Notes: generated by a model from the letters alone, not told the origin. A stretch of 64,000 nucleotides of DNA from Botryllus schlosseri (GCA_051294905.1 CM119372.1:33668001-33732000); one strand, 5' to 3'; positions 1 through 64,000 are shown, counted from the stretch's first letter. Numbers and translations are program-made.

Positions 1-1
1 G

Positions 2-445
2 GATGTCGCGATAAAAGCATATGAAGATTACACCGGCAACTCTATTATGAAGGTTGGATTGCTTCTATTCCCTTGTGGTTATCTTGGGTGCAGCCCAGAT
101 GGAATTATAAGCACTTCTAGTGGCGAAAGAGGGCTATTAGAAATCAAGTGTCCATGGATTCACCGCAATAAAACTTTTGATGATATAATGTTTGAGAAAC
201 GTGGAAGAGATACTTCTCCACATTTGGATCAATGTGGTTCATTGAAAATCAACCATGAATATTGGCATCAAATCCTGGCCGGAATGGAAGCAGCCAAGAC
301 TTCATGAGGTCATTTTGTATTATGGACCACAAAAGATATCCACATCATAAAGGCGGCAAAGGACAATCGTTGGGGCGAAACCAACTTCCCCAAGTTGACT
401 GATTTTTATTTGAATTCGTTTCTGCCTCATTTTACTGCTAAATAA
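2..445 (+). pseudogene. YqaJ/lambda-exonuclease-like ORF (3' part) of an ISL2EU-type transposon, with premature stop
   Basis: Frame reads DVAIKAYE...GYLGCSPDGII...GLLEIKCP...YWHQI (PD-(D/E)xK motifs). After the TGA at 305-307 it continues GHFVLWTTKD...PKLTDFY...AK* to 445. Open off the left edge of the window. Confidence 0.85.
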
Positions 446-719
446 GTTTTATAAAAACATCCATTGCAGGGATACGTATAATATATTTTGTGTGCTTCTT
501 ATCAACAGTAATCGGCACATTGAAGGGTTTCAAATATATTCAAAAAGTAAAGTATGTACCAATAAAATTACACACCATGAAGTTCGCACTGTAACAACAC
601 ACTTTGAATTAGCATATAGGCCTACGGTAGAATAATGACAACGCAATCAAGAAAGAAAAACTGCAGTGTCTCAATCCTTTCCAAATCCAAGCACTATGAT
701 TATTTTGAATTAAAAAAAT

Positions 720-3441
720 CTATATCTGCGCTGGCTCATTCGAGTTTAGGTATCGATCAAATACGCCATCAATAGTTGGAGACTGAAAATTTACTAAAGC
801 TCAACATAATTGTACTAGCTGATCGACAAATGGTCTCTTCTTACTAGCTAAAATTTTGTAATTACGGATTCTTTCTATTGCTCTCTCCACGTGTATTCGA
901 CAACTTGCTATCTTTTTGCAGGACCTCGCCTCAGTCTCAGTAAATTGCCTTTTTCCAGCTAGAAATGGTAGAAGATTCAAGGACACTCCACTTGGCATCA
1001 ATTCATGAATAAGAAATCCTTTGTCGGCCAGAACTAAATCCCCAGCCTGTTATAAAGAAGTATAATATCATCCAGGGTTGTAACTTGTAAGTATCAAAGT
1101 CACAAGGAGTGCTATCACACCATGAGACTTCGATCGGGTCATGTCTAATTTCTTGATCTATAATACTTGGTCCGAGTCGAGTCAATGAAAACAATGACAA
1201 AAGTCTATTCACTAGAAAAATTGTTACTCAAGTCATTACAAGCCTGATAATTATCATCTTATAATAGGTTTACCACTGATTCTAATGCTGATACAGACCT
1301 GAAAATGTCGTAAAACCCCTGACAGCTTGGTAATCATTTTATCACTGGTACTGCCAGGGTAGGCCTATCCATCACTGATGTAAGTTATTGCTCCATTCGG
1401 AGCTACTCCAATAAGGTATTTAGCTGTCAGTCACTTTTTGTAGTTGCTAAAACTTGAACAAGCTGCTTCAAGATCTTGTCTTGGAGTCTCTATAAAAAAT
1501 TCGAGACGGACTCTCAGCATTCCCGTGGCCACTTACTGGCCACGGATAATTTCGTGGCCGGCCACAGATATTCCGTGGCCGGCCATGAAAAGTGCTATTC
1601 TATGGCCGGCCATGGTGATTTTCATGGCCGGCCATGAAATTTCGGTATGGCCGGCCATGAAATATCCATGGCCGGCCATGTCAAACTCATTCTTCTGGCC
1701 GGCCATGACTGAATTTCATGGCCGGCCATAGCCAAATTTCATGGCCGGCTACAATATATCAAGTTAGTATTGATGATCAGCACTGTACGTGACCCAATCG
1801 TGCTCAAATGTATGATCAATTATGTTCTATTATGGGCGTTTAGTAAATAGAACTAGGTGAGAGCGAGAGTTTAGCTCAGTCTATAAGCATTTTTACCCGA
1901 AATACCGGAAGAATAGCGATACAAAAAACGATAGGAAGAAGTCGAAACGATCCGGCCTAGTCTCTATATATCAATTAAAAACACACAAAATGATGTAAAG
2001 AATGCAATAAAAAGGAGATACCGCTAAATGAAACAGGAAATAATGGTATAGAAAGCTAGAAGCAACGAAGACATGTAGGCCTAACTGATAGGTAAGTGTT
2101 GATTTGGATGTTTTTTTGTTGTTGTTGTAGAAATAGACCCAAATATTCAGCTGACACTCGTCACAGCTACTCGTAAGCAACTGTATAGAATTGGAAAAAA
2201 CAATGTATACCAAATATATGTCAGAAAATCTCTAAAAGTACCCCAAAAGCTGTGAAATTCACATGACATTCTGTGGCCGGCCACAGAACAGATCGGAGCT
2301 CGCTGTGGCCGGTGCTTCCCCCGTTCTGATATTGATTTTCTGCGGTAAGATGTGCATTGTGCAGACGCTGCAATCCATTGTATAGTTGGTTATATTTTGT
2401 AAATATGCAAATCTACGATTCTGTGCAGTCTATAATCATGCGGCAATTTGGAATATCTTGGAACTTTTGTGGAGTAGAGCACAAATGCTTCGCAACCGAT
2501 GGAACTTGGTTCAAAAATTGCTTGAAGAATATTTCGTGCATGGCGTGCAAGAATGTTACAAATATATTGTTTATTGACGTATGACTTAGATCGAACTGCT
2601 TGGCTAAAAACACATTCGGTAGGTCGAATTTCAATTTCATGAGAAGTATCAGCAGCTGTTCAGTAGTGCTCACAGAATGTACACTTTTGCCAGTCCAATA
2701 ATTCAATGGCTGAAATCTGTCAATCTCCAGCACAATAATATAAAATACGTCTCTATTCAGTCCGGTGAAATTGTGGAGTTCAGCATCAGTCATATTTGCC
2801 GCTCTGAATATCCGTGAAGATTGTCCAAGCATAGAAAGAAGTTTAGCTTCATTGTCACTCTTGAGCTGAGCAATTTGTTGCTCTTGGTTTCTGGTCTTAT
2901 CAATAAGAGCAGCAATTGCACTACGAGCAACAGCTACTTCACCTCTCAGCTTTTCAAGCTCTCCTCCTTGGGGGTGGGTATCTGAGCTACTGCAACATTG
3001 TTCTGAAGACGATGACATGGCTTTTGTACTGCCATTTACAGAGCAATCAGAAGAGTTGGTGGATACCTAGCTAGATGAATTATGACAATTTTTATCTGCA
3101 TCTAAAGTTGTGTCACTAGCACGCTGGGCTGTACACGCTTTACGTTTGGTATTCCGTGTATCCTCTTTCTCGCCTCGAAGATTGCAGCTCGGCACGGCAT
3201 CCATTCTTAACCTTTTTTTCTGGAACCCAACTGGCACATCTGACACCCTTTTACGGCTGTAATATTTTGTTCTGAAGTGATAAGAGCACACTCTGGAGCC
3301 AGTACCGGGTGACCAATCTTTCCTGCTAATTCTGTTTATCCACGTCTTTTTAAGCTTTTCATCACTTGGAAATTGGTGAAAAGATCGATCAGGATTTCTT
3401 TTTTGTGTAGCTGCACATCCAAACACCGCACAATGGGCCAT
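720..3441 (-). pseudogene. THAP + HTH + DDE (DDE_Tnp_4-type) transposase, ISL2EU/PIF-Harbinger group, disrupted
   Basis: THAP: MAHCAVFGC...FHQFP...W...RVCSYHF...AVPS (3441-3067). HTH region: FTGL...EQLLILLMKLK...LAKQFDLS (3018-2420). Catalytic motifs IIDCTE|FFIETP, FSNYK, KYLIGVAPNG, GSTSD, LADKGF, RIHVERAIERIRNYKIL. Probable intron 1047-1298 (GT..AG on -), in-frame stops, and an insertion at 1503-2417. Confidence 0.85.
1503..2417. mobile_element. Insertion splitting the transposase at DCTE/FFIE, with an ATGGCCGGCCAT repeat array
   Basis: Removing it restores gac tgc aca gaa ttt ttt ata gag on -. Flanked by ATTC direct repeats (1499-1502, 2418-2421). About 10 palindromic TGGCCGGCCA units at 1525-1750 and two more at 2272-2312. 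Confidence 0.65.
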
Positions 3442-5117
3442 AGTGGATAACAACAAACTATAAGTGTCTTACCAATAATATACCTCTACGACAAAGAGAA
3501 CATTTGGAATTAAAAATGACTATGGAAATTCCCGAAAAGTATGGTATTTCTCCTACTAGAGGGTGATGTAACTGCAGCCAATAGAATGTTATATCTTAGG
3601 TTATAACCAAACGGACTCATCCTGACAAGGCCTGCAACTTTGAAACGGTTGCAAAATACTGTTCCAATATGTTTGTTTACATTCCTTATGGACTAGCGCA
3701 GTCGGCATACACTTGACGACGACGCTGTCAGCCATCACCAAGGACAACAAATTCTGACCAATCAGAAGCAAGATCACGAACTTCCGGTTTCAACCCGTAT
3801 TCATTCTTTTGTTGTAAAGGCCTGCATTGTTAAGCTTTTTCATTGATTGACTACGTGAACGAATTGACGCACCGTTTTAAACCACATCTGCAAACTTTAC
3901 GCAATTGAATGATTTCTTCACCTTTCAAGTTATATATGTCTACTTGGAGTAGATTTGACAATGTCTTAAAAATCCCTACTTTGACGACTATTGAGTAGGT
4001 ATTTCGGTTATTTCTTGTATGTGAACTTGAGTATTATTTCTATGCTTGGATTCGGTTAACTTTACCACCCACTACAGCTACGAAACATAATATTATCCCT
4101 ACATGAGTCCGAATCTAACTAGATTTTCCTAAAAATTGACTGAGGTAATCATATATAAATATATATATATTTCATTCTAACACAGTGCTGCAAACATAAA
4201 AGTCTATCTAGATATCCTTGTGACAAAATCGTACGTAAATTGTTCTAAAATAATTCGCGTACTCGTTTCTGCGAGGCTTCAATGACGCAAAACAAACTCT
4301 GATTCTCCTGTTACATAATTTAATTTACTGTTCAAAATTTGTTATCATTAGCTAAATTTTAAAGTACTAGGAATCGGAGTCATAATAATGAGCATTTCAA
4401 CAAACTCCGTATGCGAGTCTGACACCAGAGGGCGTAAACAGTTTCTGCGACCATGACTTCCTTTATCCAAATTCAAACTCCTTATTCTTCCACTCCACTG
4501 TCTTGCAATATGCTTGATGATTTTAGACGCCGTTAGCTTGAATGAAGTAGAGAAATGCAGAATGAATTGTTCAATTCAACTTATGCAGGATCCAAACGTC
4601 ATCTGTACAACTACAACGCTGGAAATTCGAAATAATCTCAGCCCAACAGCTTCCATATCGGACTGGTAGCGGCGCTTCTCTGTGGCATAATTGCGTTTCT
4701 GTGCAAAATCAACGGACAGCGTTTGCGGAAGGAATTCAGACGTAAATATAGATACGAACAAAAGGCCAGGAGACAGATGGATGGGTCATTTATTGCGAAA
4801 CATAGCAGAGTGAACGCAAACATTTTTGAAAGGTTCAATGGGAAAGCGAGTGTGAACACAAACCTATGACGTTACGTGACGTCATATCGCTTGTTCTAAC
4901 CCTACATTTCCGCAAAGTAACATAATAATGTACACTGTACAATGTACACGATATCTAGTGGAGACTCAGACCACTTATGTCATAATTATGCAGTATAGGA
5001 TGACTTCACCAAATGAATCAACTGGAACCATCAGATGCTGTAACAATTTCGTTAAATTAATATTTCTGTCGCTTTGCCAACAATTTTGACGAGCAGTTGT
5101 TGCGCAGGAATATAAGC

Positions 5118-5675
5118 TTATATGCCTGAAAGGTCAAGACTAGACCGAGTATTTGCTAGATTGAAATTGATCAAAGTGAAATATCGGTTACTATACTTGT
5201 CCGAGATATTACCTCTAGTTATGCAGTAGCCAACACCCCAATCGGATCGATTTGATTTTGATGGTGCAATAAACATATCATAACAAGATAGATCCCATAC
5301 GCCTTCTATGTATTTTACATCAGACAACGTTGCTCAAAGTCAAATCAAACAGGATTGTTCGAAAAAACATCAAAAGATCTTTGATCTGATGTAGACCTGG
5401 CAATATATATTTTCGGACGTATAAAACGCATATAATCCGCATTATCAATACTGTCATGGCGTCCGGGTCCGTAGTTGACGCACCCCAACCCCCGAAGTGG
5501 GGGGGAGGTCAATAGAAACCCAAAATTATCTTGTGAATTAAAATGAGTTAGAGAGTATTTTTTGAGAATTCTAGCAACTTTTCGAAAACATTTTCGCACT
5601 TGGCGCGACTTATTGTTGCCTGATATCTTGATAATTGTGTACCCTTGCCCCACGAAAAAGCAAAAATGATTTTTC
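5118..5675 (-). pseudogene. Degenerate phosphagen (creatine/arginine) kinase-like fragment
   Basis: KNHFCFFVGQGYTIIKISG...VRKCFRK...FNSQDNFGFLLTSPPLRGLG aligns by eye with the CK segment NKTFLVW.NEEDH.R.IS...F...HLGY.LTCPSNLGTG. Later GVWDLS resembles GVFDIS. Frameshifted and cut at 5676 by a Penelope tail. Confidence 0.35.
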
Positions 5676-5722
5676 GAAGAGCTTCTTGGAGATACAGAAC
5701 TTCAATATAAAATTGAATAATA
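5676..5722 (-). mobile_element. Short Penelope-like element terminal fragment
   Basis: GAAGAGCTTCTTGGAGATACAGAACTTCAATATA matches 13024-13070 and the reverse complement of 45835-45868. Confidence 0.6.
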
Positions 5723-6155
5723 CTTCTTCGAGTCAATAGTCAATTCGAGTCATTGCAGTGTTGAGCTGCCGAAGGCAGCGAAACAGAAAAATACATTGCA
5801 CATTTTAAGGCGCAGTATATGATTTCTGTAGTAGATCCATTTGGAATTCTGACGATCGAATATAACAAAACTGGATTTGGTTAGGTAAGAATCCCAATGC
5901 TTTACAACTAGATCTCTTTCCCGTAGGCTGTCATTGGTGGGATTGCCCCTACCCACGGAAGTGGCTGGATTGTGAGATTTAGTTAGCAATTTTGTAGCGA
6001 AAATTTTACAGATAATGTGGTATGTTAGTAGTGATATTAAAGAAGTCAAGTTGAGTGTATGATAAATATATATAATAATATAATATAAAGAGAACGCGAA
6101 GGCTAGTAATTTTACAAAGAGAAAGCGAAGGGTAGTAATATTATAAAAATAATAT

Positions 6156-7026
6156 GACTCTGTCCAATCAATCGATTTTCGAATGTGACTCGAGTCAAGT
6201 CAAGTCAATCGTTTTTGGAGGTGAGTCGAGTCAACACAATTCAAGTCAAATTGAATTTTCGAAGTATATGAGTGACGATTCAAAGTCATTACATTTTGCT
6301 ATCTGTGTGAAAGACAGATTATTTTTCCATTTATTTTGAATCAAAGAACTAATATAAAGTTAAATATCCATGCAAAAAGGCGTTGTATCGCTCACGCATG
6401 CGTAGAACAGCTAATAAAATACGTGAGCAACTTAATAGCTACATACTGCAGCAGTCTGTTGTTATCAGCCGAAATAGAGGATATAATATAGGAAGCCTCG
6501 AGAAGTTGAAACAAATTGATATGGTACAATACACTACACTACCCATCGGTGAGAATTTCAACGCATAAACTATATTCGTTCGATTTAAATCATACAAGAG
6601 GATTGTTAAAGGTGAGCACTGCGCAATGTAAGCACTGAATCGTTTAAGCAACAGAGAGACGTTGCTATTATATTATTATTATTCCACTACTACTACGACA
6701 ACGTAAACTGTGATCATTTCGTTTGCGGTCAATTTCTTTGTGATGCAAGAATGGAGGATCAGTTTAATGTTACAATCAGTAAATGACTGATTGGTCTCAC
6801 AATTGGCATCGGCGTATCGCAAACAATCCTAACAAACACAAGATACAGTAATTTAATCGATACCGTTTACTTGGTGAATTGGAATTGACTCGTAAATTTT
6901 GCTCCGAGTCACGAGTCAATCCACATTTCTGAAGCGTCGAGTCAAGTCAAGTCATATTATTTTTGCAAAGTGACTCGATTCAAGTCAAGTCATATGAAAA
7001 AGTTGACTCGAGTCATCCCAACACTG
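6156..7026. mobile_element. Truncated copy of the GACTCGAGTC/AGTCA-repeat hAT MITE family
   Basis: Internal sequence closely similar to 12050-12967; ends in CATCCCAACACTG. Confidence 0.75.
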
Positions 7027-7600
7027 GTTTTTGATAGTCCTTATATGCGTGGTCTTTGCGATCCCGTCGGTCTGATTGAGCTGTATATCTACGCCGTCAA
7101 GACATCGTTTTTTTTTCAACACCAGTAGCCAGCATACTAGTCGTGCTTCAATTTTGGTTGTGTTATCGAATTCAGAAACCGAACCGAGCGAAATAAATTT
7201 GGTTTCGTCGTGCAATATTGAATCCATTTTCGAAATGTAGTCAGCTTTGTTCAGAATGACAACACCGAATCCCTTGTCTGGTTTGGTGATATGGATTTCA
7301 GGGTTGGAGAGTAATGCTTTGATAGAAAGGAAACACTCCTTGTCGATAGGGCATCCGCAATACGAATGCACCAAATCTGATAACCGAGCTTTAAGAGCAG
7401 GTATATTCACGTCTGGTTTAGGTTCGTGGTGATCTAATTGGCCGATCAGAATTTCGAATTTCGCAAATACCTCCTCACTCTTGAAAGCGGTCGGCGGTAG
7501 GCAAAACATTGAGCATATGGGATAAAACGAATTCTTCAGTAGCAGTGAACTCGTGGTCTGATAGGTTGAGGAGGGGCCTGAAGCAGTGCTGTTACGGTCC
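7027..7600 (-). mobile_element. Penelope-like retroelement RT N-terminal fragment
   Basis: FCLPP...LKARL...ITKPDKGFGVVILNKADYISKMDSILHDETKF, typical of the region preceding the PLE RT core. Confidence 0.8.
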
Positions 7601-10600
7601 TGATGGCGTAATAATGAGTGATACTTGACTTGAATGCCTAATACTCGATTCAGAGTCGAATCACTCAGGTAATCGATTTAGCCCAGTCCTACGATGCGAT
7701 GTAGGCTACTCACGTAGCAATATTATTGGCCGAACTCCTTCATCTACTTTCATGAAGTATCGCGCCTGGCGCGACTAGAATTTTCCAGAACGTTAATATT
7801 AGCTATTTCGTTGCGTTATAAGCCGATATACCAAGGGAGGTCAAATGATGGAAGATGCAATTCCATGATCGTATAATAATGCTTTTTATGACGTGTTAAT
7901 AATACGCATACGGTATATTCGCATTGTTTCTTTTTTACGGTTTACGCAGCAATTGGAAACACGCTATCTCGGCTATGCAGGGTTAATGGTATAGTCAGTG
8001 TTGCCACTCGAGCTGCGTGAAAAAACACAATATTTGTCGACTAAAAGACACTAAATCGACACATATACACTAGTTTTGAAATTTAGGCCCAAACTTACGA
8101 ATAAATCATAGACTATGCGGGAAATGCATTTTTTAACGCCAACAACGTTAAAAGAAGCTTAGAAAATGACAGATTCATCACATTATCTAAAATCGATTGC
8201 TATCAGACAATATTGTCAAGTTGCCTATTTATTGCTACATAACCAAATTTAACTTCAGCTCAAAGGTAAAACGTCTGTCAGCGAATGCAGTGTCCATTCC
8301 ATTCCATCCAATCCGAGTGAGGGATATGAAAGTCGGCGGAACATCATACACTGACCAAGCAATGAGTGGTTTTGGAATTTACACACTGTCAACGAATCAA
8401 ATGAAGCTACACAAGAACACTTTGTGGAATTAAAACACAATAGCGTACTTGATATAGGCTAGAATGCCTCCTCATTCAACTTTCCCTTTCATGACTGTGT
8501 GTCATTTTGTCACCACAAAAGTATTGCATCCTGGCAGCACCAGACATTTATAACTGAGTTCATACCACAGGGTTATATAGTCATGAACCTATACACATCT
8601 TCTGGTAATCATTTAATAATGGTACCAGTCATCTTGGGCAAGGTATCACGTTAATTTCAGGTCGCAGAGATTGGACCTCTGTAACTCGAAAGAAACCCAG
8701 TCTCATATGTTTGGTAAGGCGGCCCGGTTTACGGCCGGCCCGGTCTTTCTTAGTTGTTGTTATACAAACTTCACCAATATTAGGATATGAAGATCGGATT
8801 TCCAATGTGCAAGTATATGGGCCTGGTAAAAACTCCTAACATGGACTCCCGAAGATGATATCGTAACTCCAAACTAGGCGTCGTGATTGCAGATGTACAA
8901 CAGATGCCTATACAGCCCTTGATTTAATCTCGGGATATTAGAAAGTCTGCTACTGATGAAAATGTGTGGAAGTCAAGGGACCTGTACGGCTGATTCTTGA
9001 GCTAAATCAGCATGTGAAGACGTATATCAACCACCACCCCATCAGTTTTAGCCAGGCCGTGTTATTTTAGGTATTTTGGAAACCAAATGCCAAAACTGCC
9101 AAAAATAAAAATTGTAAAATGCCAAAAATCAGCTATTTTAGGTATTTTTGGCATATACCAAAATAGACATTTTTATGAACGTTTTGGATAAAAATTTCAA
9201 CAAGTATTGCAAAGAGTCTGTATGAAACGACAAAAGAAGTGTATAAAGCTAAATTCCTAAGTTGAGACCCGTGAGCCCTTCGAAAGGCCGCGGTCTACCG
9301 TCCTACGGATCTATGTAATGAGAATGAAAATCTTAGCGTCAAGGCAAAATAGTCGAGTACGGAAATCTGGATTTACGATACACTATCGATTGATCAACCC
9401 GGGTAGTAAATGATGTCCAGCAATTAGAGGGATGTAGCTAAATGCCAAGTCAACACAACAAGATTTTCAGTAAATCTTTCGAAATCAGTTGTTTTCAATT
9501 TCGGTAAACTAACTTTTCCGATTCCAAAACATGATAACCCTACTAGACAATAGGGATATAGTTACATCAATGAGCAATTGAACATATACATTTACACAGT
9601 GCAAAATTCCTCAGTCGCCAAGAAGTTACCCCCCCCCCCTCCCCTCCAATCAATGTCTACCATACAGAGGCCGGCAAACTTTTATTACTTCGTTGTTTTA
9701 TGTTTGCCCGTTGGAGAATTTTTTCATATCATCAGCAACGATTTTGAAAAGTTAACATAAGTGGTATTATGATCTGCGTGCATTAGGGCTGTTCAAAAAG
9801 AATTTTTCCCCCGTATTCCAGCCATTCACTTATTAAATTGTCAGGTTACCCTAAAAAACGCTGCACATCGAATTTATATCTAACAAGATAGGGTAAATCG
9901 GGGGCGCTGAGCTCGGAAATGACATTGGTTTCTTCATATTGGTTCTATCTCTCAAGATATTACCTAATTTTTTATTTATTTTTTTATTCAAACTAAATTA
10001 CATTTTATCCTAACAGTCTATATTAAATGCATTAGTAGGTCCGTCTGTACTGAAACCCTGAGAATATGAGAAATGTACAAACACAATTAGATCGGCGGAA
10101 CGAAGCTGTGCTGCAGAGATCTATTCTTTTCCACATATCGAACACAAAAATACCCCGTTTATCCGTATTTTCATCGGATTCTCCTAATATATAGTAATTT
10201 GTGACAATAAGCTTCCTTTTCCTATAAATGCATTGGACGGGTTGAGACTTTACTATTGGACCACTCGATTAATTAATGATATTTTAATTGTATGTTCTAC
10301 ATTCTGGATCAAATCAAGGTTGTTCCGCCAATCATCGGGTGCGCGCTAATACCGTCTGGTTTGAGCCGATGTACGCACCAGGGCTGTGAATTCGGATTCG
10401 GAGTTTCGCTAATTCTTCCTTAATAGAGTCGGAGTCTCAGAATTTTTTTAGCACTCCTTGGAGACGGAGTCGTGAAAAAAGACTGGCTGGAGTCGAAGTC
10501 GGAGTTTGTGAAAATGCTCCTGACTCCGACTTCTTTAATGTGCAAGCAAGGGCTTACAAAAATCTCCTAAATTTAATCATAATAAATAAAATAGGAGCAG

Positions 10601-10975
10601 TATGTACCAACAATCACTGTTATTAGTAAAGATGTTGATACAATTGGACATTATTTGCCAATTGCAATTTAGTTGCATAGAAGAAGAACATTGCATGATG
10701 CATCTTCGTGACCAACGCAAAATTGTTGATGCAATCACAAATTAGTGCAATTTTTGGAATTATGCCATGATACTGTGAAAGAGTGAATAAATCATTTGGT
10801 TGTGTAAGTGACAACATCACTTTTAAAATTGATGCAAATATAACCAAACGCGGCTTCCCATTCGATAAAATCAAAAATATTTCTAGTAATGAGTAACTTA
10901 ACCGCTTGGTTCGCACAGATCTTTAATAAATAGTGCAAGTATAGTCCATGAATACTTGACTAAGTGTATCTAAAC

Positions 10976-11821
10976 CAGTGGTTCCCAAACTTTTCCTGCT
11001 TGTGGCACACTAGAAAAATTGTGAAATTCTGGCGGCACATTTACCAAAAAATCTTGCTTTTTAAGGGTTTTTGTAATGGCTATGCTTAGTTATACAAATA
11101 TATATAAGACTGAAACGAGGTTGCGTTGTTGACAAACATACCCGCATTCATCGTCAATTACAAGCAGTTTCTTTCGTGTACAGCTTAATTTCAGTAAAAA
11201 CCAAAAAGCTATGTTCACATAGTCATGGCGACGCACATCGCAATACAATTGTGATTGCTTTTGCTCCTAGCAAGGTGTAGGATTTAGAAGGAGACTGCCG
11301 TAACTCATCTATTTTTGTGGAAGCAGCGTTTTGAAAAACTTAGCATTTCGTAAATCAGCTGTTCAACTGCTAAAGTATTACTTGATTCACTGCTTCCAAA
11401 TGGCTGACTACCCAGCCAAAGTTGTGACAAGTAATAGTGCATGGTAAGTTGAAAACTATAGGCAGTGTACTAACGTTTTGGGACGTAATTTCTTGTAGAT
11501 GAGTTGATTCAATGGGACCGTGAAATGAACTAAGCACTTTCCCCGACACATAGCAGCCCAATTAGGACATAAAAATTACCCAAGTCATCGTTAATGACAT
11601 GATTGGCTCCATTTCATTGGTAACATGTGCATTGTGCAATTGTGCATGTTTATCAGCTATGAAGCAGTTAGAGCGCTTCCAAGTCGCATATGTTAGCCTA
11701 CATGCCTCATCACTTTTAAAAAATTATGAAGCTTTTTCCAACATCAGAAAATATTTGCGGCACTCCTGAGAATCTGTGACGGCACACTAATGCGCTGCGG
11801 CACACAGTTTGTGAATCACTG
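10976..11821. mobile_element. hAT (Charlie/Buster-like) MITE
   Basis: CAGTGGTTCCCAAAC...GTTTGTGAATCACTG; TSD ATCTAAAC/ATGTAGAC. Confidence 0.7.
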
Positions 11822-11974
11822 ATGTAGACGTATATGCTTTTCGACTACTCCCTAAATTTCGTTTCTGATAACCATTTATTAGTAGTGAAAGAGTGTGTGC
11901 TTGTCACTAGCATAGTGTGTAGTGATAAAATCTGTACCCTACGTACATCTCTGAAGATAGTTCCTGACTCATAC

Positions 11975-12967
11975 CAGTGTTGGGATCAAGTCACTACCTT
12001 CGAGTCACGAGTCATCTCGAGTCATTGCAGATTTTGACTCGAGTCAAGTCAAGTCAATCGATTTTCAAAGGTGACTCGAGTCAAGTCAAGTCACTCATTT
12101 TTTGGAGGTGACTCGAGTCAAGTCGAGTCAAGTCAAGTCAAGTCACGAGTCAAGTCACAATTCAAGTCAAATTGAATTTTTGATGTATGAGTGATGATTC
12201 AAAGTCATTAAATTTTGCTAGCTGTGTGAAAGACAGATTAATTGATCATTTATCTTGAATCAAATAAAGAATATCTAGTTAAATATACATCCAAAAATAC
12301 GTTGTATCCCTCAAGCACTCGTTGCTAATACAATACGTGAGTAACTGTACAGCTCCATGCTACAGTCAGTTATTATCAGCCAATATATAAGACCTAATAC
12401 GAAGCTTCGAGAAGTTGAAACAAGTTGATATGGTGCAATTGCCTACACTACCCAATACCCATCTACACATCCGTAAGAATGTAAACGCACAAACTATATT
12501 TGTTTGATTTAAATCATACAAGAGGGTTGGTAAATGTGAGCATTGCGCAACGTGGGCCTAGGCATTTAGCCGTCCAAGAAACAGAGACACATTGCTATTT
12601 AGATTAATCTTCGACTCCTACCGCTACGGAAGCGTAAGCTATGATCGTTTAGTTTGCGGTCAATTTATTTGTGATCTAACAATGGAGGATCAGTGTAACG
12701 TACAATCAGTGAATGACTGGTTCCTCTCACGAGTGACACCGGCGTATCTCGAACAATCCGAACATACGCAAGACACAGTGATTTATTCGACAACGTTTAC
12801 TTGATGACTTGGAATTGACTCGTAAATTTTGCTCAGAGTCACAAGTCAATGCACAATTTTGATGCTCCGAGTCAAGTCAAGTCAAGTCATTTTTTCAAAG
12901 TGACTCGAGTCAAGTCAAGTCATACGAAATAGTTGACTCGAGTCTGACTCGAGTCATCCCAACACTG
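11975..12967. mobile_element. hAT MITE with GACTCGAGTC/AGTCA arrays
   Basis: TIR CAGTGTTGGGAT/ATCCCAACACTG; perfect TSD ACTCATAC. Confidence 0.85.
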
Positions 12968-13023
12968 ACTCATACACAAGAGCTACACTTTTATTGACAT
13001 TTTCATTATACGGGATGGGATCT

Positions 13024-13690
13024 GAAGAGCTTCTTGGGGGTTCAGAACTTAAGTATACAATTGAATAGTATATTCATATTGAAATGAACCTGAATATTTT
13101 CGACTGACACTCGTTAGGGGTAATCGTCAGCAACTAGTAGAGAATAAGAAAGAACATTGTATATCAACAATCGTATCACAAAATATGACGTCATCAGCAT
13201 GAAACTTCGAATGAGAGAGCATTCAGTGCACTATTCCTAGGTGGTACACGAACTCCTTCTGTTGACAGAGTTTCGGTTGGTGTATTTTGATAAAAGTCGA
13301 CTCCAAGGCACACAAGTGGAAGTGTGAACGGCCCCTCCCAATAACCCGAAATTTGTCGTCTCGGTAATTATTCGCACAAATCGGATTATCCAACAGATGT
13401 TTGCCGATTGCAGAATTTATGGCCTTCGATCGGTTAGCATCAAGCTTGAGTGGATGAATTAAGGGTGAGCTTTTCACCGAGCTTGATGCACGTGTTCTAG
13501 CCATTAATTCTGCAATCGGCAAACACCTAGGAATAGTGCACTGAATGCTCTCTCATTCGAAGTTTCATGCTGGTGACGTCATATTTTGTGATACGATTGT
13601 TGATATACAATGTTCTTTCTTATTCTCTACTAGTTGCTGACGATTACCCCTGACGAGTGTCAGCCGAAAATATTCGGGTTCATTTCAATA
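13024..13690 (-). mobile_element. 5'-truncated Penelope-like element with inverted pLTRs and GIY-YIG C-terminus
   Basis: SAIGKHLLDNPICANNY...LCALESTFIKIHQPKLCQQKEF. ~170-bp inverted repeats at 13077-13243 and 13524-13690. 11-bp direct repeat GGATGGGATCT on both flanks. Confidence 0.85.
13646..13679 (+). ncRNA. Minimal hammerhead ribozyme motif in Penelope pLTR
   Basis: ACCC-CTGACGA-GTGTCAGCC-GAA-AATATT-C-GGGT: helix I, CUGANGA box, GAAA, palindromic helix III, UC cleavage site. Confidence 0.7.
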
Positions 13691-15061
13691 GGATGGGATC
13701 TATATCATATTTGAATGATTCATACATATTATGGAGTATACTAGAGTCTAAAAACTTATAAGAAATGAAAATAAGAAGGATATTTCCAAATAAATAGGCT
13801 TGATCCATGTTAATTATGCAGTGAGTGCCGCAATGAAACAATTTTGCTTTCCATCGTGAATAATAGGGTTTCTTATGTTCTAATGGTTATATGAATATCA
13901 TTACACCATCACTGTGACCTATAATTTTCGAAGTAAATTTGTAGTACTGTTGCAGTCGGAGTTGGAATCGGGGTTCTGTGAGGAAAATAGTCGGCGTCGG
14001 AGCCGAAGTCGGTGCGTTTAAAGACTCGGGAGTCGGAGTTGGAGTCGGTGGCAAAATTTACAGATTACACAGCCATGGTACACACCTCACCTCCACATCT
14101 ACGATTGGCAATGAGGGGTAGTTAATTGTATTAGATTGTGCTTTATTTCTTTGTGTGACTAGTAAACCACTGACAATGTGGTGGGGATCTTTTGCTCGTA
14201 TTGATTGTAGTACTGCACCCAGTTACTAACTTTAACATGAACGTATTCCAAACAAAGCAGCCCACATCAACGTTAAAGTGAGGCTGTGGGTCGCAATGCA
14301 AAACAGTATCATTCTTTATGATAGGACGTAGCAATATTCTGACCATTCGATTTTATAACTCTCAAATAAACGTTTATTTAGGTATTCGTGTAGGCGAAAA
14401 AGCTTCTGAGCATATTTAATGTACGATTGGCTCTCACTCTAAAAAGTGGTGGGATACAGTGCCTTGATTTCAACATGCGGTTTATTGCTGAATACAATAC
14501 ATACTTTGAAACATATTGTGGAAAATATCCCGAGCTAGCGTTGCGGGAGTTTTATTTTGCGGGAATTGCCGAACTGAAAGTTCGCGCAATTCATTTTGAC
14601 TGAATAATAAATACCACAGCATTCGTGGCAGTACGCTGCAAACATCCTCGGCAAATATTCGCGGCGAAAATGTCGGGACTTGACAGATTTTTTCGACTGT
14701 TAATTTGCAATGAGAATTCAGGGATGTATAGCACTATTGTTTTACTATATAATTAATAATCATATGTCTCTAATACCCTATCTACTGCGAAGCCAGTTTT
14801 CTTCAGCGCCGCAATACCACCCAGAGCCTATAGCGCCTCCCATATCCATCCCTGAGCGTTTCCGCATCCGTCAACGTACAAATCGGTCCTTGCGGGAGCT
14901 GCATATCCCTGATTTTGAGTGTCGGATTCAGTGATTCCCAATCGGAGTGCCGCAGTGTGCCGCCAACGCTTCGCAGGTGTGCAGAGAGTCTTTCCGGAAT
15001 ATTGGAGATTTGTTTGTCAACAATTAAATATCGTTTCAGTCGAATATATGTTTGTATGAAC

Positions 15062-16691
15062 CAGAGTTGGATCAATTGTAATTTGTAATTGAGCTGAATG
15101 TAATAATTACATTTTTTCATGTAATTGTAATTGTAATTGAAGCATTTCTATTTTGTGTAATTGTAATTGTAATTGTAATTTAATCAACATTTTGCTCAAT
15201 TACAATCTCACTTACATTTTCATGGAAACCTGACAATCACAACATAAAATAATCATTTATTCAATCAATCATTTATTCGTCGCACCAGTGAAAATCCGCT
15301 ACGAACCAGGATGACGACGAGGGGCCTTAAGGCCTTAGTTAACAGTCACCACATGTAATAATTAGCCTATTTACATCGGTGTTCTATGCGTGCTGCGTTA
15401 TAAGTAGATAATTCAGTCACGCTAAACTGTTTCCCATACTTCAGTAGCAACAGTAAACTTTGTGAATTACGATATAGGCTAAACCAGTGGTTCTCAAACT
15501 GGGAGCGTGCCCCCTTGGACGACGTGAAAGCATCTGAACGGGGCGCGACGCTCCAGTGAACTGAAATCTTTTCCGCGCTTGGCCTGAATCACCTCCGTTT
15601 TATGGTTATTGCTCGGTGTATAGTCTGAATTTCGTATTGAAGAATTCTCTCATCAACAGTCATAACCTTCCATACCATCAAACTATATGTAAGGAATGCT
15701 AACTTTCTGGCTTCATTGTGCGCTATGACGATAAGGGGGCACGAAATATTCACTGTCAAAGGGGGCGTGTCTAAGAAAGTTAGAGAACCATAGTTGGATA
15801 AACTAAATCTTAATATTTCAAAAATGAATTAACTGCAAATAAACTCTTCTGAAACATGTGCTGAACCATTTCCTACACCACGGTCAAAGTTTTTTTTTTA
15901 ATCTCTGATCAGTACCGAGGCTTGTTGCAACGAAATAAAGATAAATTCAAGTTTCCAACCAAGGCTTCATCAAAATTGATCACGCATTTTTAGAGATGTT
16001 ATCCCAATCTTACCTCCAATCTTGGCCAAATTTACTGGGGCCAGAAACTTTTCGCACCCTAATGTTCATCAAATGCAATCTAACAGTTTCTGAGCAAGTG
16101 AAAATGTAAGTGCCAACCAAAATATTGTAATTCTTAGTTATCAGGAGGTTCTTTCCTTTTGCATTTATTTTAATTTTACGCACCTTATCGGTATCACCCT
16201 TATCGCTGACGCCTTACCAATTACATTTCATTATCCTGACCCAGCTCTGACGAGTAGCCTGATCGTTTTATTACATTTCATTGACTGTCCTGTAGCCTAT
16301 TCGCTGTTAGTCGCTCATACCTTTGGTTCTTAACGGTCGCTTATTGAAACATTTTTCTGTGCTTGTAGTTTTCAGTACTCATGATTAGGGATAGTTCGAA
16401 TAAGTTCGAGTTAGCCTACATATCAGGAATGAAACATGAATAGCTTGAGATTATTGCTAATTACGTCGCTACGGTTGTCAAAGAACACCTTTACTGAATC
16501 AATTACCTGTTTAAAAGTAATTGTAATTGTAAATAATTACATGTTTAACAGTAATTGTAATTGTAATTGTAATTTGATATTTTTAGCATTGAGTAATTGT
16601 AATTGTAATGTAATTGAAACATGCAAGGAAGTAATTGTAATTGTAATTGTAATTGTAATTGAATTAAAATATTGTAATTGATCCAACTCTG
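15062..16691. mobile_element. hAT MITE with (GTAATT)n subterminal arrays
   Basis: TIR CAGAGTTGGATCAATT/AATTGATCCAACTCTG; perfect TSD GTATGAAC. Confidence 0.85.
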
Positions 16692-17376
16692 GTATGAACA
16701 AGCATAGCTCTCGCATGAACACGTGAATAGATTTCTAAGTTATAATTTCTTTTATTGCGCCAGGAGCGGTATATAATATTCCTAGTGTGCCACAAGCTGA
16801 AAAATTTGGGAATCACTGGTCTCATCACATCATAAAATAAGCTCTCGATGCTGAATTGCAAATCATTACCCTTACAAATAAGTCACGGGTCAAAACCAGG
16901 TTTAACAGCCAATACTTTTCAAAATCGGTCATGGGTAACACAGATTCGAAATAATTGAAGCGAAACTTTATCCTGGTACAATTGAGAAGTAACATATCAC
17001 ACGGAATCTGACTTCAAGACTCCTTCTATATCTTAAAGAGCTTGTAGGAGGTACGGAAATTGAATATTCAATTGAATTGTCTATTCGATTTCATTTCAAT
17101 ATGAAGATACTTTTGAATTGCAATATCTTAGTTACTAATGATTCCTAGTTGGTCTAAATTACTTGACAATCAATCTTTAAAATTATGCATTTTTGAGAAA
17201 AAATAAGTGGGCGTATGAATTAAAGATACCGATGATAGGAAAGTAAACTATTTAGATTTTCCAACTTATCGCCCCATAAAACATAGTTACATCAAGAAAT
17301 CGAGCAAAAAAATGCTGTTACGTAATATATAATCAATCAAACCTGGATTAATCATAACTTCATGGAGGGTCACAAC

Positions 17377-17934
17377 CAGTGTTGGGATTACTCGAGTCAT
17401 GACTTGACTCGAATCAGACTCGAGTCACCTTTTTCGCATGACTTGACTTGACTCGAGTCACTATGCTAAAATGACTTGACTTGACTCGGCGTATCAGAAA
17501 TGTGGATTGACTCGTGACTCGGAGCATTGCATCTTATCAATTCGTTCCTCTGTTCTCTATCTTGGTTGGTAACTACGAACTGAGGCCACGTATATGTCAG
17601 CGATACAGTGCCTTCTTGGGTGTATATTCAACTTTATATTCGTTCATCGGTTCAAAAACAATGACCACCCAATCTGTATTTCAGACAGCTAGCAAAATGT
17701 AATGACGTAATCATGCCACATACTACGAAAAAGGCAACTTGACTTGAATTTCGACTTGACTAGTGACTTGACTTGAATTGACTCAACTTGACTCGAGTCA
17801 CCTCCAAAAATCGGGTGACTTGACTTGACTCGTGCCACCTTCAAAAACCAATTGACTTGACTTGACTCGAGTCAAAATGTGCAATGACTCGAAATGACTC
17901 GTGACTCGGAGGTAGTGACTTGATTCCAACACTG
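17377..17934. mobile_element. hAT MITE, GACTCGAGTC family, opposite orientation to 11975-12967
   Basis: CAGTGTTGG...CCAACACTG; perfect TSD GTCACAAC. Confidence 0.85.
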
Positions 17935-18165
17935 GTCACAACTGGTCTATAAATAACCATATCGAATTCGTAGCGACGTTTCTTTTTGCAAGTATACAGC
18001 CCCGTCTTGGACCAACCTTCCGAATTGCAAAACCCGAACTTGTTGACAATTTCGAACGGCGTGTATTTGTATATTTTCAATATTGCGAATACTTAACAGA
18101 ACGGAGACAATGCACATGTTTGCAAATTCTAAATTTATTTATGGACATCGCATAACCGAAATTAT

Positions 18166-19194
18166 CTACCAGAATAGTTTCGTTAACTTCGGATCGTTCT
18201 TTCGACTTTTCCGAGACTCCCGAGCCGCACAATAACACGACGTATCATCATCGGAGGCGACCGTTTCCCACATTTTCTGCTGTGTGAATTCTGTCAATCC
18301 GTCGACAGCAATTGTAAGAGGGTTCCTCCATCCAGTCCGCGCGACGTTACGAAAAAAAGGGTGAAACATCGCTTGTGAGGCGGTAATGCGATCATAATCC
18401 TCGTAGAGCAACATTCTCATTACCAAGTCCCTAGCGTCTGCGGATATGAGCTTCCAAGCAGGCGAGAGAAAAGAGGTACCCTCACTGGTGTGAGAAATGA
18501 AAGGGTGTGTACCGGTCAGCAAATTGTAAAATACGCAGCCGCACGCGAATATGTCGACTGGATAATGGTATTTGTTCACCGACGTTATTTCCGGGGCTCT
18601 GTAACCCGCCGTACCAACTAAGCCGAACAACTCTTCACCGTGCTTCGCTTTAACAGCTAAACTAAAGCCAACTAGCTTCACATCACCACCAGCAGGCGAA
18701 GGAACGAAAAACAAATTTGGAGGTATCACGTTTCTGTGAATGATTTGATTCTTGTGGCAGTATTGCAGCGCGGTCAAAATACCACGCATGTAAATAATCA
18801 CATCCAATTCGCAGTGCGATTCGCCGTTTTTTTCAATAATGGACCGATAGAGGTCGGCTCCGTTCAGCAGTTCGAACACTTGACAATGTTGAGCTTGCTC
18901 CGCAAAACTTGTGACGAAAGACACAATATTTTCATGACCAACCAGTTTCCTCAATATCTTCTCTTCTTTATCGAACTTCCACTCGTGTTTCTCGGCGTAA
19001 TTCCACTCCTGCGACATCGGCATATTCTTTTTGAGCCTAGTTTTCACGGCATATTCACCCTGTCCAGTCTTAGACTTGTATACTTTCACAAACGACCACC
19101 TGCCTCTACCAATCAATGTTAGCGTGTCTTTGTAAAAATCGGTAATTGTCGCAGGACGAAAATCGCCTCGTGAACAGCCAGCACCGCACAGCAT
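18166..19194 (-). CDS. Intronless CaMK-family (CaMKII/CASK-like) kinase-fold protein, probable pseudokinase, ~342 aa
   Basis: IGRGRWSFV, YAVK, HENIV, VFELLNG.DL, ALQYCHKNQIIHRNVIPPN, VKLVGFSLA, GTAGYRAPE, PVDIFACG, ARDLVMRML, RITASQAMFHPF. First ATG at 19194; AATAAA about 30 nt past the stop. Confidence 0.85.
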   Translation of the reverse strand: MLCGAGCSRGDFRPATITDFYKDTLTLIGRGRWSFVKVYKSKTGQGEYAVKTRLKKNMPMSQEWNYAEKHEWKFDKEEKILRKLVGHENIVSFVTSFAEQAQHCQVFELLNGADLYRSIIEKNGESHCELDVIIYMRGILTALQYCHKNQIIHRNVIPPNLFFVPSPAGGDVKLVGFSLAVKAKHGEELFGLVGTAGYRAPEITSVNKYHYPVDIFACGCVFYNLLTGTHPFISHTSEGTSFLSPAWKLISADARDLVMRMLLYEDYDRITASQAMFHPFFRNVARTGWRNPLTIAVDGLTEFTQQKMWETVASDDDTSCYCAARESRKSRKNDPKLTKLFW

Positions 19195-20864
19195 CCCCGC
19201 AACCACAGAAGAAATGTTAAGAAACGTAATATAAACCAAAAGAGATCGTGCACCTGCGACCTGCCGTGCAATAATGCCCTGCAGACGGAATCGAACTACA
19301 TACACGATACGGCAGTTCAGCAGTCTGTGGCGATAATTGCTATCACGTACGATTACTCACGGAACCAATTTTCGATCAGGATTAATGTGTTTTCCAGCAA
19401 ATATTCAACCCGACTGCCTTCACACGTGGAAACCAAGCTGAGACCGCACTTAACAGTTTAGAAAGCTGTCACCGCCAATCGACTAGCAATAATCTACGAC
19501 GCCCCCTTTCAAACTAGCAGAGGCGGCTGTTCCCAACAGGCAAATAAGGCAATTCCCATACCTATAATTCTGTGCTGTAACATATTAAAATGAAAATAAT
19601 AAATTATAGAGCGGAGCAATGAAAATAGCGAAATTGAGGAGAAGATCGCGTGTTTGTGCTGATAAATGCCTAGTCGGACTATACATTTTCTTGCAACGAT
19701 AGCGCTCATAGCTCCTTATGGCAGCGTCTTAACCCAACTTCTCATAGTCGGAGATGAGCCAAACCGAATCCATTAGAACAGTGGTTCCAAACCATTTTCT
19801 ACCCAAGTATCATTTCGAGGTTTTATGCAGTGCTCGCGTACCACCTACAGAAGTTACGCGTGCCGAAGACGGCTAAAATGTACTCACCGTGGCCGAAGGC
19901 AGCGAAACAGAAAATAAACTGCGCATTTTAAGTCGTAGTATATGATTACTGTAGTGCAGGGGTTCTCAACCTTTTTATCTTCGCGTACCCCTCTTGAGCC
20001 GTCGCGGAGCCCCGCGGACTCCCACAATTTTTTGTTCAAATTTAGCTCAATTATCGTGCAATCGTCATCTGTCTTGTGCAAATGATCTCTGCAGGCTAGT
20101 GACAAACAGTAACAAAATGACTTTTCTTGAAAATAACATCATATTGTTTGCCTAGAAATTGGGTTGACTGTATTATTTCAAAGTCAATTTCAAAGTCAAC
20201 GGCATTTCCTGAAATACGTGGTCGTGTCTTGAAAATCCCCGCCTTCGATTTGACTTGAACGAGTGCCGAAAATCAATTTCAACAAAGATAGGTGGTGGCG
20301 AATGTAGTAATAACGCGTAACGCTTCCGGAGACACATTTGGCTTTTCCCAACAAACATGGCATCAAAATTGACAAACTATTTTTTAACGAATATATAATG
20401 TCAAACCTGGTCATTTCTATCAAGCAGCTCACCTTGAAGTGATCATGGAAAATGGTTATGTATATCTCAGGAGAAAATGGATTTTTCCAAACATTTCGAG
20501 GTCATCGTGATTGACCTTACTAATCTAACTATTTATTTTTTCTACAATCTTTGACAAAGTATCTCTAAACAGCAAAATATATGTATCAGTAGGCTATTGG
20601 TATTTAGCAATTAAAATGAGTCCGCACTGTCGGATATTTCATCTCAGACGGCCATTCTGTTGATGTGAGTTCTGGAGTTTTACTAATGATCAGGCCTGTT
20701 TATTTTTGGATTTCTCCAAAAAAAAAATAGCTTAGTTTTGGATGTTTTCAAATTTTGTTTTTGGAGAATCTTCAAAAATAAGAAATAAAGGTGTTTTTAG
20801 ACCTAATACTACTAGAAAACTTCACCGAAAGTATGTTATTATCCAGTATTCAAGTCCTCCCACA

Positions 20865-23211
20865 CATAGGCGCCGACTTTTATTTTTGTATGGGGTGGCG
20901 GCCGGCGCGTAGCCAGGTGGGTGTCGAAACCCCCTCCTTTTGAAACGCAAAACCCCTTCCTTTTGAAATGACCATTCTGACGCTAATATTCAGTTGCAAT
21001 TCAACAAGCCGTGTTATCAGTGTTACGCGGGGCCAATTAGCGAGATTTTTCTGTGCACGCATATCGCATCACACAGTGTAACGCGATGCGATCTTCCGCT
21101 GAGATGATTGCGAAAGTAGGTCATTGATTGTCGCGCACTCGGCATTCGTCGCTGGACTGAGCAGTAACTCGGCGCGACAATTCTGGAACACGAAAGACAG
21201 GCAAGAATGATGATTACAAACGCGCGCGGCCAATCAGTAATTATCCCTTACCGCCAACGCAATGGGTTTTTACTTAGTATTAAGTAGCTCACATCGCGAC
21301 AATTGGTTGCTGATTAAAACATCGATTTTGACTGCATTGCTGCATTTCTCGATTTACGTTCGCAAAGCATAATTGGAATTATGGGCACTGGAATAAATTC
21401 CAACTAGCATGCACACACAATAAAACACTGTTCAACTTCGCGCTACGAGAATATTTATCACAAAAATGGTTCACAAAATATTTTAAACGCGGCTTGCGGC
21501 CTTCAACGATGCAGATAATGCACTTTAATTTGTAGAAGGTGAACGTATATTTGGTCGCCAAATCGCGATAGGAGATGGTGTTTCTCGGAGCGCGCGAAGA
21601 AATCTACGTTTCCAGCGATGAGGTCGAATTTGTACATCTAATAAGGATCGTCAGTTTGCTGAAATCAGCATCAGTACGCTGCGCGAAATACATAGTAGTG
21701 ATCAATTTTATCGGACTGTACATACAATCGGCCGGCAAGGTTGCATTGATAACGAAATTGCAGACATGCCGCAAACCTTCAACAATTACAATTTCAGGGG
21801 GCGCTAGTCATACCTAAATACCCAGATTCGGCAATGACAACGAGTACAATTTGTTCAGGCGCGGGTATAAGTTTTAATCAAAAAGATACATACACACTAA
21901 CAATATTACACTCAGAGATTGTTACTGTTTGGCGAAAGTGATTCTGCAGACGGTAGTAGGCCTGCATGCGGGGGCGCTAAATAATACCACCGCCGATAGT
22001 ACCAATGAGACATCGATGACCCATTTCGCATTCAAATGATTTTCGCTAATTTTAGTACGCAGCATCGATAATACGAATTAGTGAATTGGCATTTCAAAAG
22101 GACTGGATTTCTAGTTTTAAGTGAGAAACTCACTGGCTACGCACCTAGGGTTTTATTACCGACAACGCGTTATTCAGCCCGGGACCTACGGCAGACGCAA
22201 GTCCCGATCAGCCAGCCGAATTTGATCGTGAAATGGTGCGATTTTAATTATCCAGGTGTTATTGCTGCAAGAGCATTATGGCTGCACACGTGCACAGTGC
22301 ACATGCCGCAACCTTATCAATGGAAATACAAATCCCGATGGTTTGAAATTCGATCCGCGACATAGCTGTGCCCGATAGAGTCCCTCCAGCAATGAAGTTT
22401 ATTGGAACTTAAAAGGTTCCCGCTCAAAATAATCGTATAAATTCATAATTTTCGCCACCGAGAATCTCTTGTTGCATCAATATTTGACAACATAATTCAA
22501 CGCCTTGCACTGCACAATGCACAGTGTTAATAACAGATCAAACACTGATAAGTGTCTTTGAGGGAATACGAGTGTGTAAAGCAGACAAGAATTAGTAGCC
22601 TAGAGATTGTGCAACTTTGCATAGCAAACGAGAAAGCGCGCATCTAATCCGTAATTCCTCAACTTGCGTATGGCACAATGGAGTTCCGAGTCTGACATCG
22701 CGACAATTCTTTGCAATTGAATATGCGCACTTGGCGCAGGAATGACTTTCAATTCGCAGGCATACACAAACACACTGTCCTTTTTCGCGGTTCAGTTAAA
22801 AAGGCTATCACGAAACTAACTCAAGAATTATTTTGTAAACGAATATGCGTGCAAATACAATTTAATTGAGAGAAGTATAACGTGAATTCGCTCGTCCAGT
22901 GGAGAGAGCTGTTGCTTCTCAGCGCACGCGTGTCGAAATCGACGTCGTAAACGAGGTCCCGTCGATTGTATGATTACTAATCACGGATTACAATTTATTT
23001 GACCGTTAAGCACTAGTTTAAGCTGCGTATACAATTAGTCGCGCGCGTATCGGTTAATAGTAAATAGTTGGCATTTACGCGATATCACAGACTCGCTAAT
23101 TGACAGCACAGACGGCGGGCGTTTAAGCATTTTGTATGGGGTGGCCGCCACCCCATAATTGTGTCATGGGGTGGCTGCGCCACCCCGCCACCCCCTAACT
23201 CGGCGCCTATG
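20865..23211. mobile_element. TIR element with 8-bp TSD, nest level 4
   Basis: TIR CATAGGCGCCGA/TCGGCGCCTATG; perfect TSD CTCCCACA. Confidence 0.85.
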
Positions 23212-23219
23212 CTCCCACA

Positions 23220-24010
23220 CATCGACATCACCGTGCATCTTCATCGAACTTTCTAAAACATTCGTCACAAAGTGTTTGGCCTGGAGAATGCCCTCCAAAC
23301 AAAAATCAGTGAGACACCCGGTCAAGACCCTTCTCTCCCTTGATTTTCGAGAAATCAGCCTCGACCGTAGCAGTTGGCGGAAACATCGAGCTTTGGGGTC
23401 CAAAGAACTATCGGATGGCTTCAAAGTTCCCAAACTCCTCAATCTTCCAATCCTTTGCTCCTGACAAGCGCTCGTCGATAATGCGCTTGGAAATGACGCC
23501 CGTTTTGTAAGGGAGAGACAGGGACTGGAATTGGGTCTCCGATATTCTGTATCTGCTCGGGAACGGTCCAGAACTGCACACCTCTGACAAGAAATGCTTC
23601 CTTGCAGCGGGCGTCATTGTCCCATTCCTCAGCTGGGCAAATAGCTCGAAGACGTTCGACCAGGCGCTAGAGATCCTCCTGTTGCTCCACTATCAGAAGG
23701 CCAAGTCCGTGAAGCTTCGTGACTGTGGTGCTCAGCTCGGTGGCCATGCGATCGAGGACATTTCTCGTCCATAGTCTCGAGGAGTTTGGTACCGTGTCTA
23801 TGAGTCAACCAAGAATTCACCTTCTTCATTGACAACCAACGTGTGTCAACAAACTTGGAGCACGTACTTTATATCTCGTGGTTCAAGTTCTGTTGCCGTC
23901 TGAGGTAGCCAATCAGTCCCGTCATCGTGTGGACGAAGTAATTGTTGTAGAGGTGGTGGTATTCGGCCTGCGCCATAAGATCCAGCCCGCACCACACTCG
24001 CACGATTTCA
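23220..24010 (-). pseudogene. hAT transposase remnant
   Basis: Frameshifted pieces RVWCG..LDLMAQ, MTGLIGYLRRQQNL and STCSKFVDTRWLSMKK, matching the CxxH region and TRW motif of hAT transposases. Confidence 0.65.
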
Positions 24011-25009
24011 TACTCTGCCGCCTTTTCAATACTTATTCTCTCCCCGTCACTGCTGAAACCTATGATCCTTTTTTGTTGTGTTTTTATTAGTTTCCCGGTT
24101 GTTTCAAAAGTATTTACACTGCTCTGACTCGTTTATTTCACTAAAAAAACTTCTCCAAAAATAACAAAAATAGCTTAGTTTTGGATGTTTTCAAATCTTA
24201 TTTTTGGAGAATCTCCAAAAATAAAACCCAATATTCAAAAATAAACAGGCCTGCTAATGATGAAGCGAAACTGCCTCGTGATTTTCCCAATTAAAAAATA
24301 CAAATTAGGTTATCAACTCTTTTGTAAATATGGTGTCTTCGCGGACCCCCGGAAAATGCTTCGTGGACCCCTGGTTGCGAAACACTGCTGTAGTAGATCC
24401 ATTTGGAATTCTTGTGGACAAATATATTAAAACTGAATTTGGTTATTTGATAATCTCAATGCTTTTCGACTAGATCTCTTCCTCGTAGGCCGTCATTGGT
24501 GGGATTGCCCCTACCCACGACGGCCACCTTACCACGACGACGACGGCTTACGAAAAATTAAAATCAACCCCACCTGAACTAATAAATGCCTTCGGTCGAA
24601 AATAAAAGAATCTTCTCGAGTACCACCTAGAAGACCTTCACGTACCACTGGTAGTACGCGTACCACAGGTTGGGAACCACTGCATTAGAACAAGGCATTT
24701 AGTGAACTTACTTTACTTTTTACTTACTTTTTTCAAGTCAACACCTGCCCAATGGCAGAAAAATAAATTTTAAAATCAAAAATTCTACTCAAACTCATCA
24801 CAAGCGAACTTGGTGATTTATCTTTAGTCAAAAGCTACACGATCGTGGAAAATCATTGGAACATTTAGATCAACGGAAAGTGACGACTTACTTTCGTTTG
24901 CTTCGTTTATTTTTTAAAAACGACAGAATAAATTGATACAGACGTGTCAAGCAGTAGCAAATGTAATGCGGGTCGTATTCGAATTAGTTTGGGCATCTAT
25001 GCCCTAGAG

Positions 25010-26387
25010 CAGTGGTTCTCAACCACCGGTCCGCGACGACATTATTGCCGGTCCGCCAGGTAGCCTACATTAGAATGTTATACCTTAATTTCAAGATGCA
25101 ATGTTGCGGACTTGTTCATTGATAAAATAAATAAAACATGGAATTTTAAAATGATTAAGAAGTTTGTGAGGTAACATTAGGACTGGAAACATTATTGATT
25201 TGACTTAAAGTCCAAGACGTGTCATTTGACGACATTGGAGCGACAAGTACAGAACAGATACGAGCTGACTCATCGCCAAACAGCGCAGTTTGCGCGATCA
25301 TTGGTTTTCGATTCATTCATTTTGTACAGGACTGCAGCGAGGGCACCTCAAACCGCTCAATTGGAGAGGGGCCAATCTTTAAAAGAGCCCAAAATTATTT
25401 TTCAAATGAACATCAATCACGGCGTATTTTTTTGAAACTTTTCCAACAGTTTTCAGTTTCTTTTCGAGCTTTGCGTGGATTCGTGTCACTAAGTGTCTTG
25501 CTTATTAGGCGCCCTTCTTCGAGAAACACGCATGATTCATAGAAATAGGTATTTCGGCGTCAGCCATTACCACGCCACGACGTACCAACACATAATGAAT
25601 TTTAGGCTAACATGGGACCCCGAAAGGTGTGCCAAAAATTCGGCAGCGAGAAAATCGATTCAGGCATGAATGATCGAAAACTTTCGCTATGGTCGCGATT
25701 AAGCTACATAAACTCTCTGCAAATACTGAGTAGAATGAGTGTGCCCACAAAAACAGATGAAAATATCCGCTTAACGGTATGGCATGGGGGTGAAGCCCCC
25801 GGAAGTTTGACTTATCGCCCTGTGGGGACCAAGGCTAACGCTTTAGGGGTGGGCAGACTAAGTACCTTTTCGGGCCGGATTTGCGGATGGCCGGTATAGT
25901 TGCTGAAAGGTGTTTTCTTGCGGCCCGCATTGTATTCGTAGTTGCCAGAGTAGCCTATGCGTCTGGTGAAGGAGAGCCTGAGCAATGAGCAAGGTAGCAC
26001 GACAAGGGTGCTTGGCTCCACTCCGAAATGCTTTTTCTCTCAATATTGTCAAAGAGAAGAATATTATTCTAGTTGGCGTCGTCGGTTAAACACACGGCCT
26101 TCGGCGCGAAAGACTGTGAACGACTGTCAGCGGTAGCATGTTCATCTGGACAAGGCAATTTTACCCAGACTCAACAGACTGACTAGTGACTACCATAGAA
26201 TCACATGGACGCCACAATGAAGATAATTAATTACGATCAAAACCCTCTAAATTACACTCTCTAGCACCATATAATTCTGAAACACGGTTGCATTTTGGAT
26301 TGATTTCGATTTTGAAAGTTCATCGGTCCGCCAGACATTTTTTGAAATTTTACCGGTCCGCGAGGTGAAAAAGGTTGAGAACCACTG
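25010..26387. mobile_element. hAT (Charlie/Buster-like) MITE
   Basis: CAGTGGTTCTCAACC/GGTTGAGAACCACTG; perfect TSD CCCTAGAG. Confidence 0.85.
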
Positions 26388-26728
26388 CCCTAGAGCCTTA
26401 AAGCCTCATCTTTCTGGTAACTTCACAACCATGTTTGTGCGTGACAAATGAGCTTTCTCAGTTGCCCGGCTAGTTTTTCATATGGGGGTTTGCTCAAATA
26501 TCGGGCGAAGGGGTACAAGGCACAACAAAGGTTTGGAACCACTGATTTAACCGATTTACAGTCAACTGACTTGTTATACAAAATTTTGGGTGGGGGCCCA
26601 CCAGACCAACGAGGTCGTAAGCACTACGGTGTTTAAAACCACCGATACAAATTCAAACGAGAGAGCAGGGAGCAGATGTACGTCATCCATTACAAAACAA
26701 ACACGCATAAGAAATTAGTGGTATTCGT

Positions 26729-29700
26729 CAGACATGGGGTACTCGCGATTAGTAATCGTAATCGATTACGACGATTACAGCATTTTCAAGTAATCGTAAT
26801 CGCAATCGATTACATTCGAAAAAATTCCGAAGTAATCGTAATCGTAATCGAATACTTTCCATATCTAATCGATTTCTTTGTGAAAGAACGATTACTTTTT
26901 ATTTGTATAAGGAATATGAAATGAACTGAATATTCGAGAACAAGGAAGAGGTGTTATACCAGTTACATGATAGCACAAACGTCTGATTTTCAAATGCCAT
27001 TGCCCATTATTACGTCAGAAGTAGCCTATTAGCTTTGCTAGTCATTGTGTGCCACAGTAAATAGATATTCGATGTACGTACATTAGTGTGATTGTAAGAA
27101 CAGCCGCTGTGCTGTTTATCAGCTTATCAACACGTCTCACACGCCATAGTACCCCGCAGCAGGATAATTAATCACCACTTTGCCTAGTTTAAAATAGTAA
27201 CTTGTGCATTAATGTTTGGTTATGCTTAGTTAAACGCAGTTTGACAGTTGCTGATTGGCGAGCAGTAGGCCTATGTACGTTCACCGGAGAAAGATTTAAA
27301 ATTTTGTACTCGTCAAATAAAACGAAGCATTAAACATCAACAGCTGCTGATACACAGTGGCGGTTCGTGACAATATCGGGTGGTGGGGCAAGGGCTGCAA
27401 GCGACTTTTTATCACGATGACGTCACAATGGCGTTTTCCAACGTAAACAAGTAACTTAATGATGGTACGGTAACATGAATTTCCCGGCAACACTGATTTT
27501 AACGTATGTGCCACGAGAGGTCCGCTGGTGAGCTGTGACTTGAAGTGTGGTAACTGCGTAAACGGCGTACGGAACAAAGATTCAACACGGTTCATGTTCG
27601 CATTAGACCTGACTAATTATCTGCAGAAATGGAAATGACTATAACTCGAGAGATAGCGTAAGCCTAATTGGAAAGGTCAACGAATTCGGACAGATACGCA
27701 ATTGTTATCTCATAGATTGGGCCTGTCCTATTGAATCCAAAACATCATTGTAAAGGACTAAGAATAGCAGCCTCGGAAATTTGGTCTCGGTACAGCATAA
27801 GAGATTTTGGCCTTGAAACTGGAGACTGTAACACGACACATACGTTTTTATTACTGTCTTATAGGTCTGCTGCGAAATCGCCTTTGAAAAATATATTACC
27901 GAATAAATACGTGGATGAAAGCCCTAAACTTGGTACACTGTTACATGACATTATCGAGAAGTGGCCTCATGGCCCTTTTCGGTATGGTACACTGTCAAAA
28001 TTAATGCGAACAGACCAACACCGAATTTTGCGTAAAATTTACTGAGGAATAGGCTGATCAAGTGACGGGGGGGTTGTACGCAAATGGCTTGAAGGCCACA
28101 ATTTCACGGTGAAATTGACATTGGAGAATATTCGATCAAAGTAAATATTTGAATGCAAACTGAGAATGATATCATCATCTCACTTAACGTTACCGCAGAT
28201 ACACCGGCTTTTGCGTGAAATCCGCAATGTGTTGTAGGCTAAGGTGTCAGATCGGAGCACATCTTTACCATACTCGACCTTGATAACGAAATTACTGCCC
28301 TAATCATTGAGTGTCAACCTTGAGACTTGGCACAGCGTTCGATACTAAAATCAAGACATACCGTGCAGAAGCTTGTGATGGATCTAGGTAAGGAGCATCG
28401 TTAAAATCAATAGAGACCAATACCGGCTTTGCGTATAATCTGTTAGCGATAAATGACGAGTCAGCTCTCACTCGAATTAGGAAACGAAATTACCACTAAC
28501 ACAGTTCAGTGACAAACTTAAAACTTGGTACAGCGTTCGATACTAACATTAAGACTTACCGTGCCAAATGTCATAACCGATCTCAGTATTGAACACCGTC
28601 AAAACCAATGGATACCAATACCGGCTTTTGAGTAAAATCTGTTTGCGATACATGACGGATCAGCACACACTTAACTTCGGAAACGGAATTACTACCCTAA
28701 ACTTTAAGTAGAAACCCTGAAACTTGGGGCAGTGTTAAATACCACCATCACGACATGACATAACAAGTTTCAAGAGTTTTCATGGTGTGAAACCCCATTA
28801 AAATCGACCTATACCAGCAAAGGTCGACTAAACGCATATGACGGTAACAGAGTTCAGCTATAGATACGATTGTTACATCACACCTTAAGGGCACAGAGCT
28901 ATCGTGCCCCGGTTGCTCGGTAATTTTATGAATAGGAGAGAGTAAATCACCGTTTCTTTATTGTGCGCGGTTTTGAGAGAATAGACAGTGAAAGCTTGTT
29001 ATGAGCGCTACCGGGGCAAGCCCCGGCTAGGCATTCGCAAAGCGAAAACACAGAAGAGAATTCGATTTTCGCATAGACTTCGCTATATATGGGCATTTAC
29101 AAGCGAAAGGACAAGAAGTATACGATTTTCGCTGTGATTTCGGTTTATATAGATAGGTGTGCGTCTGTAAATGGTAAAGAATTGGTATTGAACAGAATTT
29201 TAGGTGGGGCAATGCCCCAGTTGCCCTATAGGACGAGCCGCCACTGCTGATACATATCGTAACCGAGCCGTTTTTGCCGTTTCTCGTAACGGCAGCTTGC
29301 AGTACATATCTGTATTAAGTTCAAAGCAGAGTTTTATGTTCTCTGCATCTTATTCTCGTATGACTCTACTGCCGTCATAGCCATGGACTTATATATCATG
29401 TTAGCGTGGGATATACCTAGAATCAGAACCAAAACAACAATTCGTCCCCCAGTCCAAACGTTGGTCTTTGGCCCCCATTGGGTGGTATTTTCAAGTTGAA
29501 GACTGAATGTCATCAATAACATTGGTAATAGCATTATATTATTATTAATTTTTAATCCTCTCTCTGCCCCCGATAGTCAGATTTACGTCTGGTATCTTGT
29601 TATAATTACTTTAGTGTATGTTGTTAATTCAAGGCCTCCGGTCTGTTATATAACCAAAAGATATTGTTGCATCCCAAACGTAGCAGACTAAAAGAAAAAA

Positions 29701-30751
29701 CTTTTGTGAGACGCACACACAAATTGTCATGTCTTTAATGTTCTGTGGGTGCCCGGGAGTGGCATTTGCATTGTGGATTCAGATTGGAATGACCAGACTA
29801 TTAGTCACGACCACCCAGCGCGGCTATTGACAATGGGCACATACCCTAAGTTTCGGCCAAGGTCTTTCTTTAGTAGCACACTTCGTGAAGTCGCGTGTTG
29901 GTCGAAACTGCATGTCTTTTGGTGCGTCGTGACACGGTATTGAATGGAACCTAAATGCCCATTACTATAAATTAGGGGTGCTTTTAGAACAAAATCAATT
30001 TAAAGCAAACATGTTTAAAAGAAGGCCCTTGTTTAAAACATGTTTTTTATTGATTCTTTTTTTATGCAATGGCGTCCGGAATGTGGATTGACATTGGCAA
30101 TTGAAATATAGGGAAATATAGCTCATTTTACGAAATATCTTTAATACAATTGTTGAAACGACTATTTTGAGGATGTATGTCGGCTACATCGGGTGGCAAT
30201 TGTCCGTAGGCTCATACAACATGTTTTTTCGAAAGCATTTACACAAATATGGCATAATTTTACAACTTGAAAAAACACAATTTTCAAGTTATTTAAATCT
30301 CTCAAAAATACTCTATGATTCATGTAGGTTTAAGAAATACTTTTGAGTCCCCTTCGAGCTCGCTCCCCGCCCTATTGAGAAATGTGGGATGGGCACTGGT
30401 CAATCATGAACCTGGCAAGAATGCAAATCGTTGGGTGCGATAAATCGTCCACTATAAAAATGGGCAATATGTACATTATGACGTAACAAGCAAATGACGC
30501 ATCTTTTTAAAGGAAGTTTGTTATCTCATTAGGCGTTTTCAGAGCAATCCATATATTGTCTTCCAATAAAAATTCTAACATGCAAAATAAATGTAATCGT
30601 GAGTAATCGTGATTACTTTTCCAATGTAATCGTAATCGTAATCGACTACTTCCCGATTTTGCTGTAATCGTAATCGTAATCGTAATCGCGTCATTCAGAA
30701 GTAATCGTAATCGCAATCGACTACATTCATGAAGTAATCACCCCATGTCTG
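26729..30751. mobile_element. hAT-type element with (GTAATC)n subterminal arrays and internal cargo
   Basis: TIR CAGACATGGGGT/ACCCCATGTCTG; perfect TSD GTATTCGT. Confidence 0.85.
27905..28820. repeat. Degenerate ~200-bp tandem repeat, about 4-5 copies
   Basis: AAACTTGG-like motif recurs at ~27927, 28323, 28521 and 28721; ACCGGCTTT recurs at ~28203, 28422 and 28620. Confidence 0.6.
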
Positions 30752-31897
30752 GTATTCGTACCATTCCGCGATCAGTATCTTTCTCATTCCTATATAATAA
30801 TAAGATGATCTTCACCAATGAGTTGTTAACTGCTGTGAACTGTGTCTTAACTATGTTTGAGAATCTGCAATGTAAATATTTTATTGTTTGCTGCTTGAAG
30901 CTATATTTGTTTGCTGGTGGAAAAATCCCCATCCACTCCCGTTCGCCTTCCGGTTCCAATGAATTTAGGAATCAGTTGATTGGAAAAAATGATCGGAAAT
31001 ATACATTGTAAATATATCGCACAATCTATGATGCATCACCCAGCCGAATGTTTTCTTTGTAATTCAAGTTGATAAATGCCCGGTTAATCAGCGATTGGCA
31101 ACGCGGTGTGCATTCTATATACCCTCAGCGCCTACGGATACAAACATTTTCCTGTTTTGAGATGTTTTGTTGTGGATTGTGGATAAAAAAAAGTTGGATG
31201 AGTAGGGTCAATCACGGTGACTTCGAAATGTTTACAAAAATCCAATTTCTCCTGTCATATATATATATATATATAACCATTTTTTCTACAATACCTTCAA
31301 GATAAACTGCTAGATCGAAATGACCAGGCTTGATGTTATATGTTCATTAAAAAATTTGTTCGTCAATTTTGGTGTCGTCGGAAGCGTTACGCGTTATTAC
31401 TACATTTACCACCACCTATATTTGTGGAAATGGATTTTCGGCACTCGTAAATATATCCTAATGAACGCGCGGATTTTCAAGACACGACCACGTATTTCAA
31501 GAAATGCAATTGCAGAATTCGCTTTTAAGTAATAGAAGTCAACTCGATTTCTGCATGGATAGTATGATCTTTTTTTCAAGGAAGGTCAATTTACTGCTGT
31601 TTAGCACCAAGCCTACAGTTATAATTTGTACAAGACATATGACTATTGCGTGCTAATTGAGCTGAATTTGAAGAAAAAACTTTGTTGTGGTCCGCGGGGT
31701 CCCTAACAGTGCGAAAGTGGTCCCCGAAGACAAAAAGGTTAAGAACCACTGGTCTAGCCGTTGAACAATCCGTTGGGCTTGATGACTCAAGTACTTCATT
31801 GCCAACAGGCGGCTGTCTTGTGACGACTTGAAATCGGCCCATAACTCTATTTGCAGAACATTACCACCCCATAATTTTATAGCGTTTGATCTTAGGT

Positions 31898-33438
31898 ATG
31901 GCTCTCTGTGGTTCCTCAGGGTCGTATACTAGGCACTCTTTTGAGTTTACGGATTGTTATCACAAAGAACCACAGGTGCACGGTATGGGTTTATACGCGG
32001 TTGTGAAAATATTTACTGAGAAGTCGTCGGGTATGGAATACGCCGTGAAAATCTTTAATTGCATCTACGGCGACTGTCACATTTTCAAAGCCTACGACTC
32101 GTACAGTCAGTGGTGCAAGATCCCGCTATTCATCGAGAGATTTCTTACGGGTGACTTCAAGGTATCTAGTTTTGTTCAGGAACGTGTATCGAATAGCCAT
32201 ATCCCATTCCTGTTTTAGACCCGTTTGTATAGATCAAGGGAGGGCAACCTACGGCCCGCATTACCGTTCTGTGCGGCCCGCGAGAGTCAAAAGAAACTTA
32301 TTAAAAATATTGATAAATGCGTATTAAAATCGAATTAATGCAGGGACTTGATTAAAGTTTTTAGCATATTTCATCATGATATTTTTAAGGAAGTGGTTCT
32401 CAAACTGGGGGGCGCAGCCCCCTTGCAGACGTGAAAGCATCTGAAGAAGGGCGCGAAGCTGAGATCAACTGGAAAATTTTTTCGCGCCCTGCGCGATTTA
32501 TACCGGATTCACATTTGTTGCTCTGTAATTAGTCTAAATTTCATTTTTAAAAATCTCTCATCTACAGTCGTAGCCTTGCGTTTTGTGATCGGACGATAGG
32601 GGGACGTGATATCTTTCACCATCATAAATAAGAGGGTGTGTCTTGCAAAGTTTGAGAACCACTGTTCTAACGTATAAACTTCCTATATTCTTTTTTATGT
32701 TTAATGTCTGGCGCGACAGCCCGATATTAAAGCTCACACAGTTTGAAAGGTTTGAACTGCTAAAAACCATATAAATCCTGAACGAGATTGACGTAACACG
32801 GATCACGGTTGTGATTTCAGATTGGTCACTCCAGTTTTAATTTTTTCAGTGATGTGGTTATAAAAACGATTCACGCTTGTCTTAGGTGGATTCGTTCTCT
32901 GTAAATGCGTAGAATTATGGTATTTATATTTTATCTACACACAGTATAGAAGCGTGTTTGAAGCTAACATGCTTATGATGCCGTCAGCATTGTGTGTCCT
33001 GGAACTGAAACAAAAGTGGAATTAGCAAATCTATGAACAGCTCGCTGCTGACAGATTTAAATTTCAATCCTGTTCTAAGAATCGGAACCACCGACTTTCA
33101 TCTCTATAGTTTTGACAAATTTGGTTATTGAGGTCGGCCAGCCTATGAAATCTTGCCACTTTTTCTGACGCATGTACGATATCATCAAAGCAATGCTGGG
33201 TTTGTGTTAAATAAGCATCTCCATGTCCCAACTATATAATCAAATACCAATATTGCGTTTTGATTTATATTCCCAATTTTATATAGTGCGGCCCGCGAAT
33301 GGATTCAGATGTTGAATGCGGCCCGCGAGCTCAAAAGTTTGCCCACCCCTGGTATAGATTGTTGTGTATTCTTCACAGTTGGTTGTGATCTTTGAAGAGT
33401 GCTACAACTGTTTCTACAGATGTTTCTTTACTTACTGA
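31898..33438 (+). pseudogene. Spliced, truncated paralog of the CaMK-like kinase (exons 31898-32161 and 33379-33438)
   Basis: MALCGSSG...FTDCY...HGMGLYAVVK...EYAVK parallels MLCGAG...ITDFY...GRGRWSFVK...EYAVK. A phase-0 GT..CAG intron joins GDFK to LVVIFEE, followed by an early stop. Confidence 0.55.
32235..33351. mobile_element. hAT MITE within the kinase-paralog intron
   Basis: CAAGGGAGGGCAA...TTGCCCACCCCTG; perfect TSD GTATAGAT. Confidence 0.8.
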
Positions 33439-34079
33439 AAGTGAAAACGCGGATTCTACATCGGGGAGTGACGTAGCCTTAGGTGGTAGCGATAGTATCA
33501 CGTTTCTTACAATATTCTCATTAGAAATGGCATACATATATATTATTAGGGTTGCATTTAAAAGAAACGGTGTTTTAAAACACTTTGTTTAAAACATGTT
33601 TTAAACAAATGTGCTTTTTTAAAGTGGTATAATTATGCCAAAATTGTTAAAATACATGTATGAATCAACGGACAATTACCGCCCGATATATCCGACGTAT
33701 ATGGATATGGGATGGTTGGAACCCTCAAATAAGTCGGTTCAACATTAATAGTACAGATATTTTGTCAAAATAGATTAATTTATCCTATACTTTCAATTGT
33801 CATTATCAATCTACTATTACGTCACAATTAAATATTCGTGACGTCATGGCTTTAAAAAACAAACAAACCAAACAATAAAAAACATGTTTTAAATTAGGGC
33901 CCTGTTTTAAACATGTTTGTTTAAATTGATTTTATTTTAAATGCAACCCTATTGTGTAAAGGTACGTAAAATTGAGAATAACTCATTGAATAAAGCAGCG
34001 TTCCTAACCTTTTTCATATCATCCCCTCCCCCAAGAAGAATGTGACGTGATACAATTACCCTTTTAAAAAATATAACAA

Positions 34080-35295
34080 CCCAGGTAACACAACTACATG
34101 GGACCCACAAGGTACCCATAGGGATTCCCCACGGGTCCCCATGTGGGGGACCCGATTGGGTTCCACGTGGATTTGGCGGCTATGTATGTTGGGATTATAT
34201 AGGGTCCCATTTGGGCATCCCACGAAGGAGGTAGGTAACAGAATATTACGAATCCGGTCCTTGTAGCGATGCAGGTGTTCATGTCAGGGGTAGGTAACAG
34301 CGGTAACTTACCGGGAATCTTCGTAGACATGTGATGAAGCGTTGATATTTAACTCTACATATATCTCTATCATTGTACAGTACATAAAACTTAGCCTAAT
34401 CCGTAAATCGACATATATGGGATTATCAGTATATAATAACCTTTACGGTGGGTGAGTGCAACCATTGTGCAAGTCAGTGGTTCTCAAACTGGGGGGGGGG
34501 GGGCTTGGGGCATCTGAAGGGGTCGCGACAAAGCTGCGGTCAATTGAGTATTTTCTTCGCGCTTCGCGCGATTTACCTCCTATTCATCGTTATTGCTTTG
34601 TGTATAGTCCCAATTTCATATTTGACAATTCTCTCATCAACAGTCATCCTCCCATGCCGTCAGGCTATCCGTTGGGATTGCTAGCATTCTGGCTGCATTT
34701 TGCGATATGGCGATAAAGGGCGCCGAAATTCTTCACTATCATAAAAGGGGGTGTTAAAAAAGTTTGGGAACCACCGGTGTAAGTGAAAAGTGACAATAAG
34801 ATACGTCGAATTCAATTCATATGGAGAAAGGAATAATTATAATTGTGGTGATGAAATTCAAGTTGAAAATGTCCCAGCGATCATCATCGCAAAGGAATAA
34901 ATCGGAAGCCGATAATAATATGACTTTACTATACAGATGAACAAACCTTGCTGTAGGAAAATATAAAATAAGCATCGAATAGGAAAAACTACTGGGTCCC
35001 ATGTGGGAGCCGTGTGGGAAATCGACACGTCTTCATCGACGAAAATCACAAGTTCAAATGATTTGATCACATAAATTTTACGAGTAAAATTAATCCTCAG
35101 TGAAAATAGTAGATATAAATAAGTGAGCAAGGTAGTGGGATCTAGGTGGGATTAGTATGGTATATCCCAGCTACTGCTTAGCTTGAAATCCCACTTTGGG
35201 TCCATATGGGACCCATGCTATGAGACCCATCTATTTTGCCAACCCATCTATCCACCTAACTACCACATGGGTACCACGTGGTCGTGTTACCTGGG
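34080..35295. mobile_element. CCCAG-terminal MITE (CMC/EnSpm-like)
   Basis: TIR CCCAGGTAACAC/GTGTTACCTGGG; AA on both flanks; ATGGG/CCCAT subterminal motifs. Confidence 0.65.
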
Positions 35296-35809
35296 AAATT
35301 ACATCTTGCACTCAATTAATTGTAAAACAACGTAATGATAACGTCATAATGCATGGTGAAAATATCAAGTCAATGGGAGGGTTGATGTTGTTTTCATGTT
35401 ATCCAGTGGAAGTGGTCAAATTCAAGCAAAGGGGAGGATAATTATAATAGACTGTATACCATGTAACTGTAAATCGAAAACTTATTTCGTTTTGATGGAT
35501 ACCATTGCAGAAAATCCAACTTCACGGCAGTAAGTGGAAGGAAATTCAAGCAGAAAGCTCAATGCCATTAGAACAAAGATTGGTTACTCATTTTGGAGGC
35601 GAACCCAAAAGGTTCCCATATCTTCCTCTCGTTTTTTAGAAGATATTTTGATGATGTCAGACTTATTTTTACTGATTAAACTAGACCACTACACTTCAAT
35701 ACTAACGACTATATATCTACGATTTTATTATTGTATTATGGGTGAAGAGCTAAACTTAGATTCCCCTTGTTGTGTTTCAATTTGCAAGAATAGAATAGGC
35801 TTGGTCAAT

Positions 35810-37879
35810 GGGGCTGTTCCACTTCATTTTGAACACGCGGTGGCGACAAAGTTAACTCGACCCAAATTTGTTTTGTTGCTATATACTTTACTATGGGACT
35901 GGACTAAACATCGACCTAATTTCGTGTCTTGACGTACAACGAGGATGGTGAAAGTATCCATATCAACTTAAATCATCCATATGGATATCAAATAGCTGTT
36001 AGATGACGAAATGATGCTATTTCTTGGCGTCTTGTTCTCGTGATGGAAGTGCTGAAATTATGATTCTATCCTTATCACCAACTGCAATGATTCTATCATT
36101 ATTATTTTCGCCATTTAGCGCCCAATACTACACGAGGTTGGACTGGGTTCAACACAAACCCTTTCTAGATATATTATTACCTTAACCAAATAGCTGTCTG
36201 GTTGAAAGACTTCATGTCCTTCCAATACCTTCCTATTCTTCAACCTCATCACTATCTGTTGGTGTTTTTAAATGATAAAATACTAATAATGCCAACTAGA
36301 TCTCATCATTTCTGATGATTGACAATTAAACAGTGTACCAGTAGTATTGTAGCAGTTATAATACTAATAATACCAACTATAGATCTCATCCTCTCTGATC
36401 ATTGACAATTAAACGATGTACCAGTTGTATTGTTGCCGTTATTTTGTTGAATAAAATGGAACGGTTATAAACTGAAGTCGCAAAGCGTATATAGTCTATA
36501 AAGCAAAGGTTCTCGAATATTTTTTTGCCCGACCCGAAAATAAATAGTATGGTAAGCACATAAACATTGGATATAACATTCTAAGCAACGGATTTATGCA
36601 TGCTCATTATTACACATTAACATAATTCTTAGGAAAAAGGAATGTCAACCTGCTATTTGAGAAACCCATGCATGGGACTGAGACGTAAAGCAAAATACTA
36701 TGGTGTAAACCAAATTGATACAAATAGCATTACCATATCCAAAAATTGTAAAACACAAAAATGAGCTTGTGAGTCTTGGTCATTTTTGATCATCGAGTTT
36801 GTACTTGAAAATCTTGAAGGTTGTAGCAAAGTTCGTTGTGCTACCAACATAATAGGTATCAGATAATCAGATACGTATAATAAGAGTCCATGTGCAACCG
36901 ACAATAGTCCTGTTTTGTTGAAGTAATATGAGATAGTTGTCTTACAACTAAGCCTGATTGCTAAGTCTTTCAGTTGGAAGTACACAAATGACGCCATGCT
37001 TTCAATATCCGACAGTGCTGAGTGTTTAGGATTTATAATTGGAATGATGGTTGCTTTACACTATCAACTATAGAGTATGCTTCTTTCAATAACGGGGGAA
37101 TCTCTGTAGATTCAGCTATCTCCTTTTCCGAATTGTTGAATTGTCAGAACAAGATTCCGTGACTGCTGACTTGTACGGTTTATTCTTTTGCAACAGCTTT
37201 TGACACTGACGTCTCTTCTGTAACCTCTTTCATTGAAAACAGAATAGATGAGGGTGCCTTGACTGAAGTTTCATCAGCTTCATTGTAATTCAAACGCATG
37301 ATTTTGTAGGACCTCACAGCAGCAAATGTACAATTACATAGCATAATTTTCCACAACACACAACACTCACGGGGGTACTGATTTACTGCAGCGGAAGCAG
37401 GATAAATCATGCTGGTGAAATGATATTCTGCAGACTACTTTTCCAGGAGAGGACCAGGCATCCATGCCTCTTCTTCGTAAACGGAACCCATCCTCCCTTT
37501 TTGTTTCTAATTGATGCATCTTCTGCGATCAAATGACCGTCATCCTTACACAATGAGGCATATAACACTTGCCATATCAACGATTCTCGGAAAATTTACA
37601 GCAATGTACCGGTAAGCTGCAACCTGCCAGGGTGCCAATGTCCAGCACGAGGACAAGACGCCAAGAAATAGCCTCATTTTCGTCGGCTAACAGTTATTCG
37701 ATATCCATATGGATGATATATATTGATATGGATACTTTCACCATCATTGTTGTACGCCAAGAGACGAAATTCGGTCCATATTTAGTCCATTCCCATAGTA
37801 AAGCATATAGCAACAAAACAGATTTGGGTCGAGTTACCTTTGTCGCCACCGCGTGTTCAAAATGAAGTGGAACAGCCCC
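35810..37879. mobile_element. Non-autonomous DNA transposon with ~220-bp TIRs and decayed coding remnants
   Basis: GGGGCTGTTCCACTTCATTTTGAACACGCGGTGGCG... mirrored at ~37655-37879; AT on both flanks. Confidence 0.8.
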
Positions 37880-38692
37880 ATTGAATAATAGTAGACTCCA
37901 ACTCTTTTAAATGGAACGCAGATCTGGCTCGCGCAATGACAGTGAACATATCATCATTATAGTGTTGTGCGCAGGTGAGGCTTTCACTTAAATGTTGACC
38001 AATCGACGAAGCATATGCTTGGTAATCGTCATAGCAATCTGTTTTCGCAGCTAATTTGCATTGGCGTGCGAGCTCCGAGCGGTCATTTGCGCATGTTTTG
38101 AGCGAATCAATTTGGGAATATGCCGCTTTATACCAGGGTTAACCTACGTCCTCTTTTAAGAAGATTTGTCCTCTTTTTTGGCTTTTTTGAAAGTGTCCTC
38201 AGAGGACGCCCAAATGTCCTCTTCTTTGAGAATTTTGCTTAAATATGGCAAAATCGACTTAGATGTATTAAATCAGCACTAAAGTAACGATCCACCGGGT
38301 ATATTTGGAGCTGGGCTACGATGTGGGAAAGATTTGCCATTTTTACGGATTTTCCTACGGTTTTGCAAGTCTGAAGATTTGGAAAAGGTGTCCTCTTTTG
38401 AAATTTTCAAAATATGGCAGCCCTACTTTATACAAGCTCAAACAATCTTTGAGATGGACGTCCTACATACCAACTATCACAGTGGCACTTGTTTTGGTAG
38501 ACAACATTACTTGCATTAAAGGCAGGTCTGACGAATCAGTTTAAATCCTTTTAGTGTGCCGTTAACTCATGAAAAGTGGCACCCGAAAAGTTCTCGCGTT
38601 CAATAAATTTTCTACTATAATGGATATTGTATTGAAAGCTATATTCAAGTTCTGTACCACGAACCAGCTATTTAAACATCGATACGATACAA

Positions 38693-39760
38693 TCAAGCAT
38701 GGGTCTCCTCAGCTTTTTCTCTAATGTTATTCTGCTGGATCGAGGATTCCTTTGTGTCTGCAAAGATGTGACATTTGCAGAGTAGTCTTCTCCAAGTTTC
38801 GGAAACCGACTTCCAGAGCGCTGGTGTCGTGAGAATGTATACTATTGGGTTGATTGATTCCGTCAGATTGACGACCCAAAGTCTCGTCAGATAAACTACC
38901 GCGTGCTTACGATGTCCGTTGAAGCCAATCATATACCAAATAACGTACAAAAATTTAGGAAGATATCCAACCAGGAAAGAGCACGCGATAGCAGCAAGTT
39001 GGATCAACGCCCTCTTTTCTTCATGTCGAAATGCCGCTCCCCCGACACTGTGTTGCCTCACCAACTTATGCCGGAGCAGAGATAGTCCAATGGCAATGCA
39101 CAGCACGACGACTGAAGATATCGGAACAAGCGTAAGTAAAGCTGTGTCGAAGAAATAGTAAACATAAGCATGCAATCGGCGGTTATTTTTGGCGAAGCAT
39201 ATCCGCTTGTGTCTCGAATCCAATAGGATAATATCCAAATAGTACAGCGGTAGTGGCATGGTCAATACGAATAATGATAACCAAGCGCTGATGACTACAG
39301 TTCTCGCTCTTTTCAGTGTCATGCAGGCAAAGGCATTGGTAGGATATTTGAGTGCACAAAATCTCCATATCGAAAGAGCCAGTACCAGAGCGATTGTAAC
39401 GGCCGATGTGTACCCAATCGTTGGTGACGCGATTTTGCATATGAAGGTTCCGAATGGATAATCTTCATTGGCCGCGGACACAAGTACCGGCGTAACTGCG
39501 AACGGTGATATGAGTGCAGATAGAATGTCCGAGCCACACAAACCCATAACAATTATGTTGAAAGGCGTCTGCTTCATCTTGATGAATGCAACGAGGATCA
39601 CGACGTTCGCCACAATAGCAAAACTCCACACAATTGCGAACGCTATCCAAGTCGCGAGTATTTCATTCTCCGAAAGGCTTTGCGCAGAGTCAGTCACGTT
39701 GGCAGCCTGATTGACGTAAGAAGAAATATTTGGATAAGCCGAAGTCACCGTCGCATTCAT
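38693..39760 (-). CDS. Single-exon class A (rhodopsin-like) GPCR, orphan, 355 aa
   Basis: Seven hydrophobic segments; N-terminal NAT/NIS/NVT/NLS-type glycosylation sequons; AN (TM1), L..SD (TM2), YPFG...CK, LSIWRF (DRY position), W in TM4, P in TM5/TM6, INPIVY (TM7). Confidence 0.92.
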   Translation of the reverse strand: MNATVTSAYPNISSYVNQAANVTDSAQSLSENEILATWIAFAIVWSFAIVANVVILVAFIKMKQTPFNIIVMGLCGSDILSALISPFAVTPVLVSAANEDYPFGTFICKIASPTIGYTSAVTIALVLALSIWRFCALKYPTNAFACMTLKRARTVVISAWLSLFVLTMPLPLYYLDIILLDSRHKRICFAKNNRRLHAYVYYFFDTALLTLVPISSVVVLCIAIGLSLLRHKLVRQHSVGGAAFRHEEKRALIQLAAIACSFLVGYLPKFLYVIWYMIGFNGHRKHAVVYLTRLWVVNLTESINPIVYILTTPALWKSVSETWRRLLCKCHIFADTKESSIQQNNIREKAEETHA

Positions 39761-40009
39761 AGTCGATCAGTAAAACATATATTATGATCTTCTGTTGCAA
39801 TAAATCATACTTTATCGTGACCCAACATGCTAGTCAATCAATATAAATTAACTGTATGTTAACGTTCAAATATATTCACGTACGTACACGTCACACATTC
39901 CCTGGAAAACAGAATATATAATATTTTCCTAATTGGGGCCGTAATAGCCCGGCATTCCCCTGAACAACATTAATAATTTGTTTTCCGCACCCACATACAT
40001 ACCCTAAGT

Positions 40010-43000
40010 CTGGGGTGAGCAAACTAAGGCCTGTGGGCCGCATGTGGCCCGCAACAGCGTTTCGTGCGGTCTGCGGAACCACGACAAAAGTATTGAAATT
40101 ATTGATTAAATGCGTATACTAAAAATCTAATTATTACAGGGACTTGATTAAACATTTTCTCAGTTCATTTCATCATGATAATCATAAGTTATATTCCTAT
40201 AGCCTATAGTCTTTTTTGTATTTCATTGCTGGCGCGATAGCCCGACGTCAAGTTTCGGGCATTTTGAAAGGTCACAGTTAGACCAAACGGGAATGATGTT
40301 ATTCGGATACACCAGTGTGATTTTAAATTGGCCATTCCAACGAGTTTATTACTTAAGGCGGAAATTATAAAGTTAGCTGATGCGAGAGAATGCTAATCGA
40401 GTGATTAAAAACTGCTAATCGGGACGCTTTGTAGGCGGAGAAAATAAAGTTAGCTGATCAGGAAAAATGCTACTCGTGTGATTAAATACTGCAAATCGCG
40501 ACGCATAAAGTTGGAAAAGGTCACGCGCGATTCTTAGGCGAGGTGTCCCGAGTTTTCAATCAAGTTGCATTATCTGTTGCACCATAATGCGAAAACGCGT
40601 TATAGGCTGTCAGTTGTCAATTGATAGAATGAAACAGCAGCCTGCTAATAACGCTACTGCCACTGCAATAGGTAGAATTATCATCATCGCGAATTGAAAG
40701 TCGTGTCCCATTCATACGGTACAGCTAAGAAACGGATTATAGAATATTGATATGGCTCTGCAATGGCGGGTACATAATTCGTTGATTGTTTAATGAAGCC
40801 ATTACCTATAGAACAGCGGTTCTCAACCTTTTTGGACATGCGCCCCCCTTGGGGATGGTCGAAAATATTGCGCCCCCCCTGACACCCCCCTACACTTTTC
40901 GTCATGTCAAAAAGAGAACATCATCTAATACAGAGGTAGGCAACCTTTTTGCTAATCACGGCCTATTTCGATAACTTATTTAGCCTGAGGCCGCATTCCA
41001 GGGCATAGCCGTAATGAACTAACTGGACGCGATTTACCTATGTTAATCTGTCCATATCCATTGCCGGTGAACTACGGAGTCAGGACGATTATACTTTTAA
41101 CAAAAGCCTTTTTTGTACGTACCGAAATTGCGAGTCGCAATGTTATGAATAGATGCTGGGATTGCATATTGTCGCGCCGAGCGCGAAAATTTTTCAGATT
41201 CACGAATGAATTCCGTAAGTAATAGTAGCAGTATCACATATTATTATCAAATATTTATCCTCTCTTAGCCCATGTGATCACATACACCGGTAGGGTTCAT
41301 TGAGAGAGTGCTTTTGAAATTTTAGGGCAAGTTATAAATGATAATGCATCTTCGGGTGGGCCAAATGTTAATAGTCACTTGGTTGCATGCTGTTATTTCT
41401 TGACCCCCGATCAGGATAGTCGATTGTATCAGTAGTGGAAATATATTAAAATCGCCCAAATGTACCATAAACAAATTTCATTCGTGCGGAAAGCACGATT
41501 CCGATTCCGGCTAAGAGTGAGAAGGGCGCTACTCTATTAAAATCGAAAAATTAGGTTATGTTGAATTGCGCGGGGTGTGAAGAAAATTTCAAGATTAATT
41601 AGAATCTCTCAAAAATTTTGGAGTGAATTCGTAATTTCAATTTGCATATCGATGGATGCCAACACATACTAATTGAATTAGGTGTCGACGGCTGCACAAA
41701 TTCCCATCTACAGCAACAGGTTGCCCTTCCCTGATCTAATAGTATACATATGGTATGTCTTACGCCAAGTTTGAATCCGCATTCCAGTTGTTGAGTCTTT
41801 AACATTTCTGACAAATTTCCCCAAACTTGTTTGAAAATAGCAAAAAAACATTGAACAGAACATCAAATTATTTCAAGGTAGGTTGCACTGAGAAATCCTA
41901 ATGCTGGTAGTGACTACAGAGAGCACGGCGTCGTTCTGTACTGACATGCTAAATTCGATCGGTTTTGGAATTCAATAAATTGTGTTTATTAAGGGTAGCT
42001 TAATTGAGGGCGAAACCGGGCAACTTATATTGCATCTAAATCTGTCTTGAGCAGTGCAGTTCGCCAATTATTAACAACAGCTACCCAGCGCACCGAACTT
42101 TAGGCTACTGCAAAGCTATGAAGTAATGAATGACTTACACGTGGGAACTGCTGCAAATTTTCAAAGAATATAAAAAATTTGCTCAAGTGAAGTTGAAATC
42201 AGCCTATACTCCGTTGAGCGCAAATGCTGGAGTTGGAATTTGGCGAGATTTCTTGAATACAAAATAAGTTTCATCTTTAACAATCGTCTTCTCAGAATGA
42301 TTGTGAAGCACATTTTTAGTCAGAACTCATACAGACGTGGTTAATGTCTCGCGCATCCCCTGAGAGCTTCCCGCACCCCCCAGGTTGAGAACCCCTGCTA
42401 TAGAAGGAGACAGTCGCTACGATCATTATCGGAAATATTTCTGCGTATGAATGGTACGCAGTGTATGCAGTTTTATAGTTAAATCATGAGATTACCACTA
42501 ACTTTACGCGCCGCGATCAACCGGTTTCCTTAATCCTGGGTTGATAAATCCTGGCGAACGAGATAATCGACTTTATTGCTAATCCAACTTTATTATCTCC
42601 GCCTCTAGTGTGTACTTGGAAAACCAGATTCGTGCTTGTATTAGGTAGATTCGTTCTCGTTATGTGGAGACGAAGTAATTATAGTATCTATATATTGTAG
42701 AAGCGTATATTTGAAGCTAACATGGTGATGATGCTGTCAGCATTGTGTTGTGTGTCCTGGAGTTGAATCAAAAGTAGAATCAGCGAATCTATGATCCGAT
42801 TGCTGCTCACAGATTCAACTTTCCATCCTGTTCTAAGAATCGAGATGACCGGCTTCCATCCCTGATTTTGACAAATTGGTTATTGAGGTCGACCAGCTTA
42901 TAAAATCTCACCTATGTTTCTGACGCGTGTACGATATCATCAAATCAATGTTTCGCTTGTTTTAAATATCTCGATGTCCTCAGTATAACCAAATGCAAAT

Positions 43001-43102
43001 ATCGCTTTTTGGCTCGGAATATAAATTTTATAAAGTGTGGCCCGCGAATGTAGATTCATATGTTGAATGCGACCCCCGAGCTAAAATGTTTGCCCACCCC
43101 TG
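40010..43102. mobile_element. hAT MITE nest (same family as 32235-33351) containing 40814-42397 and 40931-41733
   Basis: Outer TSD CCCTAAGT/CTATAAGT; inner perfect TSDs CTATAGAA and ATCTAATA. Confidence 0.8.
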
Positions 43103-44437
43103 CTATAAGTGGTAGGCCTACATATACGTTAAAAGAAACTCATTTTTGGCAAGTCGAACCCACAGCATTGTCTCAAACCGCATCGGAATTGGTATGGTTT
43201 AAAAAATATAAAACTATCTTTAGTTTAGTGTGTACGTGACATGACATTTATTTTGCTAACTTTCACTGTGTTAGCAAAATAACTGCTTTCCAAATTATAC
43301 GGTTAAGGCGTCATAACGAGTAAATCCCCAATATACTGTACTCAAAAGCCTAATGCTCGTTTCAGAATCGAATCACTACATCACTCGATTTTCCTAGCCC
43401 TATTTCAAAGGTATATTACTTGTAAAGGCTTAGTGCAGTATACAGTGCTGTGCTAATTCGGCAACAGGCCCCCCTAACACAGCATGCAAATACTATTTAG
43501 TACTAAGCATGCCTCATTTGCTTTGATTCTGCAAAAGCATGGCAAAGCTTAACTCCTAAATCAGTGGTTCTCAACCTTTTTGTCTTCGCGGACCCCCTTT
43601 AGACCATCACGGACCCCGCGGACCCCCGAAGTTTTAGTTAAAATTTAGCTCTATTACCGTGCAATAACCGTCATCTGTCTTGCGGCAATATTAACTGCAG
43701 GCTAGTGATAAACAGCAACAAAATGACATTTCTTGTAATTAGCTTCATAATATTTATGTAGAAATTGGGAAGACGTTTATTATTTCAAAGCCAATACTGT
43801 TGCTGCATTTCTTGATATACACTGCCGTGTCTCGAAAATCCTCGCCGACGATTTGACATGTACGAGTTCGGAAAGTACATTAATTTCCACATATATAGGG
43901 GGTGGTGAATGTAATAATAACGCGTAACGCTTCTAACGACACCTTTGGATCTGATCGCAACATACATGGCACCAATATCATCATCATCCTCCTCATTCAT
44001 TTTATTATTGATGTAACGCCCAGCCTATTCATTTCCTCTTAACAGCTCATCATGAAGTTATTATGAAATAGCGTCCATGTATATAAAAAGAGAAAATGGA
44101 TTTTTGCAAGCGAATTTATTCTGAAACCCCCACAAAACTTCTCTAAACAGCAATATGTTTCTATCAGTATAGGCTATTGGCAATTATAGGTGATTAAAAT
44201 TAGTTTGCACAGTACAATATTTCATCTCAGACGGCCATTCTGTTTACGCAAGTATTCACATACGGAGAGCTCAATATTTCGAGCCAACTTTTGTAACAAA
44301 GCAAGCAAAAATTTTGAAATGGGCAAGGTGAATGCTCGTTCAGTGTTGATTTTTATGCTACCAGCGCCATGCATAGGGTGGTCCGATGTTGAAATACAAA
44401 GATTTTGTAATTGAATAGTATATTCATATTGAAATGA

Positions 44438-44471
44438 ACCCGAATATTTTCGGCTGACGCTCGTCAGGGGT
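44438..44471 (-). ncRNA. Minimal hammerhead ribozyme motif
   Basis: Reverse strand reads ACCC-CTGACGA-GCGTCAGCC-GAA-AATATT-C-GGGT. Confidence 0.65.
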
Positions 44472-45769
44472 AATCGTCAGCAACTAGTGGAGAATTGAAA
44501 AGAACAGAGTATATCAGGGGCGGGCAACATACGGCCCGCGGACAGTTTCCCGTCTTGTATGATAATGTGGCCTGCGGCCCCAGTCTGCCGAGATTCCCCA
44601 CTATATACTTGCTCAAACGTCTAATTTTAGTGACTGTACGTTATTAAAGTAGTGGTGTTCATAAATGACTTTTTTCTCAAATTGTACTGGCTACATGATA
44701 AAATTGTTAGGTTACCTAATCTAGGCCTACACACCAAATTTGGTTCAGTTCCAACCATTTAGCCGCATTACTACAGAAGAATAACGTTTCTATTTATTAC
44801 ATAAATATTATTAGAAAAAATTTCAAAATTTTCTGTTCACCCCATGAAAGTGTTAGGTTGTCTATAGAAACGATGTTCCGCAAATTTGACCCAATTCCAA
44901 CTAGTGGAAGCGGAGTTATTGCCGTCGAGAAATTTGGGTTAGAATAAATAGTATATGTGGGCACAACTATGATAAATAATTGAAGAATTGGCCACCGTAA
45001 ATACTCTTTTATTCAATTCAAAAAGCTAACAATTTTATCAAGTAGCCATAGTACAATTTGAGAGAAAAAAGTCATTTTTGTGAACACCCCTATGGCATTA
45101 TATCACACACGTGTGTGCGCAGCGTGCGAGAGTATAGAGCTTACGCGTAAGTTAGTTGTAGCGAGGAGGCTTGCATTATCGGCATTTACCATGTACTTAA
45201 CACTAATGAATTGATATATGGGTAAATTTGGGGTAACTGGCTCATCGAACGCCTGGAAATCTTAATTATGGACTGCACCGTGTGTTAATTGATCAGAGAG
45301 AAGCAGACATGGCGGTATTTGTGTGACAATGCTGTTCTCAAATCCACATTGTTTTCGTCATTATCGGCGAGAAATGACTTTGAAATGACGTTGCTGTCGT
45401 TAAAATACATTCATTTAGTACGATTTATTCCTTGTATATGTGGAATAATGAGCGAATAATGCATCGATTCAGCAATCCGGCCCTCCAAGTACTTAATTTT
45501 CCTATATCCGGCTCGCCGACTGCAGAAGTTGCCCGCCCCTGGCGTATATCAACAATCGTAGCACAAAATATGACGTCACCAGCGTGAAATGTCGAATACG
45601 AGAGCGTTCACCAGCTAAGGCTGTGTCAACAAAAAGAGTTCGTGTATCATCTAAAAATAGTACATTGAACGCTCTCGTATTCGACGTTTCAAGCTGGTGA
45701 CGTCGTATTTTGTGCTACGATTGTTGATATACGCTGTTCTTTTCAATTCTCTACTAGTTGCAGACGATT

Positions 45770-45803
45770 ACCCCTGACGAGTGTCAGCCGAAAATATTCG
45801 GGT
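45770..45803 (+). ncRNA. Minimal hammerhead ribozyme motif
   Basis: ACCC-CTGACGA-GTGTCAGCC-GAA-AATATT-C-GGGT. Confidence 0.7.
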
Positions 45804-46037
45804 TCATTTCAATATGAATATACTATTCAATTGTATATTGAAGTTCTGTACCTCCAAGAAGCTGTTCAAAGATATAAAGTGACGCGGAAAATTGTGTTTT
45901 ATGAAAAAGGTTCGCAGCGCGGAACCTACCAAGGTTCGTTTGTGAACGTGGACCTCTAAATTTCTGAGGTTCACACACAGAACGCGAACGGGAACCTCGC
46001 GTTCACACCATCCCAGCCCTAGAAATTAGGTTATCAC

Positions 46038-46924
46038 TAGGGCAAGTTTTTGTTGCACTAAAACCGCGAGAAAGTTGCACTTAATTTTGACTAAAGTTGC
46101 AGTAAAAAGTTGCATATATATTTTTTGTTGAATTAGTAGGGTATGAGATACTCAAATGGTTCTGTTGTATAAACTAGTTCTTGTAGAGCTGTCAAATTTA
46201 CAACTTTGCCATTTCACGGACATTCTGGCAAGAGCGCAAAAAATTATATTTTTTCCCTGTACACAGCAAGAAATTTACACAATGCGGGAATAACTTCCCC
46301 CAAAGAAGCCAAACAGCATAGCGATAACCCCCTCCCACTAAAACAAGTCGAATAACACACCCACCCCAAACCACCTATAGGTCTGCAAACTTGACTCAAG
46401 GCGTTGCAGAAAAACTCACTCTTGGCTGCTTTAACAAAATCAGTAGCCTGAATAAGTTGATTCATAGAAAATGCAATTTTCGACGGTCTCGCCTGTGCGT
46501 TCGTGAAATGGGAAACGATCTCAAATTTAAACGACAGAATTAGTAAAGCGATCTATTTACATATTGTTTGGACACGGTCGTGCTTGGCAAGGATAGATGA
46601 ACTTGCTTGCAAGTCATTGCGTCAAATATAACACAGTGGGATGCAGCTAACCCATCATACAGCTCTTTTTGTTATGCAAATAAAAGAGAATAGAACCATA
46701 CTAAAGATAGTTCATATCATGTTTTAATTCATTCCTTTACATTCTGACGCAATATTTGCAAAAAGTTGCAGTAAAAATTGGAATGAAAAATAGAGAAAAG
46801 TTGCAAAAATTGAGCTATAAAATCCCTCCAAACAGCCTAAAACATCATAGTACGTAGATTCTGGGTATCTAGGAAGCTGTCGGAAGCTGTAAAAAAGTTG
46901 CAAAAGTTGCAAAAACTTGCCCTA
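46038..46924. mobile_element. hAT-type MITE with AAGTTGCA repeats
   Basis: TAGGGCAAGTTTTT/AAAAACTTGCCCTA; perfect TSD GTTATCAC. Confidence 0.8.
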
Positions 46925-47504
46925 GTTATCACACGTTTTGCAAATTTGGAGGCTCCTCGTACCCCCGGAAATTGCTGCTCGGATTCCCGGTTGAGAACCA
47001 CTGCCCTAAATCACGTCAGAGCCTTCGGGGCTCAATACGGTAAGCCGACTTGCTCATCAGCCCAGTGCCTCAGCTCCCGTGTACGACTCTTCAAAATGTT
47101 GCTAATCTCGACACCCTATCCGGCTCTTTTATCGAAAATACAGCGTAACTTCCGCAAATGAAAAATGCCTGCTGGCGGAAATTATTTTCAGGAGTATGAC
47201 GGAAAGTTCCCGGAGGCTCCAGTCATCGAAGGCGTACGAAACCCACGTCTTTATTTTAATGTTTCTGCGGGATGGCTGCGCGCCTCTGCGCGTGTTCCAG
47301 ACGTGCTGATCCAGTGTGTGACTACCACTACACCAGCGTTCGAACACGACTTTTAAATAGATAATAATACTGCGCAAATACAAATTCACCATGTCTGTTG
47401 TGAGACAAATCGATTGTAAAAGCTACGATTATTGGTGCGTCGTGAGTTCAACAGATTTTCACGGTGGCGTCCCCACGACAGTAGTAGTATAGATCGGTCG
47501 TGAG

Positions 47505-47835
47505 GTGGGTGGGGTTCTTATGGGCCCGCTCGCATGCGGCTGGGAAACTCGTGTTGGCATGCGGCTCTTATTTCTTATGGGCCCGCTCGCATGCGGCTAT
47601 TGCGTCTTATGGCCCCTCTCGCACGGTAACTCTTTTCAGTATAGGGATCGCTCGCACGCGGCTGGGAAACTCGTGTTGGCATGCGGCTCTTATGTCTTAT
47701 GGGTGAGTTGGCATGCGGCTCTTATGTCTTATGGGTGAGTTGGCATGCGGCGCTTATTCCTTATGGGTGAGTTGGCATGCGGTTATTGCGTCTTATGGCG
47801 GAGCTGGCATGCGGCTATTGTGTTCTTATGGGTGC
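47505..47835. repeat. ~32-bp subterminal tandem repeats (GGCATGCGGCTCTTATGTCTTATGGG) of the Polinton left end
   Basis: Directly visible; diverged inverted counterparts at ~61790-61965. Confidence 0.8.
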
Positions 47836-50800
47836 GTCGGCATATCGTACTTTCGGGTATAGGCATCTCTCGACCGGTGTTGAATATGTATCAAGTAAAT
47901 AGTCATGTGATTGGTCCTTAGTTAATGTGTATATTCCAAATTACGGCGAGTACGACAATGATATATCGTTATTCTTATGGACGCGGCGATGATTCGTACT
48001 TTCGTTGATAGAATGCTAGCGGCATGTCGTAATTTCACCAAAAAGGGTGTGAAATAGTTTGCTAAATCTAGGAATCAGTCGCTTGGTAATTAGTTTACCA
48101 CGGAGCCGGCGTAGACGGCGGTTCGAATAGCAACAATAGCCGCGTTCACAAACTAACACTCCAAAAAGGTGTGAAATATTGGTAAAATCCCGCGATCGCT
48201 CACAAGATAATACCTAAGACATAACCATCGCTCGCGACTCGCTGTTACATACATGCCGATCGTTGACAATGTAATATTTTGGTAATTAGTTTACCACAGA
48301 ACCCGCGTAGACGGCGATACCGACAATAGCCGCGTTCACAAACTAACACTTCAAAAAGGTGCGAAATAGGTTGCAAATCCCACGATCGCTCACGAGATAA
48401 CACCTAAGACATAGCCATCCCTCGCAACTTGTTGTTACATACATTCCAATCGCCACAATGTAATATTTTGATAATCAGTATGTCACGGAACTGGATTTCA
48501 CTGGTAAAATTTAATAAGTGACGAATAACAGAGCCGTCACAGACGATGATTCGAATACCGACAAATTCTCACTTATTTCTGATCCCCCCCTAATCCTTTG
48601 CGAAGTTGACGCTTATTCGAAAAGGTGTGAAATAATTGTAAAACCCTACGTCGCTGACGGGATAATGCATCAGACATAGCGATCTAGTTATAGCATGGGT
48701 CGGAATCCATTCGCGGGATGTACTAGGTAAATTGAGATAATCCGAAACGAAATATTTTGACTTTGGTGTAGTGTGAATTGAAATAGGATTGACAAACATG
48801 GCTATCAACTTTCCCACAGTCCCATATTGATATTATACGCACATTGATTCGAAACAAGTAATGGAACATTGCAACTCTATTCGCGATCCGACTTTTCGTT
48901 TGTCAAAGCGACAGTTTTAACATCTTACCATACTCAAAAGAATTATTTACAACATTAACAAGTGTTCAAAATCTAGTTTTCACTTACTTGATTATACCAC
49001 TGCAACTCACAAATTTGAATTAATTCATTCTGGTTGTATTCATATGATCGGTCTTTTTTATTCAATTGTAAAGGTCGTTACTATTCTGAAGACAAAGTAA
49101 GCTATTTACTAATCGACACATAAATGACTTGACATAAACATATTATATTTTGAGTATACGAGATTTGAATGTCTGAACAATAACTGAGAAATAATTTATC
49201 ACAATAAAATACGTATATTACAGCGTAAAAGATGTTTGAATGTCAGCAACTCTGTACGGTCATAGTTACTACCACTAATTTACCCGACCAACTCGTCATG
49301 ATCATTCCTGAAATCAACACAAATATGACCACTGACTTGAGTTAACCACAAAACAGCATCAAGTTTTAAATCCACTTGTAGCTTACGGATTATTTGAATG
49401 CTGGTTATGTTTTGTTGTAATTGAGTTAACGGAAATAGTATTACGTCTCGACATCTGACCATCTTACCATATTCAAAGAACCAACCACGAAAACATTGGC
49501 AAGTAAATCCGTTAACCGACCAACTCAACAGTATCAACATGAAAAACAGCCAAACATACAGGAATCCATACAAGCACTAAAACCTAAAATCCATAACAAG
49601 CCTGTTTGTATTCATATCCCTACATGTCTTTTTTATTCAACTTGAAAAGTCGTTACTATTCTGTAAGACAAAGAAATTACTATGCGGTATATTTTGTAAG
49701 ATAAAAGTAATTACTTCTCGGTGCCCGCGACTTGAGATTAACATAATATGTTTGAGTATGCGAGATTTGAATGTCTGCCCAACATGTTGAGAATTCATTT
49801 CTTACAATCGAACGCAGGTGTTATATTGAAAATTATCATGATGTAAACATAAGGATTGACACATTGATTTGACATATGTAATAGTTGATCATGACTTGAC
49901 TATTAAATTATTTGCGTTAATTAGACCCGGCGTTGTGGTAAAGATTATTGTGACAGCAACAAACTTTTCAGTACCATTGTTATTAACATATTGAGTTGTA
50001 AACTATGTGTGTCTAAAATGTTCTCGATTGGAAAATTATTCAGCCTTGGTACAAACCACGCAGAGTATTGTGGATATCAGGAAATATTTTACAAATGTAA
50101 TTGTCTGCAGTAAACAAGACTAAAGATGAAACAACAATTTCCTTTGTTGAACAATAACCGGTGCAATACTTTATTGTCGGTGAGAATTGAAACACTTTCG
50201 CGCATTACCTGGTGTCAAGATATCACACTAGGTGAATTGACATACCTACTCACTTTGATCATTACAAAAGTAAATTGGAATATGTTTGCCAGGCCCCACC
50301 TATTCAACTATACTTGAGTAATACAGAAACCTCTCAGCATTAATAAAATCGAAATGTGCGCTACACTGAAATCTACAAAAATGTGTTTGTATTGCTGTTC
50401 GTAGTAGCGATATCGATTTGAACCTCCATCATCTAACCAAACTACTGAGAGTCGTTGTCAATTTACATGACGTTCACTGATTACATACTAGAACTATTTG
50501 TGCAACGCACACGATCAGAGAAATTGGACATTTTTCCATTGCCATTCGTCAAAGTAAATGTCGTCACAATAATCAGTCACTAAAAGACCATATACTTGTA
50601 TGTGATTGAATCGCCGACAATTAACTCGGTAAATCAAACCCCTGAGAAATTTCACTCAGTCATTGGATAGGAAACAGCGTCGCTTAATCGGTGTGAGTCG
50701 CTTTTTCTAAATACTAATCATATCTGTCCAGCCAAGAACAATTTTCACTCACTTGGGTAACGAACCCAGTGTCCAATATCAATACAAGATATTTTCGTCA

Positions 50801-53654
50801 CACAAAAATAATCAACTTCACTCGATATTCCCGTACTACGAAACTGTACAAAGGTTACATGTTTTTGTATGACATGGAATTAATACCGATCGAAGTAACC
50901 GTATTGGAGATAACTTTTAAACAAACACACTCTACGTGGTTAACATTCTCGTCGATTCTATTGTGATTAATGTATACTTCATGTGATCTGGATTCATTTC
51001 GATATGGCTAATCATTCAACCTCGACGGATACGAATTGTCACACACTCAAGTAATATCATACCAAATAGTTATTTACAAGACACAGAAAATTTGTTTTGG
51101 TCGTTTCGACTTTATTACTGGAGATACTCATCACTTCGCTTAATACAATCTAGATTTAAACTCCATCGAACCTTTGGTGTCTATCGTTTTGCTGGATACG
51201 AGTTATGTTAGTCTAAGAGTACACAATTTTCACTCTCTTGGATTATGGACTCAATGTGTTAGCGCACATTCAATATTTTGTTGTATCAACTAGTTACTTT
51301 GTAGGATACGAATGATCATCCTCACAACTCTTACAAAAGTACGAAGGATATTTACATCACACAAAGTAATCGACTTTACTCGATATCCTCACACTACGAA
51401 ACTGAATGGTTGGTTTGACTCTACAAACTGTTCTGATGCCACAAGAACTTTTTCATACGAATGGTTACGTATCTAAATATTCAAATAATCCAACACACGA
51501 CTATAGCACTTACAAAAATATCATAGTTCTTGTAACAAAGTTGTATAAGTATAATGTTTATCGTAAGTCCTACATAGCCATGATATCCGTCCGAGTTTGA
51601 CTTTTAGAAAACATTATACCGACATCGCGACATCTTTCAAAATTAAAACCACGGTGACTGCTTCAGAGATCTACCAATGATATTGCAGTAATACAGTTAC
51701 TTCCACAAAAGAGTATGTATTCGACTTACTTACCACAAATCTAACGCACAAAACAATTTACTTTACTAACGAGAAGCACCGAGCCTCACATCAAAACAAC
51801 TAGAAAGTGGAACTATATTAAAAAACGTCGCTAACCTTTGTGGACCAGCTGTAAATCACACAAGCAACATGTTTCAAGATTCTGGTTATTGAAAAACGTT
51901 AAAGTGTTTCTCCTGCACCAAGTCGTTATGTTGACGAAAGCGTATATTGTAATACCATGATCGATTTGCATTCGTTGGTCACAAACTGTCACTACTCTAA
52001 ATAATTATTTTTCACTCAAACACAAAAGCATACTTGTCGCCAATCGTTTTCATCAAGCACGAGTTCAAGAAGCTTACTTACTACGACATGAATTGCTATT
52101 TTTATGTTGTGTAAATAGGTAATAATTTATTTTAGTAACACTACATCAGCATCATCGAGTTGTGCGAATAGATTTACATGTGGTTTTAATCGAAGTACAC
52201 AGCACGGTCTAATGTAGATTCATCTCTATTGTACAGCAACTCGGTAATCGAAATGCATTAACATTTAAACAACGATCTTGGTTCGTCACGCGAAAAATAT
52301 CTTTACTGTCGCAACACTCTGATACTCTGCACAAGATGTGTAAATCCTTTTCACACTCATAATAATACACTAACGGGATAGCGATGTCAAGCAACAACGT
52401 TTAACAACATCACTGACACTGAACATACGATACCTACCCAAGTAAAAATATCATTTTCACCAGGAGGTCAGTCGTTACTTGTGTACAATTACCATTTTCC
52501 CTTGGGAGTTTAGCGTTACCCGAGTAACAAAACCATTTTCACTTGGAAATATATGTTTTCCCTCAACAACAAACGTTTTTCACTTGGAAATATATTTTTT
52601 CCCTGGGTAACAAACCCCTTTTCACTTGGAAATATATTTTTGCCCTGGATAACAAACCTTTTTCACTTGGAAATATATTTTTTCTCTTGGTAACAAACCT
52701 TTTTCACTTGGAAATATATTTTTACCCGATCAACAAACCTTTTTCACTTGGAAATATATTTTTTCCCCGAGCAACAAACCATTTTCACTGAGCAACAAAC
52801 CCTTTTCTCCCCAGGCAACAAACCCTTTTCGTTTGGAAAACTATCATCTACCTGAGTACCAATACCGTTTGCACTTGGAAATCTATCTTTTCTCTGGGTA
52901 ACAATACCATTTTCGTTTTGAAAACTGACAACCACACCCGACAATTTGATATTTTTGTATATTGTTACAACGGGCAGTGACAAAATATACACCAACAACG
53001 ACTCCGATACATTTGTGCAATCGCATATTTACTTGTGTTGGTGCATCCCATCATCGGTTACCCTCATGCAATGTGCTCTTGTATATCGAAATGTATGTTT
53101 GGGAAATTGGAGAATAGGTTTCGATAGGTCTGTGATGTCCGGGTTCGTGCTTTGGATTTTCCAGAGTCAAAATGTCTGAATAAAACACCTCCTCGACGAT
53201 GGTTGGTATGTGGATAACGGTGTTCGGAAAACGGTTGGATTTATGTCACCCATCGCGATAACAATTCCAGGTCGAGTTTTCCCCGCATGTTTACTATATT
53301 GTGTCTTTATTGATCAATGTATGTCTCAACATTCAGTTTGAAATCGGAAACTCTGATAAAGTATGTAACCGGATCCGGATATCAACTCTGAATCGATAAA
53401 CCAATGAACAATATTCAAAGTAAACATGTTACACCCTGTGTTTCCACGAAAAAATACCATCCAGACATACGTCGCGCTTGTTTGCCCACACCAGTATACG
53501 CGTAAATGGAGGTGTGTGACATTGCATGCAATGTGTTGGTATACAAACATCGATCCACAGACATTATCATAGCCGGTAATTTTGATGCAGATCGAATGTC
53601 ATCAAGCACACCCGATAACAATACCAATAAGCCACATTGCAATGACTCTGAGTC
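47796..53654 (+). repeat. Left arm of giant palindrome
   Basis: Reverse complement of 54581-60476; mirrored ORFs in the track (e.g. 49280/58700, 48590/59456, 53326/54685). Confidence 0.97.
52455..52925. repeat. ~41-bp minisatellite (TTTTCACTTGGAAATATATTTT...AACAAACC), mirrored at ~55310-55785
   Basis: ACTTGG recurs at 52541, 52582, 52624, 52665, 52706 and 52746. Confidence 0.85.
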
Positions 53655-54032
53655 CGCGCTATGACATCGATATTTCGACGCCGTTCACTGATTTATTCGA
53701 TGGTGTTATCGTGTTGTAACATTACAAGATAGTCATGACTCTATCTGCAGACGGACCACCCAGACCAATTGGACACATCGATCAATGTGTTGTCGACACC
53801 GAAGTTTTCTGCTGAGACTGCAGCGTTTGACCAATGTGAACTATCGAAGTACGGGTGCTCGAAATGATTGCGATCAGTCTTTCAGTCACGATGCATGGAT
53901 ATCGCTACTCCCACATAATGACTCCAAATAAATATCGTGAACAGTGATTCTGCAAATCTCGGACTGATACTGTGATCCAATAAGGTGTGTTTCTGTGGAA
54001 TGAAGACTGCAATCGTACACCACAATAGAACA

Positions 54033-54831
54033 CTACCTCGTGATTTCACACGCAAGCATATTACACACTTTCGTAAGGGTCCAGTTCGTCCGGTTTCGAA
54101 ACGGTCATCGCCACAAGAGATCGAGGTTGGTCTCGTCATATCGGAGCATTTTGAAACTGTCATCACCACAAGGTTATTGACGTTGGTTTCAGTTGGTCAT
54201 GTCAATCCGTTTCACAATCCACCGTTTTTCAACTCCCCGCACCATAGTGTTACGACACAGACAAGAAGCGTCGGTGGAAATAATAAAACACGGAAGGGAC
54301 ACTTTGGTGTTATTTGACATGGACTTTACACCTGACGAACCTTACATTCGAGCGATGCATTGGAATGCCGCTTGTATTATTGACGTAGAAGGAACAGAAA
54401 TGTATCGATTTATTGGTTTCGTACATATCCAACGAAAATCTGGGTATATGATTGTGCATGGCTCGCATATTCGACTGTGAACGCTCTATTGATATATGCT
54501 GTACAGTTCACTTTCGCCGTCGTGCGAATAACCCATGTTACGGTTCCATGTTTGTGCGTCTGTATGTCATGCTTCAGATTGACTCAGAGTCATTGCAATG
54601 TGGCTTATTGGTATTGTTATCGGGTGTGTTTGATGACATTCGATCTGCATCAAAATTACCGGCTATGATAATGTCTGTGGATCGATGTTTGTATACCAAC
54701 ACATTGCATGCAATGTCACACACCTCCATTTACGCGTATACTGGTGTGGGCAAACAAGCGCGACGTATGTCTGGATGGTATTTTTTCGTGGAAACACAGG
54801 GTGTAACATGTTTACTTTGAATATTGTTCAT
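54033..54831 (-). pseudogene. Possible decayed Polinton minor capsid (penton) gene
   Basis: Frameshifted pieces VTPCVSTKKYHPD...CLPTPVY, KWRC, LCRNTMVRGVEK and ETGRTGPLRKCVICLRVK recall penton motifs (S..YHP.N...LP....W.C/V; CD.C....VG...; ...C.LH.R). By-eye only. Confidence 0.4.
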
Positions 54832-57800
54832 TGGTTTATCGATTCAGAGTTGATATCCGGATCCGGTTACATACTTTATCAGAGTTTCCGATTTCAAACT
54901 GAATGTTGAGACATACATTGATCAATAAAGACACAATATAGTAAACATGCGGGGAAAACTCGACCTGGAATTGTTATCGCGATGGGTGACATAAATCCAA
55001 CCGTTTTCCGAACACCGTTATCCACATACCAACCATCGTCGAGGAGGTGTTTTATTCAGACATTTTGACTCTGGAAAATCCAAAGCACGAACCCGGACAT
55101 CACAGACCTATCGAAACCTATTGTCCAATTTCCCAAACATACATTTCGATATACAAGAGCACATTGCATGAGGGTAACCGATGATGGGATGCACCAACAC
55201 AAGTAAATATGCGATTGCACAAATGTATCGGAGTCGTTGTTGGTGTATATTTTGTCACTGCCCGTTGTAACAATATACAAAAATAACAAATTGTCGGGTG
55301 TGGTTGTCAGTTTTCAAAACGAAAATGGTATTGTTACCCAGAGAAAAGATAGATTTCCAAGTGCAAACGGTATTGGTACTCAGGTAGATGATAGTTTTCC
55401 AAACGAAAAGGGTTTGTTGCCTGGGGAGAAAAGGGTTTGTTGCTCAGTGAAAATGGTTTGTTGCTCGGGGAAAAATATATTCCCAAGTGAAAAAGGTTTG
55501 TTACCCAGAGAAAAAATATATTTCCAAGTGAAAAAGGTTTGTTACCAAGAGAAAAAATATATTTCCAAGTGAAAAAGGTTTGTTATCCAGGGTAAAAATA
55601 TATTTCCAAGTGAAAAGGGGTTTGTTACCCAGGGAAAAAATATATTTCCAAGTGAAAAACGTTTGTTGTTGAGGGAAAACATATATTTCCAAGTGAAAAT
55701 GGTTTTGTTACTCGGGTAACGCTAAACTCCCAAGGGAAAATGGTAATTGTACACAAGTAACGACTGACCTCCTGGTGAAAATGATATTTTTACTTGGGTA
55801 GGTATCGTATGTTCAGTGTCAGTGATGTTGTTAAACGTTGTTGCTTGACATCGCTATCCCGTTAGTGTATTATTATGAGTGTGAAAAGGATTTACACATC
55901 TTGTGCAGAGTATCAGAGTGTTGCGACAGTAAAGATATTTTTCGCGTGACGAACCAAGATCGTTGTTGAAATGTTAATGCATTTCGATTACCGAGTTGCT
56001 GTACAATAGAGATGAATCTACATTAGACCGTGCTGTGTACTTCGATTAAAACCACATGTAAATCTATTCGCACAACTCGATGATGCTGATGTAGTGTTAC
56101 TAAAATAAATTATTACCTATTTACACAACATAAAAATAGCAATTCATGTCGTAGTAAGTAAGCTTCTTGAACTCGTGCTTGATGAAAACGATTGGCGACA
56201 AGTATGCTTTTGTGTTTGAGTGAAAAATAATTATTTAGAGTAGTGACAGTTTGTGACCAACGAATGCAAATCGATCATGGTATTACAATATACGCTTTCG
56301 TCAACATAACGACTTGGTGCAGGAGAAACACTTTAACGTTTTTCAATAACCAGAATCTTGAAACATGTTGCTTGTGTGATTTACAGCTGGTGCACAAAGG
56401 TTAGCGACGTTTTTTAATATAGTTCCACTTTCTAGTTGTTTTGATGTGAGGCTCGGTGCTTCTCGTTAGTAAAGTAAATTGTTTTGTGCGTTAGATTTGT
56501 GGTAAGTAAGTCGAATACATACTCTTTTGTGGAAGTAACTGTATTACTGCAATATCATTGGTAGATCTCTGAAGCAGTCACCGTGGTTTTAATTTTGAAA
56601 GATGTCGCGATGTCGGTATAATGTTTTCTAAAAGTCAAACTCGGACGGATATCATGGCTATGTAGGACTTACGATAAACATTATACTTATACAACTTTGT
56701 TACAAGAACTATGATATTTCTGTAAGTGCTATAGTCGTGTGTTGGATTATTTGAATATTTAGATACGTAACCATTCGTATGAAAAAGTTCTTGTGGCATC
56801 AGAACAGTTTGTAGAGTCAAACCAACCATTCAGTTTCGTAGTGTGAGGATATCGAGTAAAGTCGATTACTTTGTGTGATGTAAATATCCTTCGTACTTTT
56901 GTAAGAGTTGTGAGGATGATCATTCGTATCCTACAAAGTAAGTAGTTGATACAACAAAATATTGAATGTGCGCTAACACATTGAGTCCATAATCCAAGAG
57001 AGTGAAAATTGTGTACCCTTAGACTAACATAACTCGTATCCAGCAAAACGATAGACACCAAAGGTTCGATGGAGTTTCAATCTAGATTGTATTAAGCGAA
57101 GTGATGAGTATATCCAGTAATAAAGTCGAAACGACCAAAACAAATTTTCTGTGTCTTGTAAATAACTATTTGGTATGATATTACTTGAGTGTGTGACAAT
57201 TCGTATCCGTCGAGGTTGAATGTTTAGCCATATCGAAATGAATCCAGATAACATGAAGTATACATTAATCACAATAGAATCGACGAGAATGTTAACCACG
57301 TAGAGTGTGTTTGTTTAAAAGTTATCTCCAATACGGTTACTTCGATCGGTATTAATTCCATGTCATACAAAAACATGTAACCTTTGTACAGTTTCGTAGT
57401 ACGGGAATATCGAGTGAAGTTGATTATTTTTGTGTGACGAAAATATCTTGTATTGATATTGGACACTGGTTTCGTTACCCAAGTGAGTGAAAATTGTTCT
57501 TGGCTGGACAGATATGATTAGTATTTAGAAAAAACGACTCACACCGATTAAGCGACGCTGTTTCCTATCCAATGACTGAGTGAAATTTCTCAGGGGTTTG
57601 ATTTACCGAGTTAATTGTCGGCGATTCAATCACATACAAGTATATGGTCTTTTAGTGACTGATTATTGTGACGACATTTACTTTGACGAATGGCAATGGA
57701 AAAATGTCCAATTTCTCTGATCGTGTGCGTTGCACAAATAGTTCTAGTATGTAATCAGTGAACGTCATGTAAATTGACAACGACTCTCAGTAGTTTGGTT

Positions 57801-60476
57801 AGATGATGGAGGTTCAAATCGATATCGCTACTACGAACAGCAATACAAACACATTTTTGTAGATTTCAGTGTAGCGCACATTTCGATTTTATTAATGCTG
57901 AGAGGTTTCTGTATTACTCAAGTATAGTTGAATAGGTGGGGCCTGGCAAACATATTCCAATTTACTTTTGTAATGATCAAAGTGAGTGTGAAATGATGCG
58001 AACGGCTTAAGCATTAATCAAATGGTGGTATGTCAATTCACCTAGTGTGATATCTTGACACCAGGTAATGCGCGAAAGTGTTTCAATTCTCACCGACAAT
58101 AAAGTATTGTACCGGTTATTGTTCAACAAAGGAAATTGTTGTTTCATCTTTAGTCTTGTTTACTGCAGACAATTACATTTGTAAAATATTTCCTGATATC
58201 CACAATACTCTGCGTGGTTTGTACCAAGGCTGAATAATTTTCCAATCGAGAACATTTTAGACACACATAGTTTACAACTCAATATGTTAATAACAATGGT
58301 ACTGAAAAGTTTGTTGCTGTCACAATAATCTTTACCACAACGCCGGGTCTAATTAACGCAAATAATTTAATAGTCAAGTCATGATCAACTATTACATATG
58401 TCAAATCAATGTGTCAATCCTTATGTTTACATCATGATAATTTTCAATATAACACCTGCGTTCGATTGTAAGAAATGAATTCTCAACATGTTGGGCAGAC
58501 ATTCAAATCTCGCATACTCAAACATATTATGTTAATCTCAAGTCGCGGGCACCGAGAAGTAATTACTTTTATCTTACAAAATATACCGCATAGTAATTTC
58601 TTTGTCTTACAGAATAGTAACGACTTTTCAAGTTGAATAAAAAAGACATGTAGGGATATGAATACAAACAGGCTTGTTATGGATTTTAGGTTTTAGTGCT
58701 TGTATGGATTCCTGTATGTTTGGCTGTGTTTCATGTTGATACTGTTGAGTTGGTCGGTTAACGGATTTACTTGCCAATGTTTTCGTGGTTGGTTCTTTGA
58801 ATATGGTAAGATGGTCAGATGTCGAGACGTAATACTATTTCCGTTAACTCAATTACAACAAAACATAACCAGCATTCAAATAATCCGTAAGCTACAAGTG
58901 GATTTAAAACTTGATGCTGTTTTGTGGTTAACTCAAGTCAGTGGTCATATTTGTGTTGATTTCAGGAATGATCATGACGAGTTGGTCGGGTAAATTAGTG
59001 GTAGTAACTATGACCGTACAGAGCTGCTGACATTCAAACATCTTTTACGCTGTAATATACGTATTTTATTGTGATAAATTATTTCTCAGTTATTGTTCAG
59101 ACATTCAAATCTCGTATACTCAAAATATAATATGTTTATGTCAAGTCATTTATGTGTCGATTAGTAAATAGCTTACTTTGTCTTCAGAATAGTAACGACC
59201 TTTACAATTGAATAAAAAAGACCGATCATATGAATACAACCAGAATGAATTAATTCAAATTTGTGAGTTGCAGTGGTATAATCAAGTAAGTGAAAACTAG
59301 ATTTTGAACACTTGTTAATGTTGTAAATAATTCTTTTGAGTATGGTAAGATGTTAAAACTGTCGCTTTGACAAACGAAAAGTCGGATCGCGAATAGAGTT
59401 GCAATGTTCCATTACTTGTTTCGAATCAATGTGCGTATAATATCAATATGGGACTGTGGGAAAGTTGATAGCCATGTTTGTCAATCCTATTTCAATTCAC
59501 ACTACACCAAAGTCAAAATATTTCGTTTCGGATTATCTCAATTTACCTAGTACATCCCGCGAATGGATTCCGACCCATGCTATAACTAGATCGCTATGTC
59601 TGATGCATTATCCCGTCAGCGACGTAGGGTTTTACAATTATTTCACACCTTTTCGAATAAGCGTCAACTTCGCAAAGGATTAGGGGGGGATCAGAAATAA
59701 GTGAGAATTTGTCGGTATTCGAATCATCGTCTGTGACGGCTCTGTTATTCGTCACTTATTAAATTTTACCAGTGAAATCCAGTTCCGTGACATACTGATT
59801 ATCAAAATATTACATTGTGGCGATTGGAATGTATGTAACAACAAGTTGCGAGGGATGGCTATGTCTTAGGTGTTATCTCGTGAGCGATCGTGGGATTTGC
59901 AACCTATTTCGCACCTTTTTGAAGTGTTAGTTTGTGAACGCGGCTATTGTCGGTATCGCCGTCTACGCGGGTTCTGTGGTAAACTAATTACCAAAATATT
60001 ACATTGTCAACGATCGGCATGTATGTAACAGCGAGTCGCGAGCGATGGTTATGTCTTAGGTATTATCTTGTGAGCGATCGCGGGATTTTACCAATATTTC
60101 ACACCTTTTTGGAGTGTTAGTTTGTGAACGCGGCTATTGTTGCTATTCGAACCGCCGTCTACGCCGGCTCCGTGGTAAACTAATTACCAAGCGACTGATT
60201 CCTAGATTTAGCAAACTATTTCACACCCTTTTTGGTGAAAGTACGACACGCCGCTAGCATTCTATCAACGAAAGTACGAATCATCGCCGCGTCCATAAGA
60301 ATAACGATATATCATTGTCGTACTCGCCGTAATTTGGAATATACACATTAACTAAGGACCAATCACATGACTATTTACTTGATACATATTCAACATCGGG
60401 CGAGAGATGTCTATACCCGAAAGGGCGATTCACGGCCGCACCCATAAGACACAATAGCCGCATGCCAGCCCCGCCA
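54581..60476 (-). repeat. Right arm of giant palindrome
   Basis: Near-identical to the left arm apart from scattered SNPs and a 39-nt block at 57988-58026. Confidence 0.97.
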
Positions 60477-60932
60477 GGCGTTACAAAGTTTATAGTGTTT
60501 TGGGCGATTCCCCTTGTCTCACCCTCACCCGCACGCAAGGATGTGAAGCATTACCCTGTGAGTGGCCGTAGGATTTTAAAATTAATTCACACCTTTTCGA
60601 ATAAGCGTTCACATCCTTGCGTGCGGTTGAGGGTGAGACAAGGGGAATCGCCCAAAACACTGTGAACTTTGTAACGCCTCTCTGTAATAAAATATGTTCA
60701 CTACGAAACGATGTGTTTTGGGGGATTCCCCTTGTCTCACCCTCACCCGCACGCAAGGATGTGAACGCTTATTCGAAAAGGTGTGAATTAATTTTAAAAT
60801 CCTACGGCCACTCACAGGGTAATGCTTCACATCCTTGCGTGCGGGTGAGGGTGAGACAAGGGGAATCGCCCAAAACACTGTAAACTTTGTAACGCCTCTC
60901 TGTAATAAAATATGTTCACTACGAAACGATGT
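60476..60932. repeat. Hairpin cluster: 72-bp stems around a 60-bp core present in both orientations
   Basis: Stem 60476-60547 / 60608-60679, core 60548-60607, inverted core 60766-60825; tandem period 218 bp. Confidence 0.9.
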
Positions 60933-60940
60933 GTTTAGGG

Positions 60941-61260
60941 CAGTGGTTCTCAACCTTTTTTCAGACACGCCCCCCTTCATTATAGTGAAAAATGTCGCGC
61001 CCCCTTATCGTCATATCACAAAATCCAACCGGGATGCTAACAACCCCAACAGATTGTTTGATGGCATGGAAGATTATGACTGTTGATGAAAGAATTAAAA
61101 AATATGAAATTCGGTAAATATATATGGAGAAACACGCGTGAATTGGAGGTAAATCGCGCAGAGAATGTAATTTTTTTTTCAGTTTTCCGCTTCTTCGCGC
61201 CCCCTTCATATGCTTTCACGCCCCCCAAGGGGGGCGCGCCCCCCAGGTTGAGAACCACTG
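60941..61260. mobile_element. hAT MITE inserted in the Polinton right end
   Basis: CAGTGGTTCTCAACC/GGTTGAGAACCACTG; perfect TSD GTTTAGGG. Confidence 0.88.
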
Positions 61261-62144
61261 GTTTAGGGGGATTCCCCTTGTCTCACCCTCACCCGCACGC
61301 AAGGATGTGAAGCATTACCCTGTGAGTGTCGTAGGATTTTAAAATGATATCACACCCTTTTGAATAAGCGTTCACTTCACAAAGGATTGGGGTTAGAGCG
61401 GAAATAAGTGACAATTTGTCGCTATTCAAGTTACCGACACTGGCGGTCTGTTATTCGTTACTTGTTAAATCTTACCAGCGATATCAAGTTCTGTGTCAAA
61501 CTGCTTGCGAAAATTTCACCGCGTGAGCGATCGGTATGGTTATGACACCAAGTCGCTAAAGATGGTTATGTCCGAGACATTATCTTGTCAGCGATCGCGG
61601 GGTTTTGCAAACTATTTCACACCTTTTTGGAGTGTTAATTTGTGACCGTTGTTATTGTTGGTATTCGAATCACCGTCTACGACGGTTCCGTGGTAAACCA
61701 AGCGACTGATTCCTAGATTTAGCAAACTATTTCACACCTTTTTTGGTGAAAGTACGACATGTCGCCCGCAGTCTATACCGAAAGTACGAATCACGACCGC
61801 ACCCATAAGACGCAATAGCCGCATGCGAGCGCCGCCGTAAGAAATAAGAGCCGCTCGTCACCCCCGCCATAAGACGCAATAGCCGCATGCCACCCCCGCC
61901 ATAAGACAAAAGAGCCGCTTGCCACCCCGGGTTTCCCAGCCGCTTGCGACCCCCGCCATAAGAATAACGATATATTATTGTCGTACTCACCGTAAACGTT
62001 GGGATTAACTCGAATCGGTCATATTTAATAATTTGTAATACACACATTAACTAAGAATCAATCACGTGACTATTTACTATTCCTGATACTTCTTCAACAC
62101 AGCGCGAGAGTTGACTATACCCGAAAGTACGAATTACCACCACG

Positions 62145-62455
62145 GCACCGGTTGAGTGATCCCTATACCGAATAGTGTTACCGGTCGAGAGATGGCTATG
62201 CTAGCACCGGTTGAGTGATCCCTATACCGAAAAGGGTCACCGGTTCAAGACGAGTTTCGAGGCACCGGTTGAGTGATCCCTATACCGAAAAGGGTTACCG
62301 GTTCAAGACGAGTTTCGAGGCACCGGTCGAGTGATCCCTATACCGAAAAGGGTTACCGGTCGAGAGATGCCTATACCAACCCAGGCACCGGTCGGGTGGA
62401 AGGGGGGTCTGAAAGGGTCACCGGTTCAGGACGAGTTTCGCGGCACCGGTCGGGT
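62145..62455. repeat. 58-59-bp tandem repeat in the Polinton right terminus, about 5 copies
   Basis: GCACCGGT.GAGTGATCCCTATACCGAA at 62145, 62204, 62262 and 62320; only one inverted copy on the left (~47620-47655). Confidence 0.85.
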
Positions 62456-64000
62456 GCACCCATAAGAACCCCTGCCACCCCCAGAGCGATCTATACTACT
62501 ACTCACGACAAAAGTTAGAGAGCCACGGTACTTGAATTTCCTACTGAGCTTATCTGAATTATTCCACGTCAGAATTAGTCACAAATATCCACGATTTGCA
62601 TCCGCATAACGTTTGTCACTCGCACTCCAATTATTTGCATCCGCATAAGTGCGTAAGATTTAACATCTCACTATTTAAAAAAGCACCGGCCTAAGTAGCC
62701 TACTAAAGGGCATTCCTGACTAAACGCAACTAATCCTATCACTCATGCACGATACTGAAGCTAATATCTAGTATTACAGGTGTTATACATGATTGTTACT
62801 ATTTCATTCATCTACACTTACGACCTCATGCATTGTCCTAGCATAGACAGATGAGAGCAAATGTGGGTGCGGATCGTTATAATTCTAACCGCTATAGTAG
62901 CTAAATTAAAACACTCCTGCAGTTTCTTTTGACGTTGATTTTTGATTCTGTCATTTATGTTGCCTTCCGGATGACATGTGGCTGTCGCACCAGGCTTACG
63001 AACCTGCAAATTTGCGAAAAAGTTCTGTATCTCTCTCGGCCGAAGTGAGGTTTAATTAAATTATGTAAGTGCTTCATTTTTCAACGAGACGATATTTATT
63101 ACAACCCAATATTAAAGCCACCAAGTCATTATATGCTTATGTAACGCAATTACTGACGTACTGGTAACGGTTCCGCTAGAACATTCAAATTTTTCGATGA
63201 CACCCTGATTGTCTTTGATATCTTTTCAAGGTATAAATTAATTTTGCTAGTTGTACATGATCAAATAAATCACACTTTCACTACTTATTACCGGAATTAT
63301 TGAAAATAAGCTGGTGGAAAGCTATCTATTTTATAATGGATTCGTACTTTTGAACATTCTAATCGGCGCGTATCAACAATGACCACGTAAGAAACGGTAG
63401 ACCCACTACATCCATTTGTGTCTCGTATAGTTGATAAATATATATAGGTCTACTAGTAGCCATCGTGTATTGCCATGGACACGGCCATCTTCTTTCGCAT
63501 ACGCTTCTAAACAACATTCGAGGTTGCGCAATCGATGATGACCCGATGAAAACCGTTCGTCAGTTCAGGTTTGTTGTTTTTAGTATTTGTGGTGATTGCT
63601 TAAGACAATTGATGTCTATTGCGCTGTTTACTGTAATTCGGAGGTGCCAAACTCAAATTGCGTCGCGGGCCGGATTCCAGTCTTCAACTCGCCCACTGGC
63701 CGCATCATCCAACTGATTTCCAAATGTCACCTCGTGTCCTTGCTTTTCACTTGAATACTTTATTATCAATCATATATAGATAATTTACAGATCATAGGGC
63801 AGGCTTTTTGCCCTGGCGGCACACTTTGGAAATGAAAAATAGTTCGCGACACACTAACACAGAGGTACTAAATTATCTGGGCTTACGGCATGTGCAAGCT
63901 ACCGGAATATTTAGCAACACCCACCGTCGTACAGAGTTGGTGTCCGACGAAGTACTTCAACCTTTCCGGAGCACTCAATTAGGCTTTGCTCTGCTTCAAA

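Follow-up and report, generated by a model that had tools for sequence, protein, structure and literature searches.

A family of gene-less palindromic elements with Polinton-type ends in the genome of Botryllus schlosseri

The element described here is likely to be one copy of a heritable lineage of gene-less Polinton satellites, mobilised in trans, whose two arms are re-symmetrised during propagation. It occupies positions 47480-62503 (15,024 bp) of the window, by which we mean the whole stretch of DNA that was analysed (64,000 nt of Botryllus schlosseri, GCA_051294905.1 CM119372.1:33668001-33732000); all coordinates of the element are window positions. A typical member of the family consists almost entirely of one giant pair of TIRs, 6-7 kb each, with a unique centre of about 0.9 kb. 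Searches of the literature on non-autonomous, palindromic or foldback Polintons, made outside Repbase and subscription journals, found no description of such a family.

The replication and spread of Polintons in animals is still largely a gene-content model, and the family provides tests of it at the level of sequence: hundreds of gene-less copies retain only Polinton-type ends, they are kept near genome length, and their arms stay alike despite the divergence between lineages. Protein-primed initiation is addressed by the terminal trinucleotide reiteration, strand switching or hairpin repair by the symmetrisation of whole arms, and packaging by the clustering of lengths. The family also indicates that a virus-like transposon can be parasitised in the genome, over long periods, by defective genomes of a copy-back-like kind. 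For annotation there is a practical risk, as non-coding palindromic elements are easily taken for assembly errors or missed.

Structure of the window element

The element begins at 47480 with AGTAGTAGTATAGATCG... and finishes at 62503 with ...CGATCTATACTACTACT, and therefore has the 5′-AG...CT-3′ form of ends (AGTAGTAGT...ACTACTACT); it is flanked by a perfect 6-bp TSD. Its parts are as follows.

47474..47479, no strand: left TSD copy CACGAC, read directly, identical to 62504-62509
47480..47795, plus strand: left terminal region, 316 bp; (AGT)3ATAGATCG, then CTTATGG-type 32-bp subterminal repeats (repeat family D4)
47796..53654, plus strand: left palindrome arm, non-coding, with internal 190-bp and 41-bp tandem repeats
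53655..54580, no strand: central spacer (turn-around region), 926 bp, unique, conserved across the family
54581..60476, minus strand: right palindrome arm, an inverted copy of the left arm by arm-to-arm alignment
60477..61936, no strand: extra symmetry-breaking segment of about 1.46 kb; foldback unit, nested MITE and second subterminal-arm copy
61937..62503, minus strand: right terminal region, with 58-bp subterminal repeats at 62144-62461 (families D7 and D9) and the terminus ...CGATCTATACTACTACT
62504..62509, no strand: right TSD copy CACGAC, read directly

An original prediction, made from the sequence of the window, had given the element AGTAGTAGT termini with a perfect CACGAC TSD, which direct reading bore out at both ends, and inverted arms of about 5.9 kb around a 926-bp spacer, which were confirmed by alignment. 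The segment 47796-53654 pairs with 60476-54581 over 5,898 columns, with 38 mismatches, four gap openings and 41 gap positions, the gaps including one 38-nt indel (50247 / 57988-58025). Eleven of the mismatches are clustered at 47837-47877, leaving 27 in the approximately 5.78 kb inward of 47877 (0.47%). The arms are thus not 100% identical and, being 0.47% apart, mark the window copy as a young insertion.

The prediction had also described the element as gene-less, which holds, and had set a ceiling of about 125 aa on its ORFs, which is slightly exceeded by a stop-to-stop frame of 131 aa on the minus strand (60609-61004), the longest in the element. In a Pfam search of the element, 53 six-frame ORFs (at least 55 aa) all stayed below the cut-off. 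Comparison of the element with Polinton genes by tblastn and tblastx gave no match, pPolB and the rve integrase both being absent, and an Rfam search of the window likewise returned none.

The ends of the palindrome are asymmetric in this copy, with a left terminal part of 316 bp and a right one of 2,027 bp (60477-62503), and the right end of the element is not a mirror of the left. The left terminal region differs in subfamily type from the right end; its identity to the ends of other copies is 93-95%, and that of the right terminal region to the ends of the C4 and C13 copies is 90-96%. Within the extra segment lie a short foldback unit (185-nt arms at 60476-60660 and 60713-60897), an unrelated nested MITE (approx. 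60933-61265), copies of which are also found elsewhere, and a diverged second copy of subterminal arm sequence (61307-61936). The closest relatives of the window element are without these 1.46 kb or so, and 61937 directly follows window position 60475 (or 47790) in the copies on C4 and C13. The window copy is a slightly rearranged family member, with a left end from another subfamily and about 1.46 kb of extra sequence in its right subterminal region.

Copy number, mobility and length of the family

Genome searches, the counts from which are lower bounds or candidates rather than curated copy numbers, returned the 17-nt terminus (at most one mismatch) 282 times (149 + 133) against eight (4 + 4) for a reversed control, a second terminus variant, common to gene-bearing Polintons, 697 times against 23 in the control, and the full-length spacer (1-926), at 89-97% identity, at no fewer than 40 scored loci (1,036 first-look candidates). 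Paired ends are separated by a median of 13,967 bp (n = 31) or 14,114 bp (n = 33). Their lengths cluster at 12-15 kb, with 16 of 31 and 18 of 33 pairs falling within 11.5-15.5 kb; short members of 0.46-6 kb occur too, and the copies fetched for comparison exclude elements of 20-42 kb. The family may fill about 1% of the 495-Mb genome, a rough estimate that multiplies about 490 elements by about 14 kb and comes from motif counts and the median length rather than from measurement.

Homologues of the window arms are present at 10 other fetched loci. Eleven loci were examined for TSDs, and all eight gene-less copies with both ends found have perfect 6-bp duplications (CACGAC, GTCAAG, TACAGT, GTCGAC, CACGAC, AACAGT, GACAGT and CGCGAC). 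Gene-less copies are thus numerous, with TSDs that vary from site to site; the family is mobile and generates 6-bp TSDs.

Relationship to gene-bearing Polintons

Kapitonov and Jurka are said to have described, in 2006, Polinton TIRs with 5′-AG...CT-3′ ends. The window element resembles Polintons (Mavericks) in having such ends, a 6-bp TSD and a length of 15 kb, and differs from them in its lack of pPolB, integrase and any gene. Polintons 'by definition' encode pPolB and integrase according to one account (PMC5499653); another gives a 6-bp TSD and long TIRs as typical, with TIRs of 584 bp in an Anolis Polinton (PMC3014272). In the gene-less family the TIRs make up nearly the whole element, whereas those of the Polintons examined here are, at 359-784 bp, of the Anolis order.

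The same genome has dozens of copies of gene-bearing Polintons with homologous ends, and in many of them the pPolB frame is open. One (C4:11,074,135-11,090,667) has 784-bp TIRs, the TSD TGCGTG, and matches to DNA_pol_B_2 (1.3e-8), rve (4.7e-16) with Chromo, and ATPase; its ends align with the window element at 69.6% over 207-214 nt, plus 54 nt at 98%. Another (C2:29,488,846-29,505,437) has the TSD TGTGAC and a pPolB match inside, and its TIRs are 83-84% identical to the window left end over about 360 nt. Besides this one, another gene-bearing Polinton has the terminal layout of the window element, and an alignment of 10 ends, the window right terminus among them, has 33 invariant columns out of 125. 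These alignments establish homology between the terminal 120-360 nt of the family and the TIRs of gene-bearing Polintons in this genome.

The Polinton affinity proposed in the original prediction is upheld by this homology and by the equal TSD length, and where it had asked for an autonomous Polinton with matching ends, gene-bearing elements with homologous ends are present at C2:29.49 Mb and C4:11.07 Mb. The near-normal genome length that it claimed also agrees with the data, the window element being close in length to the gene-bearing elements. Its reading of the arms as the re-copied end of a gene-rich Polinton fared otherwise. Past the terminal few hundred nucleotides, the arms resemble none of the three gene-bearing Polintons that were retrieved in full, in DNA or in protein, a comparison that leaves out a fourth pPolB class (about 63% identity), and searches of the arms for Polinton gene remnants (Pfam, tblastn and tblastx) found none. 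On sequence comparison with these three, the arms are not recognisable as a re-copied Polinton end.

A genome search with a pPolB frame from the same genome gave at least 78 loci, and the class of the C2:29.49 Mb element has at least 46 scored pPolB loci at 95-100% protein identity. Whole-genome profile searches with Pfam PF03175 and PF00770 gave no match, both being false negatives; PF03175 matches a 985-aa frame when searched directly. The single match of a whole-genome PF04665 search led to a Polinton at C11:4,506,703-4,526,063. This element and another at C2:36.47-36.49 Mb were rejected as end-sharing partners, as their ends are unrelated.

A preprint on butterfly Polintons describes TIRs of about 2 kb that formed via inverted duplication of one end and carry capsid and protease genes, the elements staying gene-bearing (bioRxiv 10.1101/2025.02.07.637071). 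In the family described here the arms have three times that length and no coding sequence, and the core has been lost.

Concerted evolution of the arms and a model of propagation

The two arms of one copy evolve in concert, because they are 99.0-99.97% alike in seven of the eight copies measured while identity between copies is 70-98%, a divergence of up to about 30%. The exception is the copy at C4:27.59 Mb, the arms of which are only 74-87% alike. In the C10 copy, arms of 6.7 kb run from the very termini inward to a 956-bp spacer, and an internal element end is mirrored, together with its flank, on both arms. The flanks of this internal end (ATCGTA and TACGAT) are reverse complements and not direct repeats, so a plain nested insertion does not fit, whereas the copying of a whole arm onto the other does. 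The whole-arm copying that this mirrored terminus requires could be supplied by copy-back or by recombination.

In the model that we propose, the founder would have formed by inverted duplication of one end, through copy-back or end-to-end recombination. The shared ends and TSD length suggest that Polinton proteins act in trans on family elements, replicating and probably packaging them. Replication would proceed by protein-primed strand-displacement synthesis begun on the (AGT)n terminal reiteration, in a manner like the jumping-back of adenovirus, and integration would be carried out by the Polinton rve integrase. In the founder, synthesis from one end would have turned back, the polymerase switching to the displaced or nascent strand to give an end-arm-turn-arm′-end molecule. 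In a genome that is already palindromic the same switch would be 'legal', giving a full-length product with its second arm copied from the first, and the arms would thereby be kept alike. This fold-back of the polymerase is an inference. The median of about 14 kb, compared with 16.5-16.6 kb for related gene-bearing elements, would fit a lower length limit set by packaging.

Two publications bear on these steps. In one, sliding-back or jumping-back is stated to require terminal reiterations, adenovirus having 3′-GTAGTA, and phi29 infection is stated to build up subgenomic molecules, ascribed to template switching (PMC4974454); in the other, phi29 polymerase can switch onto the displaced strand (PMC4176320).

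A more far-reaching reading, which we put forward tentatively, is that these elements are true satellite genomes of animal polintoviruses. They would be gene-less palindromic replicons forming heritable, diversifying lineages, in which one arm is resynthesised from the other in each round by obligatory or frequent protein-primed copy-back, near-capsid length is selected, and helpers are apparently outnumbered in the germline. If so, they constitute a fossil record of protein-primed strand-displacement replication and packaging in animal Polintons, and might be interfering decoys or sources of long hairpin RNA against helpers.

The same family could also owe its founder palindrome and the likeness of its arms to recombination, either end to end between replicating linear genomes ('terminal transposition') or from arm to arm by gene conversion in the chromosome. 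The sequence outcome would be the same as that of copy-back, and chimerism of subfamily segments is seen both in the window copy and in the one at C4:27.59 Mb, which means that recombination between family members happens. Arm-to-arm chromosomal gene conversion could produce the concerted evolution of the arms, although as an account of the family we consider recombination rather unlikely.

Comparison with foldback elements

The Foldback and Galileo elements of Drosophila resemble the family in their very long TIRs with internal repeats, and in that most copies have little or no coding sequence. An element of this type would move by cut-and-paste as dsDNA, needing only a DDE enzyme (the Polinton integrase or some other transposase) and neither protein-primed replication nor packaging. 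The very long TIRs, internal tandem repeats and subterminal repeated boxes speak for such an element, as do the short members of the family, and yet we regard it as improbable. Galileo belongs to the P superfamily; the TSDs of Galileo are 7 bp and those of FB 9 bp, and the partner is a P-type or other transposase, whereas the gene-less family has Polinton ends and 6-bp TSDs, the same length as in the Polintons that share its ends and are its partners. Moreover, the exact tip is a trinucleotide reiteration, a MITE-like element would have no reason to keep to lengths of 12-15 kb, and concerted arms need copying.

Comparison with copy-back genomes and the age of the palindrome

The template-switch molecules of phi29 and the genomes of adenovirus incomplete particles have one end duplicated in inverted orientation and are helper-dependent. 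The family is like these copy-back molecules of protein-primed replicons in its inverted end duplication around a unique turn-around region. Such molecules form de novo in every infection, and heritable lineages of them are not known. In the family, by contrast, the junction is fixed, diversified by subfamily and integrated hundreds of times in the germline, and the arms cannot be recognised as helper sequence, matches to the three Polintons compared being confined to the terminal few hundred nucleotides.

Copy-back genomes formed de novo have differing junctions, whereas the C10, C3 and C13 copies align colinearly with the window element across both arm/spacer junctions, at 80-94% identity. 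Variant junctions exist as well, in a C15 copy without the spacer and a C2b copy with a truncated arm. A single founding event gave rise to the palindrome, which has been inherited since; the founding is old and the form heritable, because both junctions are common to diverged subfamilies. The original prediction was right to envisage that the foldback form is itself mobile, these junctions being shared by further loci whose TSDs differ, and mistaken in seeing a unique copy-back captured at one locus, as the architecture and junctions are common to subfamilies that differ by 7-20%.

We hold it very improbable that the window element is a single copy-back (snap-back) defective genome that a gene-rich Polinton gave rise to and that inserted here once only. 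The end-arm-spacer-arm′-end structure, the 6-bp TSD and the near-normal length that it implies are all present, but the junctions and spacer are found again, 80-97% identical, at many loci whose TSDs are different, so that the copy-back event must long predate the window insertion, and the arms are without any Polinton gene remnant.

Fold-back palindromes are a known class of assembly artefact, and the contigs from DNA runs are of 58-88 nt, none bridging a junction with 31 nt on both sides; a chimeric fold-back read or a local inverted duplication after insertion is nevertheless scarcely credible, given the same palindromic architecture at no fewer than 10 other loci on eight contigs, window arms that differ at 27-38 scattered sites and by the 38-nt indel, and coverage of all 30 centre bins in three DNA runs from three studies, albeit by very short contigs and in a multi-copy family. 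No RNA run was listed for this sequence; in the one that was examined, seven reads lie only partly on the centre.

Structure of the window element

The element in the window starts with AGTAGTAGTATAGATCG at 47480 and ends with ...CGATCTATACTACTACT at 62503, followed by CACGAC, as read from the sequence. Its principal features are:

Window 47474-47479: left copy of the target-site duplication (TSD), CACGAC, adjoining the element start
Window 47796-53654 and 54581-60476: inverted arms, from alignment in inverted orientation

The arm alignment spans 5,898 columns and contains 38 mismatches and four gap openings, including one 38-nt indel; a 926-bp spacer separates the arms. Eleven of the mismatches are clustered at 47837-47877; inward of 47877 there are 27 differing sites in ~5.78 kb, a divergence of 0.47% that marks this copy as a young insertion. 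The terminal parts are asymmetric (316 bp on the left versus 2,027 bp on the right). Sequence reading and arm alignment thus bear out the ends, TSD, arms and spacer of the original prediction. The element is also gene-less as described, with none of 53 six-frame ORFs of at least 55 aa reaching the Pfam cut-off, but its longest stop-to-stop frame (131 aa) exceeds the ~125 aa that had been given as the maximum. An Rfam search of the window gave no match.

In either arm the innermost 11 nt (53644-53654 and 54581-54591) make a small palindrome of their own, GACTC-N-GAGTC; this agrees with a founding turn-around through microhomology or a hairpin but is no proof of one. Short frames in the spacer (window 53976-54480; 832-1209 of the extracted stretch L029) contain peptide stretches common to copies, e.g. 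...TIVLR.RQ.ASVEIIKH...; these frames have no Pfam match, the window copy has only a broken version, and the likeness is probably a mere reflection of nucleotide conservation.

A gene-less family across the genome

The search covered the 495-Mb, 219-contig assembly. Counts for the 17-nt terminus (at most one mismatch) are 149+133, compared with 4+4 for a reversed control, and among 100 places listed there are 31 plus/minus pairs with a median separation of 13,967 bp. Arm sequence is found at further loci, again as inverted pairs. Ten more gene-less loci were extracted and compared with the window copy; both ends were located in seven, and all eight copies, including the window, have a perfect 6-bp TSD. 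These TSDs are all different, save for CACGAC, common to the window and the copy on contig C10. No family end was found at the C13 and C1 loci, while the stretch extracted at the C9 locus took in one end only. Within complete gene-less copies all frames are shorter than 180 aa, the longest being 179 aa (C2c, one of the separate copies on C2, mirrored in both arms), 173 aa (C3) and 163 aa (C10).

Copies on C10, C3 and C13 match the window element colinearly from the end of one arm, across the spacer and into the start of the other (85%, 80% and 94% identity, respectively); both arm/spacer junctions are therefore ancestral. The full-length spacer (1-926) is present with 89-97% identity at no fewer than 40 scored loci of 1,036 first-look candidates. 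The shared junctions and the spacer count contradict a single copy-back (snap-back) event at the window locus, as originally proposed; the same junctions, together with the TSDs of the eight copies, support the suggestion that the foldback form is itself mobile. Variants include a spacer-free palindrome with another turning point (C15), a copy with a truncated left arm (C2b) and one with a centre of 4.8 kb (C2c).

Target hexamers look non-random. Among 10 elements, four TSDs end in CGAC (CACGAC twice, CGCGAC and GTCGAC) and three in CAGT (TACAGT, AACAGT and GACAGT), the boundary to the (AGT)n tip being ambiguous where a TSD ends in AGT; the remainder are GTCAAG, TGCGTG and TGTGAC. Another element truncates the C13 copy (L016, C13:11,297,024); the end of that other element begins with AGTAGTAGTATACAGGTC and has a 12-nt tip in common before a different continuation. 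An arm of the C9 copy (L019) holds a 3.6-kb insertion with an 896-aa open frame (C9:874,682-877,369, minus strand).

Gene-bearing Polintons with matching ends

Pfam-family genome scans returned neither pPolB nor an adenain-type protease; they had overlooked every pPolB and protease, and pPolB loci were later revealed by a protein query. A Pox_A32 match pointed to a Polinton of 19.4 kb on C11 (C11:4,506,703-4,526,063), which encodes an ATPase and an rve+chromo integrase; it was rejected as a partner, its ends being unrelated to the window element. Near its right end is a frame that may be cargo:

L031:6794-7564 (C11:4,522,794-4,523,564): caspase-domain frame, 257 aa, Peptidase_C14, E 4.2e-13

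With the pPolB frame of this Polinton as query, at least 78 genome loci in four identity classes were recovered, mostly with open frames of 1,290-1,310 aa; Polintons with such frames abound in the genome. One class (at least 46 scored loci, 95-100% protein identity) has ends matching the window element. It supplies gene-bearing Polintons with the matching ends that were sought. The first (C4:11,074,135-11,090,667) is 16,533 bp long, with 784-bp terminal inverted repeats (TIRs) at 99.6%, TSD TGCGTG, terminus AGTAGTATAGTAGATC and genes for DNA_pol_B_2, rve+Chromo and ATPase; its TIR and the left end of the window element are 69.6% identical over 207-214 nt, with a further 54 nt at 98%. The second (C2:29,488,846-29,505,437; 16,592 bp, TSD TGTGAC) contains a pPolB match and shares 83-84% identity in its TIRs with the left 360 nt of the window element. 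This homology of ends upholds a Polinton derivation. Across 10 aligned ends, 33 of 125 columns are invariant (AGTAGTA..GATC..CTTATGGG..GAAACTCG..), and the invariant parts enclose a 'box' that varies and is partly palindromic.

The terminus variant of this class occurs 343+354 times (control 9+14), in pairs with a median separation of 14,114 bp (n=33); separations of 15.8-16.8 kb are seen for five pairs, two of which enclose pPolB matches. Pair separations of both terminus types show that most elements of either are shorter than the gene-bearing form. The arms showed no similarity to three whole gene-bearing Polintons in blastn, tblastn or tblastx, and are not recognisable as a re-copied gene-rich end.

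Concerted evolution of the arms

Arm-to-arm identity is 99.0-99.97% in seven of eight copies measured. In C10 each arm is 6.7 kb long, extends from the terminus itself to a 956-bp spacer and is 99.2-99.3% identical to the other; those of C2c (6,582 bp) and C2a (4,762 bp) are 99.74% and 99.9% alike, with similar likeness in C3, C13, C15 and C2b. The exception is C4:27.59 Mb, with arms 74-87% alike. Identity between copies ranges from about 70% to 98%, and arms mutating independently are expected to be about as divergent from each other as lineages are. Since arms within a copy are much closer than this, we infer, robustly, that copying of one arm onto the other is far more frequent than mutation.

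In the palindromic C10 copy (10,496,802-10,511,116) one pair of ends is nested within another. The outer pair, flanked by the CACGAC that is also the TSD of the window element, is of the gene-bearing type (AGTAGTATAGTAGATC), while the inner ends, (AGT)3ATAGATCG, lie 398 bp in:

L021:1802-2200 and L022:5718-6116: C10 inner ends with the outside 398 bp, mirror images on both arms

The inner flanks (ATCGTA and TACGAT) are reverse complements, with no direct TSD. A direct TSD would be expected from a nested insertion; the mirrored inner ends are instead a direct trace of arm-onto-arm copying.

Proposed mechanism

Protein-primed replicons require terminal reiteration for sliding-back or jumping-back (3'-GTAGTA in adenovirus), and subgenomic molecules accumulating in phi29 infection are ascribed to template switching, according to PMC4974454; switching to the displaced strand is known for phi29-type polymerases (PMC4176320). 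The (AGT)3 at the exact tip fits the reiteration needed for a protein-primed start. The founder could have arisen when a strand switch, after one end was copied, and a turn-around gave end-arm-turn-arm'-end. In an existing palindrome, the displaced strand would be a template identical to the proper one, and a switch would yield a full-length molecule with its second arm freshly copied from the first; this would account for the arms evolving in concert as well as for the mirrored structure in C10. Serious alternatives for how the arms arose and are kept up are end-to-end recombination and chromosomal gene conversion. Alongside protein-primed copy-back, the proposed steps would include integration by an rve integrase, which would explain the 6-bp TSD, and a packaging limit, which lengths clustering near 14 kb versus 16.5 kb for the partner fit. 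Overall, the original copy-back interpretation is partly supported, and the palindromic family allows the Polinton replication model to be tested from sequence.

Comparison with known systems

Because Polintons by definition encode pPolB and an integrase (as stated in PMC5499653), the window element is not a Polinton proper but a non-autonomous Polinton derivative. Butterfly Polintons also have kilobase TIRs, but these carry genes (bioRxiv 10.1101/2025.02.07.637071). An Anolis survey records no non-autonomous Polintons (PMC3014272). In the literature searched, Repbase not included, 'non-autonomous Polinton(s)' is used in a single paper, for Tlr1, and no foldback, palindromic or defective Polinton family appears; novelty of the palindromic family is claimed within that scope. 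Copy-back or palindromic defective genomes exist in phi29 and adenovirus and are the nearest functional analogues; unlike them, the Botryllus family is heritable, diversified and integrated.

Rearranged ends and neighbourhood

The closest relatives of the window copy are the right arm of C4:27.59 Mb and the C13 copy (97-98% identity), in which the arm position equivalent to 60475/47790 adjoins the terminal 566 bp (=61937-62502) on both sides. The left terminal 316 bp of the window copy is of another subfamily type, 93-95% identical to ends of copies with differing interiors. Beyond the right arm of the window copy lies an additional ~1.46 kb (60477-61936), in which there are a short foldback unit, a nested MITE and a second but diverged copy of subterminal arm. 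The left end of another type and the additional sequence show that the window copy is a recombinant or rearranged family member. Elsewhere in the window are:

Window 2416-3066, minus strand: DDE-transposase HTH fragment (HTH_Tnp_4, 5.5e-7)
Window 18169-19356, minus strand: uninterrupted protein-kinase frame, 396 aa (Pkinase, 1.3e-44)
Window 38696-39766, minus strand: uninterrupted rhodopsin-type GPCR frame, 357 aa (7tm_1, 9.8e-24)

The MITE (window 60933-61265, ends CAGTGGTTCTCAACC...GGTTGAGAACCACTG), nested in the right subterminal part, is unrelated to the element and has copies at C15:5,798,134, C2:36,487,416 and C1:28,397,932 (77-88% identity).
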